From Phycisphaerales bacterium (lineage in GTDB: Bacteria > Planctomycetota > Phycisphaerae > Phycisphaerales > UBA1924), in the NCBI GenBank assembly GCA_029260295.1, contig JAJDDN010000004.1:10246-74245 (forward strand): a DNA stretch of 64,000 nt, in the 5' to 3' direction. Positions within the stretch are counted from its first letter, which is position 1; each line of letters opens with the position of its first letter. A model generated the notes under the pieces. That model saw only the letters and a program-made list of their open reading frames with translations. It searched no databases and was not told the origin of the DNA. Made by a program: the position numbers and the translations under genes. This document shows, one piece after another, positions 1 through 64,000 of this stretch.

Positions 1-250
1 AGCGACTCCAATAACTACTCACGAATAGAAACCCGTTTTGATTCGCCCAATCGTCCATCCGAGCAATTGCCAACTCATCATCTTCATCAAGATCATTCTC
101 TATCGCGACCAATCCACCTTCGGGTGATGCCATCCCCGTGAAAGTGCTATGAACTGTCATCACGAGCCGTATCGCCACAAAGATCAAAAAACAAAGGATC
201 AAACCGATCACACCGAGAAATGTAATTATATCAACGCTCAAAGCATTCAC
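1..250 (-). CDS. hypothetical small membrane protein (partial, runs off the window edge)
   Basis: My own minus-strand translation opens at GTG (250), 10 nt after the scoA stop: VNALSVDIITFLGVIGLILCFLIFVAIRLV... One hydrophobic helix, then an acidic tail. Composition fits minus-strand coding. No recognisable family. Confidence 0.3.
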   Translation of the reverse strand, partial: MNALSVDIITFLGVIGLILCFLIFVAIRLVMTVHSTFTGMASPEGGLVAIENDLDEDDELAIARMDDWANQNGFLFVSSYWSR

Positions 251-260
251 TCCCTGCGGG

Positions 261-992
261 CTATTGGACGCTCACTGTGCGTTGCTCGATCCGTTTTTCT
301 GAAACGGTCTGCACAACACGGTCCACATACACCCCTGAGAGATGCACATCATCGGGATCAAAGGCCCCCGTCTCAACAATCTCATCAACCTCAGCAATCG
401 TGAAACGGGCCCCGGTCGCCATCTCCGGATTAAAGTTCCGCGCGGTCGCATGAAAGATCAGGTTCCCGAACCGATCCGCCTTGGCGGCTTTGATCAACGC
501 AAGGTCACCAAAGAGCCCGGTCTCCATTATAAACTCTCGTTGCTCGCCACCGTTCGGCGTGGCAAAGGTTCGGGTTTCCTTTCCATCAGCAACCTGGGTC
601 CCCACACCAGTCGCAGTATAGAACGCTGGAATCCCCGCACCACCCGCACGAACACGCTCAGCGAGCGTCCCCTGCGGATTGAACTCGACCTCAAGTTCCC
701 CACTAAGGAACTGGCGGGCAAACTCATCGTTCTCTCCGACATAGGAGGAAATCATTTTTTTAATTTGTTTAGTCTCCAGCAGAAGCCCGAGCCCCCACCC
801 ATCGACGCCCGCGTTGTTGGAAACACAGGTGATCCCGCGAACCCCAGTATCCCGGAGCGCCATGATGAGCTGCTCAGGTATGCCGCAGAGGCCGAAGCCA
901 CCAACCATGCACATCATGCCGTCATGAACGATGCCCATCTCCTGCAAATCTGAAAAGCAGTGCTTTGGAGTCGAATACTCTTTGGAACCCAT
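261..992 (-). CDS. scoA: 3-oxoacid (succinyl-CoA:3-ketoacid) CoA-transferase subunit A
   Basis: 243 aa with MVGGFGLCGIPEQLI, SNNAG and ENDEFARQFLSGELEVEFNPQGTLAERVRAGGAGIPAFYT, typical of ScoA/AtoD-type CoA-transferase A subunits. Confidence 0.85.
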   Translation of the reverse strand: MGSKEYSTPKHCFSDLQEMGIVHDGMMCMVGGFGLCGIPEQLIMALRDTGVRGITCVSNNAGVDGWGLGLLLETKQIKKMISSYVGENDEFARQFLSGELEVEFNPQGTLAERVRAGGAGIPAFYTATGVGTQVADGKETRTFATPNGGEQREFIMETGLFGDLALIKAAKADRFGNLIFHATARNFNPEMATGARFTIAEVDEIVETGAFDPDDVHLSGVYVDRVVQTVSEKRIEQRTVSVQ

Positions 993-1141
993 TGTGTCCT
1001 CCGAATGGTGGTTTTTACCAATACCTTAATCAGATCCGAAAGGTATAGTCTATCTCAAATCAGCGATGTATATGCTGATTATACAATGGGACAGAGGGCG
1101 GGCAGGGTCTGAAGGCCCTGAAAATTTAAAGGGACTCACTC

Positions 1142-1927
1142 GTGAATGACGGGTCAATATCGGCTAAATCCTGTGAATCTACAACTCCAGATCTACAATC
1201 AAATATGCAAGTGCCAAATGCTCTCCAAGGACAGTACGCTGAACTGATCCTCAAAAGCATGATCTATGGCTTTCACTCAACTGCTATTCTGGTCACCAAC
1301 CCAGATGGGGTGATTTTAGTTGCCAACAAAATCGCCGCCCTCGGCTTCCCGGATATGACTGTCGAATCAGTCAAAGGGAAAAATTTCTGTGATCTGGCAC
1401 CAAAGGAATGGGCACTCGAACGCATCAAGTTCATGAAAACTGCAATCGAACGAAAGCACCCCTTGCTGGTCATAGAGGTACTCGATGGCACCCGCCTTTG
1501 CTCGACAATCAGCCCCATTGAAATCCCCGGAGAAGATAGCTCTCAGTGGATTCTACTTTTTACAGTCGAACAAATCACACCCATGAAACTTCAGTGGTTG
1601 CGCGACACCAAGCAACCCGAAGAACTCGTTGATGCCAAGTTCATCGACCTAGGCCCACTCTCGGCCCTCACCCCCCGCGAACTCGAAGTCCTCGCACTCA
1701 TGGGTCATGGCCTCCGGCAGAAACAAATCGCAGAAAAGCTAAACCGCTCAGTATCCACCATCGACCGTCACCGCGAACGAATTGGCGAAAAACTAGGCAT
1801 CACCGACCGCATCGAACTCGTCGCCATGGCACGCGAAGCCGCTCTAGAAGTCAACGACGCCACACGCACAAATACCCCCTTTGGACACTCGTACGACAAG
1901 CCCTACAACAAGCCCTCAGGCATCTGA
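1142..1927 (+). CDS. LuxR-family transcriptional regulator with N-terminal PAS-like sensor domain
   Basis: C-terminal LuxR/GerE helix-turn-helix LTPRELEVLALMGHGLRQKQIAEKLNRSVSTIDRHRERIGEKLGI. The N-terminal ~150 aa look PAS-like. GTG start. Confidence 0.7.
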   Translation: MNDGSISAKSCESTTPDLQSNMQVPNALQGQYAELILKSMIYGFHSTAILVTNPDGVILVANKIAALGFPDMTVESVKGKNFCDLAPKEWALERIKFMKTAIERKHPLLVIEVLDGTRLCSTISPIEIPGEDSSQWILLFTVEQITPMKLQWLRDTKQPEELVDAKFIDLGPLSALTPRELEVLALMGHGLRQKQIAEKLNRSVSTIDRHRERIGEKLGITDRIELVAMAREAALEVNDATRTNTPFGHSYDKPYNKPSGI

Positions 1928-1951
1928 AACAACGCATTCACAAACCAATGA

Positions 1952-2458
1952 CTATCGGCTTCGCCCAGATGCAAAGAGCGAAGCCTGATCCGGGCTTGGA
2001 GACGGACGCGCCGAAAGATCATCAAGTTCCCGCTGAATATCTTCGAGCGTCGACAACTGCAGATGCTCAGTCGCAAACCGAATATACGCAATCTTGTCAA
2101 CATCCCGCAGCTTGCTCATCACACGCTCCCCGATCAACACCGTAGGCACCTCTCGTTCAAACTCTGAGTGCAACTCCTCCTCTACGAGTTTGGCGAGAGC
2201 TTGCTTGATATCCTCGGAGATCGGCCGCTTCCCGCACGCATTGGCGATCCCCCGCATGATGTTCTCAGAACTAAACGCCACCCGCGAGCCATCCTTCTTG
2301 ACCACCATCAGCCGCCCCGCAGGCTCAACCCGCTCGTAAGTCGTAAACCGCCGGTCACACTTGACGCAATGCCGACGCCGACGAATCACCGCCCCACCCT
2401 CGCTAGAACGCGAATCGATCACCTTGTCCTGGTTATGGCTACAGAATGGACAGATCAT
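1952..2458 (-). CDS. nrdR: transcriptional repressor NrdR (zinc ribbon + ATP-cone)
   Basis: MICPFCSHNQDKVIDSRSSEGGAVIRRRRHCVKCDRRFTTYERVE is the canonical NrdR N-terminus. I chose the internal ATG at 2458 rather than the ORF maximum at 2479. Confidence 0.9.
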   Translation of the reverse strand: MICPFCSHNQDKVIDSRSSEGGAVIRRRRHCVKCDRRFTTYERVEPAGRLMVVKKDGSRVAFSSENIMRGIANACGKRPISEDIKQALAKLVEEELHSEFEREVPTVLIGERVMSKLRDVDKIAYIRFATEHLQLSTLEDIQRELDDLSARPSPSPDQASLFASGRSR

Positions 2459-2542
2459 ACAAAAACGCCTCCGATGCACGAATTATACCAAGTCTGGTAT
2501 GCCCGTGCGTCCAAGGCGTTCATTGAACACGATATAGCGGAA

Positions 2543-3886
2543 TTATTCGAGCCCCTCAAAGAGGGCCGCGTACTCCGAATCGAGCAATCGGCTGCGGAGA
2601 TACATGTACCGCTCCTCGTTCTCATCAACCTCAAGCTCAAGCTCGTTGATTGATTTGAGCAGCCGATCATTCTCGGCACTATTGCCCCCAGCCTTTGAGT
2701 CCGGAGAAAATACAGCCAACCCCTCCGAAATCAGATTGCTCTTGAGTGCACGGAGTTTCTCTTGGGAATTCAGCAGTGCCTCGCGAGCCGTGCTGAACTC
2801 TTTCTGGAGGTCCTTGACGACCCGTTCAGCATCCTTTATTCTTTGAGCAAACTGAGCCCGATGCTTGGCCATTTCCTGTTCCGCCTCAGCCCTTCTCAGT
2901 TCTCTGTCCCGATCACGCTCAATCTTCCGCTCAATCTGTCGCCGCTCAATCATGGCGTTGAGTTCCGCACTGAACCGCAACACATTCTCATGAATCTCTG
3001 GAGTCGCCGCTACCACAAACGCCTCATCAATCACCTCGATCGAGGCGTACCTCAGATCATGTTTGACCTTGAGCAAGTTGGTCAGTGAGTTTGCGTAATC
3101 AATGCGTTCGCCTGCCATTGACAACCAGACAGGCGACGGGTAGATCCGCATCTCGATCTGCTTCCGCTCATACTCATCGTTCGTCTGATACAGCACAGAA
3201 TCCGCCGTGATCTCCAGATTGTATCCATATCTCACATTGTCAAACAACTTCCGAAACTGCTCGATCGCCTGGTCAAAGGTAAACTGCCCCGCAAACTGAG
3301 AATGCACATTTATGTACATCGCATTCTCAGGGCTCATTGCCCCCGGGCTAAAGCTCACCGACCGATCAAACGCCTTGCCGATCTCATTCAATATACCACT
3401 CACCGACGCCGTCCCAACATCAAAGGCATGCACCTTCTCGTCGTCAGTACTGCTTGATTCCGCAAATACCAACGCCGAGCCGCTCTCTTCCACCGCTGCC
3501 CCGCCAGTGTTCTGCAAAGAAATCCCGCCAATCGAAAGCCCCGCAACAGCCGCTGTAATCAGTGCAATATTCATGATTCGTCTCCTTGGATTCGCCCTCG
3601 TGTGGGCATGTGAAATCAGTTTGGCAAGCTCGGCAGTCTCCCCAAGCTCGGCGACCGCGATGCGGACCGCCTCGGGTTCAAGAGTCCCCGTAATCAATAA
3701 ATCATCAACCCGTGACCGAAGATGGTCTTCGAGTTCGTCCCGCACCTGCAGCCGTTGAGACTCAGGGAGCGACAGCATCGAGGTCAACACATCAAGCCAC
3801 CCCGAGATCGAGTCTCGGCTCGAAGGCGTTACATCCGCCTTCTGCGCTTTCTGCGCTTTCCGTGTTGGGGTGTTAAAAATTGGCAT
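2543..3886 (-). CDS. PadR-associated membrane-anchored protein with extracytoplasmic domain and C-terminal coiled coil
   Basis: Start overlaps the PadR stop. The N-terminal helical region (LPESQRLQVRDELEDHLRSRVDDL...AELGETAELA) resembles the sensor partners encoded after PadR genes. One TM helix (IMNIALITAAVAGLSIGGISL). Charged heptad-like C-terminus. Confidence 0.55.
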   Translation of the reverse strand: MPIFNTPTRKAQKAQKADVTPSSRDSISGWLDVLTSMLSLPESQRLQVRDELEDHLRSRVDDLLITGTLEPEAVRIAVAELGETAELAKLISHAHTRANPRRRIMNIALITAAVAGLSIGGISLQNTGGAAVEESGSALVFAESSSTDDEKVHAFDVGTASVSGILNEIGKAFDRSVSFSPGAMSPENAMYINVHSQFAGQFTFDQAIEQFRKLFDNVRYGYNLEITADSVLYQTNDEYERKQIEMRIYPSPVWLSMAGERIDYANSLTNLLKVKHDLRYASIEVIDEAFVVAATPEIHENVLRFSAELNAMIERRQIERKIERDRDRELRRAEAEQEMAKHRAQFAQRIKDAERVVKDLQKEFSTAREALLNSQEKLRALKSNLISEGLAVFSPDSKAGGNSAENDRLLKSINELELEVDENEERYMYLRSRLLDSEYAALFEGLE

Positions 3887-4266
3887 CAGCCGGCGAGTCC
3901 GCTTTCCGTGTGTGCATTGCCCGACGCAGGCAATACGAAACCGTCAAGAATCGATTGCATCTGACGGTGCATCTCAATCCGTCGCTCAAGTTGCTTCTGC
4001 CCCTTGGCGCTCAGCGTGTACCACTTCCTACGACGCCCGCTAGAGTCCGGGTCAGCCCCCGCCGCCTTGACCTCTTCCCAGTCCGTTGTCACCAAACCAT
4101 TCTTCTCAAGCTTGGTCAGCAGCGGGTACATCCCCGACGCCGAGAGCTTGAAATGCCCGTCAGACCGAGCCGCGATGTCCTTACTAATCGCATACCCGTA
4201 CGAAGCCCCGGCCGCGAGCACCGAGAGGACGACGAGTTCCGAGTTGTCTTGTTTCAATGTCAGCAT
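3886..4266 (-). CDS. PadR-family transcriptional regulator
   Basis: 126 aa with a winged-helix signature: SYGYAISKDI...SGMYPLLTKLEKNGLVTTDWEE...RRRKWYTLSAKGQKQL. Confidence 0.85.
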   Translation of the reverse strand: MLTLKQDNSELVVLSVLAAGASYGYAISKDIAARSDGHFKLSASGMYPLLTKLEKNGLVTTDWEEVKAAGADPDSSGRRRKWYTLSAKGQKQLERRIEMHRQMQSILDGFVLPASGNAHTESGLAG

Positions 4267-4294
4267 GATTGAGTTCCTCGGCTAGTTATACGCC

Positions 4295-4310
4295 ACTAGA
4301 TATATCTAGT
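4295..4310. promoter_or_regulatory. perfect 16-bp palindrome ACTAGATATATCTAGT in the divergent PadR / arsR-arsM intergenic region (candidate operator)
   Basis: Read directly. An imperfect inverted repeat TTCGATATATCCGAA (4311-4325) follows immediately. It lies between the PadR start (4266) and the ArsR start (4404). Confidence 0.4.
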
Positions 4311-4403
4311 TTCGATATATCCGAATTAAATGCCAATCTTTTCATTTTCCAATGGAAGAAAATGACTGGAGTGCGTATTCTTATTTACCGAAATGAGAAA
4401 ACA

Positions 4404-4799
4404 ATGAACCAACTCACCACCATCACCCACGCACTCTCAGACCCCACCCGCATCCGCCTATTGGCCGCGTGCCTGGACCAAGAACGCTGCGTTTGCCAGC
4501 TCGTCGAGCTCATCGACCTCTCCAACGCCTCGATCTCCAAACACCTCGCCACCCTCCGCAACGCCGGGCTCCTCGAGTCCCGCAAAGAAGGCCGGTGGGT
4601 GCATTACCAAACCCAACAATCCCCCACCACCATCATCGCCGACGCACTCGCCTTCGTCCAAACCCACGCGCTCAGCGACGACCAAATCCAATCCGATAAA
4701 TCAAAGCTCGCCGAGATCGACACGATCGACCCGTGCGACCTCGCCAAGATGCAACGCACCGGGTGCTGCATCCCAACCCAACAAGGAGTATCCCTATGA
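4404..4799 (+). CDS. arsR: ArsR/SmtB-family metalloregulator
   Basis: THALSDPTRIRLLAACLDQERCVCQLVELIDLSNASISKHLATLRNAGLLESRKEGRWVHY, including the CVC metal site. I used the internal ATG at 4404. Its stop overlaps the arsM ATG (ATGA). Confidence 0.85.
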   Translation: MNQLTTITHALSDPTRIRLLAACLDQERCVCQLVELIDLSNASISKHLATLRNAGLLESRKEGRWVHYQTQQSPTTIIADALAFVQTHALSDDQIQSDKSKLAEIDTIDPCDLAKMQRTGCCIPTQQGVSL

Positions 4800-5650
4800 A
4801 AACCAACGAAGAAATCCGTCAACAGATCCGTTCCGACTACGCAGGGATCGCCGACAACAGCGGCAACTGCTGCGCCGGCGCCTGCGGCGTCACCGAATCC
4901 ATCGATGCCGACCAACTCGCCCAGCAAATCGGATACACCAAAGAAGAACTCGAATCCCTCCCCGCCGACGCCAACATGGGACTCTCCTGCGGCAACCCCA
5001 CCGTCATCGCCAACCTCAAACAAGGCGAAACAATCCTCGACCTCGGCTCCGGCGGCGGCTTCGACATCTTCCTCGCCGGACCAAAGGTCGGTAAAGACGG
5101 CCGAGCCATCGGCATCGACATGACACCCCAAATGATCGACAAAGCCCGCGCCAACATCGATCACTACCAAACCAACACCGGCCTACAAAATGTCGAGTTC
5201 CGCCTCGGAGAAATCGAGCACCTCCCTGTCGCAGACAACTCCGTAGATGTCATCATCTCAAACTGCGTCCTTAACCTCTCGATGGACAAGCAACAAGTCT
5301 GGAACGAGATCGCCCGCGTCCTCAAACCCGGCGGCCGCATCGCAATCTCCGACATCGCCCTACTCTGCCAGGTCCCCGATGAAGTCAAATCAATCCTCGA
5401 AGCATGGGCCGGCTGCGTCGCCGGAGCGATCCCCATCGAAGAAATGCGCACGCAAATGGTCAACGCCGGCATGGACAACATCACCCTGACCCCCAAGGCG
5501 CACTATGTCAACGCATTAACAGCAGCCAATGACCCACTCTACGCCAAGGTCACAGCACTACTCCCCGACGGCCAGACCGCCGAAGAAGTCATCACCAGCG
5601 TGGACATCCTCGCCACCAAACCCTGCGGCTGTGGCGAAAAATGCTGCTAG
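4796..5650 (+). CDS. arsM: arsenite S-adenosylmethionine methyltransferase (ArsM-like)
   Basis: IRSDYAGIA...CC..AC, SCGNP, SAM motif [23 protein letters not shown], cysteine-rich C-terminus. Translationally coupled to arsR. Confidence 0.85.
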
Positions 5651-5655
5651 TCTGT

Positions 5656-7056
5656 TTACATCATCAGCAGATTTCCGATCAGCGAACCCAGCAGCAACGC
5701 CACAAGGATCAAGAACGGCGGCCAGAGCAACCGGTCAGCGATCCCGTTTGAGGATTTATCAACCGAGTTCTCTTGCATCGGGGTCGTCACAGCCGCCTCA
5801 GCCTGTGCCAATGCAGTCAGATCCGCCTCGCCCATCACATCATGATGAGCAATCGGTGGCACATCCCCGTCTTTGAGTGCACGCAGATCGACCAGCAGAT
5901 CCGAACAGTTTTTGTAACGGTGACGGACCTTCTTGGCCATCATCATCTCGATGACCTCGCTGATCCCCGCTGACAACTTCGGATTGACATGATCCGGCGG
6001 GATCAGCTCGCTCTTCAAATGCTTATGCATCACCGCGCTCGGGCTCTTGCCCTCAAACGGCACAGCACCCGTCACCATGTGGTACAGCGTCGTCCCCAGC
6101 GAATAAATATCCGCCGGCGGGCCGATCTCCTTCTCACCACGGATCTGCTCAGGTGAAATATAGTACGGCGTACCAAACGCACGCCCAGCCTCAGCCTCCG
6201 CGGCCTCCACATCACTCATCGCCCGCGCAAGCCCCATATCCGCAAGCTTGACCACACCCTCTTTGGTGATCATGATGTTCTTAGGCTTCACATCCCGGTG
6301 GATCAGCCCCATCTCATGGGCATGCTCGAGTGCCTCGGCCACCTGGATTATGATCTCAACAGCAAGTTGCTCTTTAAACCGCTTGTGCTCGACAATGTCC
6401 TCGTGCACAGTCCGCCCATCAACATACTCCATCACGAAGTAATAGATGTCCCCCTCGTTGCCCACATCAAACGCCTGAACAATGTTCGGGTGATTGAGCG
6501 ATGCAGCCGCCCGCCCCTCAGCAAAGAACCGCTCAATAAACTGAGGATTCTGCGAAAACTTCTCAGGCAGTTTCTTGAGCGCGACCATCCGGTCAAGCGA
6601 GACCTGCTTGGCCTTATAAACAGTCGCCATCGCACCGGCACCGAGCTTGCCGATGATTTTGTATCCAGAAATCTTGTTTCCCGAACGCTCCGCCTCGATC
6701 GACTCACGGAGCCGAGAGAGCTGACGCTTGGTGATGAACTCGCGATCAACGAGCACATGGGCGAGTGATTTTTCCGATGGCCCTTCGTCGCCCTCGCCAC
6801 GGGTCATGGTCTTGCAATGCTTGACCTCATCGCTGGTCGCCAGCCCCTGATCAATAACCAGACGGCCGATGAGCGTGTCAAGATTGGTACCCGACTTGGT
6901 CGCCGCCAAAATGGACTTCTCAGAATCCTCAATAGTCGCCGCATCGGTCGATCCAGAATCCAGCGGTGCCGTGTCCTCCGGAGAGATCGGGCTCACGCCA
7001 TCATGGGTGTCTTCGAGAAGACGAGGAACCGAGTTGTCGTCATGATTCTGAGACAC
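5656..7056 (-). CDS. serine/threonine protein kinase, C-terminally membrane anchored
   Basis: Hanks kinase motifs GKLGAGAMATVYKA, ALKKL, HRDVKPKNIMI, DMGLAR, GTPYYISPE. C-terminal TM helix WPPFLILVALLLGSLIGNLLMM. Confidence 0.85.
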   Translation of the reverse strand: MSQNHDDNSVPRLLEDTHDGVSPISPEDTAPLDSGSTDAATIEDSEKSILAATKSGTNLDTLIGRLVIDQGLATSDEVKHCKTMTRGEGDEGPSEKSLAHVLVDREFITKRQLSRLRESIEAERSGNKISGYKIIGKLGAGAMATVYKAKQVSLDRMVALKKLPEKFSQNPQFIERFFAEGRAAASLNHPNIVQAFDVGNEGDIYYFVMEYVDGRTVHEDIVEHKRFKEQLAVEIIIQVAEALEHAHEMGLIHRDVKPKNIMITKEGVVKLADMGLARAMSDVEAAEAEAGRAFGTPYYISPEQIRGEKEIGPPADIYSLGTTLYHMVTGAVPFEGKSPSAVMHKHLKSELIPPDHVNPKLSAGISEVIEMMMAKKVRHRYKNCSDLLVDLRALKDGDVPPIAHHDVMGEADLTALAQAEAAVTTPMQENSVDKSSNGIADRLLWPPFLILVALLLGSLIGNLLMM

Positions 7057-7347
7057 GAGTCGTCACCATCCAGCAGTTCAGCCGCTGCCAATCTGATCCC
7101 ACACAGGGCAGATTGGCCAAACAGCACAACACCGAGGGTAGGCAACCGATTCGGATTCGGAAAGAGCCACGGGCCAGCACAAAGCTCAACCCGTCCCTCG
7201 ACACAAGAACCCCGGCCAGAATGACCGGGACACAGACTGTACCAAGATACGGCCGGTTTTTGGTTGCGGATCATCCAGATCAGAACAAATCAAACATTCC
7301 TTCGCCCACCAATACCCAGACAACGCCCGATAGCCCACAAACCCCAG

Positions 7348-8244
7348 TTATGGGCACCCCCCGCTAAACTCGGTCAGGAATGAAGCGATGTCAAAGAAAT
7401 CGAATACGGTGTCATTGTTGTAATCCACCCGATCCGTGAGAAACATCGAAATATCGAAGAAATCGAGCTGCCCATCACCCGTGATGTCCGGGGAACAAGG
7501 CACAAACTGATCGATCGTCGGGGAGTATTCGATCACAAACTCGTCGATATACCGGAATGTCTTCCCATTCTCAATGTAGGTCGCATCTGGGTCGATCAAA
7601 AAGGTCGGATCTGCGGTTGCTGAGATTTCACAATCGGTCGAGAGCGTTGCATGCGCAACTATCTCAACCAACCCTGATTGCCCGACGGGAAGAACCGTGC
7701 TGTGAACAATGCTGAACGAATCTTGGGTAATGTCACCCCCACCGCTGAGCCCCGCGGACGCTCCTTCATGAATAAACGGGTTCAAGCTCGATGCCCCAGG
7801 CATAAATACTTTCGCAACAGCGCTCACCGATGCCCCTGCACCAGAGCCGGTTCTGGTCGCTGAAACATCCCCGCGAGCACGGATTACCACCGGAACCGCT
7901 GTTCTTGTAGAGCCAGCCACGGCTGATACATGATACAAATAACGAACCTGCGCATGGAGCGCGAGTGCCGAAGTAAAGCCCCCAGTGACAGCCGCTTGAA
8001 CATCCGCTTGTGGCGACTGCCCACCCGCGGTCATCACATCAGCATCAAATGAACGCGAGTTTCCAAACTGATCAACATCAGAATATCCCCAACTTCCAAA
8101 GACAGGGACATTGAGAAACCCACTATCGAACTGACCATCAGGAGCAACGATCCAAGCGTTGTACCACGCGTTGGCAACCTGCCCCTTGGCGGGTGTGATG
8201 AGGGCAATCAGACTAAGCAGGGCTGCAGCAGTGAGGACTTTCAT
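7348..8244 (-). CDS. secreted protein with C-terminal GCP-terminated dockerin-like anchor
   Basis: Signal peptide MKVLTAAALLSLIALITPAKGQ (start taken at the internal ATG 8244). The C-terminus is PDITGDGQLDFFDISMFLTDRVDYNNDTVFDFFDIASFLTEFSGGCP. The N-terminal domain is unrecognised. Confidence 0.6.
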   Translation of the reverse strand: MKVLTAAALLSLIALITPAKGQVANAWYNAWIVAPDGQFDSGFLNVPVFGSWGYSDVDQFGNSRSFDADVMTAGGQSPQADVQAAVTGGFTSALALHAQVRYLYHVSAVAGSTRTAVPVVIRARGDVSATRTGSGAGASVSAVAKVFMPGASSLNPFIHEGASAGLSGGGDITQDSFSIVHSTVLPVGQSGLVEIVAHATLSTDCEISATADPTFLIDPDATYIENGKTFRYIDEFVIEYSPTIDQFVPCSPDITGDGQLDFFDISMFLTDRVDYNNDTVFDFFDIASFLTEFSGGCP

Positions 8245-8402
8245 TGGGGGACTCCAAATAAACACATTGAAAGCTCCCCGAGCGAAGGGGGCTTATACAA
8301 ACAAAAGCGTCCGGGAGCATCTCGACCCGCCATGATCTGTGAGAATTCTTTGGGTTTTGGACATCTCGAACGCTCGGTGTCCAGGCCTAGACTTATCCCT
8401 CA

Positions 8403-10433
8403 ATGCTTACGACCGACTCAAGACCCCGGAATCTACGCTGGATCCACGCAGGACCACTCCTCTACGGAGACTGGGGCACCTCACGCCTCTATGTTCTCGG
8501 ACTCGCCTTCCTTTTCACCGGCCACGCCTCCATTATCTACCTCGCCGCCATCGGGCTCCTCATGCTCGCGGTCTCCTGGGCCTACACCCATATCTGCCGA
8601 TGCTTCCCCGATGGCGGAGGCGTCTACACCGCCGCAAGACAGCTCTCCCCAACACTCTCAGTCATCGGCTCAACCCTCCTCTTATCAGGCTACATCATGA
8701 CCGCCGCGATCTCGGCGATCGAAGCTTTCCACTACTTCCATGTCCCCCACCACCTCGTCCTGCCTCTCGCCGTCGGTGCCATCATATTGGTCGGCGGGGT
8801 CAACTGGCTGGGCGCAAAGTCCGCAGGCAAGTTCGCCCTCATCATCGCCCTCGTCGCGCTTGCTGTCTCCGCAATCATGGCCGTCATCGCCATCCCCGCC
8901 TTCGCCCGAGGCATCGAAACAATATCCTTCGACTACTTCCGCCACAGCCCACCCGCAGACATGTGGGTGAACTTCACCAAAATCTGTCTCGCCCTCGCGG
9001 GCGTCGAAGCCGTCGCCAACATGACCGGGATGATGAAAAAACCCGTCGAGAAGGAAGCCAAAAAAACCATCTGGCCCGTCGCCATAGAAGTCGTCGCCCT
9101 CAACCTGGTCTTCGGACTCGCCCTCGCCGGACTCACCTTCGCCGTCGCCGGGACAGAGATGCAGCATCTCGATTCACCCGACACCGAACGCCTCGTCGAA
9201 TCCCGCCAAGCTTTCATCGACACGATGCCCCCCGCATCACGAAACGACTACAACGCATCAACGCCCATCATGCTGACCGATGAGCAGATCGCATTACTCC
9301 CAGAACCCGGCGCAGCCGCCTACGAAAATCTCGAATCCCACCGCTACCAAGTCGGCCAGTACACCAACGCCGCAATGCGCATCGTCGCCCAGAACACCGC
9401 CACCGATGTCCTAGGCCCAACCATGGGCACCATCTTCGGGAACATCGCAGGCATCACCTTCGGGCTACTTCTGCTTTCAGCCACCAACACCGCCATCATG
9501 GCGATGGTCAGCGTCTTCTACGCGATGGCCCAAGACGACGAACTCCCACGCACGCTCACCAAACTCAACTACTCCGGCGTCCCCTACATCGGGCTCATCA
9601 TCTCGATCATTATCCCGATCATCGTCATCATCTTCGAGCAGGATGTCACCGTCCTCGCTTCCCTCTATGTGCTCGGAGTCACCGGCGCCATCACCGTCAC
9701 CGTCTTATCGAGCGCAATCAACACCAAGCTCGAACTCACCCCCCTCACCCGCACCCTCTTCTGGGTCCTCGGACTCTTCCTCCTCTCCATCACCGTCACC
9801 ATCGGGGTCACCCAACCAATCTCCACTGCCTTCAGCGGCACCCTCGTCGCCCTCGCACTAGGCATCCGAACCATCCGCACCCTCCGCCCCGCCTCAACCG
9901 GTAAAGCAATCGAAGCACCCGGTGGTGGCTGGATGCAGATCCTGACCGTCAAACCAGAAATCGATACCGACAAACCCAAGATCATGCTCGCGGCTCGCGG
10001 CCGCTACCAATCCGAATACGCCATCGACCTCGCCAAACGACGCGATGCCACACTCATGGCCATCTTCGTCCGCCAGGTCCGCGTCATGGACATGGCCCCC
10101 GGACGCGCCCCCCAGATCGACACCGACCAAGCCGCACAAGAAACCCTAGGCACCACCGCCATGCTCGCCAAAGAAGCCGGCGTCCCCTTTATCCCAATCT
10201 TCGTCACCGCGTCGAGTATCGCCGAAGAAATCCTCGACTACACCGTCACCTACGGCTGCGACACACTCATCATGGGTAAATCCCGCCGCTCAAATGTCGC
10301 ACGCCGCCTCGAAGGCGATGTCATCACCCAGGTTGCCAAAGATCTTCCCGAAGGGATCATCCTCATGACCCGCGCCGCAGACATCCCCCACGCAATGATG
10401 CCCCCAGGCATGGGATCACGCTCTACAAAATAG
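8403..10433 (+). CDS. APC-superfamily permease fused to a C-terminal universal stress protein (USP) domain
   Basis: About 12 predicted TM helices with an APC-like FPDGGGVYTAAR motif. The C-terminal ~140 aa (KIMLAARG...CDTLIMGKSRRSNVARRLEGDVITQVAKD) look USP-like. Confidence 0.7.
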   Translation: MLTTDSRPRNLRWIHAGPLLYGDWGTSRLYVLGLAFLFTGHASIIYLAAIGLLMLAVSWAYTHICRCFPDGGGVYTAARQLSPTLSVIGSTLLLSGYIMTAAISAIEAFHYFHVPHHLVLPLAVGAIILVGGVNWLGAKSAGKFALIIALVALAVSAIMAVIAIPAFARGIETISFDYFRHSPPADMWVNFTKICLALAGVEAVANMTGMMKKPVEKEAKKTIWPVAIEVVALNLVFGLALAGLTFAVAGTEMQHLDSPDTERLVESRQAFIDTMPPASRNDYNASTPIMLTDEQIALLPEPGAAAYENLESHRYQVGQYTNAAMRIVAQNTATDVLGPTMGTIFGNIAGITFGLLLLSATNTAIMAMVSVFYAMAQDDELPRTLTKLNYSGVPYIGLIISIIIPIIVIIFEQDVTVLASLYVLGVTGAITVTVLSSAINTKLELTPLTRTLFWVLGLFLLSITVTIGVTQPISTAFSGTLVALALGIRTIRTLRPASTGKAIEAPGGGWMQILTVKPEIDTDKPKIMLAARGRYQSEYAIDLAKRRDATLMAIFVRQVRVMDMAPGRAPQIDTDQAAQETLGTTAMLAKEAGVPFIPIFVTASSIAEEILDYTVTYGCDTLIMGKSRRSNVARRLEGDVITQVAKDLPEGIILMTRAADIPHAMMPPGMGSRSTK

Positions 10434-10465
10434 TTGCAAACTAAACAACGACCACACATGACCCC

Positions 10466-11458
10466 TCAAGACGCCTTCCGGCCCCTGAGCTGGTCACGCT
10501 GGATCTGCATCGCAAAATGTTCAAGAGTGCGTCTCGTCAGCGTGGTCCCACCACGCTGATCAGGATACACAATCAACGCACCAATACGACAGGTCGAACC
10601 TCGCAAGTCCGTCCCCTGCCGAATTTCAATCACAAACTCAAGCGGCTGACCGTCAAGATTAAAGGCGAGCCCGATCCGCTCAAACCGGTCGAGCTGCATG
10701 TTTGAGATGCCATACATCAAAATCCCAAGCCCATTGGAAGTCACATCAATCAGTCGCCCCTCGGCGTGCGGACTTTCAAGCTTCGCCGCTTTGAGTACAC
10801 GCTCCCAATCTATGCAATGAACCTCGTTGCCATCTTCATCGACGGGGATCTTTGAATTAAACAGTTTCGCAGCCATCAGATCCGTGTAATACGAAGTATT
10901 CCGCTCGCCAAGCAACGGCTCATCAAACTCATCGTCAGGCTTAAAGCGATCCAAAAACCACATCTTGACAGGGATCTCATCGGCAAGCCCCGACAACGAT
11001 GCACGGAACGCCGACCGCCGATCTCCCTCACGAAGATTCATCGGCTTAGAAATATGTAATGCCCGAACAACACGCTCTCTATTGAGCTTTCTGGGTATCT
11101 CAACCTTGAGGACCTTGGCCTCAAAGGTCAGCATCGTCCCGTTATACGACAGATACGCCTCGACACGATCATCGGCCTTCAAAACCACATCACGCCCGAT
11201 GACCTGCAACTCCTCAATCACTAAAATATCACCCTGCCACTCAAGCAATCGCCCCTGCGCCAGCGGATCATGCCCCGCCCGACCCTGATGCACAATCCCG
11301 ATCGAAGTGTTCCGATCAATCGCATCGGTTAGCAACTGCACAAAATCAGCCCGTGGTGGAACGGATGCTTTAGGCGTCGATGATTTCTTCGGCTTCTTCG
11401 AGAACATACAGCCCTTTGATCGGTCGTCCCAACCATATAGACCAGCATTCTTGAGCAA
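10466..11458 (-). CDS. PilZ-domain (c-di-GMP binding) protein, YcgR-like architecture
   Basis: RRSAFR (RxxxR) followed about 100 aa later by DVTSNGLG (D/NxSxxG), matching the bipartite PilZ motif. The start is uncertain; an alternative ATG lies at 11407. Confidence 0.55.
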   Translation of the reverse strand: MLKNAGLYGWDDRSKGCMFSKKPKKSSTPKASVPPRADFVQLLTDAIDRNTSIGIVHQGRAGHDPLAQGRLLEWQGDILVIEELQVIGRDVVLKADDRVEAYLSYNGTMLTFEAKVLKVEIPRKLNRERVVRALHISKPMNLREGDRRSAFRASLSGLADEIPVKMWFLDRFKPDDEFDEPLLGERNTSYYTDLMAAKLFNSKIPVDEDGNEVHCIDWERVLKAAKLESPHAEGRLIDVTSNGLGILMYGISNMQLDRFERIGLAFNLDGQPLEFVIEIRQGTDLRGSTCRIGALIVYPDQRGGTTLTRRTLEHFAMQIQRDQLRGRKAS

Positions 11459-11618
11459 TCCTCATCATTTCAGCTCATGAGTTTCCCCGATACCTCCAAC
11501 GAAATAACTGCCTGCCCATTCACCGGCTCACAATGCGGCTTTGAGTTATCGGTCGAGGGTACAGCCCGATCAACTCTCCGACAAAATCATCCGAGCCAAC
11601 CGAATAAAACCCGCTCAA

Positions 11619-12230
11619 TTATCGTCGCCGCCCCCCCGCAGCCAAACCCGAAACAATCAACACCCCCACCCACCCCGGAGCAGGAACCGTATCCCGAACC
11701 AGCCAGTGCCCAATCGATCCACTCACATCAAAGTGCGATGCAGAAATCGCCGCGGTTATAAAGTCATTAGACCCCGGATTAACCAGATCCTCAAGCGCAA
11801 CCATAAAGCTCCGGTCATCGGCAGGCTCATCAAGCACAGTTCCACGCGAAATCCGGATCCCACCAAAGCTCCCAACAACACTGGTCATCGTGACAAACTG
11901 AGCAAACGCCGGATCTGGAGCGATCGCAATTGTCATCCCAAGGTTCGGAGCATCAAACCCGGCGTTGCTAATCATCGTCAGCACCTGGTAAGCAGTCGCC
12001 CGCCTGAATCCTTCAAAATCGCCGCCTGCACCAAACTCCGACATAATCCGATCAACCGATCGCCCGGTCGTCTGATCCAAATCCAGAAACTCAAGCCCCT
12101 GATCACTATCAAGGGTCAGTGCGCAAGCACCAAAGACCGCATCATCCCCGGAAACAACATCACCACTTGCAATATGCACCTGGGTACAACCCAATGCCAT
12201 CAGCGCATTGAACCACCGATATTGAAACAT
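11619..12230 (-). CDS. PEP-CTERM sorting-domain secreted protein
   Basis: N-terminal signal-like segment. The C-terminus VPAPGWVGVLIVSGLAAGGRRR has the PEP-CTERM layout: P-x-P motif, hydrophobic helix, Arg cluster. Confidence 0.7.
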   Translation of the reverse strand: MFQYRWFNALMALGCTQVHIASGDVVSGDDAVFGACALTLDSDQGLEFLDLDQTTGRSVDRIMSEFGAGGDFEGFRRATAYQVLTMISNAGFDAPNLGMTIAIAPDPAFAQFVTMTSVVGSFGGIRISRGTVLDEPADDRSFMVALEDLVNPGSNDFITAAISASHFDVSGSIGHWLVRDTVPAPGWVGVLIVSGLAAGGRRR

Positions 12231-12451
12231 GCCCCGCTCCTCACATCAAAGAACCATCAACACCCAAAGCCATGGCCCCCCCCAAACATACAACAATCCG
12301 GCCTGTATGCAACACAAATCACAAGACTCCATTTCTGATCGCTCAACAGTGCGTTCGTCATAAAATATCCTTGCATCTAAGCCGCCATCGATCGGATATA
12401 GGGATGCCCAAAGCAAGAATAAAAAATCGATTACTTGAGAGCGCATGAATC

Positions 12452-14998
12452 ATGATCACCTACCCTTCTCCGATGCCGATCCAGACCCCCGAATCCGACT
12501 CCCCGACCTACCTCCAAGGCCTCACCGACCCTCAGCGGAAGGCCGTCCTCTGCACCGAAGGCCCCCTACTCATCCTCGCCGCCGCAGGCTCAGGAAAGAC
12601 CCGTGTCATCACCCGCCGCATCGCCCACCTCGTCGCCAACCACACCCCGCCCTGGTCCATCCTCGCCCTCACCTTCACCAACAAAGCCGCCGGCGAAATG
12701 CGCGACCGCGTCGCCCTGACCATCGCAGGCCCAAACGCCCTGGACCCAGACGCCCCCAGAGACCCCCGCCTCCGAGGCCTCACCATCACCACCTTCCACT
12801 CCCTCTGCGCCCGCCTCCTCCGCCGCTTTGCCGAACGCGTAGAAATGCCAGGACTCAAAGCCGACTACACCATCTACGACAGCTCCGACCAGATGGCCTC
12901 AATGAAACGCGTCCTCAAAGCCATGAACCTCCAGGCATCCAACTGGCCCCCGCGATCGGTCCTCTCCACCATCTCCACCGCCAAGAACGAAATGATGGAC
13001 GCCAAAAAATACGAAGCCAACGCCTTCGATTATTACTCCAAACAAGTCGCCAAGATCTACATCGCCTACGAGGAGTCCCTCCGCAAAGCCGGCGCGATCG
13101 ACTTCGACGACCTCCTCCTGTTCACCGCCAAGATCCTCGACACCCACCCCGACATCAAAGACGAGCTCAACGCCCGCTGGAAGTACCTCCTGATCGACGA
13201 ATACCAGGACACCAACTCCGTCCAGTTCAAGATCGCCTCCCTGCTCGCATCGTCCCCACCGCCACTCCCAGGCGTGGAAGACGAAACCGAACCGCCAAAC
13301 ATCTGCGTGGTCGGCGACCCAGACCAAGCAATCTACGGCTGGCGCGGTGCCGACATCAGCAACATCCTCGACTTCGAAGAACACTACCCCGGTGCCAAAG
13401 TCATCATGCTCGGTGAGAACTTCCGCTCCACCGAGCCGATCCTCATGGCCGCCGACACGCTTATCAAGCACAACACCAAACGCAAAGACAAACCCCTCTT
13501 CACCTCAACGCCCGGCGGCGATGCAATCACCGTCCTAACCACCAACGACGAACGCCACGAGTCCGAACTCATCGCCGACTGGTTCCGCCAGCTCAACGAC
13601 GACCACAACATCGCCTGGAAAGATATGGCCGTGTTTTACAGGACAAACGCCCTCTCCCGCGTCGTCGAAGACGCCATGCGACAGTCCGCCATCCCCTACC
13701 GAATCGCAAGAGGCACCGCATTCTTCGACCGCGAAGAAATCAAAACCGCCATCGCCTATCTAAGAGTGATCGCCAACCCAAGCGACCCCGTCTCCCTCCT
13801 CCGCGTCATCAACACCCCGACCAGAGGCATCGGCAAAACCACCCTCGACACCATCCAGGGCGCCTGCTCCCGAGCCGGACTCACCTTCTGGGAAGGCCTC
13901 AACCGATGCGGCGAACTCGGACTCACTGACCGCGCCACCAAATCGATCCAAAAATTCACAACGATGGTCAACGAATGGACCGGCGGCGGCTCCTTCATGG
14001 GCACCTCCCTCTCCACAAACCTCCACGAACTCGTCGAACGCATCATCACCGAATCCACCCTCGAAGCACACTACACCAAACAAGCCAAAGCCTCAGGCGC
14101 CGAGTCCGACGAAGAACGCCTCGACAACCTCAACGAACTCATCACCTCGGCTAGAGACTTCGAACGCGAGTTCGACCCCGCCGACGACCCCGCATCCTTC
14201 ACCGATACCGAGCAAGCCGAGTCGGGCAACCTAGGTACCGTCCCGCCGCTCCTCGCCCTCGTCCGCGCCTACCTCGAATCCATCGCCCTGATCGCCGACG
14301 CCGACGCGGTGGACAGCGAATCCGGAGCCGTCACCCTGATGACCCTCCACGCGTCCAAGGGCCTCGAGTTCCCCGCCGTCGCCATGATCGCCCTCGAAGA
14401 AGGCACCCTCCCCCACTCCCGCGCCGCCGATTCACTCGCAGAACTCGAAGAAGAACGCCGCCTCGCATTCGTCGGGATCACCCGCTCCATGAAGCACCTC
14501 CAAATCTCAAACGCCGCAAGAAGAACCGTCCGAGGCATAACAGAACGCACCATCAAATCCCGTTTCCTCGAAGAAATCGGCTCAGAGAACATCATCTTCT
14601 CCGACCAATCCGATGGAGGTTATGGTGGAAGCATGGGCGAATACGACGACGCCTTCAGCAACAAATCATCGTCCTCAAGCTTCCGCGCAGGCTCCTTCGC
14701 AAGCTTCAAACCAGACCACAAAGCCATCAACGACGCGCGTGAACAACGCCTCGCCAATGTAGAACCAAGAAAATCAATCCCCGCCCGCCCATCGATCAAC
14801 CCCGCCGCATCAAGATCATCCTCCACCGGCGACGGCTCCCAATACCCCATCGGCTGCATCGTTTCCCACCCCCAGTTCGGCGAAGGCACCGTCATGAAAA
14901 CCACCCCAGGCCAGAACGCACGCGTCATCATCGAGTTCAAAGCCGTAGGCCGCAAAACCCTCGTACTCCAATACGCAAGGCTCAAACGCCTCCGATGA
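12452..14998 (+). CDS. uvrD: ATP-dependent DNA helicase, UvrD/PcrA/Rep family
   Basis: LTDPQRKAVL...LILAAAGSGKTRVITRRIAHLV (Walker A), LLIDEYQDTN, VVGDPDQAIYGWRGA, TLHASKGLEF, and a C-terminal Tudor-like tail. Confidence 0.9.
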   Translation: MITYPSPMPIQTPESDSPTYLQGLTDPQRKAVLCTEGPLLILAAAGSGKTRVITRRIAHLVANHTPPWSILALTFTNKAAGEMRDRVALTIAGPNALDPDAPRDPRLRGLTITTFHSLCARLLRRFAERVEMPGLKADYTIYDSSDQMASMKRVLKAMNLQASNWPPRSVLSTISTAKNEMMDAKKYEANAFDYYSKQVAKIYIAYEESLRKAGAIDFDDLLLFTAKILDTHPDIKDELNARWKYLLIDEYQDTNSVQFKIASLLASSPPPLPGVEDETEPPNICVVGDPDQAIYGWRGADISNILDFEEHYPGAKVIMLGENFRSTEPILMAADTLIKHNTKRKDKPLFTSTPGGDAITVLTTNDERHESELIADWFRQLNDDHNIAWKDMAVFYRTNALSRVVEDAMRQSAIPYRIARGTAFFDREEIKTAIAYLRVIANPSDPVSLLRVINTPTRGIGKTTLDTIQGACSRAGLTFWEGLNRCGELGLTDRATKSIQKFTTMVNEWTGGGSFMGTSLSTNLHELVERIITESTLEAHYTKQAKASGAESDEERLDNLNELITSARDFEREFDPADDPASFTDTEQAESGNLGTVPPLLALVRAYLESIALIADADAVDSESGAVTLMTLHASKGLEFPAVAMIALEEGTLPHSRAADSLAELEEERRLAFVGITRSMKHLQISNAARRTVRGITERTIKSRFLEEIGSENIIFSDQSDGGYGGSMGEYDDAFSNKSSSSSFRAGSFASFKPDHKAINDAREQRLANVEPRKSIPARPSINPAASRSSSTGDGSQYPIGCIVSHPQFGEGTVMKTTPGQNARVIIEFKAVGRKTLVLQYARLKRLR

Positions 14999-15009
14999 TG
15001 CAATAAAGC

Positions 15010-15498
15010 TTACGACTCAACGGGCTCTTCTTCGAGCTGCACTTCTGCCGTATTCTTCTTTGTCCGCGCCCGCTTGTTATGCCGCCGCGCCCAATCACAA
15101 TACATCGTCCACCGCTCAACGGCCCCCTCACGATCAAACACCGCCCCGCATTCCCCGCACTCAGCACCATCCTCAACACCACGCATATCGGCGCAGCACG
15201 ATTCGCATGCCTGGTATTCATACTCCTGCGCCTGATACTGGATCGTCGCAAGATTCCACACACCCCGAATCTGCAAAAACACCGAGTACGAAATCCACAC
15301 AAACAAAAGAATCCCGATATGCAGATGATCCTTCGTCGAAATCGTGTCATACCGGGTCGTCACCATATGGATCACCGCATAAGCACACACAACCAGATAC
15401 CAGATCGGCAACCGGAAGCACTCCCGCGCGACATACCGCGGCCAAGCCTTGCAAAAATACACAGGGACCTCAAAGTTGATCGTTCGTAAGATATTCAT
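15010..15498 (-). CDS. hypothetical membrane protein with C-terminal Cys4 zinc-ribbon
   Basis: Two hydrophobic helices, then CESCC...CGECG. Its start overlaps the stop of the upstream NTPase gene by 4 bp. Confidence 0.5.
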   Translation of the reverse strand: MNILRTINFEVPVYFCKAWPRYVARECFRLPIWYLVVCAYAVIHMVTTRYDTISTKDHLHIGILLFVWISYSVFLQIRGVWNLATIQYQAQEYEYQACESCCADMRGVEDGAECGECGAVFDREGAVERWTMYCDWARRHNKRARTKKNTAEVQLEEEPVES

Positions 15499-17078
15499 GC
15501 CGGTCTTATTCCTCTCTGCAGCTGCATCACCCGCTCCGCCTCATCCCGCCGAACCTGATCAAGCACATGCTTGGGGATCCGCCAACTCCCGTCATCAGCC
15601 GTCACACTGGCGCAGTGTTCATTGAGACATCTATACATAAACTTGAACGCATCCCGAGGCTGCTGCATCGCCCCGAGTGCCTCAACAATATCCTGCCGCG
15701 TCACATCCTCGGTAAACAAATCAATCATCGCCAGCGCCGGAGCACTCGCAGGCCTACAAACCGCCAGCCGAGCGTTGCACAGGTCATAAAGCATCGCCCC
15801 AGTCCACGCAAGCCGCTCGACCATATTCTGCTTATCAAGCCGCGCCTCCTGAAAGAACGCACTCGATTCTTTAAACAACGCATGCCGAAGCTCGATCGGC
15901 AGCAGCATCTTCAAACCCACACCCTCAAGCTGCAAAAACTTGTTATTGAGCATCGGCCAGATCAACGACCGCATCCGATCAGGATCACCATTAATCAGCG
16001 TCGGCTCGTCCACCCGATCAATCACCACCATGATCCCAGTAAATCCAAACTCCGCGATCACCCGCCGCAGCCGAGCGAACATCGCGTACCGCTGCTCGTC
16101 AGAATCCGTCGTCGGAAGCTCACCAGATCCCAGCACGCTATGAGGCATCCGCCGCAGCGATCCCAAATACCCGCCCGGAGCCCGAGGCACCATCCGCAAC
16201 TGCTTATGCACCTTGCTCGAAATCCGATGAATCACCATCCGGTCAAGCACCATCGCCTTGCCCATCAGCAGCATCCAAAGCACAAGCAACACCCCAGACC
16301 CAATCTGCACCGCATTAAACAAAAACCCATCAAGCCCAGAATACACCTGCAGCCACACAAACAAAGCCACCGCAGGGATCCACCCGAGCCACATCCCAAT
16401 CACCGTCAACCCACCAAACCCACCGCCAGGCATCTTGAGCAGCTGACGCAAACGCGCCGTCCGCGCCCCGCTCGGATCATTCGTGTCATACACAGACTGA
16501 AGCAAAAGCAGATCCCGCCGAATCAACGCAGGCATCTTCCGAGCACGCTTAGCCGCACCCTCCCCAAGATTCGCCGGCGGCGGCTCAGTAGGCCCAGGCA
16601 CAATCGCATTAAGCACCCGCCCAACACCCACCGACACCATCGCGTCCATGTGATCAACCAACCGAACATTGACAAACGGATTGTCACCCTTCCCCGCCCG
16701 GCTCGCATAGTGATCAAGCATCCCGTTCAAATCGTCATACGGGATCATGAATACTTTGCTATCCGGAAAATCCTCGTTGTGCGTCCCGATCCGCCCAGCG
16801 ATCTGCAACCGGATCGCCGTCTTCCCCGCCCCCTTCTCGCCAAAGACAATCGAAGTCGAAGGCCGATGCAGCTCCCCAAGAATTTTCTCAAAGTCCGAAT
16901 GCTCACTCGATATCACAGGCCGCGCAAGCTGCACCTCACCAGGAGCAGGGATCTCCGATTGCCCAGTAACCAACTTTGGGGGGCCCATCCGCGCAAAGAT
17001 CGAATCATGCCGAGCTTCCTCGCCCCGGAAAGGGTTTTCGACAATCGACCAATGCTCAAAGAACTGCGATAGATTCAT
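15495..17078 (-). CDS. P-loop NTPase with transmembrane helices inserted between Walker A and Walker B (KAP-like)
   Basis: Walker A GEKGAGKT. Two long hydrophobic helices (GLTVIGMWLGWIPAVALFVWLQVY / VQIGSGVLLVLWMLLMGKAMVL). Walker B IMVVIDRVDE. This topology is the hallmark of KAP-family NTPases. Confidence 0.6.
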   Translation of the reverse strand: MNLSQFFEHWSIVENPFRGEEARHDSIFARMGPPKLVTGQSEIPAPGEVQLARPVISSEHSDFEKILGELHRPSTSIVFGEKGAGKTAIRLQIAGRIGTHNEDFPDSKVFMIPYDDLNGMLDHYASRAGKGDNPFVNVRLVDHMDAMVSVGVGRVLNAIVPGPTEPPPANLGEGAAKRARKMPALIRRDLLLLQSVYDTNDPSGARTARLRQLLKMPGGGFGGLTVIGMWLGWIPAVALFVWLQVYSGLDGFLFNAVQIGSGVLLVLWMLLMGKAMVLDRMVIHRISSKVHKQLRMVPRAPGGYLGSLRRMPHSVLGSGELPTTDSDEQRYAMFARLRRVIAEFGFTGIMVVIDRVDEPTLINGDPDRMRSLIWPMLNNKFLQLEGVGLKMLLPIELRHALFKESSAFFQEARLDKQNMVERLAWTGAMLYDLCNARLAVCRPASAPALAMIDLFTEDVTRQDIVEALGAMQQPRDAFKFMYRCLNEHCASVTADDGSWRIPKHVLDQVRRDEAERVMQLQRGIRPA

Positions 17079-17122
17079 ACCCCATTATATCGGCACAATC
17101 CAACGAATCTGACCATATCTGC

Positions 17123-17214
17123 GGTGCCCTCCTTTGACCCGTAGGGCAAAGGAGGATTCGGTGGTGCGATGGATTCCAAGACCTCCTTTACCCTGCGGGC
17201 TAAAGGAGGGCACC
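17123..17214. other. twin-hairpin, four-segment inverted-repeat structure rich in SD/anti-SD-like sequence
   Basis: H1 is CCTCCTTTG(A)CCC-gta-GGGCAAAGGAGG (17128-17155). H2 is CCTCCTTTACCC-tgc-GGG(C)TAAAGGAGG (17182-17209). They are closed by GGTGC (17123-17127) pairing with GCACC (17210-17214). Confidence 0.5.
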
Positions 17215-17233
17215 ATTCCAGAGAGCGGTTCGC

Positions 17234-18664
17234 TCAGTGAGCCACCCGATGCCCAAGCATCGGTGCAACCTCTTCAAGAATCCGGTCCAGCGTCTCCTGG
17301 TCCCGTGCCTCAGCATTCAGTCTCAGCAGCGGCTCCGTATTGGACTTCCGAATATTCACCCACCAGCCCTCGTCCTCGAAGCAATCAACCGTGATCCCGT
17401 CAAGCTCATCGATCTCGCATTTCTCTGCGTAGTACTCCATGACCGACTCGATCGCGACATCCTTCTCTTCGTTCTCAAAGTTGATCTCACCAGACTGCAT
17501 GTACCGCGCCATTGGAGCAATCAGCTCGCTCATCGGCTTGCCGCTCTTAGCGAGCACAGACAAGAAAGTCGCCATCGCAATCGCGCCCGAATCCGCATTA
17601 AAGTTCTTACGGAAGTAGAAGTGCCCCGAAAGCTCGCCGCCAAACATCGCCTTGTTCTCTGCAAGCAGCGCCTTCATGAACACATGCCCGACGCGTCCAC
17701 GCAATGGGGTGCCGCCGTGCTTGATGATCTCTTCCTCGACCGCCTTGGTCGAACGCAGGTCATACACAATCGACGCCCCGGGCTCCATCTCAAGGAAATA
17801 CTCCGCCAGCAGCGCGGTCATCTGGTCACAGGGAACAATCTTCCCCTTCTCATCGACCGCAACGCACCGGTCCGCATCGCCATCAAAGCACAGCCCCAGA
17901 TCCGCGCCCTGCTCAACAACCGCAGCGCAAAGCTGCTCAAGATTCGCTTCGACCAGCGGGTTCGGATCATGGGCCATCTCGCCCGACTCAATATCAAAGT
18001 TCATCTCGATGATCTCAAGACCATCGACATTCTCCCCATTGGTCCCAAACACCTTCGGGCACATCATCCCCGCCATGCCATTGGACGCATCAACAACAAT
18101 CTTGAGCGGCTTGCTCGCATCCCGTTCACCAAAGTCCAGGAACTTGAGCACATGCTTGGCATAAGGCTTCCAAAGATCCCGCACCTCAACAATCGCCGAC
18201 GGATCAGGCACCGCGTTCTTATCCACCATCGCCGCATACTTGCGGACAACATCAAGCCCCGTCGTCTCACCAACAGGCTTGGCCTTCCGCTTAGAAATCT
18301 TAAACCCGTTGTACTGAGGCGGATTATGCGAAGCCGTAATCACCACCCCACCCGAAGCATCGAGATAGTTAATCGCAAAGTACATCATCGGCGTATCAAT
18401 CAAACCAAGATCGATCACACTCGCGTGATAACAAGTCAGCCCCCGGACCAGCTCATCCCGAAGCGTCGGAGACGACTTCCGCATGTCCCGCCCGATCACA
18501 ACATTCCGCATCATCGGAGTGGACTCGCCGTCATTGGACGCTTCCTCAAGAAGGAACCGCGCCGAGCCGCACCCGATCTGCCAGCCCATCCGGTCAGTCA
18601 ATAGATCTGGATAAGTCCCACGGATGTCATAAGCCTTGAAAACGCGTCCAAGCATGGTCAGCAC
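17234..18664 (-). CDS. phosphomannomutase/phosphoglucomutase (alpha-D-phosphohexomutase family)
   Basis: FKAYDIRG, active-site ITASHNPPQYNGFK, Mg site FDGDADR, GGELSGH. Confidence 0.9.
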   Translation of the reverse strand: MLTMLGRVFKAYDIRGTYPDLLTDRMGWQIGCGSARFLLEEASNDGESTPMMRNVVIGRDMRKSSPTLRDELVRGLTCYHASVIDLGLIDTPMMYFAINYLDASGGVVITASHNPPQYNGFKISKRKAKPVGETTGLDVVRKYAAMVDKNAVPDPSAIVEVRDLWKPYAKHVLKFLDFGERDASKPLKIVVDASNGMAGMMCPKVFGTNGENVDGLEIIEMNFDIESGEMAHDPNPLVEANLEQLCAAVVEQGADLGLCFDGDADRCVAVDEKGKIVPCDQMTALLAEYFLEMEPGASIVYDLRSTKAVEEEIIKHGGTPLRGRVGHVFMKALLAENKAMFGGELSGHFYFRKNFNADSGAIAMATFLSVLAKSGKPMSELIAPMARYMQSGEINFENEEKDVAIESVMEYYAEKCEIDELDGITVDCFEDEGWWVNIRKSNTEPLLRLNAEARDQETLDRILEEVAPMLGHRVAH

Positions 18665-18776
18665 TCCTGAAAATCACGCCCAACGAGGGGCCCAAACCCA
18701 TGCCCAGGCCTCAAAATGCGTGAACCCAGACGATAGGACACCGTCCCTCATTTGCCAACCCGATTCCCAGCCCCCT

Positions 18777-20915
18777 TTAGACCTTTGCCCCCACCCGGAT
18801 CACCTCAACCCCGCTCGGGATCGCATTCCGAAACGCCTTCCCATACCCAGTCGTCACAATCCGAGGATCCAAAACAACAACCCGTCCAGAATCTGTACTC
18901 GACCGGATCAACCGCCCAAACCCCTGCTTAAACCGGAGCACCGCCCGAGGCAGCGAATCATCCCGGAACGGATCACCACCGCGTAGCTTAATCAACTCAT
19001 TCCGCGCCTCAACAATCGGCCTATCCGGCGGATCAAACGGCAACCTCGTAATAATCACATTCCGCAGCCGGTCCCCCCGCACATCAACCCCCTGCCAAAA
19101 ACTCGAAGCCCCAAACAACACCCCCCGGTCATGCTCCCGGAACTCATCCAAAATCTGCGTCCGAGGCCCATCCTTCCCCTGCACCCAAACCCGATACCCC
19201 ATCGCCTCCAGCGGCCGACGCAAATCATCCGCCGTCTGATACAACAACCGGAAACTCGTAAACAACACAAACGCCCCACCGTCAGTCGCCACAACATGAT
19301 CCTTCACCCGCGAAGAGATCGCCTCTTCAAATGATTCCCCACTCGCACTCACCGACCCCCGCCTCGGCGTAGGAACAGATGCATCCACAAACACCTCCAC
19401 CTGCGACGCATAATCAAACGGACTCCCCAACTGCAAAACGCTCGCCCCCTCCCCCCCAAGCCGCGACAGACAATGCATAAACGCAGTCTCCGCATGCTCG
19501 GTCGTCTCATCAGGCTCAACATCCCGCGTCGTCAAGGTCGCCGAGGTCAACACCACCGAAGCATCCCCACCAAACAAATGCTCCTTCAACAACGGAGCCA
19601 CTTCAGTAGGACTGCACGCAATCGTCACCCGAACCCCCCCACGCCCAGGATTCCCGCTCGTCTCAATCCAATACACACACTTCTCGCTCGTCTGCTCGAT
19701 CAGCGTCTCGGCCTGATCCGAAATCTCCTTGGCCCGAATAGCAAAAGCATTCAACTCAAACCGATCAACCTCGTTGGTGACTTCATCCTTGAGCCGCTTA
19801 AGCCGCAGACACAAATCATTCATCGCAGGCGAAAGCACATTCTCCACGATCCCAGGAGCCCGCACCCGCCCGTTCACAAGCTCCCCGCTCACCATCTTCC
19901 GATTCAAAGAATCAAAGAACGCATCACTACACCGCTGCGCCTCCCGCACCAGCAAAATCGCCTTGTCCACAGGCTCAATATCCCCCGTCACCAACGCCAG
20001 CTGCGCCAGATACCCCCGCTGCGACTGCTCCTGATACAACTGCCGAAGCAAAAACCCGACCCGGCCTTCAGTCAGCGACAGCCCAAAGTGATCCGCCGCC
20101 GCATCCTCAACCGCGTGCGCCTCATCAAGCACCACATGGTCATACTCAGGCAAAAACCCAGCCCCCCCCCCAACCTTCATCCGCAGCGCCATATCCGAAA
20201 AGAACAACGCGTGATTACAGATCAACAGATCCGCATCATCCATCTCCTTGCGGGCCGCCTGATAAAAACAATCCCCATGATGCGGACACTTCCGCCCCAT
20301 GCAGTTCGTCGAATCCGACTGCACCGAGTTCCAAACCCCGCCCCGCTCAATCGAAGGCAGCGTAGAAAGCGTCCCATCCTCCGTCTCATACGCCCACTCC
20401 TCGATCACATCCAGCGACCGACGCGAAGGCCCATCCGGAAACAACTTATTCCGCCGCTCGCTCGCCAATCGCAGCCGACGAATAGACATGTAGTTCCCCC
20501 GCCCCTTAACCAGCACCGCCTTGCAAGCAACCGCTTCTTGCTCCTCCCCCGCCCCTGCGGGGGAGGTGGCCGAGTCTTCGAGGTCGGAGGGGGTCTTCTC
20601 TTCATCTTCCATCCCAGCCAACGCATCAAGCAAAATCGGAATATCCTTCTTCACAAGCTGTTCCTGCAGCGCAATCGTATTGGTCGCCACCACCACCTTC
20701 TTCCCCTCACGCATCGCCCGAACAATCGCAGGCACCAAATACGCAAAGCTCTTCCCAACCCCCGTCCCCGCCTCAACAAACAAATGCGCCCCAGACTCCA
20801 TCGCCCGATCCACCGCACAAGCCATCTCAACCTGCTCCCCGCGCGGCTCATACCCCTCCAAACGCTCCGCGATCGGCCCACCATCCCCAAGCAACATCTC
20901 AACATCATGACTCAC
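18777..20915 (-). CDS. dinG: DinG/Rad3-family ATP-dependent helicase (Fe-S type)
   Basis: VEAGTGVGKSFAYLVP, cysteine cluster CMGRKCPHHGDCFY, VLDEAHAVED, SATL, FWQGVDV. Carries an in-frame copy of the palindromic element. Confidence 0.85.
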   Translation of the reverse strand: MSHDVEMLLGDGGPIAERLEGYEPRGEQVEMACAVDRAMESGAHLFVEAGTGVGKSFAYLVPAIVRAMREGKKVVVATNTIALQEQLVKKDIPILLDALAGMEDEEKTPSDLEDSATSPAGAGEEQEAVACKAVLVKGRGNYMSIRRLRLASERRNKLFPDGPSRRSLDVIEEWAYETEDGTLSTLPSIERGGVWNSVQSDSTNCMGRKCPHHGDCFYQAARKEMDDADLLICNHALFFSDMALRMKVGGGAGFLPEYDHVVLDEAHAVEDAAADHFGLSLTEGRVGFLLRQLYQEQSQRGYLAQLALVTGDIEPVDKAILLVREAQRCSDAFFDSLNRKMVSGELVNGRVRAPGIVENVLSPAMNDLCLRLKRLKDEVTNEVDRFELNAFAIRAKEISDQAETLIEQTSEKCVYWIETSGNPGRGGVRVTIACSPTEVAPLLKEHLFGGDASVVLTSATLTTRDVEPDETTEHAETAFMHCLSRLGGEGASVLQLGSPFDYASQVEVFVDASVPTPRRGSVSASGESFEEAISSRVKDHVVATDGGAFVLFTSFRLLYQTADDLRRPLEAMGYRVWVQGKDGPRTQILDEFREHDRGVLFGASSFWQGVDVRGDRLRNVIITRLPFDPPDRPIVEARNELIKLRGGDPFRDDSLPRAVLRFKQGFGRLIRSSTDSGRVVVLDPRIVTTGYGKAFRNAIPSGVEVIRVGAKV
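20541..20610 (-). repeat. palindromic G/C-rich element, copy 1 (in-frame inside dinG)
   Basis: Plus strand: CTCCTCCCCCGCCCCTGCGGGGGAGGTGGCCGAGTCTTCGAGGTCGGAGGGGGTCTTCTCTTCATCTTCC. 10-bp stem CCTCCCCCGC/GCGGGGGAGG. Translates as EDEEKTPSDLEDSATSPAGAGEE in DinG. Confidence 0.8.
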
Positions 20916-21838
20916 TTGTTCGCAATCCCCAAAGGCATCCGCTTGGGCTCCCCGTCCTTCCGAGGATACATCTTCGGCGTAGCCCGCTGCTTCTCAAGCA
21001 CCACCACCCGCCCAGTAGGCGTCTCCACAGTCCCCACATGATGCGTGTGCAACATATGCAACGCCTTCTTCGCATCATCAACTTCCTCCCCCGCCTTCTC
21101 GCCCTTAGTCAGCACAACCAATCCCCCAACCTTCACCAAAGGCACCGTCAACTCCGCGATCATCGCAACCTTCCCAACAGCCCGCGCCATCGCCCCATCA
21201 TACTTCTCGCGATGCCCCCCTTCATACCCCTGCAAAACCTTCCGCCCCTTATCCTGCCCCAAACCCTCAGCACGACCATTAATCACCGTCACATTGGTCA
21301 ACCCCAACCACGCGACACAGTTCTCAATAAAGTCCGTCTTCCGCTTGGTCGCATCGAGCAACACAAAATCAATCCCAGGCATCACAATCGCCAAAGGAAT
21401 CCCAGGCAGCCCCCCACCAGAACCCACATCAATCACCCGCTTCCGTTCCCTCATCTCCCCCGTGGCACAGGCGTCCCGCCTGTGTTCTTCTCCTCCCCCG
21501 CACCCCGCAGGGGAGGTGGCCGAGTTTGGGGGGGCGAGGTCGGAGGGGGTCTTCTCTTCATCTTCATTCCCCCCACCCATCTCCCCAAGCACAGGCACCA
21601 GCGTCAACGCATCAAAGATATGCCGATCCCACGCCTCGTCCGCATCCCGGATCGCCGTCAGGTTCGTCCGCGTGTTCACATCCATCAACGCGGCCAAATA
21701 CTTCCCAAGCTGCTCAACCTCAGCATCCTCAAGCCCAATCCCAAACTCAGCAACCTTCCCCGCCCACTCTGCCGGAGGCTTGATTGCCTCAAGCTCATGC
21801 GAAAACGCCACCGGGCTCCCGCGAGTATCGTCCTTCAC
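20912..21838 (-). CDS. rsmG: 16S rRNA (guanine527-N7)-methyltransferase RsmG (GidB)
   Basis: LTAIRD..E.W.RHI.DAL and SAM motif VIDVGSGGGLPGIPLAI. The ORF maximum (21991) overlaps rodA by 149 bp, so I placed the start at GTG 21838, just after the rodA stop. The start is uncertain. Contains an in-frame element copy. Confidence 0.8.
   Translation of the reverse strand: MKDDTRGSPVAFSHELEAIKPPAEWAGKVAEFGIGLEDAEVEQLGKYLAALMDVNTRTNLTAIRDADEAWDRHIFDALTLVPVLGEMGGGNEDEEKTPSDLAPPNSATSPAGCGGGEEHRRDACATGEMRERKRVIDVGSGGGLPGIPLAIVMPGIDFVLLDATKRKTDFIENCVAWLGLTNVTVINGRAEGLGQDKGRKVLQGYEGGHREKYDGAMARAVGKVAMIAELTVPLVKVGGLVVLTKGEKAGEEVDDAKKALHMLHTHHVGTVETPTGRVVVLEKQRATPKMYPRKDGEPKRMPLGIANK
21466..21568 (-). repeat. 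palindromic G/C-rich element, copy 2 (in-frame inside rsmG) with an extra perfect hairpin
   Basis: CACAGGC-gtccc-GCCTGTG (21466-21484), then TTCTCCTCCCCCGCACCCCGCAGGGGAGGTGGCCGAG...GAGGTCGGAGGGGGTCTTCTCTTCATCTTCA. Translates as NEDEEKTPSDLAPPNSATSPAGCGGGEEHRRDACATGE. Confidence 0.8.
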
Positions 21839-21842
21839 AAAC

Positions 21843-23162
21843 TTACCTCGTGACGGCGCGCCCCGAGAATCCCGCGGACCTCCCGTAGGGCCTGGTTGGT
21901 TGCATGCTACTTTGGGGGGGTCCATCATCATCGGCGTACTCAAACGAAGCCCGGTAGGGCGGCCTAGGGCGGTGGAGCGCGACATTGACAATCAATCCCG
22001 TCATCACCCAGCAAGTCAGAAGACTCGATCCGCCATAACTCACGAAGGGTAGGGTGATCCCGATGATCGGGAGCATCCCGAGATTCATCCCCACATTAAT
22101 AATCACCTGAGCCGCAATAAAAGCCGGAATCCCCACCGCGATCATCCGCCCAAGCGGGTCCCGGCAGCTCGCCGCCACCAATAACGCCCCCCCGATCCAC
22201 ATCCCATACAGCACCAGCATCACAATCCCCCCCAATAACCCGAACCGATCCACCACCACCGCAAACACCATGTCATTGTGATCCTCAGGCAGCGAGTTGT
22301 ACCGCACAAGCGCCCGCGCCTCAGGCTCAGAAATCCCAGTCACCTGCCCCGCCCCAATCAGCGTCTGAGCCCGCGTGCTCTGATAGTTGATCCCATGCGA
22401 CCCAGAATCATCCCCCTGGAACTGCTTGACGATCCCCACAATCCGAGCCTTCTGATGAGGCCGCAGTAGCGGATACGCCGCCGGCGCCGCCATCGCCGCA
22501 CACAGCACAATCAAGGTCAGATGCCGCAACCGAGCCCCCGCCGCGATCAACATCGCAAACAGAGCAGGCACAAACAAACTCGCCGTCCCAAGATCCGGCT
22601 GCAGCGTAATCAACCCCACCGGAATCGCCGCGATAATCCCGGGCACAATCAACCCCTTGAGCTGACGATGCGCCGACCGGTACCGCATATACCGCGCCAC
22701 CAAAAGCACAAACGCGATCTTCATCACCTCCGACGGCTGAAAGTCCGCCACCCCCATATTGATCCAAGCCTTCGCCCCGTTCCGTGGAGTCACCAACCAA
22801 CTCGGCACCCCAGGCAGCATCAAGAAAATCAAAAGCCCAAGCCCAACCACATACATCAAAACCGAGAACAACCCAACAACCTTGTAGTGAGGCAGCGCGA
22901 TCACCACACACGCCATCAACCCAATAATCAAAAACACAATCTGCTTAAGCGCCTCAGCCGCCATCGGGCTCCCCGAAGTCTCCCGCACGCTCCCCTCCGC
23001 AATGTCAATCGCATAAATCCCGATAAAGGTCAACGCCAGCGATGCAAACAGCGTCAGCCAAGCCGCGTTCATCACCTTGACCGCATTGAAAAGAGACTGA
23101 TCCCCCCAGCCCGCGCCACGGATCGCCCGCACCCAAATCGGATCACGCCCAAACGCACTCAT
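21843..23162 (-). CDS. rodA: SEDS-family peptidoglycan glycosyltransferase RodA
   Basis: About 10 TM helices with FtsW/RodA-type motifs (QPSE.MK, PDLGT, LPFVSYGGSS). Lies immediately downstream of PBP2 with a 4-bp overlap. Confidence 0.85.
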   Translation of the reverse strand: MSAFGRDPIWVRAIRGAGWGDQSLFNAVKVMNAAWLTLFASLALTFIGIYAIDIAEGSVRETSGSPMAAEALKQIVFLIIGLMACVVIALPHYKVVGLFSVLMYVVGLGLLIFLMLPGVPSWLVTPRNGAKAWINMGVADFQPSEVMKIAFVLLVARYMRYRSAHRQLKGLIVPGIIAAIPVGLITLQPDLGTASLFVPALFAMLIAAGARLRHLTLIVLCAAMAAPAAYPLLRPHQKARIVGIVKQFQGDDSGSHGINYQSTRAQTLIGAGQVTGISEPEARALVRYNSLPEDHNDMVFAVVVDRFGLLGGIVMLVLYGMWIGGALLVAASCRDPLGRMIAVGIPAFIAAQVIINVGMNLGMLPIIGITLPFVSYGGSSLLTCWVMTGLIVNVALHRPRPPYRASFEYADDDGPPQSSMQPTRPYGRSAGFSGRAVTR

Positions 23163-25570
23163 GGCGAACCCCCATCCGAAACTACATTCCCAGGCAGATA
23201 CCCCTCGCTCACCAGCGCATGCACCACCTGATTATTAATCGCCCCAGACACCCGCGACCCAGACCCACCATAATCCACCACCACCGCAATCGCATACTCA
23301 GGCATCCCGCCAACCCCAACAAGCGACACATACCAACTGTGATCCCCCTCCCGAACAACCCGCGCCTCCAAAGGCCCATCCCCATCAGGATCAATCACCA
23401 AAGGCGAAGAAGTCGCCGTCCCCGTCTTGCCCCACACATCAATCCCCTCTGCATTGAACACCGGGTCTTGAATCGTGTCATAAGTCACATGATTCCCCGT
23501 GCCGTTCTTCGCGTTATTCACCACCTCGTACAATCCGTCAAGCGTCATCGCCACCGCCCAACCCGGCAACCCGATATTGCTCACCTCAGGCATCCCGCTC
23601 CTCTGAATCAGCCGCGGCGTGATCTCGAAACCACCACGCGCAATCGTCGAGTACGCATCAACCGCATGCAACGGCGTCCAAGTCACCGGCCCCTGGCCAA
23701 TCCCCATCTGGATCGCATCCTCAGGCGAAATCGAAAGCGTCCCCCCCTTCCCATCAAACACCCCCGTAGAACCAGCCCATGACGAACCAATCCCCAAATC
23801 AATCGGCACCCCAATCCCAAACATCGAATACACCTCTTCGATCCCAGAAGCCCCAAGCCGTTGGCCAAGCGTAAAGAAAAACACATTGGACGACACCATA
23901 AGCGCATCAGTCCCGTCAGGGTGCCTCTCCAACTGATCAAAATGGGTCAGACCAAGATGCTGGTATTTTTTAAATATCCACGACCGAAGCATATTGGGCC
24001 TGTCAGGATACAAATGCCCCGTCGCCTCGATCCGCTCCCCCTGCTCATACATCCCAAGCTTACTCGCCCCAGTCAAAACCAACGCCTTGGCCACAGACCC
24101 AGGCTGATAAGGCTTGGCAATCGCACGATTCACATACGGAAACCGCTCATTCTTAAACCGCTCAACACTCGCCTCAGTCGTAAGCCCCAACCGCCCCCAG
24201 TCCCCATCCCGCGGAGCCACAGGCGTAGACACCATCGCCAAAATCTCCCCAGTCGCCACTTCCAGCACCACCACCGCCGCATCAAGCTCCGTCCCCAACG
24301 CCATATCCGTATTGTCATGCCAAGGCTGCACCCGCGTCATCCCCACCATCGGATCCAGCACCGCCCGCACCCGCGCCGTAAGCGACATATCAAGCGTCAG
24401 CCGAACATCCTTCCCGCTGCTTGGCTGTATCTCGCTCACCCCACGCGTCTGCAGATGCTCCGTCCGCACCCCGCGCAACCCCCGCAGCGAATGCTCCATC
24501 GCCGCCTCAATCCCAGTATGCCCAACCCGATCATGATCCGTGTACCGCCCCCGATCCACACTATCTTCGGTCATCGAAGCAACCCGCAAAGACTCATCCC
24601 CCGCCAGCGCAACCCGACGCCGATCCGCATCCTCCTTAAACACCCGGTCCCGCACCCGCCCAAGCACCAGCGAACCAAGATCCTCAACAACAACCCGCAC
24701 CGTCGAATCATCCCGCAAAGGCAGCGGGAAGCTCGACCGATCCAGAATCACCGTTTCGGATTCAAACGGATACACCCGCCGAGTATTATCCGTAATCTCC
24801 ATCCCCGGAAACAACGGAATCATCTCCTCAAGCGCACTACCCCCCCCCTCCACATAACTCATCGCAGGCACCTCCCGCGTCACCATCCGCATCAACTCAA
24901 ACCCAACCTCATCGCTCACCCCCTCAACAACCGCGTGAGTCACCGTCTGCTCTTTGATCTTCGACGAAGAGTTCTTGACAAACTTCGCCAGATCCTCATC
25001 GCTCACCACAAAACCAAGCCGCTCGCGATCCTCAACCTTGTTCCGCACCCGCGCCCCAACAATCGACCGGTGCTGCCGTTCGATCCCATCAACAATCGAA
25101 TCCCGCCGCCCCATCAGCTCATCGAGCCCAACCCTCGTATACGCCGCGATCGTCCGCAGCGACGCATCCACATGCTTCTGATAAATCCGTCGATAGTTCT
25201 CAATAATCGCGTCGCGTTCCTCGGTTGAATACAGATCCCACTGATCCTTATGCGCCTTGCGGGCATACCGCCTCGCCCGGATAGACGCCCAATCCCCACT
25301 CAGCACCGAATACCCAATCGCCACATCATAACTCGCCTGGTCATACGCCAAGACCCGCCCAGTCCGATCCAAAACCCGCCCCCGCGTCGTCGGCAGCCAA
25401 GTCCGCCGGATCAACCGAGACTCGGCAACCTCCCGCGATGCCGCCCCGTCAACAACCGTCATCCAAGACATCCGCCCAAGGAGCCCAACAAACCCCGCGC
25501 ACACCATCAGCATCAACAGCACCAGCCGCCGATGAAACATACTCGGAATCAATCTAGACAAAGCAACCAT
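23159..25570 (-). CDS. mrdA: penicillin-binding protein 2 (elongasome transpeptidase), with large insertions
   Basis: N-terminal TM anchor. Transpeptidase motifs GSVAKAL (SxxK), SSN and KTGTA. Adjacent to rodA. Confidence 0.9.
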   Translation of the reverse strand: MVALSRLIPSMFHRRLVLLMLMVCAGFVGLLGRMSWMTVVDGAASREVAESRLIRRTWLPTTRGRVLDRTGRVLAYDQASYDVAIGYSVLSGDWASIRARRYARKAHKDQWDLYSTEERDAIIENYRRIYQKHVDASLRTIAAYTRVGLDELMGRRDSIVDGIERQHRSIVGARVRNKVEDRERLGFVVSDEDLAKFVKNSSSKIKEQTVTHAVVEGVSDEVGFELMRMVTREVPAMSYVEGGGSALEEMIPLFPGMEITDNTRRVYPFESETVILDRSSFPLPLRDDSTVRVVVEDLGSLVLGRVRDRVFKEDADRRRVALAGDESLRVASMTEDSVDRGRYTDHDRVGHTGIEAAMEHSLRGLRGVRTEHLQTRGVSEIQPSSGKDVRLTLDMSLTARVRAVLDPMVGMTRVQPWHDNTDMALGTELDAAVVVLEVATGEILAMVSTPVAPRDGDWGRLGLTTEASVERFKNERFPYVNRAIAKPYQPGSVAKALVLTGASKLGMYEQGERIEATGHLYPDRPNMLRSWIFKKYQHLGLTHFDQLERHPDGTDALMVSSNVFFFTLGQRLGASGIEEVYSMFGIGVPIDLGIGSSWAGSTGVFDGKGGTLSISPEDAIQMGIGQGPVTWTPLHAVDAYSTIARGGFEITPRLIQRSGMPEVSNIGLPGWAVAMTLDGLYEVVNNAKNGTGNHVTYDTIQDPVFNAEGIDVWGKTGTATSSPLVIDPDGDGPLEARVVREGDHSWYVSLVGVGGMPEYAIAVVVDYGGSGSRVSGAINNQVVHALVSEGYLPGNVVSDGGSP

Positions 25571-25680
25571 TCAAAAAACCGCCAACCAGACCCACAATTT
25601 CAACCGAAATAACAGCCACAATCCAACCCCATCATACCCAATCGGCCCATCACCCCCCTCCCCACCAATCCTCCCATCCC

Positions 25681-25745
25681 CTTCTCCTCCCCCGCGCCCC
25701 GCGGGGGAGGTGGCCGCCCAGCGGTCGGAGGGGGTCTTCCTCCCC
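25681..25745 (-). repeat. palindromic G/C-rich element, copy 3 (intergenic, upstream of mrdA)
   Basis: CTTCTCCTCCCCCGCGCCCCGCGGGGGAGGTGGCCGCCCAGCGGTCGGAGGGGGTCTTCCTCCC, in the same orientation as copies 1 and 2. It sits between the mrdA start (25570) and the LVIVD gene start (25860). Confidence 0.75.
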
Positions 25746-25859
25746 TCTTTGTAATTGCCAACCATTCCCCCCCTTTCACTCTTGCACCCACACCCGATCC
25801 CCAGTAAACTAACATATATAAAACTATATCCAACCCCCATCATCCCCGAGCCCCAACCC

Positions 25860-27914
25860 ATGCCCCCAAACCTCACCCCCACCCCCATCCAAACCAAAGC
25901 CACCACCCTCCTCCTCCTCGCCCTCCTAACACTCCTAACCCCCCAATCCAAAGCCGACGGCGTCCTCTGCAACTCCAGAAATATACTTGCTTTGCACGAC
26001 ACGCCAGGAAATGCAAGAAATGTCACGCTCGTTGGCACCACAGCATATGTCGCCGATGCGAACTCGGGGTTCCAGATACTCGACATGACTGATCCGACCA
26101 CCCCAGTATTACTAGGGTCATACGACACACCCGGATTCGCAAGCCGTGTGACCATAGTGGGAACAACAGCTTATATTGCAGAAGGCGGGTCCGGGTTACA
26201 AATCCTCGATGTGTCCGACCCCACCGCAATCGTATTTCTCGGATCATTCGACACACCAGGATCAGTTCAGAGTGTTGCCGTTGTGGCCGAAACAGCATAC
26301 ATAGCTGATGGCGATTCCGGCTTGTTAATCCTTGATGTCAGCAATCCAGCAAGCCCGTCAGTGCTCGGGACATTAAGCGCATTCAACAGCAACTTCAGCG
26401 ACATCGTTGTCGTAGACACAATCGCTTACATCACGGACACATTCGAAGGCCTCCGGACTGTTGATATTAGCAACACCAATTCGCCATCGTTGCTCAACCT
26501 AAGAATCATTCAAGGTGCTTCAAAGGATGTGGAGGTCAAAAATTCCGTCGCGTACATCGCAACAACAAACAACGGATTGTTGATATTGGATGTTTCAGAC
26601 CCGTCTTCGCCACAGTTTTTAGCAGCACGGGATACAAACGGAATAGCAGTTTCCGTTACCGTACAAGACACAGTCGCATATGTGTCCGATGGTGATCTGG
26701 GCGTGCTTCTTTATGATGTAAGCAATCCAGCTTCACCTGTCCACATCGGTTCCTATGACACACCCAACAGTGCCCTAGCGGTCGCAACAGATGGAGTCAT
26801 TGCCTATGTCGCCAATGGCTTGGCAGGTATCCAAATTATAGATGTCAGCAATCCCTCTCAGGATTCAATCGTTGGAACATATCCCCTATCCGATGCAACT
26901 GAAATCGATATGGTTGGCAATGTGTCATTTGTCTTACGAACTTTCGCAGGCATGCGAATAATTGATGTCAACAATCCAGCAACACCAACCTTGCTCGGTT
27001 CATACGACAAGCCCGGTTTCAGAGTGTATACAGGAATCTCAGTTGTTGAAAACACTGCATACATCACCGATACAACATCAGGACTTCAGATTGTAGATGT
27101 TTCCGATCCCGAAAATCCTGTTTTCGTCAACTCCTTGAGCTTGCCCAGTAGCCCATCCGATGTGACCGTCGTCGGCTCAACCGCCTTTGTAGTGTCAGGG
27201 TCAACAGGATTGCATCTCGTTGATGTGAGTGATCATTCATCACCGTTCCTGATCAGTTCTATTGATACACCAGGCTTCGCAAGCCATGTTGCTTTAGCAG
27301 GATCAAACGCATTCATAGCAGATGACGACAACGGCTTAGTAATCATCAGCTTGAAAAACCAAGCGAACCCAGTCATCCTCGGCACATACAACACCCCCGG
27401 CGATGCCACAAGTGTCTTTGTAGTAGGCTCCATTGCCTATGTTGCCGATCGCCTTTCAGGCTTGCAATTAATCGATGTATCGAATCCTGCAACTCCAGAA
27501 CTACTCGGATCATACGACACTCCAAGCGAAGCAAGAAGTGTTGTAGTCTCAAATACAACCGCCTACATCGCAGATTTCACCGCAGGCCTGCACATAATCG
27601 ATGTTCAAAACCCACAATCTCCCGTTCATCTGGCATCCAAAGACACCCCCAACAGAGCCACTAGTCTGGTTCTAAACGATTCATTCGTATTCATTGCCGA
27701 TGATGACGCAGGCCTCCAAATCATCGACATCTCCGACTGCCCCCCATGCCCCGCAGACCTCAACAACGACAACACCCTCGACTTCTTCGACATCTCAACA
27801 TTCCTCACCGCCTTCTCAGCATCCGACCCCGTCGCAGACTTCTCCCAAGACGGCCAATACGACTTCTTCGACATCGCCGCATTCCTCACCGCCTTCTCCG
27901 CCGGCTGCCCCTAA
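25860..27914 (+). CDS. LVIVD-repeat beta-propeller protein with C-terminal GCP-terminated dockerin-like anchor
   Basis: Signal peptide MPPNLTPTPIQTKATTLLLLALLTLLTPQSKA (internal ATG 25860). About 14 repeats of the form AY(V/I)AD...GL.I(L/I)DVS(N/D)P..P..LGSYDTPG. The tail is CPADLNNDNTLDFFDISTFLTAFSASDPVADFSQDGQYDFFDIAAFLTAFSAGCP. Confidence 0.8.
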   Translation: MPPNLTPTPIQTKATTLLLLALLTLLTPQSKADGVLCNSRNILALHDTPGNARNVTLVGTTAYVADANSGFQILDMTDPTTPVLLGSYDTPGFASRVTIVGTTAYIAEGGSGLQILDVSDPTAIVFLGSFDTPGSVQSVAVVAETAYIADGDSGLLILDVSNPASPSVLGTLSAFNSNFSDIVVVDTIAYITDTFEGLRTVDISNTNSPSLLNLRIIQGASKDVEVKNSVAYIATTNNGLLILDVSDPSSPQFLAARDTNGIAVSVTVQDTVAYVSDGDLGVLLYDVSNPASPVHIGSYDTPNSALAVATDGVIAYVANGLAGIQIIDVSNPSQDSIVGTYPLSDATEIDMVGNVSFVLRTFAGMRIIDVNNPATPTLLGSYDKPGFRVYTGISVVENTAYITDTTSGLQIVDVSDPENPVFVNSLSLPSSPSDVTVVGSTAFVVSGSTGLHLVDVSDHSSPFLISSIDTPGFASHVALAGSNAFIADDDNGLVIISLKNQANPVILGTYNTPGDATSVFVVGSIAYVADRLSGLQLIDVSNPATPELLGSYDTPSEARSVVVSNTTAYIADFTAGLHIIDVQNPQSPVHLASKDTPNRATSLVLNDSFVFIADDDAGLQIIDISDCPPCPADLNNDNTLDFFDISTFLTAFSASDPVADFSQDGQYDFFDIAAFLTAFSAGCP

Positions 27915-27970
27915 ACCCCCCAGCCCCCCATCCACCACATTCTCTCTCCCGAGTAGCGAATGCCGGGTGC

Positions 27971-28010
27971 CACTGCTTGACCGTCCTCGGCAAGCAGTGT
28001 CTTTTCTTCT
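27971..28010 (+). terminator. intrinsic terminator after the LVIVD gene
   Basis: CACTGCTTG-11 nt-CAAGCAGTG followed by TCTTTTCTTCT. Confidence 0.6.
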
Positions 28011-28057
28011 CCAAAGATGACAATTGGCAAATCACCCCTCCCCCCCTACAATCCCCC

Positions 28058-29440
28058 ATGACCACCAAAACCCCCACCGATACAACAGTTCTCAACTCCT
28101 ACAACCCCTCCACAGGCCAGCTCGTCGGCTCTGTCCCGGTCACCCCGGTCTCGCAAATCGAAGACATCATCGCCAAAGCAAACGCCGCACTCCCTGCATG
28201 GCAAGCCATGACCCCCCAACAACGAGCCGACATCCTCAAACCAGCAGGCAAAGTTCTCGCCGACCGCGCCGAAGAACTCGGCAAACTCCTCTCCCTCGAA
28301 CAAGGCAAACCACTCGCAGAAGGCATCGGCGAAGTCAGCGGCTGCGCTTCCCGCATGGACTGGGAAAACGACGAGGTCGCCAGCGCCGTCCAACCAGAAA
28401 TCCTCAAATCCGACGGCATCGAATCCACAATCCACTACGACGGCTACGGCGTATGCGCCGCCATCACCCCGTGGAACTTCCCGCTCCTCATGCCGCACTG
28501 GACAATCATCCCCGCGCTCATCGCCGGAAACACCGTCATCTCCAAACCCTCAGAGCAAACCCCGCTCATCGCTGACGAGTATGTCAAAATCCTCAACCAG
28601 TTCCTCCCCGATGGCGTCCTCCAAATAGTCCACGGCGAGGACGACCAAGGCAAAGCACTCGTCGCCGGAGACATCCACCTCATCGCATTCACCGGCTCCA
28701 AAAACGCCGGCCAGCACATCATGGCCGCCGCCGCCAATGGACTCAAACGCCTCATCCTAGAACTCGGCTCCAAAGACCCAATGATCGTACTCCAAGGCGC
28801 CGACCTCGACAAAGCCGCAAAGTTCGGTGTCAACAACGCCATCAGAAACTGCGGCCAGGTCTGCGTCTCCACCGAACGCTTCTATGTCCAAGACTCCATC
28901 AAGGCCGAGTTCATCAGCAAACTCGCCGAGGAGTTCAAAAACTTCCCGGTCGGCGACTGCAACGACGAAGCCGCCACAGTCGGCCCGATGGTCATGCGCG
29001 AACAAAAAGACCATGTCGTCGCCCAGATCCAAGACGCCATCACCAAGGGCGCCAAGGTTATCCTCGGAAACGAACCCATGGACGGCAACTTCATCTCCCC
29101 CACCATCCTCGACAACTGTAACCACAGCATGGACATCATGACCGTCGAGACCTTCGGCCCGGTCATTTGCATCGCGACCGTCAAAGACGCCGACGAAGCC
29201 GTCGCCCTCGCCAATGATACAGAATACGGCCTCGGAGCCGTCGTCTATGGGGAAGAAACCATCGCCCGGAAGGCCGCCAACCAGCTCACCGCCGGGATGA
29301 TCGGGGTCAACAAAGGCATCGGCGGCGCGACCGGCACCCCTTGGGTCGGAGCACGCCATTCTGGATTCTCCTACCACAAAGGCCCGATGGGCCACCGCCA
29401 GTTCTGCCAGGTTCGGGTGGTGAGCATCAACGCCGAGTGA
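28058..29440 (+). CDS. NAD(P)-dependent aldehyde dehydrogenase family protein
   Basis: ITPWNFPL, FTGSKNAG, ELGSKDP, catalytic-Cys region NCGQVCVSTERF, EEFGPV-type ETFGPV. The internal ATG at 28058 removes a low-complexity N-terminal extension of the ORF. Confidence 0.9.
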   Translation: MTTKTPTDTTVLNSYNPSTGQLVGSVPVTPVSQIEDIIAKANAALPAWQAMTPQQRADILKPAGKVLADRAEELGKLLSLEQGKPLAEGIGEVSGCASRMDWENDEVASAVQPEILKSDGIESTIHYDGYGVCAAITPWNFPLLMPHWTIIPALIAGNTVISKPSEQTPLIADEYVKILNQFLPDGVLQIVHGEDDQGKALVAGDIHLIAFTGSKNAGQHIMAAAANGLKRLILELGSKDPMIVLQGADLDKAAKFGVNNAIRNCGQVCVSTERFYVQDSIKAEFISKLAEEFKNFPVGDCNDEAATVGPMVMREQKDHVVAQIQDAITKGAKVILGNEPMDGNFISPTILDNCNHSMDIMTVETFGPVICIATVKDADEAVALANDTEYGLGAVVYGEETIARKAANQLTAGMIGVNKGIGGATGTPWVGARHSGFSYHKGPMGHRQFCQVRVVSINAE

Positions 29441-29455
29441 TCCGATCCGGTATGC

Positions 29456-31693
29456 TTGGCTATGCCCAGCGTGATGAGTGATCTCACAACAACCATGAGT
29501 CAGCGTGCCAAGTCTGCTATTGAGCGGATGGGTAGTGAATTGTTGTCGTCACGCACGGGAACGAGTGATCTTGATATTGACCGGCTGGGATTTGAGTTGC
29601 GGGTGGTGCTTCAGCGGATTTTGATACTTGATCGTGTGGGAATGCTGGGTGCCGATCTGACTTGGGAGAAGTTGTTGGATATGGATCTGGAACGGCAATT
29701 GTTCCACGTGGAACAATTGCCTAAGGACCGGATTTGGTCGGGGGATTGGGTGGGTCTTGTGCGGCGGGAGTTTGGCTTGTCCGGCGGGAAATGGTTTGAT
29801 GAAATCGTCGAATTGGTTCGGGGGGATTCGGTGGAGATGGGGGCGGTGGATGAGTCATTGATGGGGTGGGTGGCTCGGATTGAGGATGGTCAGTTTGTGT
29901 TGGTTGCCGAGGATGATTCTGATCGGAAGGTTGGGGGGGTGTTTTATACGCCGGCTTCTGTGGTTGGGTATGTGCTGGACCGGGCACTCTCGCCTGCGAT
30001 TGATGGGTGCGGGAAAGATGTGAATCGGTTGCTTGGTTTGCGGGTGTGTGATCCGGCGTGTGGGTGCGGGTATTTTTTGATTGAATCTGCTCGGCGGATT
30101 TCGGCTGCGATTGAAGTGGCCGGGGGTGGTGATCGGTATTCAGATGTGATCCGGGGGTGTGTGTTTGGGGGCGATGTGAATCGGATGACGGTGGAGGTGT
30201 GCCGATGGTTGTTGTGGCTTGAGGTTTCGGATAGGTCGATTTCGGTTGATGAGCTTCGGCGGAATGTGGTGTGCGGCGATGGGTTGGTTGACGAGGATAC
30301 ATTTGGAAAAAATGGGAATGGGGGGTTTGATGTGGTGGTTGGGAATCCTCCGTTTTTGAATCAGCTGGGGTCTGGGACGGCGCGGTCGGCGGAGCGGGTC
30401 AAGCGGCTTCGCAAGCGTGGGCTTGTTGGAGGGGCGGCGTATACGGATGAGGCTTCTGCGTTCTTTGTGCTGGGGTTGGGGATGGTGGGTGGGATCGAGG
30501 AGCAGAAAGAAAGACCCCCTCCGTCTGCGAAGACGCAGACACCTCCCCCGGAGGCCCGGGGGAGGCGGAAGATTGGGCGGGTGTGTATGGTGCAGCCGCA
30601 GTCGGTGGTGGCTACTCGGGGCGGGGCCTTTGCGCGGGCGAGGGTTGCTGAGATGGGGAGTTTGGAATCGTTGTGGGTTTCCAATGAGCATGTGTTTGGG
30701 GATGCGAGTGTGTATACATGTGCGCCTTGTGTGGTGGTTGGGGGAGAGGGAGAAACTCGGTCGGTTCAAAGACCACTCCCTGACGGTCGCGGCTCGTTGA
30801 AGAGTGGAGCGGGAGTTGTGCGGCGGTTTTCTGGTGGTGGGTTTGTTGAGCATGAGCCGTTGGTTATTTCGAGCGACGAGATTGGGGGGCTTGCGACTTG
30901 GTCTTCTATTGCGGCGGTGACGATGGGGGTTCCTGAGATTGGGATTGAGTCGGCGGGGGTTGTTGGTGATATGGCGACGGCGACTGCGGATTTCCGGGAT
31001 GAGTACTACGGGCTTGTGGGGAAGTTGGTTGAGGATTCAGACTGTCGTGATCTGGAGGGATCGCCTGCGGTGCTGACTACGGGGCTTGTCGATTTGGGGG
31101 TGAACCACTGGGGGCGTAAGGCGACGCGGATTCATAAGGAGCGATGGGAATCGCCTCGGGTTGGGGCGGCTGGGATTGTTGGGGATGCTCGGCTTTCAAA
31201 GTGGGTGGCGGCTCGGCGTGTGGAGAAGGTTGTGGTGGCGACGCAGACGAAGGTAGTGGAGGCGTTTGTGGATGCGACGGGGGAGTTTGTTGTTTTGACG
31301 CCGATGATTTCGGTGATGTTTCGGAATGAAGACATGCAGGAGCCGAAGACGGCACCTACATGGCACCCAGAGAAGAGTGTTTGGATGATTGGGGCGGCGA
31401 TCGGGTCGCCGGTGTGTAGTGCCTTTGCGATGCGGTTCTTTGGGGGGGCGGCGATGCATGCCGATGCGCTCAAGATGAGTGCTCGGCAGGTGATGGAGTT
31501 GCCGCTGCCGGCTGATGGTGCGGGATGGTCAGCAGGGGCCGAGGCCTTTGAACGGGTGCACAGTGCTTGTGGCGATGAATATGACCGTGCGATCACAGAG
31601 TTTGGGGAAGTTATGTGCGGGGCGTATGGGGTTGAGGGGGATGATTTGGAGGGGTTGATGGGGTGGTGGCTTGGGCGGCTGGGGATCGGGTGA
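29456..31693 (+). CDS. Eco57I/type IIG-like N6-adenine DNA methyltransferase (no nuclease domain recognised), solitary
   Basis: GGVFYTPASVVGYVLD, SAM motif I VCDPACGCGYFL, catalytic motif IV VVGNPPF. The long C-terminal region is plausibly a target-recognition domain. Carries an in-frame element copy. Confidence 0.75.
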   Translation: MAMPSVMSDLTTTMSQRAKSAIERMGSELLSSRTGTSDLDIDRLGFELRVVLQRILILDRVGMLGADLTWEKLLDMDLERQLFHVEQLPKDRIWSGDWVGLVRREFGLSGGKWFDEIVELVRGDSVEMGAVDESLMGWVARIEDGQFVLVAEDDSDRKVGGVFYTPASVVGYVLDRALSPAIDGCGKDVNRLLGLRVCDPACGCGYFLIESARRISAAIEVAGGGDRYSDVIRGCVFGGDVNRMTVEVCRWLLWLEVSDRSISVDELRRNVVCGDGLVDEDTFGKNGNGGFDVVVGNPPFLNQLGSGTARSAERVKRLRKRGLVGGAAYTDEASAFFVLGLGMVGGIEEQKERPPPSAKTQTPPPEARGRRKIGRVCMVQPQSVVATRGGAFARARVAEMGSLESLWVSNEHVFGDASVYTCAPCVVVGGEGETRSVQRPLPDGRGSLKSGAGVVRRFSGGGFVEHEPLVISSDEIGGLATWSSIAAVTMGVPEIGIESAGVVGDMATATADFRDEYYGLVGKLVEDSDCRDLEGSPAVLTTGLVDLGVNHWGRKATRIHKERWESPRVGAAGIVGDARLSKWVAARRVEKVVVATQTKVVEAFVDATGEFVVLTPMISVMFRNEDMQEPKTAPTWHPEKSVWMIGAAIGSPVCSAFAMRFFGGAAMHADALKMSARQVMELPLPADGAGWSAGAEAFERVHSACGDEYDRAITEFGEVMCGAYGVEGDDLEGLMGWWLGRLGIG
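30497..30571 (+). repeat. palindromic G/C-rich element, copy 4 (in-frame inside the methyltransferase, opposite genomic orientation)
   Basis: GAGGAGCAGAAAGAAAGACCCCCTCCGTCTGCGAAGACGCAGACACCTCCCCCGGAGGCCCGGGGGAGGCGGAAG. Hairpins GTCTGCG/CGCAGAC and CCTCCCCCGG/CCGGGGGAGG. Translates as EEQKERPPPSAKTQTPPPEARGRRK. Confidence 0.75.
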
Positions 31694-31756
31694 GGAATCT
31701 TGGTCAGTTTGGGAATAACCAAGGATTGGATTGTGTTTGCAATGGTGTAGATATGT

Positions 31757-31813
31757 CCTGTGCGTGAGGCCCGGGCGTGGCTTTAGTCGCGGCTCGGGCC
31801 TCTCTTTTTTTGG
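31757..31813 (+). terminator. hairpin plus T-run (intrinsic terminator after the methyltransferase); copy 1 of a repeated ~55-bp element
   Basis: CCTGTGCGTGAGGCCCGGGCGTGGCTTTAGTCGCGGCTCGGGCCTCTCTTTTTTTGG. Outer stem GAGGCCCG/CGGGCCTC. Seven Ts. Confidence 0.65.
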
Positions 31814-31903
31814 ACTGATTTGAAGACGCCTCTCAATGCGGGGGCTGAGTTTGAACTTGAACGAGATTGCATGGGTGTTATGGCTTTGGTGCCGATGATG
31901 TCA

Positions 31904-33598
31904 TTATCTATCGGCCCGCACAAAGATGATGATCTCGGGGCCTGCTGGCGAGGGGATGCTTGCGATTTCTTTGAGCGATGGATCGGCCCTGATTATTTCG
32001 AGTAGTTGTGCGGTAGCTTGGTCGCCTTGATAACGGTGGATGAGTGGGCGGCCTTGCTCGTCGGCTACGCCTGGTTCATTGGCGACGATGAGGTGGGCTT
32101 TGGCGATCCGCTGGGTGTGGTATTCTGGATTTTCAATAAAGGTGCCGTGGCTGAAGTGCCAGTTGCTGTGACCCTCTAGGAGGATTAGGTACGCGAGGGT
32201 GTCTTTGTTGACATAGCCGGAGGTGGTGAGGTAGACCTGGACCTCGCCGGGTTTTCCGCTGGCTTTGAGGGCTTGATCGGCGAGGGGGCGTGCGTCGACC
32301 AGCTCCTGGGCGACGCTGCGCGCCATGGCGTCGGAGGCGGCTGGATCGAAGCCGGGGCGGCTTGTGGGGGTGATGGCGCCGGGGGTGTTGCGTGGGAAAT
32401 CAAACGCGGCGACCGACCACACGATCAGCGTGATCGAAACGACGAGCCCCACTGCTCGGTGGAGTCTGTTGATTGTACTTTGCTGGTGGGCCAGCATGTG
32501 GCGCAACCCAATTATCGCGATGATCAGCACAAGCACCCCGAAGACGAGGGCAAAGTATGGGTTCTTGGTGGCGTTGGTCGCGGGGATTATTAAACACCCA
32601 AATGACACGATCCAGAGCTGGATGATGTAGTGCTTGAGGGCACGCTGGCGGGCGAGGATGACCGAGAGTGTGCCTGCAGCGGCGAGGATGAGAATCGGGA
32701 GGAGCTGGCGTCCGAAGACGAGGGTGCCGCCCTGGCCCCTGAGGAAGTAGTCGATGTTCTCGAATCCTGCGAGGTTGCGGTCCCAGTTTTTGGCGCGGTC
32801 GCCGAAGGTGTTTTCCCAGAAATAGTTGAAGTAGAGGAGCCCGAAGCGGGCGAAATGTGCGCTGGCGATCACTGTGGAGATCGACGCGGTGAGGGCGATG
32901 TTGATCAGGAGATCTCTGTATTTTGAGTCGGGGTCTTTGCGGCATTGATAGATTTCGCGGAGGGTCATGATCAGACCCGCGATGCCGACATAGACGATGG
33001 TGGCGGCGAAGATGTGGGGCTTGGCGAGCAATGCGATCCCGGTGAGGACGCCTGCGATGACGGCGGCTTTGCGCGTCGCGGGCGATGCGTTGATCATGAG
33101 CACCGCGAGGATTGCGCCTGCGGTTGCGAAGGCGGCGGCGAAGTCTGGGCGGAAGTCGGTGATGGTGTGGCCCATCAATGGGAGACAGAGGGCGACGATC
33201 CAGCACGAGGACTTGACGCGGAGTGATGCGTTTGGGGTGATCCAGTCGATCAGGGCGAGCATCGCGAGGATGAGCAGGGCGTTGATTGCGTAGGTGGACC
33301 ATGGGGCGGGACCCAAGAGCAGGTAGCCGAGGGTTGAGGCGGAAACGCTCCAGGTGGAGAGCATGGCTTTGATGAATGCGAGGGGATCGCCTGAACGGAT
33401 TGCTTGGAGCTGGGTGAGGGCGTCGAGATGGTGGACGACATCGTCGTATTGCGGGAGAGCGGAGAGGCGTCCGACGGCGAGGGATTGCTGGATTTGGATG
33501 AGTGTGAAGAGTGCTGTGAGGGGGATGGCTAGGGCAAGGCGTTTGTAGAATGGTTGTGGCGGATGATCGGATGTGATTATGGTGGTAAAGATGTTCAT
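31904..33598 (-). CDS. polytopic membrane glycosyltransferase, GT39/ArnT-like (tentative)
   Basis: More than 10 TM helices followed by a ~170-aa soluble C-terminal domain, an architecture typical of ArnT/PMT-type lipid-linked sugar transferases. Start chosen at ATG 33598, preceded by GGAGA. The family call is not motif-proven. Confidence 0.5.
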   Translation of the reverse strand: MNIFTTIITSDHPPQPFYKRLALAIPLTALFTLIQIQQSLAVGRLSALPQYDDVVHHLDALTQLQAIRSGDPLAFIKAMLSTWSVSASTLGYLLLGPAPWSTYAINALLILAMLALIDWITPNASLRVKSSCWIVALCLPLMGHTITDFRPDFAAAFATAGAILAVLMINASPATRKAAVIAGVLTGIALLAKPHIFAATIVYVGIAGLIMTLREIYQCRKDPDSKYRDLLINIALTASISTVIASAHFARFGLLYFNYFWENTFGDRAKNWDRNLAGFENIDYFLRGQGGTLVFGRQLLPILILAAAGTLSVILARQRALKHYIIQLWIVSFGCLIIPATNATKNPYFALVFGVLVLIIAIIGLRHMLAHQQSTINRLHRAVGLVVSITLIVWSVAAFDFPRNTPGAITPTSRPGFDPAASDAMARSVAQELVDARPLADQALKASGKPGEVQVYLTTSGYVNKDTLAYLILLEGHSNWHFSHGTFIENPEYHTQRIAKAHLIVANEPGVADEQGRPLIHRYQGDQATAQLLEIIRADPSLKEIASIPSPAGPEIIIFVRADR

Positions 33599-33680
33599 GC
33601 CAACGGTCTCCGCTTGGTTTGCAGTGTAGCGGATTGGTTGACATGTCACGGGCTCTATGGGCGTGATTCTTGGGTGGGGA

Positions 33681-36140
33681 TTATGGACAACCGCTCTGGA
33701 ACTCCCCTAGGAAAGTGGCGATATCGTGGAAGTCCCACATCCCGTCGCCGTGCATATCGACCCTGTGCTCGAAGAAGAACACGAAATCAAAGAAATCAAG
33801 CTGGCCGTCTCCTGTGAAATCTACATGGCAGGGGACGAACTTATAGGCGGCTCCGGCTCCGGGGCCGTTGTAGTCGTCTTCGATTGCTCCTGTGATGATG
33901 ATGCCTTGGGATATTGAGATTGAGTGGCCCATACGGGCGTTTTCGGAGCTGGTCCCTTCTCTGACCATTCTATGTGTTTGAGTACCTGTTACAGCATCGA
34001 ACAGATATGCGGCGCCTGTTGAGTTGCCGTTGGTGTTGTGGCCTGTTGCGCCTACGGCCACTCTGTGTTGGTCAATGGAGACTGAGGAGCCGAACTGGCT
34101 TGACGGGGCGCCGTTGTCTGGGAGGAGTTTGGCGAGTTGTGTTCCGGTGGCTGCGTCGAAGAGGTAGACCGATCCTGAGTCGAATCCGTTGTCTTGATCG
34201 AGCCATGCTCCTACGGCGACGATGCCTCTGTCTATTGCAATTGAGTACCCGAACTGATCGCCTGGGGCTCCGTCTGATGGGAGGAGTTTGGCGAGTTGGG
34301 TGCCGGTGGTTGCGTCGAAGAGGTATGCGGCGCCGGAGTCTTGGCCGTTGGCGTCGTTCATGTATGATCCGACTGCGACGATGTTCTGGTCGATGGCGAT
34401 ACTCCACCCGAAGCGGTCATCTGATTGTCCATCGCCAGCGAAGAGTTTGGCGAGTTGTGTTCCTGTGAGGGCATCGAATAGGTAGGCGGCACCGGTGTCC
34501 GATGCGTTGGCGTCGCCTCCTGGGGCACCGACGGCGACGGTTTGAGCATCAATGTCGATGGATATGCCGAAGAAATCGAAGAGCCCGGCGTCGGTTGGGA
34601 GGAGTTTGGAGACTTGATTTCCTGTATCAACTTCGAATACATAGGCGGAGCCTGAGGCGGGGCCGTTGTCGTTGTCGACATGGGCGCCGGCGGCGAGAAG
34701 GCCGTCTGAAATGGCTACCGCGTGGCCGAACTGGCTGCTTGGGTCGGCGTCTGCGGGCGTGATTTTGTGGTTGGTAAAGGAGGGGAGACCTGCACTAAAC
34801 ATATAGACGGCTCCTGAGTTTGATCCAGTTTCGTCGTTGAAGCTTGCTCCAACGGCGATGATTCGGTCTTGGATGGCGACTGACTGGCCTAGATGATCAT
34901 CAACGAGACTGGAGAGGGGGATTATTTGTGCAGTCTGGGTGGCTGTGGACAAGTTGTACTGATAGACCGATCCTGAATCAACACCGATCGCATCGGTGAG
35001 TGGTGCGCCGGTGATTACCACGCCATTTTCTAGAGCGGTTGAGGTTGCGTAAGAATCATGAAGTTGGAGTTGTTCTGGGGAGAACTTGGAGACTTGCGTG
35101 CCAGTTGCTAGATCGAAGATGTATGTCGCGCCATTGAACTCATCTAGGGCTGAATTTGCTCCCGGTGCACCGATGGCGAGCGTGTTATTTTCGATTGCGA
35201 GTGAACTTCCGAATTGAGCCAACCTACTCACATCGCTTGCGAGAAGCCTGTGGAGTTCTGTTCGGGTTGCGAGATCGAATAGATAGACCGCCCCTGCGCC
35301 TCCGCCTACAGAGCTGTCTTCAAGTGGTGCACCAACAGCGATGATGCCGTTGCTCATTACGATAGAGGATCCGAAACGGGAAAATCCGGATGTATCGTCG
35401 GGGTTGCTTGGATTCAGCTTTGCGAGTTGAGCTCCGGTGGCGATGTCGAAAAGATATGCGGAACCCGTACGCGGATCGCCTTTGATGCGGTCGTTGTCGG
35501 CACCGACGGCGAGGATGCCGTTGTCGATGGTGACTGATGAGCCGAAGAGATCGTTTGAAGCCCCGTCATCGGGTGTGATTTTGGAGATTTGGGCACCAGT
35601 GGAGGCATCGAATAGGTATACCGAGCCAGAGGAGCCTCCCGCATCATCATCACCCCAGGCACCGACTGCGACGATACCGCTTTGTATGGCGACCGAGTTC
35701 CCGAAAGCATCAGATGGTGATCCGTCATCTGGGAGGAGTTTGAAGAGTTGGTTGCCAGTGGAGGCATCGAATAGGTATACTGAGCCGGAGTTCGTTCCGT
35801 TGTCGTCGTCACTGGGTGCACCTACGGCGACGATGCCGTTGTGGATTGCGATTGAGTTTCCGAACGAGCTGCTGTTGGTCCCATCGTCTGGAATAAGTGT
35901 CACGATTGGGAGTGTCGTGTTGGCATCGACCAAGAATACCGAAACAGCTCCGCCGATGGCGATGATGCCGTTGTCTACAGCTATTGAAGTCCCCAACCTC
36001 GTGTGGGCGGGTCCTTCGTTTGATATGAGTCTTCCGCCATGTAAGATTTCTTGACCGTTGGCTGGTGCGGTCAGTACTGAAATTGTTAGAAAGAGCGTGG
36101 TCCAGACGAGATTGAGGGCGCAGAGGGTATGGGCTCGCAT
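33681..36140 (-). CDS. FG-GAP-repeat beta-propeller protein with C-terminal GCP-terminated dockerin-like anchor
   Basis: Start ATG 36140 preceded by AAGGAG. Signal peptide. About 13 repeats FG.S(V/I)AI....(I/V)AVGA..DD..G..SG(S/A)(V/A)YLFD..TG.Q. The tail is DFTGDGQLDFFDFVFFFEHRVDMHGDGMWDFHDIATFLGEFQSGCP. Confidence 0.8.
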   Translation of the reverse strand: MRAHTLCALNLVWTTLFLTISVLTAPANGQEILHGGRLISNEGPAHTRLGTSIAVDNGIIAIGGAVSVFLVDANTTLPIVTLIPDDGTNSSSFGNSIAIHNGIVAVGAPSDDDNGTNSGSVYLFDASTGNQLFKLLPDDGSPSDAFGNSVAIQSGIVAVGAWGDDDAGGSSGSVYLFDASTGAQISKITPDDGASNDLFGSSVTIDNGILAVGADNDRIKGDPRTGSAYLFDIATGAQLAKLNPSNPDDTSGFSRFGSSIVMSNGIIAVGAPLEDSSVGGGAGAVYLFDLATRTELHRLLASDVSRLAQFGSSLAIENNTLAIGAPGANSALDEFNGATYIFDLATGTQVSKFSPEQLQLHDSYATSTALENGVVITGAPLTDAIGVDSGSVYQYNLSTATQTAQIIPLSSLVDDHLGQSVAIQDRIIAVGASFNDETGSNSGAVYMFSAGLPSFTNHKITPADADPSSQFGHAVAISDGLLAAGAHVDNDNGPASGSAYVFEVDTGNQVSKLLPTDAGLFDFFGISIDIDAQTVAVGAPGGDANASDTGAAYLFDALTGTQLAKLFAGDGQSDDRFGWSIAIDQNIVAVGSYMNDANGQDSGAAYLFDATTGTQLAKLLPSDGAPGDQFGYSIAIDRGIVAVGAWLDQDNGFDSGSVYLFDAATGTQLAKLLPDNGAPSSQFGSSVSIDQHRVAVGATGHNTNGNSTGAAYLFDAVTGTQTHRMVREGTSSENARMGHSISISQGIIITGAIEDDYNGPGAGAAYKFVPCHVDFTGDGQLDFFDFVFFFEHRVDMHGDGMWDFHDIATFLGEFQSGCP

Positions 36141-36414
36141 AAGTAATGCTCCTTGAATTAATACCCTCTTGGATGCACTGTACCATTGGCAATAAACTAT
36201 TCGCAATACGAAACTATGTATTCTGTGGAATTATTGCATTGGCTTGCGGGTCTTTGTCCCCGCCCCACTTGTTAAGGGGGCCATTATTGTCTATTTTGGA
36301 GCGAATTGGGTAACTATGGCCATGGGGACGCATACTTGCAGGCAGGGATCGGGATCTGATATTTGATCAACTGTCTTACTCAACGGGTGGGGTGATCCAT
36401 ATCGAGGGTGTGTG

Positions 36415-36468
36415 CCTGTGCGTGAGGCCCGGTCGCGATTTTAGTCGCGGCTCGGGCCTCTCTTTTGG
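36415..36468 (+). repeat. copy 2 of the ~55-bp hairpin element
   Basis: CCTGTGCGTGAGGCCCGGTCGCGATTTTAGTCGCGGCTCGGGCCTCTCTTTTGG is near-identical to 31757-31813 and in the same orientation. It lies between two minus-strand genes. Confidence 0.6.
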
Positions 36469-36513
36469 CGCCGTGTTAACGACGCGGTTCAGATGTACGC
36501 TTTGTGTTTAGGC

Positions 36514-38352
36514 TTATGGGCAGCCCGCCATGAATGCTGTCAGGAATGTGCTGATGTCAAAGAAGTCGAAGCTGCCGTCTCCTGTGAGATCTGCGATTGG
36601 GTCCCCACTGCTGAATGCGGTGAGGAATGCTGCGATATCAAAGAAGTCGAGCGTGCCGTCTGCGGTCATGTCTGCGGGGCAGGTGTTGACGCAAACGCCG
36701 GTCATTGAGCAGAAGGTGGTGAGTTCTGCTACAGGCGAGACTGCGGTGCCGCCAGGAGCTGCTGGGTCAACGACGAGCCACTGCATGTAGAATGTTTGGC
36801 CGTCGAGTGCTTGGTCGCTTGGGATTGGCCAGAACATTGTGCCGAAGCCGTTGCCGTTTCCTGCGCCTTCGAGTGCGATTGGGCCGAGGATTTCGTCTTG
36901 TGGGACGAGACCTGATACTGGCGGTGAGGTTGAGACGACGACGAATGCTTGTGCACCGCCGAGGGCGTTGTTGATACCGACCTTGAAGCCGTCGTTGCCA
37001 AGGTTTGGTGGGCAGACTGCGATCATGTCTGGGACGATCCCGCCTGAGCCTGCAGTGCCGGCTCCGATGACGGCTGGGTTTGCGGCTGGGAGTTCGGCGT
37101 ACATGGTTGGGCGATCGAAGGGGAATGTTTCGGCTGCGACGCGTGGGTCGGTGAGGCCGTTTTGGAGGAAGTTGATGACATTTGCCTGGGCTTGTGGGCC
37201 AAAGGTGATGGGGAGCGCCATGAATGGATCAAGGTTTTGTGGGAACGGGTTCTGGCCGTTTCTGTGTGCGTAGAAATCGAAGACTTGCATGAGTGAGGCG
37301 TGTCCGCCGTTGTGCATGTAGCGGTCACGGAGACCGGTGTTGCGGAGTGATGGCGTTTTGAAGCGGCCGCGGTCGATTGGGTCGTTTGTGACATTGAATC
37401 GGCCGAGGTCTTCGATGAGTGGACGCACGCCGATGTTTCTGAATGAGTTGTCTGTGAACTGTGCGCCGATGTGGCATGCGTTGCAGAGTGATGCTCTGAA
37501 TGCGTTGAGGCCGTTGATTTGCTGTGGCGACATTGCCGCTGCGTCCCCGGCGATGAACAGGTCGTATGGCGTTTGGTCTGGGACCAGGGTGCGTTCGTAG
37601 GTTGCGATGGCCATGCCTACGCGTCCGGCGGTGAGCTGGGAATCGCCGAAGACTTCTTGGAACATTTGTGGATAGGTTTTGCCTTGGGCGATGACGGCGG
37701 CCATATCTGCCGGGAGATTTGAGGCGAGGGCCAAGGGTTTGGCACCGGTGAGTTTGACTAGGATCTGCGCCCAGTCGCGGCTCTGGTGTGCCATCTCTGC
37801 GCCGCTGGCGGGTGGGCCTACGGCTTGGCTTTCAAGGGCACCGCCTGATGCGATGAGGACTTGTCCTGTGATGGGATCGGTGAACTGTGAAGTGGCGCGG
37901 CCGTCCCAGAAGAGTTCTGGTGCGTACATGCCCATGATTGATGGAGGGGCCTGGCGGCCGGTGACCTGGACATCGAGGTCGTAGAGGGGCGAGGGGACAT
38001 ACTTATCGTCGGCGTCTTGGAAGACGACTCCTGGGGAGCCGAAGATGTCGTCTTGGTTTCCGAAGATGTTATCGGGTCCTGGGTTGATACCCATGCGTTC
38101 ATCGGTGCCTCCGACAGCTGGCTGGTGGCATGAGCCACAGGACATGGTGTTGTCGCTGGAGAGTTGTTCGTCCCAGAAGAGGATTTTACCGAGGTCTGCT
38201 TTTTCTTGGGTGAACTGGTTTTCTGGGGGGAATGGCACTGGTGGGAGCGGCTGGGCTAGGGATTGCGAACTGATTGAAGCCAGTACAATTGCGGGCGCTA
38301 TCAACCTGAGTTGACAGACGATTGGTGAGACACGACAGATGTTGGTGCGCAT
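36514..38352 (-). CDS. di-haem cytochrome c peroxidase (CcpA/MauG family) fused to a C-terminal GCP-terminated dockerin-like anchor
   Basis: Haem sites CGSCH and CNACH, FKTPSLRN, conserved Trp/Met regions, signal peptide. The tail is CPADMTADGTLDFFDIAAFLTAFSSGDPIADLTGDGSFDFFDISTFLTAFMAGCP. Confidence 0.85.
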   Translation of the reverse strand: MRTNICRVSPIVCQLRLIAPAIVLASISSQSLAQPLPPVPFPPENQFTQEKADLGKILFWDEQLSSDNTMSCGSCHQPAVGGTDERMGINPGPDNIFGNQDDIFGSPGVVFQDADDKYVPSPLYDLDVQVTGRQAPPSIMGMYAPELFWDGRATSQFTDPITGQVLIASGGALESQAVGPPASGAEMAHQSRDWAQILVKLTGAKPLALASNLPADMAAVIAQGKTYPQMFQEVFGDSQLTAGRVGMAIATYERTLVPDQTPYDLFIAGDAAAMSPQQINGLNAFRASLCNACHIGAQFTDNSFRNIGVRPLIEDLGRFNVTNDPIDRGRFKTPSLRNTGLRDRYMHNGGHASLMQVFDFYAHRNGQNPFPQNLDPFMALPITFGPQAQANVINFLQNGLTDPRVAAETFPFDRPTMYAELPAANPAVIGAGTAGSGGIVPDMIAVCPPNLGNDGFKVGINNALGGAQAFVVVSTSPPVSGLVPQDEILGPIALEGAGNGNGFGTMFWPIPSDQALDGQTFYMQWLVVDPAAPGGTAVSPVAELTTFCSMTGVCVNTCPADMTADGTLDFFDIAAFLTAFSSGDPIADLTGDGSFDFFDISTFLTAFMAGCP

Positions 38353-38668
38353 GGAATCCTCCTCTTTTTATGATCCTGCAGGGGCATAATGCACCAGAAG
38401 GTCTTGTATTGCAAGATTAACCCGGTGTACCATTGTTTTTTCTATATTTTTTACGGCGATAGAACTGGTTTCTAGCCGCGATCCGGCTATGGAAATTGGT
38501 TGAAAAATAGCGTTGAGACGGTGATGAACTGATTCATTCTGAGAGCGGCCTAGCAGGGGCATTGGAGTGGGAATTGGGCGATTCTGGGGTGTGGTGCGCT
38601 ATGATCTGGGTTCGATCGGGGATTTGGCCCTTATTGAACACATTGAACTATGACAGTGAGACTTTACT

Positions 38669-40465
38669 ATGGGCATGCGGACGCACACTTGCGGGCAGAT
38701 TACTGAATCTGACATTGGATCAACCGTGACTCTCAACGGGTGGGTGAATGCCTTCCGTGGGCACGGGGGCGGGTTGATCTTTGTGGATATGCGGGACCGT
38801 GACGGGATCACGCAGGTTGTGTTTGATAGCGAGGACGCGGCGAAGGAACTCGTTGAGGCGGGTGACCGGTTGCGTAATGAGGACTGCATCAGTGTGACTG
38901 GTGTTGTTCGCGAGCGTGCTAAGAAGAATCCGAAGATTCCTACGGGGGCTATTGAGATTGTTGCCAGCGAGCTTGATGTGCTGTCCAAGACGAAGAAGCT
39001 GCCTTTCCTTCCGAGTGATGAGAAGAACTTGCCTGCTGAGGAGACTCGGTTGCAGTATCGGTATCTGGATCTGCGTCGCCCGGCGATGCAGGAGATTTTG
39101 CGGGTTCGGCATCGGTTGACGAAGTTGACGCGCGACTACTTTGATGGCGAGGGGTTCCTTGAGATTGAGACGCCGATGTTGTGCCGGTCTACTCCTGAGG
39201 GTGCTCGTGACTTCTTGGTGCCATCGCGTCAGCAGGAAGGGATGTGGTATGCGCTTCCGCAGTCGCCTCAGTTGTTTAAGCAGATTTTGATGATTGCTGG
39301 GTGTGACCGGTATCTGCAGATTGTGCGTTGTTTCCGGGATGAGGATCCGCGTGCGGATCGGCAGGCGGAGTTTACGCAGATTGACCTTGAGATGGCGTTT
39401 GTGGACCGCGATGCGGTGCTTGAGATCATGGAGGGGTTTGCTCAGAAGATCTGGAAAGAGATTATGGGTGTGGAACTTGGGGCGTTCCCTCGGATGTCGT
39501 ATCAGGATGCGATGAAGGATTACGGGAGCGACCGGCCTGATACACGGTTTGATCTCAAGCTGATTGATATTTCTGAGATCGCTGGGAAGACCGACTTTGG
39601 TGTGTTCCAGAACGCTCTTGGTATGGAGAAGGGGTGTGTCAAGGCGTTCCGGGTGCCTGGATTGGCCGAGAAGTTTACTCGGAAGACGACCGATGCGTTT
39701 AGCAAGTTTGCGTCGGACTTTGGTGCGGGCGGGATCCCGACGACGAAGTTTGTCAATGGGAATCTTGAAGGCGGGATCGGCAAGTTTTTAGGCGAGATTA
39801 AAGACGAGCTTGTGGCTGCATTAGGACTCGAAGACGGGGACGCGGTTGTGTTTGCGGCTGATACCTACGGCGTTGTTTCGCGGTCGCTTGGTGAGCTTCG
39901 GTTGAAGATCGCCAAGGACTTTGATCTGATTCCTGATGGGCTTTGGAACTTCCTTTGGGTGTATGACTTCCCGATGTTTGAATGGGTTGAAGACGCACAG
40001 CGGTACCACGCTTTGCACCACCCGTTCACGGCTCCGTCTGACTATGAAGTCGAGCGGTTGCTCTCTGCGGACGGGAGCGATATCAATATGGTCGAGTCGA
40101 TTGTGTCTGATGGGTATGACATGATCTGTAATGGGTCGGAGATTGGTGGCGGATCGATTCGTATTCACCGGGCCGATGTTCAGGCGAAGGTGTTTGAGCT
40201 GCTTGGACTCAGCGAGGAAGAGGCGAAGCAGAAGTTCTCGTTCTTGATGGATGCGCTTTCTTACGGGGCTCCGCCGCACGGCGGGGTTGCTTTTGGTCTT
40301 GATCGCTTGGTGATGCACATGTGCGGGACGGACAACATCCGCGAAGTCATTGCGTTCCCGAAGACCATGACCGGGCAGGATCTGATGTGCGAGGCTCCCA
40401 ATATTGTGGATGATGAGCAGCTCGGGGAGTTGCATGTTCGGTCGACAGCCAAGGCGCGTGTCTAA
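38669..40465 (+). CDS. aspS: aspartate--tRNA ligase
   Basis: MRTHTCGQI...GWV...R.HGG.IF.D.RDR.G, FRDED.RADRQ.EFTQ.D.E, GGGSIRIH, PPHGG.A.G.DR. Full-length class IIb synthetase. Confidence 0.95.
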   Translation: MGMRTHTCGQITESDIGSTVTLNGWVNAFRGHGGGLIFVDMRDRDGITQVVFDSEDAAKELVEAGDRLRNEDCISVTGVVRERAKKNPKIPTGAIEIVASELDVLSKTKKLPFLPSDEKNLPAEETRLQYRYLDLRRPAMQEILRVRHRLTKLTRDYFDGEGFLEIETPMLCRSTPEGARDFLVPSRQQEGMWYALPQSPQLFKQILMIAGCDRYLQIVRCFRDEDPRADRQAEFTQIDLEMAFVDRDAVLEIMEGFAQKIWKEIMGVELGAFPRMSYQDAMKDYGSDRPDTRFDLKLIDISEIAGKTDFGVFQNALGMEKGCVKAFRVPGLAEKFTRKTTDAFSKFASDFGAGGIPTTKFVNGNLEGGIGKFLGEIKDELVAALGLEDGDAVVFAADTYGVVSRSLGELRLKIAKDFDLIPDGLWNFLWVYDFPMFEWVEDAQRYHALHHPFTAPSDYEVERLLSADGSDINMVESIVSDGYDMICNGSEIGGGSIRIHRADVQAKVFELLGLSEEEAKQKFSFLMDALSYGAPPHGGVAFGLDRLVMHMCGTDNIREVIAFPKTMTGQDLMCEAPNIVDDEQLGELHVRSTAKARV

Positions 40466-40492
40466 GTCTGACCTTGCTAAAACACTTTATAA

Positions 40493-40516
40493 GCCGTCCA
40501 TTTGGGCGGTTTTTTA
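40493..40516 (+). terminator. intrinsic terminator after aspS
   Basis: GCCGTCC-attt-GGGCGG(T) stem containing one G-U pair, followed by TTTTTT. Confidence 0.5.
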
Positions 40517-41161
40517 TTTGGTTGCGAGTTCTGGCGCCGGGGTTGAGTCTGGGATTTGGAGGAACTCGACGATGCCGGTTTCGATGGCGTAGATGGCTCC
40601 GACGATCATGAAGCCGTCGTCTTTGGTGAGGTTGATGAGGACCTGGGACTCGGTGCGGAGTTTTTGGACGGAGTTGATGACATTGGCTTTGATTGTTTCG
40701 TTGACAGCTTGGTCGTGGTCATGATCGGGGCATTGATCGACGGAGGTGCTGATTTGCTCGACGATGATCTGCATGCCTTCGGAGAGGCCTGGGGTTTGGG
40801 AGGCGAGTTCTGGAGATGGGGCGGCGTCGACGGTTTGCATTGTGGCTTTGACGGCGCCGCATTTGGTGTGCCCCATGACGACGACGAGGCGGGGGCCGAA
40901 CTCGACGGCGGCGAACTCTACGGAGCCGAGTTCTAGGGGGGTGACGATGTTGCCGGCGACGCGGATGACGAACATATCTCCGACGCCTTGGTCGAAGAGG
41001 ATTTCTGGTGGGACGCGGGAATCTGAGCATCCCAGAACGATGGCGAATGGTTTTTGGTTGTCTACGAGCTTGTGGGTGCGGTGGAGCTCGGCGGACTGGT
41101 TTGCGACAAATCGGATATTGCCCGCTTTGAGTTGTTCGAGTGCTGTTTGTGCTGGAACCAT
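40514..41161 (-). CDS. beta-class carbonic anhydrase
   Basis: LKAGN.RF, zinc ligands in CSDSRV and HTKCGA. Start at ATG 41161, preceded by GGGAGGA; the longer ORF to 41308 is unlikely. Confidence 0.85.
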   Translation of the reverse strand: MVPAQTALEQLKAGNIRFVANQSAELHRTHKLVDNQKPFAIVLGCSDSRVPPEILFDQGVGDMFVIRVAGNIVTPLELGSVEFAAVEFGPRLVVVMGHTKCGAVKATMQTVDAAPSPELASQTPGLSEGMQIIVEQISTSVDQCPDHDHDQAVNETIKANVINSVQKLRTESQVLINLTKDDGFMIVGAIYAIETGIVEFLQIPDSTPAPELATK

Positions 41162-41491
41162 TGCGTCCTCCCGCTCTTGGCTGAATATGGGAGATGATAC
41201 GCTATTGAGGGCTCTAGGGCATGGATTTGCACGGTCAGTCAAGTTGCTGATGAGAGTCAGCATGGCATGATGGTGTGGTTTGTTGAACTGGTATTGATAA
41301 AATTTCAATAGTTATTCATTAAAACCTGAAGTTTCCTGGCTTTTGGCAGAATCGGCTTTGACACAGCCTCGGAATTATGTCATCATGGTACAACGAGCCG
41401 GGATCGAGAGCCCGGCTGATTGAGAGAGATTTTTTAACACATGCCCATTGCGTGTTCGTAACGGGCTAAACGAGAAGAAAGAGAGATTTCA

Positions 41492-42136
41492 ATGTTGAAA
41501 GTAACTGGAATTATTGCTGTCGTTTCGATCGCCGGCACCGCATTCGCTTCACCTGTTCTTGGCGATTACTCGAGCTACAACCAGATCAGCTCCGACAGCA
41601 TCACTGCTGTGTCGCTTGAAGAAGGTACGCAAGGCGCGACCAGCAGCGTGTACTCGAACATGGATGCTGGCGGAGGCTTTAACGCATTCCCATCCGGCAA
41701 CGGCGCGCTTGGATTCGATGATTACACCTCGACGAGCGCTGGTGCGATCACTATGGAATCGATCCGCTTTGTTGGCGGCGTTGATGCGGTAGGCGGCGTG
41801 CTCAACTTTGAGTTCTTCGATGCAGCCGGTGCAAACCTTATCACTGCGTTCTCGGTGAACTTCTCGCAAGCGGGAAACTTCATCTGGACCATCACTCTTG
41901 GTGGCGCGTTCACCGCTGATGCTGCGGGCGTCCTGCAGATCACCACCGACGCGACTTCCAATGGCCAGTGGTTCTTGAGCGATGCGGGCCCAACCGTTGG
42001 TAGCGAAGACAACACCTTTGGCGGCGCCAGCGGTGGTCTTCTGTCTCACAAGTTTGAGATCAATGTGATCCCTGCTCCGGGTGCTTTGGCACTGTTGGGG
42101 ATGGGCGGGATTGTTGCTGGGCGTCGTCGCCGGTAA
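41492..42136 (+). CDS. PEP-CTERM sorting-domain secreted protein
   Basis: Signal peptide MLKVTGIIAVVSIAGTAFA. C-terminus VIPAPGALALLGMGGIVAGRRRR. Confidence 0.75.
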   Translation: MLKVTGIIAVVSIAGTAFASPVLGDYSSYNQISSDSITAVSLEEGTQGATSSVYSNMDAGGGFNAFPSGNGALGFDDYTSTSAGAITMESIRFVGGVDAVGGVLNFEFFDAAGANLITAFSVNFSQAGNFIWTITLGGAFTADAAGVLQITTDATSNGQWFLSDAGPTVGSEDNTFGGASGGLLSHKFEINVIPAPGALALLGMGGIVAGRRRR

Positions 42137-42170
42137 TACGAACTGCATTGCAGTTACAATCTGAACGAGA

Positions 42171-42200
42171 ACACCCGGGAGTTTCCCGGGTGTTTTTTTA
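42171..42200 (+). terminator. intrinsic terminator
   Basis: ACACCCGGGA-gtt-TCCCGGGTGT (10-bp perfect stem) followed by TTTTTTT. Confidence 0.75.
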
Positions 42201-42486
42201 TAACTTGTTTAAATCAATAGCAATAATGATGTTTATGTCTGCAAACAGTTGGTCTTCATTTGCTTGGAATAGTCGGGCATTATCGGCGGTAGTAGCCCCT
42301 GCATATGAGCCTCAAATACTGCACTTTCCGGAAATGCCAGTATTTTTCTCATCAAGAAAACTAAATCACTTCTTTATGCCATGGCATTTTGGAATCGAAT
42401 GGTAAACTTATGACAGAGAGACCGCTGTGCGTGTGTTATCGCCTAGTACAAAGAAAATCACCTACAAAGAGACGGGGAGAATTTTC

Positions 42487-43239
42487 ATGAGGATCGAACT
42501 TGCAGCCGCAGTGATCTTGGCCGCCGCGACCAGCACCGCTTTTGCGGACATTACGCTTGACGGGGTTATTGGGAGCGATACTTACAGCAACTCAGAAGCG
42601 GTCGGTTGGTTTAATGGCCACCGGACCGCCGAGAGCGTCTACGGCGACTTTGATGGGCAGCTTGGATCAACGACCCTCAGCTATGGAGAATCCGCCGGAT
42701 TCTTCTTTGTGCATGTCGAGGCGCCGTTGTATGCCAAGAACATGATTTGGTAGGACATCGATTGGCACAGCCCTATTCTCAATACCAATCCGGGTCTTGG
42801 GCTTACGGAAGATGACGCCGAGACATACCGGACGCATCACGAGACGCACCACAGCGCGTTCTCTATGAACCTTGATTTCAATGGTGCCACCGGTAGTGAA
42901 AAGGTGATCTTCCTTGATGCCAATGGCAACAACGCCTTCGAAGCTGACCTTGCTGGCAATGCTGACAACTCGTTTGGGCTTGTTGGGTATAAGGATTCCT
43001 CGGATTACCTGCTTGATAACGGTTTCGCCACTGAAGAACTGAGCCTGAACCGTGACACGACCATGTCGTTTGAGTTTAAGTTTGCACTCAACGGGGCAGA
43101 CAACGAGGCAATTCTGGACCTGATCCGCAACGGGATCGAGTTCCATATGTCGCCTGAGCGTGGATTGCCTGTTCCTACACCGGGATCGCTGGCCCTGGTT
43201 GGGCTTGGCGGGATGGGCCTTGTCCGTCGTCGTCGCTAA
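42487..43239 (+). pseudogene. PEP-CTERM protein gene interrupted by one in-frame TAG (42751-42753)
   Basis: ORFs 42427..42753 (signal peptide MRIELAAAVILAAATSTAFA) and 42865..43239 (C-terminus VPTPGSLALVGLGGMGLVRRRR) are in the same frame. Only a single TAG separates them in ...NMIW*DIDWHSP... Confidence 0.6.
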
Positions 43240-43266
43240 ATCGAACTGCCTGCTTAGATTCATCCA

Positions 43267-43291
43267 CGAGCCCCATTGGGGCTCGTTTTTT
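43267..43291 (+). terminator. intrinsic terminator
   Basis: CGAGCCCC-att-GGGGCTCG (8-bp perfect stem) followed by TTTTTT. Confidence 0.75.
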
Positions 43292-43391
43292 ATTTTTAGC
43301 CTTTGATATTCCATTGAGTATCAAAGCTATGGCATTGTTAAGACTGTCCGGTAAACCAGAGGCCCTTAAAGCTTTATATCCAAGATCCTGA

Positions 43392-43928
43392 TTAAGCTCT
43401 ACGGGTGCGGCGTTGGCAGCCCAACAGACCGCCGAGGAGTGCGAGTCCGGCGGCGGGCGCTGGGACTACTGTGATTTGTGCGCCATCGGGTCCAGAGATC
43501 GTCATGGTGTACTCGCCCAAGTTCTGGCCTGTTCCTTGCTCAATATACCACCATGAACCCATACTGACTTCATACACGCCCGCCAACAGATCTACGCTTC
43601 GGGAGACAGGGACTCCGGTGGGCGCATCGCCTTCTTGGATATAAAACGGAGTGTCATCATAGTTGTTTGTGTCGAAGTCCCCGTCGGCTGTCACACCAAA
43701 CCATGGCGACAAGCTCTGGCCGGGGTCCATTTCAAAGTTATATGTTCCCTCTGTGTCGATGTTGATGCGAACGAGGTCGTAGTAGAACGAGTTCCCTGCG
43801 CCGTCAAGGAAGTATGAGATCGAGTCAGTATCACTGACCTCACCGGAGATAACGAGCGGGTTGTCTGCCAATGCGAGCGGCGACATTGCAACTACTAAAA
43901 TAACTGGAACGATTCGGTGCATGAACAT
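43392..43928 (-). CDS. PEP-CTERM sorting-domain secreted protein
   Basis: Signal peptide ...IVPVILVVAMSPLALA. C-terminus VVPAPAAGLALLGGLLGCQRRTRRA. Confidence 0.75.
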   Translation of the reverse strand: MFMHRIVPVILVVAMSPLALADNPLVISGEVSDTDSISYFLDGAGNSFYYDLVRINIDTEGTYNFEMDPGQSLSPWFGVTADGDFDTNNYDDTPFYIQEGDAPTGVPVSRSVDLLAGVYEVSMGSWWYIEQGTGQNLGEYTMTISGPDGAQITVVPAPAAGLALLGGLLGCQRRTRRA

Positions 43929-44208
43929 GGGCTCCCCTTCTGTTGTCTACAGCCGACAACATTGCGTATCTTCAAGATTCTTGTGCGACAAGATATGGGA
44001 ATGTACATCAGGCCTAATTGAATGCAAGGGATTATCGGAATATCCTGGTAAAATTACCCGTACGGCATCAGGATCGGTGATTGACAGTGATTCATATCCT
44101 GTGCCAGCAAGTTCGCTGGAGCGATCTGTTCCGAGTTTGACCGGTGGCTTGCTACTTTGGACCCAAGTATCAAGATTGATATTGCGAGTTTCGTATTTGC
44201 TTAGAGGG

Positions 44209-44562
44209 TTAGGCTTTTTTGACGAACTCTGATTTGAGTTGCATGTCGCCGATGCCTTTGATTTTGCAGTCGATGTCGTGGTCGCCATCGACGAGGCGGA
44301 TGTTTTTGACTTTGGTGCCGCCTTTGACGACGAGCGATGTGCCTTTGACTTTGAGGTCTTTGATGACGACGACGGTGTCTCCGGATTGGAGGATGTTGCC
44401 GTTGGAATCGCGTACCTGGGTGTCGTCTATGGGCACTTGGGGTTCGTTTGTGGTTGATTCTGATGCGGACCATTCATGGGCGCAGGAGGGGCATACGAAG
44501 AGCTCTCGGTCTTGGTAGGTGTAGTCCTCGTTGCACTTTGGGCATTTCGGCAAATCGGTCAT
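44209..44562 (-). CDS. yjdM: PhnA/YjdM zinc-ribbon protein
   Basis: [18 protein letters not shown]...[10 protein letters not shown], then the C-terminal [11 protein letters not shown]....[29 protein letters not shown]. Confidence 0.85.
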
Positions 44563-44924
44563 TGGTGAACGCCTTGGGATATGGTGATTGTGAGCCAATG
44601 GTACTCTTGCGAGTTGACAAAATCAGACTGGGTGATTTGCTGACGGGAAAATCCGAAACAGTGACTGCAGTTGTCCGTCGGCTTTATCGGCGGCGGCAGT
44701 TGTAACTTCTTTGATGTGCTGGGATCCCTCCCCGAGTTTGGTAAATGGTTTCTGATCGTTATAACCGGTGACGAAGAGTTTGGTTTGTTGACCAGTATGG
44801 CCATAGTTTTGGCCAGTTTTTCTTGTTGTTTTTTTAAATAATATCGGTTTCATGAGAACAATTTCATAGCCGTTGTAGATTGACCCGGGTAATCCTATTA
44901 ACCCACTTGAACAAAGGTTCCACA

Positions 44925-45713
44925 ATGAAAACGCACAAGAACTCCCGTTTGGCAGCCATGTCGATTGTCGCACTCGCCGGATCGCACGCGCTGGCAGGAG
45001 ACCGTGATGTACAGTTTACAAGAGTCTTTACTGACACACATGTCATTGAGATGACCAATACGGGCGATGCTCCGGTTTCTCTCGGCATGTGGCAGTTCTG
45101 TACCCAGAACTCCGCATCGGTATTCAACTACTCAATCGGCGCGACACTTATTGGTCGCGTGCTCCAGCCGCAAGAATCGATGACTATTCATATGAACAAT
45201 GATGCCGACCCGGGTGACCCTACTCAAATGAATCGGATTGAGATGGGCGGCTTTGCCAGCTTTGAACTCACCGCCTACAGCCTCGCGATCTATTCCCCGG
45301 GCTCTCAAGGATTTATTAACTTCGCCAATGGAAATCAAATGATCGACTTTGTTCAATGGAGCATTGACGGGCTTGACAACTTCACCGCTGACGAGCGGTC
45401 CGACGAGGCGGTTTCGGGTGGTTTGTGGACCAATGCGGAAACTTGGATCAATGTCCAGAACGACACGACACTCATCGAACTCGATGATCCCACCTTCGGG
45501 CAGCTCCATGGTCCTGATAGCTATGCTGTTTCTGGAGCGGTATCGTGCTTGGCCGACCTCACCGGCGATGGCGTTCTGGACTTCTTTGATATCTCAACTT
45601 TCCTCACCGCCTTTGGAATAGCCGATCCAGCTGCTGATTTCACTGGCGACGGCAGTTTCGACTTCTTCGATATCAGCACATTCCTCATCGAGTTCTCGTC
45701 TGGCTGCCCTTGA
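44925..45713 (+). CDS. secreted protein (possible lamin-tail-like domain) with C-terminal GCP-terminated dockerin-like anchor
   Basis: Signal peptide MKTHKNSRLAAMSIVALAGSHALA. VIEMTNTGDAPVSLGMWQF resembles LTD motifs (weak). The tail is CLADLTGDGVLDFFDISTFLTAFGIADPAADFTGDGSFDFFDISTFLIEFSSGCP. Confidence 0.7.
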   Translation: MKTHKNSRLAAMSIVALAGSHALAGDRDVQFTRVFTDTHVIEMTNTGDAPVSLGMWQFCTQNSASVFNYSIGATLIGRVLQPQESMTIHMNNDADPGDPTQMNRIEMGGFASFELTAYSLAIYSPGSQGFINFANGNQMIDFVQWSIDGLDNFTADERSDEAVSGGLWTNAETWINVQNDTTLIELDDPTFGQLHGPDSYAVSGAVSCLADLTGDGVLDFFDISTFLTAFGIADPAADFTGDGSFDFFDISTFLIEFSSGCP

Positions 45714-46002
45714 TGCGGCATACTTCGAGCGGTCCTGGGGTGTCTTTCTGGGTATTGACTAGAGCATATGTGCGTGTGTATATTGCCGCGATGTGTGTAT
45801 CGGGATTCGGATCTTGCATTGCATGAGCCAAAGTGTCTGGAGAACGAATCATTTGGCTTCCGCGCCATGAATAGGCCCATTTGATGACTCGCTGAGGAGC
45901 TCGGTCTTTTCTAGTCGGGGTGGCTGGATACCAGTTGAGTACTTTGCTGTTCACAGATTGATTTCTGAGAAATAGAACTACAATCTGTGATCCAATGCGG
46001 GT

Positions 46003-47121
46003 TCACCCGCCCGTGGCAGGTGTAGCCCGTTGCGTGGATTCCGGCCAGGGCCCGTCGCGGGTGACATTTACGATCGACTTTCCATCAAAGTAAAACAGCC
46101 CACCGGAACACCCGAGCCAGAGGATCCCATCCTTGTCCTCGAAAAACTCCTGTACATGGCCGTGGGCCGGCATGCGATTGATGAGCAGGTCGTGATCCTC
46201 ACGGAAGGCGGTGAAAGTCTTTCCGTCGTAGCGAGAGGCGCCGGCTCCGAGCGTCGAGAACCACATGTTGCCGGCTCTGTCTTGAATAATCTCGTAGATG
46301 CGATTGTTGTTGAGCCCGTCCTCTTTGGTAAAGTTGTGAAACTCGCCGTCGTCAAATCGGCTCACGCCCCCGCCGTTGGTTCCGATCCAGATCCGCCCCT
46401 CGCGGTCGCCGTAGATGGATCGCACATAGTTGCCAGCGAGACCATCCTTCTCGGTGTCGTTTGTGAACGACTTTCCGTCGTATATATACACTCCCTCGCC
46501 GTGTGTACCGAACCAGATATTTCCGGCCTGGTCCTCGAACAAGCCGAAGGCCACCTTTGGTGTGAATCCCGACTCGGATTTTTTGATCCCGCTACTTGGA
46601 AGGGGAAAGGGGATGAAGGACTCGCCGTCGAAATAGCAGACCCCGGCGTGTGTGCCGACCCAGATGACGCCGGTGCTGTCCTGCATGATGCTCCACACAC
46701 TGTTGCCGCTGAGGCCGTTGGCCACCGTGTAGTTGGTGAACTTGCTTGACTCATAGCGGCTGACTCCATTGCTGGTGGCGAACCACAGGGCTCCGGCGGG
46801 ATCTTGCAGGATCCCTCGGATCGCCGTGCCGGCCAAACCCTGCTTCACGCTGATGTATGTGAGGGAATCTCCGTCGTAGCGAGCGAGGCCGTCGCCATTG
46901 GTGCCGAACCAGTACACGCCATCCCGGTCCTGAAAGACTTCACGCACATACTCGCTGATCTGCTCGGACTCACTGATCGGCGTGGGCTGGTCAAAGAATG
47001 TAGTGGTGTCTGGAGGCCCAATGGACTGTGCAGCGGTGCTGACAGACCAAACGACGATGAAGGGCAGAAATAGAAGCGTGCGATGAAGCCGCATCGTTCG
47101 GGTTGGCAAATGTGATGACAA
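46003..47121 (-). CDS. secreted beta-propeller protein with two-component-regulator propeller (Reg_prop)-type repeats
   Basis: Repeats such as W(F/I)GT..G(L/V).RYDG..F..(Y/F)T...GL..N.(V/I).(S/E)I.QD..G..W. Signal peptide from the internal ATG 47094. Confidence 0.7.
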   Translation of the reverse strand: MSSHLPTRTMRLHRTLLFLPFIVVWSVSTAAQSIGPPDTTTFFDQPTPISESEQISEYVREVFQDRDGVYWFGTNGDGLARYDGDSLTYISVKQGLAGTAIRGILQDPAGALWFATSNGVSRYESSKFTNYTVANGLSGNSVWSIMQDSTGVIWVGTHAGVCYFDGESFIPFPLPSSGIKKSESGFTPKVAFGLFEDQAGNIWFGTHGEGVYIYDGKSFTNDTEKDGLAGNYVRSIYGDREGRIWIGTNGGGVSRFDDGEFHNFTKEDGLNNNRIYEIIQDRAGNMWFSTLGAGASRYDGKTFTAFREDHDLLINRMPAHGHVQEFFEDKDGILWLGCSGGLFYFDGKSIVNVTRDGPWPESTQRATPATGG

Positions 47122-47273
47122 TGAGAGCCTCCAAACTCGATGGCCAAGAGTTCATGGCCGGGAGATGTGTATGACCTGTTATCGATTGTGTACTGGGTTC
47201 TGACTGGTGGAGTTGCACCGAGCTGCAACTCGGTCTTTATTGTGAGGCTGCAACTGCATTGGTTATCACGGCG

Positions 47274-47298
47274 CAAAAAAAGGAGCCTATTGGGCTCC
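47274..47298 (-). terminator. intrinsic terminator (minus strand)
   Basis: Minus strand: GGAGCC-caata-GGCTCC followed by TTTTTTT. It lies downstream of the FGE-like gene and of tRNA-like fragment A. Confidence 0.6.
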
Positions 47299-47304
47299 AG
47301 CTTC

Positions 47305-47321
47305 AAATCGGGGCTACAGGA
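47305..47321 (-). repeat. degenerate copy (13/17) of the tRNA-Pro 3' end plus flank (fragment A)
   Basis: AAATCGGGGCTACAGGA versus AAATCGGGGTGAGAGGA at the tRNA (51581-51597). About 85 nt around it is homologous to fragment B. Confidence 0.4.
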
Positions 47322-47480
47322 CATCGGTTGAATTTTTATCCAGTCTCGAATCTACCTTTGGGACATTGAAACACGGATTCGTGTTATTGAGAGTGAATGA
47401 TCCTGCTTTGCAACTACACACGCTTTGCATGCTTGCAGCTTCAATTTAACTTGTCGAAAGGAACCAAACGAGCGGTGGTG

Positions 47481-48983
47481 TCAGAAGGGGAGATCCAGCG
47501 ACGGGCGGAAGCCGAAGCCCTTGTTGGCCCCGGGTGAGTCGCACGCGCCGCACTTGAAACGAGCGGCCGAGCGTGCGAACGAAGCATCGCCGCCAAAGTT
47601 GCCACCGCGGGCCATGCGCTCTCCGGAGATGCCGGACCGTCTTCCTGTCCCTTTCTCAACCGGTGTCTCATAGCTGAAGTAATGGTCCCTGATCCACTCG
47701 CAGACATTCCCGTGGACATCGAAGAGGCCGAACGCATTGGCGGCGAACATCGCTACCGGGGCGACCGGAATTCCATACCCGTCGAGCCAGAGTTCCCGGG
47801 ACCAATCCTCGGGGCACTCCAGACTACCAAGGTTTGCGAACTTCTGCAGGCTGCTCTTGTTGGCACCCATCGCCCAAGCCGATGTCGTTCCCGCTCGGCA
47901 CATGAACTCCCATTGCGCTTCTGTAGGAAGCGTCAGGTTTCCTTGACGACACCATGTTTCAACATCCTCGGGGTTCATTCCCACCTTTGGAAGCTGAGCC
48001 GCCCCTTCGAACGCGTCGCCCTTGGCACCACTCGCAGTCGCCAGCTTTGCCCAAGCCTCCTGCGTGCACTCGGTGCGAGCGATCAGAAACGGATCCAAGA
48101 CGACCCAGTGCTGGAGCTCGTCTTCTCTACGGTGGGCTTCACTCGCAGGCGATCCCATCAGGAATCTTCCGCCCGGCACCAGCACGAACTCGAGGCCTGT
48201 TTTTTCGTGTAACCAGATCGATATCCAGTGCGACACCCCGCCTGCGGAAAAATGTTCGACGCGTTGATAGATGAATCCTGAAAGCTCTTGTTCCCATCGC
48301 GATTGTGCTGCCTGAGCAATATCTGCAACGCCCTGCTTGTCAAGGGTTGAATATTTGGATCTTTCTTTCAAGTACTTCAATGAGGCTGTTTGAGAGTGGA
48401 TTGATTGAATCGCCATATCCAATGAACGCCAGACTTTATGTTCTTTGGGCTGTTGGCTGACTTGAATATTTACAAATGAGTGTTCATTGGTGTCGACAAT
48501 GGTTTCGACCTGCACCCGGATATCGATCGGCTCAAAGGTTGCAAACGCATCTACAAGATGCATCTGCGCCTCGAAGTGGTTTTGCGTAATGCGTTCTACT
48601 TCCACTTGTGCTGGTCTGACACTGATTTCTTTGTCCTTGTTGGATGCGAACACAGACATCAGCCCATCATAGTATTTCTTGAGCAGGTCCTCGACTCTTT
48701 CGATGTCGGGCGCGGGCTCATTGATCGACATCACAAACGCATACGACCAGAAATTCTCGGAACTTGAATCTCGCCACCCGGGGGGGAAACGCAATGACTC
48801 AGTTCCTGCTGGTAGTTCAGGAGCGAAACTAGGTGGTAGATCGAAGGTTTCGGACGCCCAGTCCTCGATCAAAACGAGATCGGGCTCATCCACCGGAACG
48901 GCCGCGATCTCATCTTGAGCCATAGTCGAAAGACAAGAGAGTGTGATGACACCCAAGAGGATTGTGGCATGATGGAATCGCAT
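47481..48983 (-). CDS. formylglycine-generating-enzyme (SUMF1/FGE-sulfatase) domain protein, secreted
   Basis: C-terminal domain FVLVPGGRFLMGSP...E.P.H.V.L.PF......T...W, GNVCEW, RGG.F......RSA.R....P.....GFR. N-terminal signal peptide. Confidence 0.8.
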   Translation of the reverse strand: MRFHHATILLGVITLSCLSTMAQDEIAAVPVDEPDLVLIEDWASETFDLPPSFAPELPAGTESLRFPPGWRDSSSENFWSYAFVMSINEPAPDIERVEDLLKKYYDGLMSVFASNKDKEISVRPAQVEVERITQNHFEAQMHLVDAFATFEPIDIRVQVETIVDTNEHSFVNIQVSQQPKEHKVWRSLDMAIQSIHSQTASLKYLKERSKYSTLDKQGVADIAQAAQSRWEQELSGFIYQRVEHFSAGGVSHWISIWLHEKTGLEFVLVPGGRFLMGSPASEAHRREDELQHWVVLDPFLIARTECTQEAWAKLATASGAKGDAFEGAAQLPKVGMNPEDVETWCRQGNLTLPTEAQWEFMCRAGTTSAWAMGANKSSLQKFANLGSLECPEDWSRELWLDGYGIPVAPVAMFAANAFGLFDVHGNVCEWIRDHYFSYETPVEKGTGRRSGISGERMARGGNFGGDASFARSAARFKCGACDSPGANKGFGFRPSLDLPF

Positions 48984-49116
48984 GAACAGCCTTACTTGTC
49001 TTGAAGGATAATCAAATTAAGGGGCTCGAACAGCCGCGTACATTGTTCGTACCCAACTTCAATCTCAAGGTTGCAAGTCCCACACTCTTGAAATGAAACT
49101 CCGAATTACCCAGATA

Positions 49117-49150
49117 CTAAAAAGCCCTTCGACGAGTTTGTCGAAGGGCT
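49117..49150 (-). terminator. intrinsic terminator (minus strand) with no convincing upstream CDS
   Basis: Minus strand: GCCCTTCGAC-aaactc-GTCGAAGGGC (10-bp stem) followed by TTTTT. It directly follows tRNA-like fragment B. Confidence 0.6.
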
Positions 49151-49161
49151 TGAAACATTTC

Positions 49162-49178
49162 AAATCGGGGTGAGAGGA
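49162..49178 (-). repeat. exact 17-nt copy of the tRNA-Pro 3' end plus flank (fragment B; att-like)
   Basis: AAATCGGGGTGAGAGGA is identical to 51581-51597. On the minus strand the context reads TTCAACTGGTGTCCTCTCACCCCGATTT, against GGTTCAAATCCTCTCACCCCGATTT for the tRNA. Confidence 0.55.
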
Positions 49179-49654
49179 CACCAGTTGAATTTTTTGCCAA
49201 CCTGATCGGCCTTTGGAACCTAGAAACGCGCATTTCGCCTATACGGCGAAAGACTCCCAGTCCCTCTCGGCCAACGCCTGAAACTATCCCCCGGGCTGGA
49301 TTCTGGGGGGCAGGCCAAAGTGTGCCTGTGGCTTCGGTAGTCATGGACACCTCCCTTCGCTGCTGCACGATTACTTATCCGTCATTGACGATTCCGATCT
49401 GGATTGGGAGTTGACTGCGCGATTCTACAACTCGATGAAATCTTCATCAGACGAATCCGAATAGTTCATATCAAAGCCGTCGATTTTTCACTCTGACAAC
49501 AACACCCTGAAGTCGGCGTGTGACAGCTTATGTCGTCTGAATCAAACCCAGTCACGGTCGCCCACAATGCGGCTATTCGAAGGCGGATCGTTCGCATCTT
49601 CGTTCTTACTCAAAGCACATCATATACCAATCAAGTAATTTTGGAGTTCTCGTT

Positions 49655-51385
49655 ATGAAACTTAAGCGTCCGCTGGCATTGACCGCCTCATTTGTTCTCA
49701 TTGTTGCGATACTCGCGACAGTCGCGGGACTGACATTTCGAGTCGCCCTCGGGCCAATGGTCCAGAACACCGCCCACGATGCCGTTTATGCACCCAATGG
49801 AGTCGTAGCAACCAGTCAGCCCCTCGCAAGCCAAGCAGGCCTGCGCGTACTCCAGGAGGGCGGTAACGCGATCGATGCGGCGGTGACTGCGGCCGCGGTG
49901 CTCAATGTTGTTGAGCCCTACATGACGGGAATAGGCGGAGACATGTTTGCCATTCTGTGGTCTGAACGAGAACAGCGACTGGTGGGAATCAACGGAAGTG
50001 GGCGTGCCGGATCGTTGATGACCCGCGAGGCACTCGGTGGCAGTGTGCCCAAAGACGGGGCGGGGTCAATAACGATTCCCGGAGCTCTGGCGGGCTGGGC
50101 TGCATTACTCGATGAATACGGCACGATCACTCTATCCGAGGCTCTTCAGCCAGCAATTCAACTCGCCAAAGAGGGATTCCCTGTATCGAGAACCACGGCG
50201 AGCGAGTGGGCCAAGTTCGAAAGCAAGATCAAGTCGGATCCTGGTGCCCGCCAAACCTACTTGATCAACGGCAAGAGAGCACCAAGAGCGGGTGAGTGGT
50301 TTGCGAATCCTGACCTCGCAAAGACGATGCAGGCGATTGCGGACAAGGGCCCGGGACTGCTTTACGGCGGTGAGCTCGGCGAGCAGATAGCGGAACATGT
50401 CCAGGAACTCGGAGGATTCATAACGGCCGATGACTTCGCCGGGCACAAATCGGAGTGGGTCATGCCAATCTCAGTTTCTTACGGCAACTATCAAGTGTGG
50501 GAGCTTCCACCAAACGGCCAGGGCATCGCAGCCCTCGAGATGCTCCGGCTTCTTGAGTCTTATGATCTCGCTTCGATGGGACACAACTCGGCTGCCTATC
50601 TTCACCACCTGATCGAAGCGAAGAAGCTTGCCTACGCAGACCTCAAGCATTTCGTTGGTGACCCTGAGTATATGACAATCACCCCTGAACAACTCCTTGA
50701 CGACGAGTTCATCAAGGCGAGGCGGGCTTACATGAACCCAAATCGAGCTCTTCGACACGCGACTCCCGACCAATCGATGACAAATAGCGATACCACCTAT
50801 CTCACCGTTGCGGACAAAGAGGGCAACATGGTCTCATTCATCAACAGCATAGCAGGACCATTCGGCTCCGGGGTCGTCGTGCCTGGCACTGGGTTTGCGA
50901 TTCAGAACCGCGGTGCTGGATTCTCTATCGAAGAAGGTCGTGCCAATACGGCGGCCCCGGGAAGGCGACCATTTCACACCATCATCCCGGGATTCGTGAC
51001 CAAGAGCGGCGACGACGGGAAACAGCAGCCTTGGCTCAGCTTCGGCATTGTCGGAGGGGCCCAGCAACCACAAGCGCATGTACAAGTCCTGCTGAATATC
51101 CTGCTCTTTGACATGGATGTCCAGCAGGCACTCGATGCGCCCCGGTTTCGTCATTGGCATGGCAATAGCGTGACATTCGAAAGCTCCATCCCTGAATCAA
51201 CAATAGATGAACTTCTCGCAAAGGGGCACAATCCACATGATCCGCTGATGGAAATAGGGAGCATCTTACTCGTGGGCGAAAACATGGGTCTGATTTACGG
51301 CGGCGGGCAAGCCATCATGCGAAGTGATCGCGGCTATATCGCCGGCTCAGATGCTCGGCGTGATGGGATAGCGGCCGCCTATTGA
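49655..51385 (+). CDS. ggt: gamma-glutamyltransferase
   Basis: Signal/TM N-terminus, QAG..VL..GGNA.DAAVA, catalytic Thr context NSDTTYLTVADKEGN, and a C-terminal GG....P...Q motif. Confidence 0.9.
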   Translation: MKLKRPLALTASFVLIVAILATVAGLTFRVALGPMVQNTAHDAVYAPNGVVATSQPLASQAGLRVLQEGGNAIDAAVTAAAVLNVVEPYMTGIGGDMFAILWSEREQRLVGINGSGRAGSLMTREALGGSVPKDGAGSITIPGALAGWAALLDEYGTITLSEALQPAIQLAKEGFPVSRTTASEWAKFESKIKSDPGARQTYLINGKRAPRAGEWFANPDLAKTMQAIADKGPGLLYGGELGEQIAEHVQELGGFITADDFAGHKSEWVMPISVSYGNYQVWELPPNGQGIAALEMLRLLESYDLASMGHNSAAYLHHLIEAKKLAYADLKHFVGDPEYMTITPEQLLDDEFIKARRAYMNPNRALRHATPDQSMTNSDTTYLTVADKEGNMVSFINSIAGPFGSGVVVPGTGFAIQNRGAGFSIEEGRANTAAPGRRPFHTIIPGFVTKSGDDGKQQPWLSFGIVGGAQQPQAHVQVLLNILLFDMDVQQALDAPRFRHWHGNSVTFESSIPESTIDELLAKGHNPHDPLMEIGSILLVGENMGLIYGGGQAIMRSDRGYIAGSDARRDGIAAAY

Positions 51386-51546
51386 CATGGATCAGAATTT
51401 GGTATAAGCCAAGATACGATGAACCGGATGGCGATGGCAGTCGATCGAGAAGCGTGTGCACTGTTGATGGAAAGTGCATTAGCAATCGCCTGAAGATTCA
51501 TTCGCATCCCGTTCAGTAGTCGGCTTGCTAGTTGTTTAGAGTAAAA
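51382..51546 (-). pseudogene. possible C-terminal remnant of a tyrosine recombinase/integrase next to tRNA-Pro
   Basis: The minus-strand frame gives ...QLASRLLNGMRMNLQAIANALSINS..., which loosely follows the A-S-x-L-L-x-x-G-x-x-L-x-x-I-x-x-x-L-G-H integrase pattern but lacks the catalytic His and Tyr. Weak. Confidence 0.2.
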
Positions 51547-51583
51547 CACGAGGATGCATGCCCGTGAAACTTCCATCGTGAAA

Positions 51584-51658
51584 TCGGGGTGAGAGGATTT
51601 GAACCTCCGACCTTCTGACCCCCAGTCAGATGCGCTAACCAAACTGCGCTACACCCCG
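51584..51658 (-). tRNA. tRNA-Pro (anticodon GGG)
   Basis: Minus strand: CGGGGTGTAGCGCAGTTTGGTTAGCGCATCTGACTGGGGGTCAGAAGGTCGGAGGTTCAAATCCTCTCACCCCGA. Acceptor stem CGGGGTG/CACCCCG, anticodon stem TCTGA/TCAGA with loop CTGGGGG, T-arm GGAGGTTCAAATCCTC. CCA is not encoded. Confidence 0.9.
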
Positions 51659-51757
51659 GAATGGCTTGTATCCAAGCCGGAGTGAAGCATAGCCGCGATC
51701 GGTCCCCGAGACCATTCCCACCCCCACTCACACCCCCTTGCCCCCTACCATTCAGAA

Positions 51758-52261
51758 ATGCTCGATCATCCCTCCAAGAGTCGATCACGCACAGCAAACT
51801 GGCTCTCACTGCGTTCGCTCCCCGAACAAGAGCTGTTCCCATCGAAAGAAGATGCCTCTAGAGCGATGCGGCGGGCGAGTTGGAAGATGGTTGGGCGTTG
51901 GCCCTGGATTCTTGCGGTGCTCGTTGCGATTGGGGTGTCGCTCTTTGCGACACTTGTTTTGAGGAAGGCGGCTTACGGGCTTGGGCTCCCGATCCCTGAG
52001 GTTGTGATTAATCTGATCCTGATGCTCCCGGTCATGATCGGGGCGTCGCTTGTTTCGCTCTGGATGCTCAATAAGCACCTGGCCAAGCACCTGCGGCTGG
52101 AACTGCTTGAGTGCGGGGTGCCGGTTTGTCTTTATTGTGGGTATCACCTGAAGGGTGCGCCCGACCCCGAATGCCCTGAATGCGGGAAACCGATCGGCGA
52201 AGCAGTGCGGGCGGTGATTGATGGGGCTTCATCGGGCTCTGCTTCGGATCCGCCGGGTTGA
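51758..52261 (+). CDS. hypothetical membrane protein with C-terminal zinc ribbon
   Basis: Two TM helices, then CLYCGYHLKG....CPECGKPI. The start is uncertain; a later ATG (MRRASW...) is possible. Confidence 0.45.
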   Translation: MLDHPSKSRSRTANWLSLRSLPEQELFPSKEDASRAMRRASWKMVGRWPWILAVLVAIGVSLFATLVLRKAAYGLGLPIPEVVINLILMLPVMIGASLVSLWMLNKHLAKHLRLELLECGVPVCLYCGYHLKGAPDPECPECGKPIGEAVRAVIDGASSGSASDPPG

Positions 52262-52279
52262 TTGCACCTATTGTTGTGC

Positions 52280-53605
52280 ATGCCTACAGAGACACAACCC
52301 CTTTCCGTCTTGGTCCGAGCCTCGCGTGTGATTGATCCTGCTTCTGGGATGGATCGGGTTGCCGATGTTGGGGTTGAGGGGGGTTTGATCAAAGCGATTG
52401 ATTCGAGTCTCGATCCCGCGAGCTATGACAAGGTCATCGAGGCGGAGGGGATGATCTTGGCTCCGGGGTTAATTGATCCGCATGTGCATCTTCGGGAACC
52501 TGGGCAGGTGCATAAGGAGGATATTGAGTCTGGGACTCTGGCGGCTGTTGCGGGTGGGTTTACGACGGTGTGCTGCATGCCCAATACATCGCCTGCGTTG
52601 GATTCGCCTGAGATGGTTGAGTTTGTGCGATCGCGGGCTCAGCAGGTTGGGCACTGCCGGGTGTTTTGTGTGGCGGCGGCGACTCAGGGGCGGAAGGGCG
52701 AGCGGCTTGCGGAGATCGGGCTGTGTCTGGATGCGGGGGCGGTTGGGTATTCTGATGATGGGGATGTGATTGAATCGGCGTCGATGATGAAATCTGTATT
52801 GCAAGCGGTCAAGGCTACGGGGAAGTGCTTTATGCAGCATTGTCAGGAGTTGACGCTGACTGATGGGGCGGTCATGCATGCCGGAACTGTTTCGGCCAAG
52901 CTTGGTCACAGGGGATGGCCTCGGGAAGCTGAGGAGATCATTATTGAGCGGGATATTCGGCTCAACAAAGCGATCGGGTGCGACTACCACATTCAGCACA
53001 TGTCGTCGGGGGACTCTGTAGAGATTGTTGCTCGGGCACAAAGGGAAGGCATCCCCGTCACCTGCGAGGCGTCGCCCCACCACTTGCTGTTGACGCATGA
53101 GGCGATCGAGACGCATGGGTCGATGGCCAAGATGAACCCGCCGCTGCGGGAGCAATCGGATATCGATGCTCTCAGGCAGGGGGTTGCTGATGGGGTGATT
53201 ACGATTTTGGCGACGGATCATGCTCCGCATACGAATGATGAGAAGCGGAATGTGCTTTCGGAGGCACCGTTTGGGATTATTGGGCTGGAGTCGGCTCTTG
53301 GGCTGTACCACAAGGCGCTCGTTGAGACGGGATGTATTGGGTGGCCCAAGCTGATTGAGTTGTTGACGATCAATCCGGCGCGGTTGTGTGGGCTTGATTC
53401 GATGGGGTTGGGGTCGATTTCTGTGGGTGGGGCGGCGGATTTGACGCTTATTGACCCGGATTGCTCTTGGACGCTTGGGGAATCGGATCTGGTTGGGAAG
53501 AGCCGGAATACGCCGTTTCTTGGGTGGACGATGGGGACGCGGTCGGTGATGACGATTGTTGGAGGCAAGATCCGCAATGAACGGGCATTCTCATCGGTGG
53601 TTTGA
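52280..53605 (+). CDS. pyrC: dihydroorotase
   Basis: GLIDPHVHLREPG, GGFTTV..MPNT, ATDHAPH, and the amidohydrolase fold pattern. Start at ATG 52280; the ORF maximum begins at TTG 52262. Confidence 0.9.
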   Translation: MPTETQPLSVLVRASRVIDPASGMDRVADVGVEGGLIKAIDSSLDPASYDKVIEAEGMILAPGLIDPHVHLREPGQVHKEDIESGTLAAVAGGFTTVCCMPNTSPALDSPEMVEFVRSRAQQVGHCRVFCVAAATQGRKGERLAEIGLCLDAGAVGYSDDGDVIESASMMKSVLQAVKATGKCFMQHCQELTLTDGAVMHAGTVSAKLGHRGWPREAEEIIIERDIRLNKAIGCDYHIQHMSSGDSVEIVARAQREGIPVTCEASPHHLLLTHEAIETHGSMAKMNPPLREQSDIDALRQGVADGVITILATDHAPHTNDEKRNVLSEAPFGIIGLESALGLYHKALVETGCIGWPKLIELLTINPARLCGLDSMGLGSISVGGAADLTLIDPDCSWTLGESDLVGKSRNTPFLGWTMGTRSVMTIVGGKIRNERAFSSVV

Positions 53606-53695
53606 GAGACAGTCGACGAGGGGGTGACCTAGAATCGCCGAGCAGATCAGCCGAGGGTTCTCTCCCTTGGATTCACCTTTGTATGGAGCCATTCA

Positions 53696-54745
53696 ATGGG
53701 CATCAAAATCGGAATTAACGGGTTCGGACGGATCGGACGCCTTGTTTATCGTATCGCTGCGAACACTCCTGGTATTGAGGTCGTCGCGATCAATGACCTT
53801 GTGCCTGCGGACTCGCTGGCGTACCTTTTGAAGTACGACACCATGCACGGCCGCTTCTTGATCGACGGCAAGCATGCGGATGTCTCGGCGACCGATGACA
53901 CCATCACCGTCAATGGCTACACCACCAAGACCACCGCCGAGCGCGACCCGGCCAAGCTGGCGTGGGGCGATATGGGCGTTGATTATGTGCTCGAATCGAC
54001 CGGGTTCTTCTTTACCCGCGATGCGGCACAGTTGCACATTGATGACTCTTCTGAAGGGAAGGGCTGCAAGCGTGTGCTCCTCTCAGCACCGACCAAGACC
54101 CCGGACACGGTTCCGACTTATGTTCACCGCGTGAACTGCGGGAAGTACAACCCGGATACAGACACCATCTTGTCGAACGCGAGCTGCACGACCAACTGTC
54201 TTGCACCGATCACGAAGGTCATCATGGACAACTTCGGGATGGTCGAGGGCCTCATGACCACGATCCACGCGGCGACCGCGACCCAGCCAACCCAGGACGG
54301 CCCATCGAAGAAGGACTGGCGTGGGGGCAGAAATGCGTACCAGAACATCATCCCATCCTCGACGGGTGCCGCTAAGGCTGTGGGGCTTTGCCTCCCAGAC
54401 ACCGTTGGCAAGCTGACCGGGATGGCGTTCCGCGTTCCGACCGCTGATGTCTCTGTCGTGGACCTGACCTTCCGTACCGAGAAGGCGACCTCGCTCAAGG
54501 AAATCAATGCGGCGATGAAGGCTGCTTCTGAGGGTCCGATGAAGGGCGTTCTGGGGTACACCGAGGAAGCTGTGGTTTCGTCTGACTTTATTGGCGATCC
54601 GCACTCATCGATCTACGACGCGACTGCTGGGCTTGAGCTCAACAGCAACTTCTTTAAGATCGTTTCTTGGTACGACAACGAGGCTGGCTACGCCAACCGG
54701 TGTGTCGATATGCTCAAGATGATGGGCGAGAAGGACGGGCTCTAA
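53696..54745 (+). CDS. gap: type I glyceraldehyde-3-phosphate dehydrogenase
   Basis: [13 protein letters not shown], active site [19 protein letters not shown]. Confidence 0.95.
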
Positions 54746-54799
54746 AGAGCCGGCCTTTGAAGCTGACAGCTTAAGAATATTTGATAGCAACAGATTCAG

Positions 54800-55546
54800 T
54801 TAGGGGACATTGTAATAGTCCCGCTGGATCTGTTGTTGTTTTTCGCCGATTGCTTCGATTGCTTTGTGGTGCTGGTTGTAGTTTGCGATGTCTTCGCTTG
54901 GGACATCTGGGCCGAAGTAGAAGAGGCCGTCGTTGGCGTTGCCTGAGGTTTCCCAGTGCTTCTTGACGATCTGCAGGCTCTGGATCATGTGGGGGTACGC
55001 CTCACGGTCTGTCTGTCGGATCTCTTTGATCATGGCGAGCTGGCGGGCACCTTCTGGGGTGTCTGAGCCTGGGATCTGCATGAAGAGTTCTTTGTAGCGG
55101 ACATCGATGACATCGTTGATGGCGGCGAGTTCTTGGATCAATGTGATTCTGTTGTCGATGTCATCAATTGATGTGAGGGTTGCGGCGTCGATGCCTCCGA
55201 GTTTCATGAACTTGCTGTTGGTGGCAATATATGGGTCTGCGAGCTCTTTGAACTCTTTGAGGATGGCGGCTTGGGCTTTGAGCTGGGCGGCGAGCTCTGG
55301 GGAGACACTTTCGGATGCCTTCTCGACGAGTTCTACATACTCATCGATGGAATCCGATGATTCGGGGATGGAGCCGTCCCCGGACTGGACATGCTCTTGG
55401 TACTGCTCCAAGTTGGCCTGGGCGAGTGCTGCCATTTCTTGGGCGGCGGCCAGATCTGCGGCTTGTTGCTCCTGGTGCTTTGAGGAGCAGCCGGTGACTA
55501 GGAAGGCTGTGAAAAGGATATAAACGCTGATCTTGAAAGTACCCAT
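54800..55546 (-). CDS. hypothetical lipoprotein
   Basis: MGTFKISVYILFTAFLVTGCSS contains a lipobox (LVTGC). The rest is helical and acidic. No family recognised. Confidence 0.6.
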   Translation of the reverse strand: MGTFKISVYILFTAFLVTGCSSKHQEQQAADLAAAQEMAALAQANLEQYQEHVQSGDGSIPESSDSIDEYVELVEKASESVSPELAAQLKAQAAILKEFKELADPYIATNSKFMKLGGIDAATLTSIDDIDNRITLIQELAAINDVIDVRYKELFMQIPGSDTPEGARQLAMIKEIRQTDREAYPHMIQSLQIVKKHWETSGNANDGLFYFGPDVPSEDIANYNQHHKAIEAIGEKQQQIQRDYYNVP

Positions 55547-55655
55547 ATTGAACTCCGGTTTTGGGACCATCGGGACCAAAAAGTCCCCATGTTTCGCTCT
55601 CTGATTTGATCCAGAATCATAGCTTTAATCGCTGCCCGGCGTATCCTTCCCGACT

Positions 55656-56660
55656 ATGCGATACAAATGGACAATCTTGCGGGCTTCACGGTTTCTTCTC
55701 GACGGCGGCGGCATGTTTGGGGTCATCCCTCGGGTGGTGTGGTCGAAGTCCATCGAGACCGATGACAAGGGTCGGATCGAGCTGATGCACAACTGTGTTT
55801 TGCTTGAATCTGAGAAGCCCGACCCGATTACGAAGAAAGTGCATCGATACCTGATCGAGGCGGGGACGGGCGACAAGCTTGATGAGAAGATGGCGTCGAT
55901 CTTTGGACTCGACGGGCGGACCGTTGAGTCTGAGGTTATTGCCGCGGGTGTTGATCCGGCGGACATCGAAGCGACGATTGTGACGCACCTCCACTTTGAC
56001 CATGCTGGCGGTTTGACCCGCAAGCTGCGTGATGGCGAAGAGCCGGACTGGACCGCGACCAAACCGGGCGCGGCTTCGGGCGATCACAATGACATCAAGT
56101 TTACTTTCCCCAATGCGGAGCTGATTGTTCAGCGGCGCGAATGGGTTGATGCTCGGAATAACGATTCGGTGATGACCAAGACCTATTACCGGGATCATAT
56201 TTTGCCGTTTGAGGACGACAAGATGCCACTGGATGACGGACGCCCTCGGCTGCGGTTGATTGATTCGCCTCGGGCGTTCCCGCAGAACCGGAAGCCATCG
56301 AAGGGCGAGCTTCCCAAGGCCCCGATCCAGGAACGGATGAGCGAGGTGCTTCCGGGCATCCGTACATTCCTTGTGCCTGGGCATACCTGGGGGCAACAGG
56401 CGGTGCAGTTTGAAGATACCGATGGACGGGTCATTGTGTTTACTCCAGATGTGATGCCCACCCACTACCATGTTGGGCAGGCGTATTCGCTGGCTTACGA
56501 TGTTGAGCCGTTCACTTCGATGGTGACCAAGAACTGGTTCCTTGCGGATGCTGCAGAGTTGGACTGGACGCTGCTGCTGGACCATGAACCGGGCAACCCG
56601 CTTTATAAGGTCAAGAGCACGGAAGAGGGCTGGTTCGAACTGGTTGAAGAGCAGAACTGA
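55656..56660 (+). CDS. MBL-fold metallo-hydrolase
   Basis: HxHxDH motif IVTHLHFDHAGG, N-terminal LDGG.MFG..P, and later His/Asp ligands. Confidence 0.8.
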   Translation: MRYKWTILRASRFLLDGGGMFGVIPRVVWSKSIETDDKGRIELMHNCVLLESEKPDPITKKVHRYLIEAGTGDKLDEKMASIFGLDGRTVESEVIAAGVDPADIEATIVTHLHFDHAGGLTRKLRDGEEPDWTATKPGAASGDHNDIKFTFPNAELIVQRREWVDARNNDSVMTKTYYRDHILPFEDDKMPLDDGRPRLRLIDSPRAFPQNRKPSKGELPKAPIQERMSEVLPGIRTFLVPGHTWGQQAVQFEDTDGRVIVFTPDVMPTHYHVGQAYSLAYDVEPFTSMVTKNWFLADAAELDWTLLLDHEPGNPLYKVKSTEEGWFELVEEQN

Positions 56661-56702
56661 GGCGTACCGGTCGTTTTTTTCGATCTATAATCCATCAAGC
56701 AC

Positions 56703-57425
56703 ATGACTACAGACACGACACACCCCATCTCGGATTCTGCCCCAGACTCGGCTACACCGGCTGCGGATGTTGTTGAGCCGACTGAAACTACGACCGGGAC
56801 GGTTGCTACTGAACCGGCATCCAAGGGGAAACGCGAGAAGAAGGTCAAGAAGACTTTCCTCGAGCGTGCCGAGTCGTTCTTTGAGAAGCTTTCGATGCGG
56901 AACAATTTTTGGAACCGTGTTTGCTCGATGATCTGGCTGCCTTATGCGTTCCGATCTGGGATCACGATGTCGACCGATGAGAATACTTATCGTGCGACGC
57001 TGCCGTTCCGTCGGTTTAATAAGAACTGGTACAGCGCGATGGCGGGGGCGGCTCTATTGGGCAACTCTGAGATTGCTGGTGGCAACTATGTGTTCTCGGT
57101 TTGCGGCGGGGAGTACACCGTTGTTTGCAAGCATCTTGAATACAAGTTCCTGCGTCCTTGCCACGGGCCAGCCGAGTATCGGATGACTCCGCTTGAGGAT
57201 CTTCATGCTCTGGTTGCTGAAGGGGGCGAGTTTAATATCGCTGTGCGGATGGACATTGTTCAGGTGCTGGTGCCTTTGAGCAAGAAGAAGATGGCCGACG
57301 AAGTGGATGATCCCAACATCAAACCCAGCAAGCCCAAACGGGTCGGACGGTGCACGGCGACATTCCATGTGACCCCCAAATCGCAGCACAAAGCCAAGAA
57401 GCTTCGCGGAACCAAAAAGGCATGA
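56703..57425 (+). CDS. hypothetical protein, possibly hotdog-fold (DUF4442-like)
   Basis: Disordered N-terminus and Lys-rich C-terminus. The central segment AMAGAALLGNSEIAGG...VCKHLEYKFLRP weakly resembles thioesterase-like folds. Confidence 0.45.
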   Translation: MTTDTTHPISDSAPDSATPAADVVEPTETTTGTVATEPASKGKREKKVKKTFLERAESFFEKLSMRNNFWNRVCSMIWLPYAFRSGITMSTDENTYRATLPFRRFNKNWYSAMAGAALLGNSEIAGGNYVFSVCGGEYTVVCKHLEYKFLRPCHGPAEYRMTPLEDLHALVAEGGEFNIAVRMDIVQVLVPLSKKKMADEVDDPNIKPSKPKRVGRCTATFHVTPKSQHKAKKLRGTKKA

Positions 57426-58642
57426 ACGAAACGACCTCGATCCGGTCTGAGCCAACTACCACCAACCCGATCCTCTGGGGCGCGTACCTTGGGTGCTCGT
57501 GGACTTGGTGTATCGGGATGTTCTTTCCGGTACTGTTGATGCGGGACTTCGGATGGGCAGGGATCGCGGCGTTTGCGATTCCCAATGTGCTTGGTGCCGC
57601 GGCGATGGGGTGGGTGATTCAATCACGCGAGAGTTCGGTCAGCTTTGTCGAACGGCACCCGACTGCGGTGTGGTGGTTCTCGGCGGTGACTGTTGGCTTT
57701 CATATTTTCTGGATCATCTGGCTGACCTCGTTTATCCAGAATGCGCTACCGATGCCCGAGGAGTATTTGTTTGGGGCCGGGGCGATCGCGGTTGCGTTTG
57801 CGATTACATCTGGGCGGATTATTCGTGGGGGGAAGGCGCCGCAGCTTGCGATGCTGCTTTGGATAATCAGCGCGGCGGTGCTGGCAGCGTTGTTTGTCAA
57901 GCCCGAGGCGCAACCGGCGGTTGATGCGTTAATTGAGGCCCCGCGGACATCCACTGGGGTTGAATGGTTTGTGCCTGTGGCGATCTTTGGTTTTTTGCTT
58001 TGCCCGTATCTTGATGTGACCTTTCATCATGCTCGCCAAAACTTGAATGGCCGGTCCGGAGGCCGCTTGGGATTTACTATTGGGTTCTGCGTGTTCTTTG
58101 CGTTGATGCTTGTGTTGACGACTCGGTATTCGGGATTGATCGCGGGGGCGATGCGGGGGGACGGTTCGTTGATCGCGATCACGACGCCTTGGCTTGCGGC
58201 GGGGGTATTGGTTCATATTTTGTGCCAGTGGATCTTCACTGTGCGGGTGCATCTTGATCGGATGGACTCGCTGAAGCCACACCGGTTGCTTGGGCAGCGG
58301 GCGTTGTTCTTGGTGGCTCTAGCGTCTGGGCTTGCGGGGTTTGCGGTGCCCAGTATCGCTGGGCATGCGGGGCTGGGGTCTGGCGAGATTGTGTACCGCG
58401 GGTTCCTGACATTTTATGGGTTGGTGTTCCCGGCGTACATATTGTACCGGGTGATCCGGTCGCACTCTACGGATGTACCGCTGCAGCGGTGGATGATGTG
58501 GCTTGCGATGGGGGTTGCGATGCCGATGTTCTGGATGGGGTTTATTGAGCGGCAATCGATTTGGCTTGGGCCTGGGATGCTCGTCGCTGTGTGCGGGGCG
58601 TTTGTGCTCAAGGGCAAGTCTGAATCTACGATTCAGGTATGA
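57422..58642 (+). CDS. hypothetical polytopic membrane protein
   Basis: The ATG overlaps the upstream stop (ATGA). About 11-12 hydrophobic helices. No family recognised. Confidence 0.6.
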   Translation: MNETTSIRSEPTTTNPILWGAYLGCSWTWCIGMFFPVLLMRDFGWAGIAAFAIPNVLGAAAMGWVIQSRESSVSFVERHPTAVWWFSAVTVGFHIFWIIWLTSFIQNALPMPEEYLFGAGAIAVAFAITSGRIIRGGKAPQLAMLLWIISAAVLAALFVKPEAQPAVDALIEAPRTSTGVEWFVPVAIFGFLLCPYLDVTFHHARQNLNGRSGGRLGFTIGFCVFFALMLVLTTRYSGLIAGAMRGDGSLIAITTPWLAAGVLVHILCQWIFTVRVHLDRMDSLKPHRLLGQRALFLVALASGLAGFAVPSIAGHAGLGSGEIVYRGFLTFYGLVFPAYILYRVIRSHSTDVPLQRWMMWLAMGVAMPMFWMGFIERQSIWLGPGMLVAVCGAFVLKGKSESTIQV

Positions 58643-59625
58643 TCCAGCAAGCCCCCTTGATTGGCCGCGACTATTCGTGCGTTGCGGTGCATCATGTCGA
58701 GCTTGGCGCGTTTCATGGCTGAGCCGGTGAAGGCGGTGCGCCGGTCGTCTTCGGTCCATCCCAACACTTCTAGGAGATCGAAACGATCGCGGTCCGAGTT
58801 GTAGATTGGGTTTGCGGGTTGTGCTTCTGGCCGCGGTGAGTTGTGTGGGCAGACTTCTTGGCAGATGTCGCAGCCGTAGATCCAGTCGCCGATCTTTGAG
58901 GCGAGTGATGGCTGGATGTCTTCTCTGAGTTCGATGGTGAGGTAGGAGATGCACTTTCTTGCGTCAACGGAGTAGGGCGTGATGGCGTCGGTTGGGCAGG
59001 CGTCGATGCAGCGGGTGCATGAGCCGCAGTGGTCGGGTTCGATGGACTGGGTGTCTGGGGGAGAAAAGTCGAGGGTGGTGACGATGCCGCCCAGGAGCAT
59101 GTAGGAGCCGGCCTTTGGGTGGATGAGGAGTGTGTGCTTGCCGGTCCAGCCGAGCCCGGCCCTTTGGGCGAGCTCGCGTTCGAGGACTGGTGCGGTGTCT
59201 ACGAAGACTTTGAAATCGGCGTCGGGATGGTCTTGACGGAGTTGATCGGCCAGAGCCATGAGGCGTTTTTTCATGGCCTTGTGGTAGTCGCGTCCTCTGG
59301 CGTAGCGAGCGATGCGGCCTTGGCCTTTTTGGAGTGGTGGGTCGATGTTGTCGGATCGGCTTGCGTAGAGATCCGCGACCATCAGAACGGATTTGGCGTG
59401 GTCGATGAGTTGGTCTGGGTTTTGGCGGAGCGTTGTGTTGCGGTCGAGCCAGGCCATGTTGCCGTGCTTGTGGTCGGCGAGCCATTCGATAAGTTCATCG
59501 GGCCATGCTGAGGGTTCGACGCCTGCGATGCCGGCGAGGGCAAAGCCCGACGCGAGTGCGCGGTCGATGAGTTGTGTTGATAGGGATTCATCCACTTGGG
59601 ATCTTATGCGTTTGAGCAGCAGCAC
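58633..59625 (-). CDS. queG: tRNA epoxyqueuosine(34) reductase QueG
   Basis: Two 4Fe-4S motifs CGSCTRCIDACPT and CDICQEVCPHN. Conserved WTGKHT.LI and RYARGRDYH regions. Confidence 0.85.
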   Translation of the reverse strand: MLLLKRIRSQVDESLSTQLIDRALASGFALAGIAGVEPSAWPDELIEWLADHKHGNMAWLDRNTTLRQNPDQLIDHAKSVLMVADLYASRSDNIDPPLQKGQGRIARYARGRDYHKAMKKRLMALADQLRQDHPDADFKVFVDTAPVLERELAQRAGLGWTGKHTLLIHPKAGSYMLLGGIVTTLDFSPPDTQSIEPDHCGSCTRCIDACPTDAITPYSVDARKCISYLTIELREDIQPSLASKIGDWIYGCDICQEVCPHNSPRPEAQPANPIYNSDRDRFDLLEVLGWTEDDRRTAFTGSAMKRAKLDMMHRNARIVAANQGGLLDHT

Positions 59626-60476
59626 CCGGATTCACACGCGGCCTCGTCTGCCTGGATCCAATCGTAGAGGGTGTCGCTGGCGTGCTTGAGGATCTCGCAT
59701 GGGTTGCGGCCGTCTTCGTGTACCCAGAGCTTGGGATACTTATACACAATCCAGCCACCGAAGCCCATTTCGTCGAGGGCGGCGACGACCTTGCGGCAGG
59801 GGATCACGCCATCTCCGAGAAGCACGGGGTGGTGCTCGGCATCGACATCGGTGATCTTGACGCAGTGGAGGTGATCTTTGAGGAGCTTGACGCCGTGGGC
59901 GGGGCATTCGCCGGCGAGCTTGGCGGCTTTGATGTTGTAGGAGACCCCGAGCCATTGGTTTGGGTAGGTCTCGATGAGTTGGAGTAGATCGGATGCACGG
60001 GAGAATGAACCTCCGTTTTCGATGAGGATCATGGAGTCAGTATTGCGGGCGGTTTGGGAGGCAAGTTGGAGGCGTTCGCCGACTCGGCGGATGCCCCAGG
60101 CGCGTGGTTCGATCGCGGGGAGTTCGAAGCCGTAGACTCGGACATATTTGATGCCGGCTTTGGATGCGTAGTCAACGAACTCTTTGGTATCGGAGACGCC
60201 TTCTTCTTCGTTGACGAATACATGGCCGATGACCGGTGGGAAGATTGGTTTGTCGAAGCGGACGCCGGTGGCGAGCCCAAGTGGGGTGACGCCGGCGTTG
60301 TCGAACTTGGTGCGGACATCATGGGGATCGAGCTGCATCGGGTCGCAGTTCATTGCGGCCTGCGGCTCTAGGAATGATCGCATTTCGAGGCCTAGGAATC
60401 CGAATCCTGAGGCGGCTTCGATGGCTTGATCGAGGGTCCATCCTGGGCACACTGTCGTTGAATAGGCGATCTTCAT
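59604..60476 (-). CDS. sugar phosphate isomerase/epimerase (xylose-isomerase-like TIM barrel)
   Basis: MKIAYST...W.L..A.......GF.G.E.R and an IENGG-type ILIENGGSF motif. Start at ATG 60476 (AAGGA upstream). Cys-rich tail CESGCCCSNA. Confidence 0.7.
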   Translation of the reverse strand: MKIAYSTTVCPGWTLDQAIEAASGFGFLGLEMRSFLEPQAAMNCDPMQLDPHDVRTKFDNAGVTPLGLATGVRFDKPIFPPVIGHVFVNEEEGVSDTKEFVDYASKAGIKYVRVYGFELPAIEPRAWGIRRVGERLQLASQTARNTDSMILIENGGSFSRASDLLQLIETYPNQWLGVSYNIKAAKLAGECPAHGVKLLKDHLHCVKITDVDAEHHPVLLGDGVIPCRKVVAALDEMGFGGWIVYKYPKLWVHEDGRNPCEILKHASDTLYDWIQADEAACESGCCCSNA

Positions 60477-60548
60477 GGGGGAATCCTTTGCGGCTTGACT
60501 GACCACATAGTGTATCGTCCAGGTGCAGCGTATTCCCTTACTCCGGCT

Positions 60549-61385
60549 TTACTCTGGGGCATCTTGGGCGACGGGGAGGACTATTGAGAAGTCAGATCCT
60601 TTGCCTGGTTCTGAGTGGAGTTCGAGTGATCCGCCGTGGGCTTCTGCGATTCTTCTGGCGGTCGGGAGGCCAAGGCCAGTGCCGGCGGCTCTGGTAGTGA
60701 AGTATGGGTGGAAGATGCGTTCTTGGTCGTCTTGGGCGATGCCTGGGCCGGTGTCGATGACATGGATCGCGTGGCGGCCTTCGGGGTCGCTATCGACCCG
60801 GAGGATGAGTTCTTTGCCGGTGCCCTCGGAGTCTTTCATCGCGTTGACGGCGTTGATCATCAGGTTGAGGAGGGCTTGTTTGATGTGGTTGGCGTCGATG
60901 TCCATCATGACCGGAGAAGGCGATGGGTCGAGGCGGATTTGCACGCCGCTGGTTTGGGCCTGGACATGGAAGAAGTCGCCGAGTTGTTCGATGAGGGTAT
61001 TTGGATCGGTGGCGAGGCGTTCGAGGCGCATCTCTCCGGCGTATTCGAGAAAATCTTCGAGGATGCCTCGGAGGCGGTCGGTCTCGCCTCGAAGGGCACC
61101 GACGCGGCGGGTCATGCGACCTTTCTCGTGCTCGTCGATGGAGAGGTCTTCGATGGCTTCGCCGAGGAGTTGGGCGTTGAGGCCGATGGTGGAGAGGGGG
61201 TTTTTGATTTCGTGTGCTAGGCCAGAGGTCATGGATCCGATCTCGGCCATGCGCTGGGCGGACTGGGCTCGCTTTTGGGAGGCTCTTGCTCTGGCGGCGG
61301 CTCTGGTGATGGCGACGCGCGAGACCAAGGCGGCGATGATCGCGCCGATGACACAGCCCAGCAATATCCAGATAGCAATCATCAT
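60549..61385 (-). CDS. sensor histidine kinase (single TM, HisKA + HATPase_c), no adjacent response regulator
   Basis: H-box SGLAHEIKNPLS, N-box LLNLMINAVNAM, DTGPGI, GTGLGL. Confidence 0.85.
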   Translation of the reverse strand: MMIAIWILLGCVIGAIIAALVSRVAITRAAARARASQKRAQSAQRMAEIGSMTSGLAHEIKNPLSTIGLNAQLLGEAIEDLSIDEHEKGRMTRRVGALRGETDRLRGILEDFLEYAGEMRLERLATDPNTLIEQLGDFFHVQAQTSGVQIRLDPSPSPVMMDIDANHIKQALLNLMINAVNAMKDSEGTGKELILRVDSDPEGRHAIHVIDTGPGIAQDDQERIFHPYFTTRAAGTGLGLPTARRIAEAHGGSLELHSEPGKGSDFSIVLPVAQDAPE

Positions 61386-61476
61386 TCCGAGTACTCAGCC
61401 ATTGGACAACCCAATACATGAGCATAGATCTGTTTCAGTAGGATTTGGAGCAATCGTATTTTGAGGATCACGAAAC

Positions 61477-61797
61477 TTACCGGCGGGGTGTCCGCGTGTA
61501 GGTCCGCTTGGGCACGACGACTTCTGCTTCAGAATCTGTTTCTGAATCGGGCGAGTCTGATGAAGGCACCTCAAGAGCGACGACCTTTGTTGCCCGCCAG
61601 CCTTTGTCGCCGTTCTCGGCGCTGTAGGTTACTGGTGAACCATCGGCAAGAACCCGGAAGCCCTCGCCTTCGATGATGGTGTAGTGCACAAAGATATCTT
61701 GGTTGTCTGGACCGACGATAAAGCCGAAGCCTTTTCGGGGGTCAAACCATTTCACCGATCCCTGAACATCAATAAGTTCGTTGTCTTCATTTCCCAT
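61477..61797 (-). CDS. cold-shock domain protein (CspA family) with C-terminal extension
   Basis: GSVKWFDPRKGFGFI (RNP1) and DIFVHY (RNP2). The start is uncertain; the ORF maximum reaches 61854. Confidence 0.85.
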   Translation of the reverse strand: MGNEDNELIDVQGSVKWFDPRKGFGFIVGPDNQDIFVHYTIIEGEGFRVLADGSPVTYSAENGDKGWRATKVVALEVPSSDSPDSETDSEAEVVVPKRTYTRTPRR

Positions 61798-62008
61798 AAC
61801 AGTCCCCAAGCCAATCGACCTGGTCTCCATACACCGATGCTCCGCTCTGTCCACAAGTACTTGAGCGTAAACCCGGATCGCTCACCGGCAAGAGTTGGCC
61901 AGTAAACACTTAGATAGCATACCAGACTTTGCAGGCGCGTCAAATACCCCCAAACAAGTCCCGGACTTATTTGGGGGTATATACCTATTAATAATATTCA
62001 AATGAGCC

Positions 62009-64000
62009 TTATTCGGCTGAGGAACCTTCGGCGCGACGGCTGCGACGACGACGGCGTGGCTTGCTTTCGCCCTCGCCTTCATCACCTGAGTCACCCGAGT
62101 CGCCTCGTGACCCACGCTCTTCCTTGGCGGCCCTGGCCTTTTCTTCCCAGTCTGGGTCGGCTTGCTTGATTGAAAGTTTGATGCGGCCCTGGTCATCGAC
62201 CATGAGCACCTTGACCTTCACCATGTCGCCAACCTTGACGACATCAGCGACGGACTCAACATAACCGTTGGCGAGTTCGGAGATGTGGCACATGCCATCG
62301 GTCCCTGGAGCGATCTCGATGAACGCGCCAAAGTCCTTGGTCGAGACAACCTTGCCGTCGTAGATGGTGCCTGCTTTGACATCTTCGCAGAGTGCTGAGA
62401 TCTCGGCTTCTGCCTTCTCGACATTCATCGCGTTGGACGATGAAACGATTACGCTGCCATCATCTTCAACATCGATGTTGACGGAGTACTTGTCCTGCAG
62501 GGCGCGGATGGTTTTGCCACCGGGTCCGATGAGCTTGCCGATTTTCTCTGGATCGATCTTGAGCTGGAGCAGACGCGGAGCGAACTTCGAAGTCTCGTCG
62601 CGTGGTGCGGCGATGACTTTTTCCATCTGTTCAATAATGTCCATGTAACCGACGCGTGCTTGTGCGAAGATGACCTTGATCTGATCAAGGTTCAGGCCGC
62701 GAGCCTTGAGGTCGAGCTGGATGCCGGTGATGCCATCAACGGTGCCCGATACCTTAAAGTCCATGTCGCCGAAGAAGTCTTCTTCACCGATGATGTCGGT
62801 GACCATGACTTCGTTCTCGCCGTTCTCGTCGGTAAAGCGGCCGACGGTGATGCCTGCACAGGTGTTGGTGATTGGGACGCCTGCGTCCATAAGTGCCAAG
62901 CAGCCGCCGGTGACCGATGCCATCGACGAGGAGCCGTTGGATTCGGTGATGTCGGAGACGAGGCGGATGGTGTAGGCGAAGTCTTCTGGTGATGGGAGGA
63001 CACCGAGCAGTGAACGCTCGGCGAGTGCACCGTGACCGAGTTCACGACGACCAGGGCCCATGATGCGGCCGGCTTCACCAACCGAGAACGGTGGGAAGTT
63101 GTAGTGGAGGTAGAACTTCTTGGAGTACTCTGGGAGCAAACCATCGACGATTTGCTCGTCGCGGCCGGTTCCGAGGGTACAGGAAACGAGTGACTGGGTT
63201 TCGCCGCGTTGGAAGAACGCTGAGCCGTGGGTGCGTGGGAACTGGGCGACCTGCATGTCGAGCGGGCGGATCTCGGTAGGCCCACGGCCATCGGCACGGA
63301 TGCCCTTGACGATGAGCTTACGGGTGATCTTCTTTTCGAGCTTACGGAACGCTTCGGAGGCGTGGCGGTTGGCCGCTTTGGACGCTTCCCACTCGCCCGG
63401 AGTGCCCGAGTCGTTGATTGGGAACTCGGCCATCATTGCTTTTTTGATCTCGCCGACCTTGTCGCCGCGCTCGTGCTTTGGCTTGATCTGGCGGGCTTTG
63501 GTGAGGTCCTTCTCGGCGATCTTTGTGACCTTGGCCATGATGTCATCTGGGATGATGTTCATGTGGTCGCCCATGCGGACTTCCTTGCCACACTTCTCGA
63601 CGAGCTCGCCGATGAGTTCGAGGATCGGCTTGATGCCGTTCTCGTAGCCGAACTCGATGGCGGCGTGGATGTCTTCATCGGGAACTTCAGCAGCTCCGAC
63701 TTCGATCATGTTGATGCCGTCGGCGTGACCGGCGAGGACGATGTCCATGTCGGAGAAGTCGAGCTGGGAGACTGTTGGGTTGATGATAAACTGAGCGCCG
63801 TCATCGGTGAAGATGCGAGCAACGCGGACGGTTGCCAAAGGGCCTTCGAACGGGCAGTCGGAGATCGAGAGTGCGGCCGCGGCACCGGTGCCCGCAAGCA
63901 CATCGGCGTCGTTCTCGCCGTCGTGGCTCATGACCCAGCACTGCATCTGGACTTCTTCGATGAAGCCGTCGGGGAAGAGTGGGCGGATCGGACGGTCGAT
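62009..64000 (-). CDS. pnp: polyribonucleotide nucleotidyltransferase (PNPase), N-terminus outside the window
   Basis: The reading frame continues to the window edge (IDRPIRPLFPDGF...). RNase PH domains, KH (KIGKLIGPGGKTIR), S1 (G.V....FGAF.E), and a charged tail. Confidence 0.95.
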   Translation of the reverse strand: MDRPIRPLFPDGFIEEVQMQCWVMSHDGENDADVLAGTGAAAALSISDCPFEGPLATVRVARIFTDDGAQFIINPTVSQLDFSDMDIVLAGHADGINMIEVGAAEVPDEDIHAAIEFGYENGIKPILELIGELVEKCGKEVRMGDHMNIIPDDIMAKVTKIAEKDLTKARQIKPKHERGDKVGEIKKAMMAEFPINDSGTPGEWEASKAANRHASEAFRKLEKKITRKLIVKGIRADGRGPTEIRPLDMQVAQFPRTHGSAFFQRGETQSLVSCTLGTGRDEQIVDGLLPEYSKKFYLHYNFPPFSVGEAGRIMGPGRRELGHGALAERSLLGVLPSPEDFAYTIRLVSDITESNGSSSMASVTGGCLALMDAGVPITNTCAGITVGRFTDENGENEVMVTDIIGEEDFFGDMDFKVSGTVDGITGIQLDLKARGLNLDQIKVIFAQARVGYMDIIEQMEKVIAAPRDETSKFAPRLLQLKIDPEKIGKLIGPGGKTIRALQDKYSVNIDVEDDGSVIVSSSNAMNVEKAEAEISALCEDVKAGTIYDGKVVSTKDFGAFIEIAPGTDGMCHISELANGYVESVADVVKVGDMVKVKVLMVDDQGRIKLSIKQADPDWEEKARAAKEERGSRGDSGDSGDEGEGESKPRRRRRSRRAEGSSAE

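What the first reader, a model, noticed from the sequence alone, without database searches (positions are those of the whole stretch)
33684..36681. Recurrent GCP-terminated double dockerin/EF-hand-like C-terminal anchor on five unrelated secreted proteins
Five ORFs end with the same ~50-aa module: C-x(2,3)-D-[LMF]-[TN]-x-D-G-x-[LFW]-D-F-F-D-[IF]-x-x-F-[LF]-x-x-F, a short linker, D-[FL]-[TS]-x-D-G-x-x-D-F-[FH]-D-I-[AS]-x-F-L-x-x-F-x-x-G-C-P-stop. Coordinates are 7351-7500(-), 27738-27911(+), 33684-33833(-), 36517-36681(-) and 45546-45710(+). The duplicated D-x-D-G-x-x-D segments look like the Ca-binding loops of type I dockerins. The flanking Cys residues (CP...GCP) could form a disulfide. The cargo domains differ: unknown, LVIVD propeller, FG-GAP propeller, di-haem peroxidase, LTD-like. 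From memory this matches what NCBI family models call a GC-type dockerin anchor in Phycisphaerae-type planctomycetes. The binding partner (a cohesin equivalent) and its function are, to my knowledge, not established, and no candidate partner lies in this window.
Basis: partly seen in the sequence, partly recalled or inferred. Interest (0 to 1): 0.65.

Follow-up and report, generated by a model that had tools for sequence, protein, structure and literature searches.

The report
GC-type dockerin tails on secreted proteins
Five unrelated secreted proteins of an uncultured marine Phycisphaerales bacterium end in the same small calcium-binding, probably disulfide-closed, dockerin-like module; NCBI already catalogues it as the "GC-type dockerin" anchor, it is very common in this lineage, and what it docks to is still unknown.

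Summary
Exactly five ORFs in the window end in a 50-58 aa duplicated D-x-[TN]-x-D-G-x-L-[DN]-F-F-D-[VI]-S-A-F-L module. Each module is bracketed by two Cys and is followed by G-C-P-stop.

All five match NCBIfam NF041540 (GC-type dockerin). Three score above its cut-off. Two belong to a short-linker subclass and score below it.

A 55-tail profile finds solved dockerins from cohesin-dockerin complexes as its best PDB matches (E=1.4e-4). AlphaFold models (pLDDT about 90) most resemble dockerins.

The family is large: 25,240 clusters at 50% identity. In 1.2 Mb of related Phycisphaerales DNA I found 312 further modules. Of the 305 near-full modules in that DNA plus the window, all lie within 6 residues of the stop codon. 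In those regions, which were picked because they hold a tail, 36% of genes carry it.

The cargo is mostly beta-propellers. The same LVIVD cargo elsewhere carries T9SS, PEP-CTERM or ordinary dockerin tails, which supports a surface-anchor or sorting role.

No cohesin or other partner was found. There is no literature on this module.

Verdict: a real feature, correctly interpreted, and an already known family. The mechanism is inferred, not shown.

Aside: the window has an extreme GC skew (third-codon positions ±0.7) with a sharp, read-supported sign switch at about 29.45 kb.

The parts
7348..8244 (-). Gene 1: secreted protein of 298 aa. The cargo has no family match. The GC-type dockerin tail is of the short-linker class.
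   Evidence: ORF and signal peptide MKVLTAAALLSLIALITPAKG. Exact match to a deposited 298-aa protein. No Pfam hit. NF041540 scores 16.3 bits, below the cut-off of 29.
7351..7500 (-). Tail 1: PCSPDITGDGQLDFFDISMFLTDRVDYNNDTVFDFFDIASFLTEFSGGCP
   Evidence: AlphaFold2 pLDDT 89.5 with two helices. Best structural matches are the dockerins 2ozn_B, 2vn5_B and 6kgf_D.
25860..27914 (+). Gene 2: secreted LVIVD-repeat beta-propeller (choice-of-anchor B family) with a GC-type dockerin tail. The ATG start is inferred.
   Evidence: Pfam LVIVD 2.3e-106. TIGR04312 at 111.8 bits and NF041540 at 41.5 bits. Start and signal peptide.
27738..27911 (+). Tail 2: CPPCPADLNNDNTLDFFDISTFLTAFSASDPVADFSQDGQYDFFDIAAFLTAFSAGCP
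   Evidence: 31-mer depth is 547 here against about 29 on the flanks, and contigs break here in the source metagenome.
33681..36140 (-). Gene 3: secreted FG-GAP_2 repeat propeller with a short-linker GC-type dockerin tail. The ATG start is inferred.
   Evidence: Pfam FG-GAP_2 1.1e-152. NF041540 scores 20.4 bits, below the cut-off. Start.
33684..33833 (-). Tail 3: PCHVDFTGDGQLDFFDFVFFFEHRVDMHGDGMWDFHDIATFLGEFQSGCP
36514..38352 (-). Gene 4: secreted di-haem cytochrome c peroxidase / MauG-like enzyme with a GC-type dockerin tail.
   Evidence: Pfam CCP_MauG 8e-36. NF041540 scores 50.1 bits. Exact match to a deposited 612-aa protein. The orthologue in MAG NORP244 is 83.6% identical at the DNA level.
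36517..36681 (-). Tail 4: CPADMTADGTLDFFDIAAFLTAFSSGDPIADLTGDGSFDFFDISTFLTAFMAGCP
   Evidence: AlphaFold2 pLDDT 90.2 with helices at 20-32 and 47-59. Foldseek match to dockerin 2y3n_B has TM 0.61/0.63 and rmsd 2.2 A.
44925..45713 (+). Gene 5: secreted protein of 262 aa with a lamin-tail-domain-like cargo (sub-threshold match) and a GC-type dockerin tail.
   Evidence: Pfam LTD 1.6e-6 at 28.9 bits against a cut-off of 34.3. NF041540 scores 43.0 bits. Exact match to a deposited 262-aa protein.
45546..45710 (+). Tail 5: CLADLTGDGVLDFFDISTFLTAFGIADPAADFTGDGSFDFFDISTFLIEFSSGCP

Best explanation
The five tails are members of the GC-type dockerin family (NCBIfam NF041540) of Phycisphaerales.

The module is a divergent homologue of cellulosomal dockerins. 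It has two loop-helix ('F-hand') repeats, and each should bind one Ca2+ through loop positions 1, 3, 5, 9 and 12 (D-x-[TN]-x-D-G-x-L-[DN]-F-F-D). A Cys three residues before loop 1 and the Cys of the terminal G-C-P most likely form a disulfide. That bond would tie the start of repeat 1 to the end of the repeat-2 helix and close the module.

Proposed mechanism. The protein is exported by its Sec signal peptide. The tail then folds with Ca2+ in the oxidising envelope or exterior. It attaches the cargo non-covalently to one common partner on the cell surface. The cargo is mostly beta-propellers, plus some enzymes such as the di-haem peroxidase here. The helix positions that give cellulosomal dockerins their specificity (10, 11, 14, 17) are almost invariant here (F-F..S..L) in both repeats and across hundreds of paralogues. 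That pattern fits a single shared receptor and a symmetric, dual-mode binding surface.

Shown here: family membership, dockerin-like sequence and fold, strict C-terminal position, the paired Cys, secretion signals, cargo diversity, and interchangeability with other anchor or sorting tails.

Inferred only: Ca2+ binding, the disulfide, surface docking, and the existence and nature of the partner.
For: - Family: NF041540 matches all five tails over the whole 67-position model. Three score 41.5-50.1 bits against a cut-off of 29.
- Dockerin homology: a profile of 55 tails against all PDB sequences gives dockerins of cohesin-dockerin complexes as its best hits. These are 2y3n_B (E=1.4e-4) and 5lxv_B (8.1e-4), followed by 2b59_B, 5k39_B, 3kcp_A and 8ajy_B. 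The alignments cover both Ca loops and both helices.
- Fold: AlphaFold2 models of a long-linker and a short-linker tail reach pLDDT 90.2 and 89.5, each with two helices after two loops. The best Foldseek PDB matches are dockerins, with TM up to 0.63 and rmsd 2.2 A.
- Conservation: in 317 modules, the loop ligands are D11 in 309, D15 in 269, G16 in 292, D/N19 in 306 and D22 in 313. The second loop shows the same pattern.
- Cys pair: both Cys are present in 295 of 317 modules. The exceptions are truncated ORFs, a few degenerate tails, or families where the first Cys has moved. In unrelated proteins with tandem internal modules, the sampled modules usually carry both bracketing Cys or neither.
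- Position: all 305 near-full modules end 0-6 residues before the stop codon, 275 of them at 0.
- Secretion: all five window proteins have signal peptides.
- Anchor logic: among the 120 best homologues of the LVIVD cargo, 19 carry a T9SS sorting domain, 3 a canonical Dockerin_1, 1 a PEP-CTERM tail and 4 a GC-type dockerin. Protein 2 also matches TIGR04312 'choice-of-anchor B'.
- Selection acts on the protein, not on recently copied DNA: the five tails share only 72% mean column identity at the DNA level.
Against: - No cohesin (PF00963) or other candidate receptor was found among the window ORFs scanned. None was found among the recurrent neighbours in 1.2 Mb of related GC-dockerin islands. Only a subset of proteins was scanned and no whole genome was searched.
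- Pfam Dockerin_1 is matched only below threshold: 13.0-14.5 bits against 22.9. None of 91 representative family members hit it at E<=1e-4.
- The Foldseek E-values (about 2) are not significant for so small a domain.
- The absolute restriction to the extreme C-terminus and the near-invariant G-C-P-COOH are more typical of sorting signals than of binding modules.
- No experimental study exists.
Confidence: 0.6

Rival explanations
1. The module is a folded C-terminal secretion or sorting tag. A dedicated, still unknown Phycisphaerales machinery would recognise it for transport across, or attachment to, the outer membrane, analogous to the T9SS C-terminal domain. It may be removed, or covalently processed at the terminal Cys, rather than acting as a permanent cohesin-type binding module.
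For: - Strict C-terminal position in all 305 near-full modules, and a near-invariant G-C-P end.
- Very many substrates: 307 of 855 genes in the related loci and 25,240 clusters in the 50%-identity protein library.
- The same cargo elsewhere carries true sorting signals, namely the T9SS CTD and PEP-CTERM.
- No cohesin was found.
Against: - The module has no transmembrane helix or basic cluster, unlike PEP-CTERM, LPXTG or MYXO-CTERM tails. PEP-CTERM-like tails co-exist as a separate class in the same window.
- The Ca ligands and both helices are conserved far more tightly than usual for cleaved signals.
- In more distant relatives the same Cys-bracketed module occurs as internal tandem copies, which cannot be C-terminal signals.
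- No candidate processing enzyme recurs next to the genes.
Confidence: 0.2
2. The module has no dedicated receptor. It would act as a Ca2+-dependent self-association or lattice-forming element. Options are tail-to-tail contacts, tail-to-propeller contacts, or intermolecular disulfides through the terminal Cys. These would link the many propeller proteins into a surface layer. Alternatively it binds a non-protein envelope component such as an anionic polysaccharide.
For: - No cohesin was detected.
- The cargo is dominated by two propeller families: FG-GAP_2 in 17 and LVIVD in 16 of 91 representatives.
- Single-repeat tails exist that keep both Cys (C..loop-helix..GCP). These could restore the two-repeat geometry only by pairing with a second chain.
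- By helical periodicity, the conserved face is very hydrophobic (F-F..S..L in both repeats; plus inference).
Against: - There is no direct evidence.
- Dockerins with known partners bind cohesins.
- The single-repeat forms may simply be deletions caused by recombination between the two near-identical repeats.
- Absence of a cohesin was not tested genome-wide.
Confidence: 0.15
3. The recurrence is a compositional or annotation artefact, such as spurious ORFs or low-complexity sequence, with no biological meaning.
For: The genome has an extreme strand composition bias and many long spurious antisense ORFs.
Against: - HMM E-values reach 3e-13.
- Real cargo domains lie upstream in the same frames.
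- There are thousands of homologues.
- Synonymous DNA divergence accompanies a conserved protein sequence.
- The gene calls match deposited proteins exactly.
Confidence: 0.01

Closest known systems
NCBIfam NF041540, dockerin_GC ('GC-type dockerin domain-anchored protein')
   Same: It covers the same 2 x (Ca loop + helix) module, has the same G-C end, occupies the same C-terminal position and occurs in the same taxon (Phycisphaerales). Three of the five tails score above the curated cut-off, and related MAG proteins already carry this name.
   Different: Two tails (genes 1 and 3) have a 2-3 residue inter-repeat linker instead of 7. They score 16.3 and 20.4 bits, below the cut-off of 29, so the curated cut-off would not give them this name. 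About 6% of modules in related genomes (18 of 317) are of this short class.
Type I dockerin of cellulosomes (Pfam PF00404), e.g. 1OHZ_B, 2VN5_B, 2Y3N_B
   Same: It shares the duplicated 22-residue F-hand segment with D-x-[ND]-x-D-G-x-[IVL]-[ND]-x-x-D loops. It shares two antiparallel helices, internal two-fold sequence symmetry and C-terminal placement on secreted proteins. Profile and fold searches pick dockerins first.
   Different: - Scores are below the Pfam threshold.
- A bracketing Cys pair and a terminal G-C-P are present here.
- An invariant aromatic F-F sits at the positions (10, 11) that are Ser-Thr or Ala-Leu specificity residues in clostridial dockerins.
- The cargo is mostly propellers, not carbohydrate-active enzymes.
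- No cohesin partner is known or was found.
- The organism is a Gram-negative-type planctomycete.
C-terminal sorting or anchoring tags that replace one another on the same cargo: T9SS C-terminal domain (PF18962), PEP-CTERM (PF07589), LPXTG
   Same: These tags occupy the same position on homologous LVIVD 'choice-of-anchor B' cargo in other lineages. They also mark very large sets of secreted proteins per genome.
   Different: The fold is different: a two-helix Ca module rather than a beta-sandwich or a transmembrane helix with a basic tail. No cognate machinery is known. Nothing here shows cleavage.
'Planctosome' hypothesis for freshwater Phycisphaerae (Nemodlikiaceae), Andrei et al. 2019, PMC6461901
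   Same: It is a non-cellulosomal cohesin/dockerin system proposed for members of the same class. It also involves a lamin-tail-domain protein at the surface. An LTD-like cargo occurs here as well (gene 5).
   Different: That model rests on canonical cohesin and dockerin domains in a few proteins of another order. Here the module is the GC-type variant, it is present on a large share of genes, and no cohesin has been identified.

Membership tests
NCBIfam NF041540 GC-type dockerin | Whole-protein HMM score at or above the curated cut-off of 29 bits | tested here: inconclusive
   Genes 2, 4 and 5 score 41.5, 50.1 and 43.0 bits (met). Genes 1 and 3 score 16.3 and 20.4 bits (not met). Their alignments still span model positions 1-67, and they differ only by a linker deletion.
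NCBIfam NF041540 GC-type dockerin | Module lies at the extreme C-terminus and ends in Gly-Cys plus 0-2 residues | tested here: met
   Searches show GCP-stop in all five. In relatives, 305 of 305 near-full modules end within 6 residues of the stop. Of 210 family proteins, 174 end in GCP.
NCBIfam NF041540 GC-type dockerin | Occurs in large paralogous sets in Phycisphaerales or Phycisphaerae (my recollection of the family's scope) | tested here: met
   Nearly all of the 69 best genome loci are titled Phycisphaerales MAGs. These loci were picked because each holds a tail; 307 of the 855 genes in them carry it. The window's AspRS clusters with Phycisphaerales proteins.
Dockerin type I (Pfam PF00404) | Pfam gathering threshold of 22.9 bits | tested here: not met
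   One search gives 13.0 and 14.5 bits for two tails and nothing for the others. One search finds no Dockerin_1 hit at E<=1e-4 in 91 members.
Dockerin type I (Pfam PF00404) | Two tandem Ca-binding loop-helix (F-hand) repeats, with the dockerin fold | tested here: met
   The profile alignment to 2y3n_B and 5lxv_B covers both repeats, at E=1.4e-4 and 8.1e-4. AlphaFold2 models score about 90 pLDDT. Dockerins are the top structural matches, but at non-significant E-values.
Dockerin type I (Pfam PF00404) | Ca2+-dependent binding to a cohesin module | not testable with these tools
   No cohesin was found in the window or among recurrent neighbours in related loci.
EF-hand (PF00036, PF13405, PF13833) | Helix-loop-helix with an entering helix, and a score above the Pfam threshold | tested here: not met
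   Scores are 9.5-14.4 bits against cut-offs of 25-28. In the models the residues before loop 1 are non-helical. The module is therefore an F-hand (loop-helix) as in dockerins, not a full EF-hand.
PEP-CTERM, MYXO-CTERM or LPXTG type sorting signals | Short motif followed by a hydrophobic transmembrane segment and a basic C-terminal cluster | tested here: not met
   The tail sequences have no hydrophobic span and no Arg/Lys cluster. Two other window proteins do have such tails, which shows the contrast.

The most novel reading that the evidence does not exclude
GC-type dockerins may be the address tag of a lineage-specific, non-cellulosomal surface-display system of marine Phycisphaerales. Its receptor would not be a recognisable cohesin. 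It could be a new fold, the propeller cargo itself, or a secretion or attachment machine acting on the terminal Cys. Through it a large share of the secreted proteome, including arrays of up to ten consecutive genes, would be mounted on the cell surface.
Probability: 0.3. Interest if true: 0.7.

Novelty: already known. Interest (0 to 1): 0.35.

Why it matters
Planctomycete cell surfaces are poorly understood, and these marine Phycisphaerales are known only from metagenomes. In the tail-bearing regions of related genomes sampled here, about a third of the genes carry this tag, so it probably defines much of what the cell shows to its surroundings. Finding the partner would reveal either a non-cellulosomal cohesin-dockerin system in a Gram-negative-type phylum or a new sorting pathway. 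In practice the module already has a curated model, so the window adds no new kind of element. It adds three things: a sub-threshold short-linker subclass, evidence for a closing disulfide, and numbers on abundance and clustering.

Tried and rejected
1. Pfam on the tails alone. Only sub-threshold Dockerin_1, EF-hand and FG-GAP hits appeared, so Pfam membership cannot be claimed.
2. Literature searches. 'GC-type dockerin' and 'choice-of-anchor' + 'dockerin' returned no papers. 'Dockerin' + 'Phycisphaerae' or 'Planctomycetes' gave only the planctosome hypothesis for another lineage.
3. Partner search by neighbourhood. I clustered 855 genes from 69 related loci plus the window. The recurrent genes without a tail were a DoxX protein, a Ser/Thr kinase, an ABC ATPase, ATP synthase, NhaA, FtsX, an HTH regulator, a secreted alpha/beta-hydrolase-like protein and a YbbR-like protein. 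None was cohesin-like.
4. A scan of the window ORFs for cohesin found none.
I repeated it with the 5-sequence alignment.
6. Measuring the Cys-Cys distance was not possible, because model coordinates are not exposed.
7. A crude signal-peptide heuristic on the related loci gave only 154/293 for tail-bearing genes against 148/528 for others. This shows enrichment but is too rough to claim that all are secreted.
8. Assembly chimera as the cause of the GC-skew switch was rejected. An independent contig of the source run spans 27866-30540 with no differences and even depth, and two other runs cross the junction.
9. DnaA boxes are not enriched in the window.

Full report
**1. Observation**

Translating the five intervals reproduces the five tails, each ending in G-C-P followed by a stop codon. 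A six-frame scan of the window finds ten D-F-[FH]-D-[IF] half-repeats. They lie in pairs in these five ORFs only, and these are the only ORFs that end in this module followed by GCP-stop. The tails align with 21 invariant columns. The cargo regions are mutually unrelated (best BLASTP E=0.16).

All five proteins begin with a signal-peptide-like segment. Three of the gene calls match deposited proteins exactly, from a 176.7-kb NCBI contig.

**2. What it is**

NCBIfam NF041540 ('dockerin_GC, GC-type dockerin domain-anchored protein') matches all five tails over its full 67 positions. Genes 2, 4 and 5 score 41.5, 50.1 and 43.0 bits against a cut-off of 29. Genes 1 and 3 score 16.3 and 20.4 bits. 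These two have a 2-3 residue linker between the repeats instead of 7.

Pfam does not recognise the tail. Dockerin_1 reaches 13.0-14.5 bits against 22.9, and the EF-hand models reach 9.5-14.4 bits against cut-offs of 25-28.

A profile of 55 tails searched against all PDB sequences returns 21 matches at E<=10. Fourteen of them are dockerin-bearing chains, including the best seven, and the first two are significant:
- 2y3n_B at E=1.4e-4
- 5lxv_B at E=8.1e-4

The alignments cover both loops and both helices.

AlphaFold2 models of a long-linker tail (pLDDT 90.2) and a short-linker tail (pLDDT 89.5) both show loop-helix-loop-helix. Their best Foldseek PDB matches are dockerins: 8x39_B and 2y3n_B (TM 0.61/0.63, rmsd 2.2 A) for the first, and 2ozn_B, 2vn5_B and 6kgf_D for the second. 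These E-values are not significant for so short a domain.

The short-linker tails are therefore bona fide variants that fall under the curated cut-off.

**3. Extent and anatomy**

An exhaustive HMM search of 1.84 billion representative proteins finds 25,240 clusters at E<=1e-3 and 6,139 at E<=1e-10. Most single-module hits end exactly at the protein's last residue. Of 210 retrieved family proteins, 174 end in GCP and 189 in GC plus at most 4 residues.

A scan of one genome per species returned loci that are almost all titled Phycisphaerales MAGs. The closest, NORP244, is 83.6% identical in DNA over the peroxidase gene.

In these 69 loci plus the window (1.28 Mb) my HMM finds 317 modules:
- All 305 near-full modules end 0-6 residues before the stop codon, 275 of them at 0.
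- The consensus is C-P-A-D-L-[TN]-G-D-G-x-L-[DN]-F-F-D-[VI]-S-A-F-L-x-A-[FY]-x-x-x-D-P-x-A-D-F-[NT]-G-D-G-x-[FY]-[DN]-F-F-D-[VI]-S-A-F-L-x-A-[FY]-x-A-G-C-P. The Ca-loop positions 1, 3, 5, 6, 9 and 12 are conserved in both repeats.
- Both Cys are present in 295 of 317. The rest are ORFs cut by locus ends, a few degenerate tails, or families in which the first Cys has moved 18 residues upstream or into the loop.

In unrelated proteins with tandem internal copies, the sampled modules usually have both bracketing Cys or neither. Together with dockerin topology, where the antiparallel helices bring the end of repeat 2 next to the start of repeat 1 (established knowledge of dockerin structures), this supports an intramodule disulfide. 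I could not measure it because coordinates are not exposed.

The five tails are only 72% identical per column at the DNA level. Conservation is therefore due to selection on the protein.

**4. Context**

In the window the five genes are scattered among housekeeping genes: UvrD, phosphoglucomutase, a DinG-like helicase, RsmG, RodA, PBP2, aldehyde dehydrogenase, AspRS, carbonic anhydrase, GGT, GAPDH and PNPase.

The related loci were picked because each holds a tail. In them, 307 of 855 genes (46% of coding length) carry the tail. Arrays reach ten consecutive tail-bearing genes.

The cargo of 91 representatives is mainly FG-GAP_2 (17) and LVIVD (16) propellers. There are a few M10 and M66 peptidases, one GH16, lectin and Ig domains.

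Recurrent neighbours without the tail are unrelated housekeeping or regulatory genes. No cohesin was seen. The window also encodes two proteins with PEP-CTERM-like tails, so a second tail class co-exists.

**5. Function**

Protein 2 matches TIGR04312 'choice-of-anchor B'. Among the 120 best homologues of its LVIVD cargo:
- 19 carry the T9SS sorting domain
- 3 carry a canonical Dockerin_1
- 1 carries a PEP-CTERM tail
- 4 carry a GC-type dockerin

The tail therefore sits where other lineages place surface-sorting or anchoring modules.

The best-supported mechanism is a Ca2+-loaded, disulfide-closed dockerin-fold module that docks secreted proteins onto a shared surface partner. By helical periodicity, the nearly invariant F10, F11, S14 and L17 of each repeat fall on the face that contacts cohesin in type I dockerins. 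Their invariance in both repeats and all paralogues fits one common receptor and a dual binding mode. This step is inference only.

The main rival is a folded sorting or secretion tag. The absolute C-terminal position and the invariant G-C-P favour it. The lack of a transmembrane or basic segment, the tight conservation of the fold, and the internal tandem copies in distant relatives count against it. A receptor-free self-association or lattice model cannot be excluded.

**6. Comparison and novelty**

This is the family that NCBI already models and names. Related MAG proteins carry the name. No paper in the searched library describes it. The nearest published idea is the 'planctosome' of freshwater Phycisphaerae, which is built on canonical cohesin and dockerin domains.

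I rate it as already known. The function is open, and interest is moderate to low.

**7. Aside**

The window has an extraordinary strand asymmetry. GC skew is about -0.3 to -0.58 up to about 29.4 kb and +0.4 to +0.54 after it. Third-codon-position skew is ±0.6-0.73 whatever the gene's strand. Related MAGs show the same asymmetry over Mb-scale contigs.

The switch lies in the 33-bp gap between two + strand genes, and the downstream gene reads as coding from its start. An independent contig and two further runs cross the switch, so it is not a chimera. DnaA boxes are not enriched.

Noticed in passing
window 1-64000; switch at about 29440-29475: The window has an extreme strand composition asymmetry. 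GC skew is about -0.3 (down to -0.58 in 500-bp windows) left of about 29.45 kb and +0.4 to +0.54 right of it, with a mirrored AT skew. Third-codon-position GC skew is ±0.6-0.73 regardless of gene orientation. The sign change has origin-like polarity and rsmG/gidB lies 7.5 kb away. However, it falls in a 33-bp gap between two + strand genes, with no AT-rich region and no DnaA-box cluster. Independent contigs from three runs cross the junction, so it is not a chimera. Related MAGs (NORP244, MAG_29, HXMU1429-2, SGMAG-77) show the same skew along Mb-scale contigs. To my knowledge such values are far above typical bacterial skews.
   Followed up: partly
window 41492-42136 (+) and 43392-43928 (-): Two small secreted proteins end in PEP-CTERM-like tails: VIPAPGALALLGMGGIVAGRRRR and VVPAPAAGLALLGGLLGCQRRTRRA. 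Both are below the curated thresholds (Pfam PEP-CTERM 16.5 bits, MYXO-CTERM 16.6 bits). Six more occur in the related loci. A second C-terminal tail system therefore co-exists with the GC-type dockerins.
   Followed up: partly
window 27835-28001: The DNA of the GC-dockerin tail behaves as a dispersed repeat in the source metagenome. Its 31-mer depth is 547 against about 29 on the flanks. Independent contigs of that run break or mis-join here. Tails of this family are thus likely break points in MAG assemblies.
   Followed up: no
window 7351-7500 (-), 33684-33833 (-); 18 of 317 modules in the related loci plus the window: A short-linker subclass of the GC-type dockerin has 2-4 residues between the repeats instead of 7. 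It scores below the NF041540 cut-off (16.3 and 20.4 bits) yet is predicted to fold as a dockerin (pLDDT 89.5). A model-based annotation would not give these the family name.
   Followed up: yes
L051:301-17372, L012:2-16287, L059:986-18581: Related Phycisphaerales genomes hold arrays of up to ten consecutive genes that all end in the GC-type dockerin. Some arrays are flanked by a hybrid sensor kinase or a sigma-54-type response regulator. In these 69 loci, which were selected for holding at least one tail, 46% of coding length belongs to tail-bearing genes.
   Followed up: partly
proteins P0069, P0070, P0072, P0074, P0075, P0077, P0078, P0166 (representative search); P0062-P0064, P0066; L005:10916-11074, L018:327-1919, L046:6669-7976: Cys-bracketed dockerin-like modules also occur as 4-7 tandem internal copies in unrelated long proteins. 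Modules without the first Cys also lack the last one (P0067, P0071). Separately, single-repeat tails (C..one loop-helix..GCP) exist. They could be deletions between the two near-identical repeats, or units that must pair with a second chain.
   Followed up: partly
window 26000-27500: The central part of the LVIVD gene has lower GC (0.46-0.52) and near-zero GC skew in a region where the flanks are at -0.4. Its dockerin tail shows the local skew again. Gene 1 (7348-8244) and the 41-51 kb stretch also lack the local third-position skew. These may be recently acquired or re-oriented genes.
   Followed up: no
window 15495-17078 (-): A 527-aa P-loop protein has sub-threshold similarity to an NCBIfam 'anti-phage protein' model (NF053860, 90.7 bits against a cut-off of 370) and to Sll1717-family ATPases. 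It has no Pfam hit.
   Followed up: no
window 31904-33649 (-): A 581-aa polytopic membrane protein with no family match lies 32 bp downstream of the FG-GAP and peroxidase GC-dockerin genes on the same strand. Its function is unknown, and I did not test whether the position is conserved.
   Followed up: no
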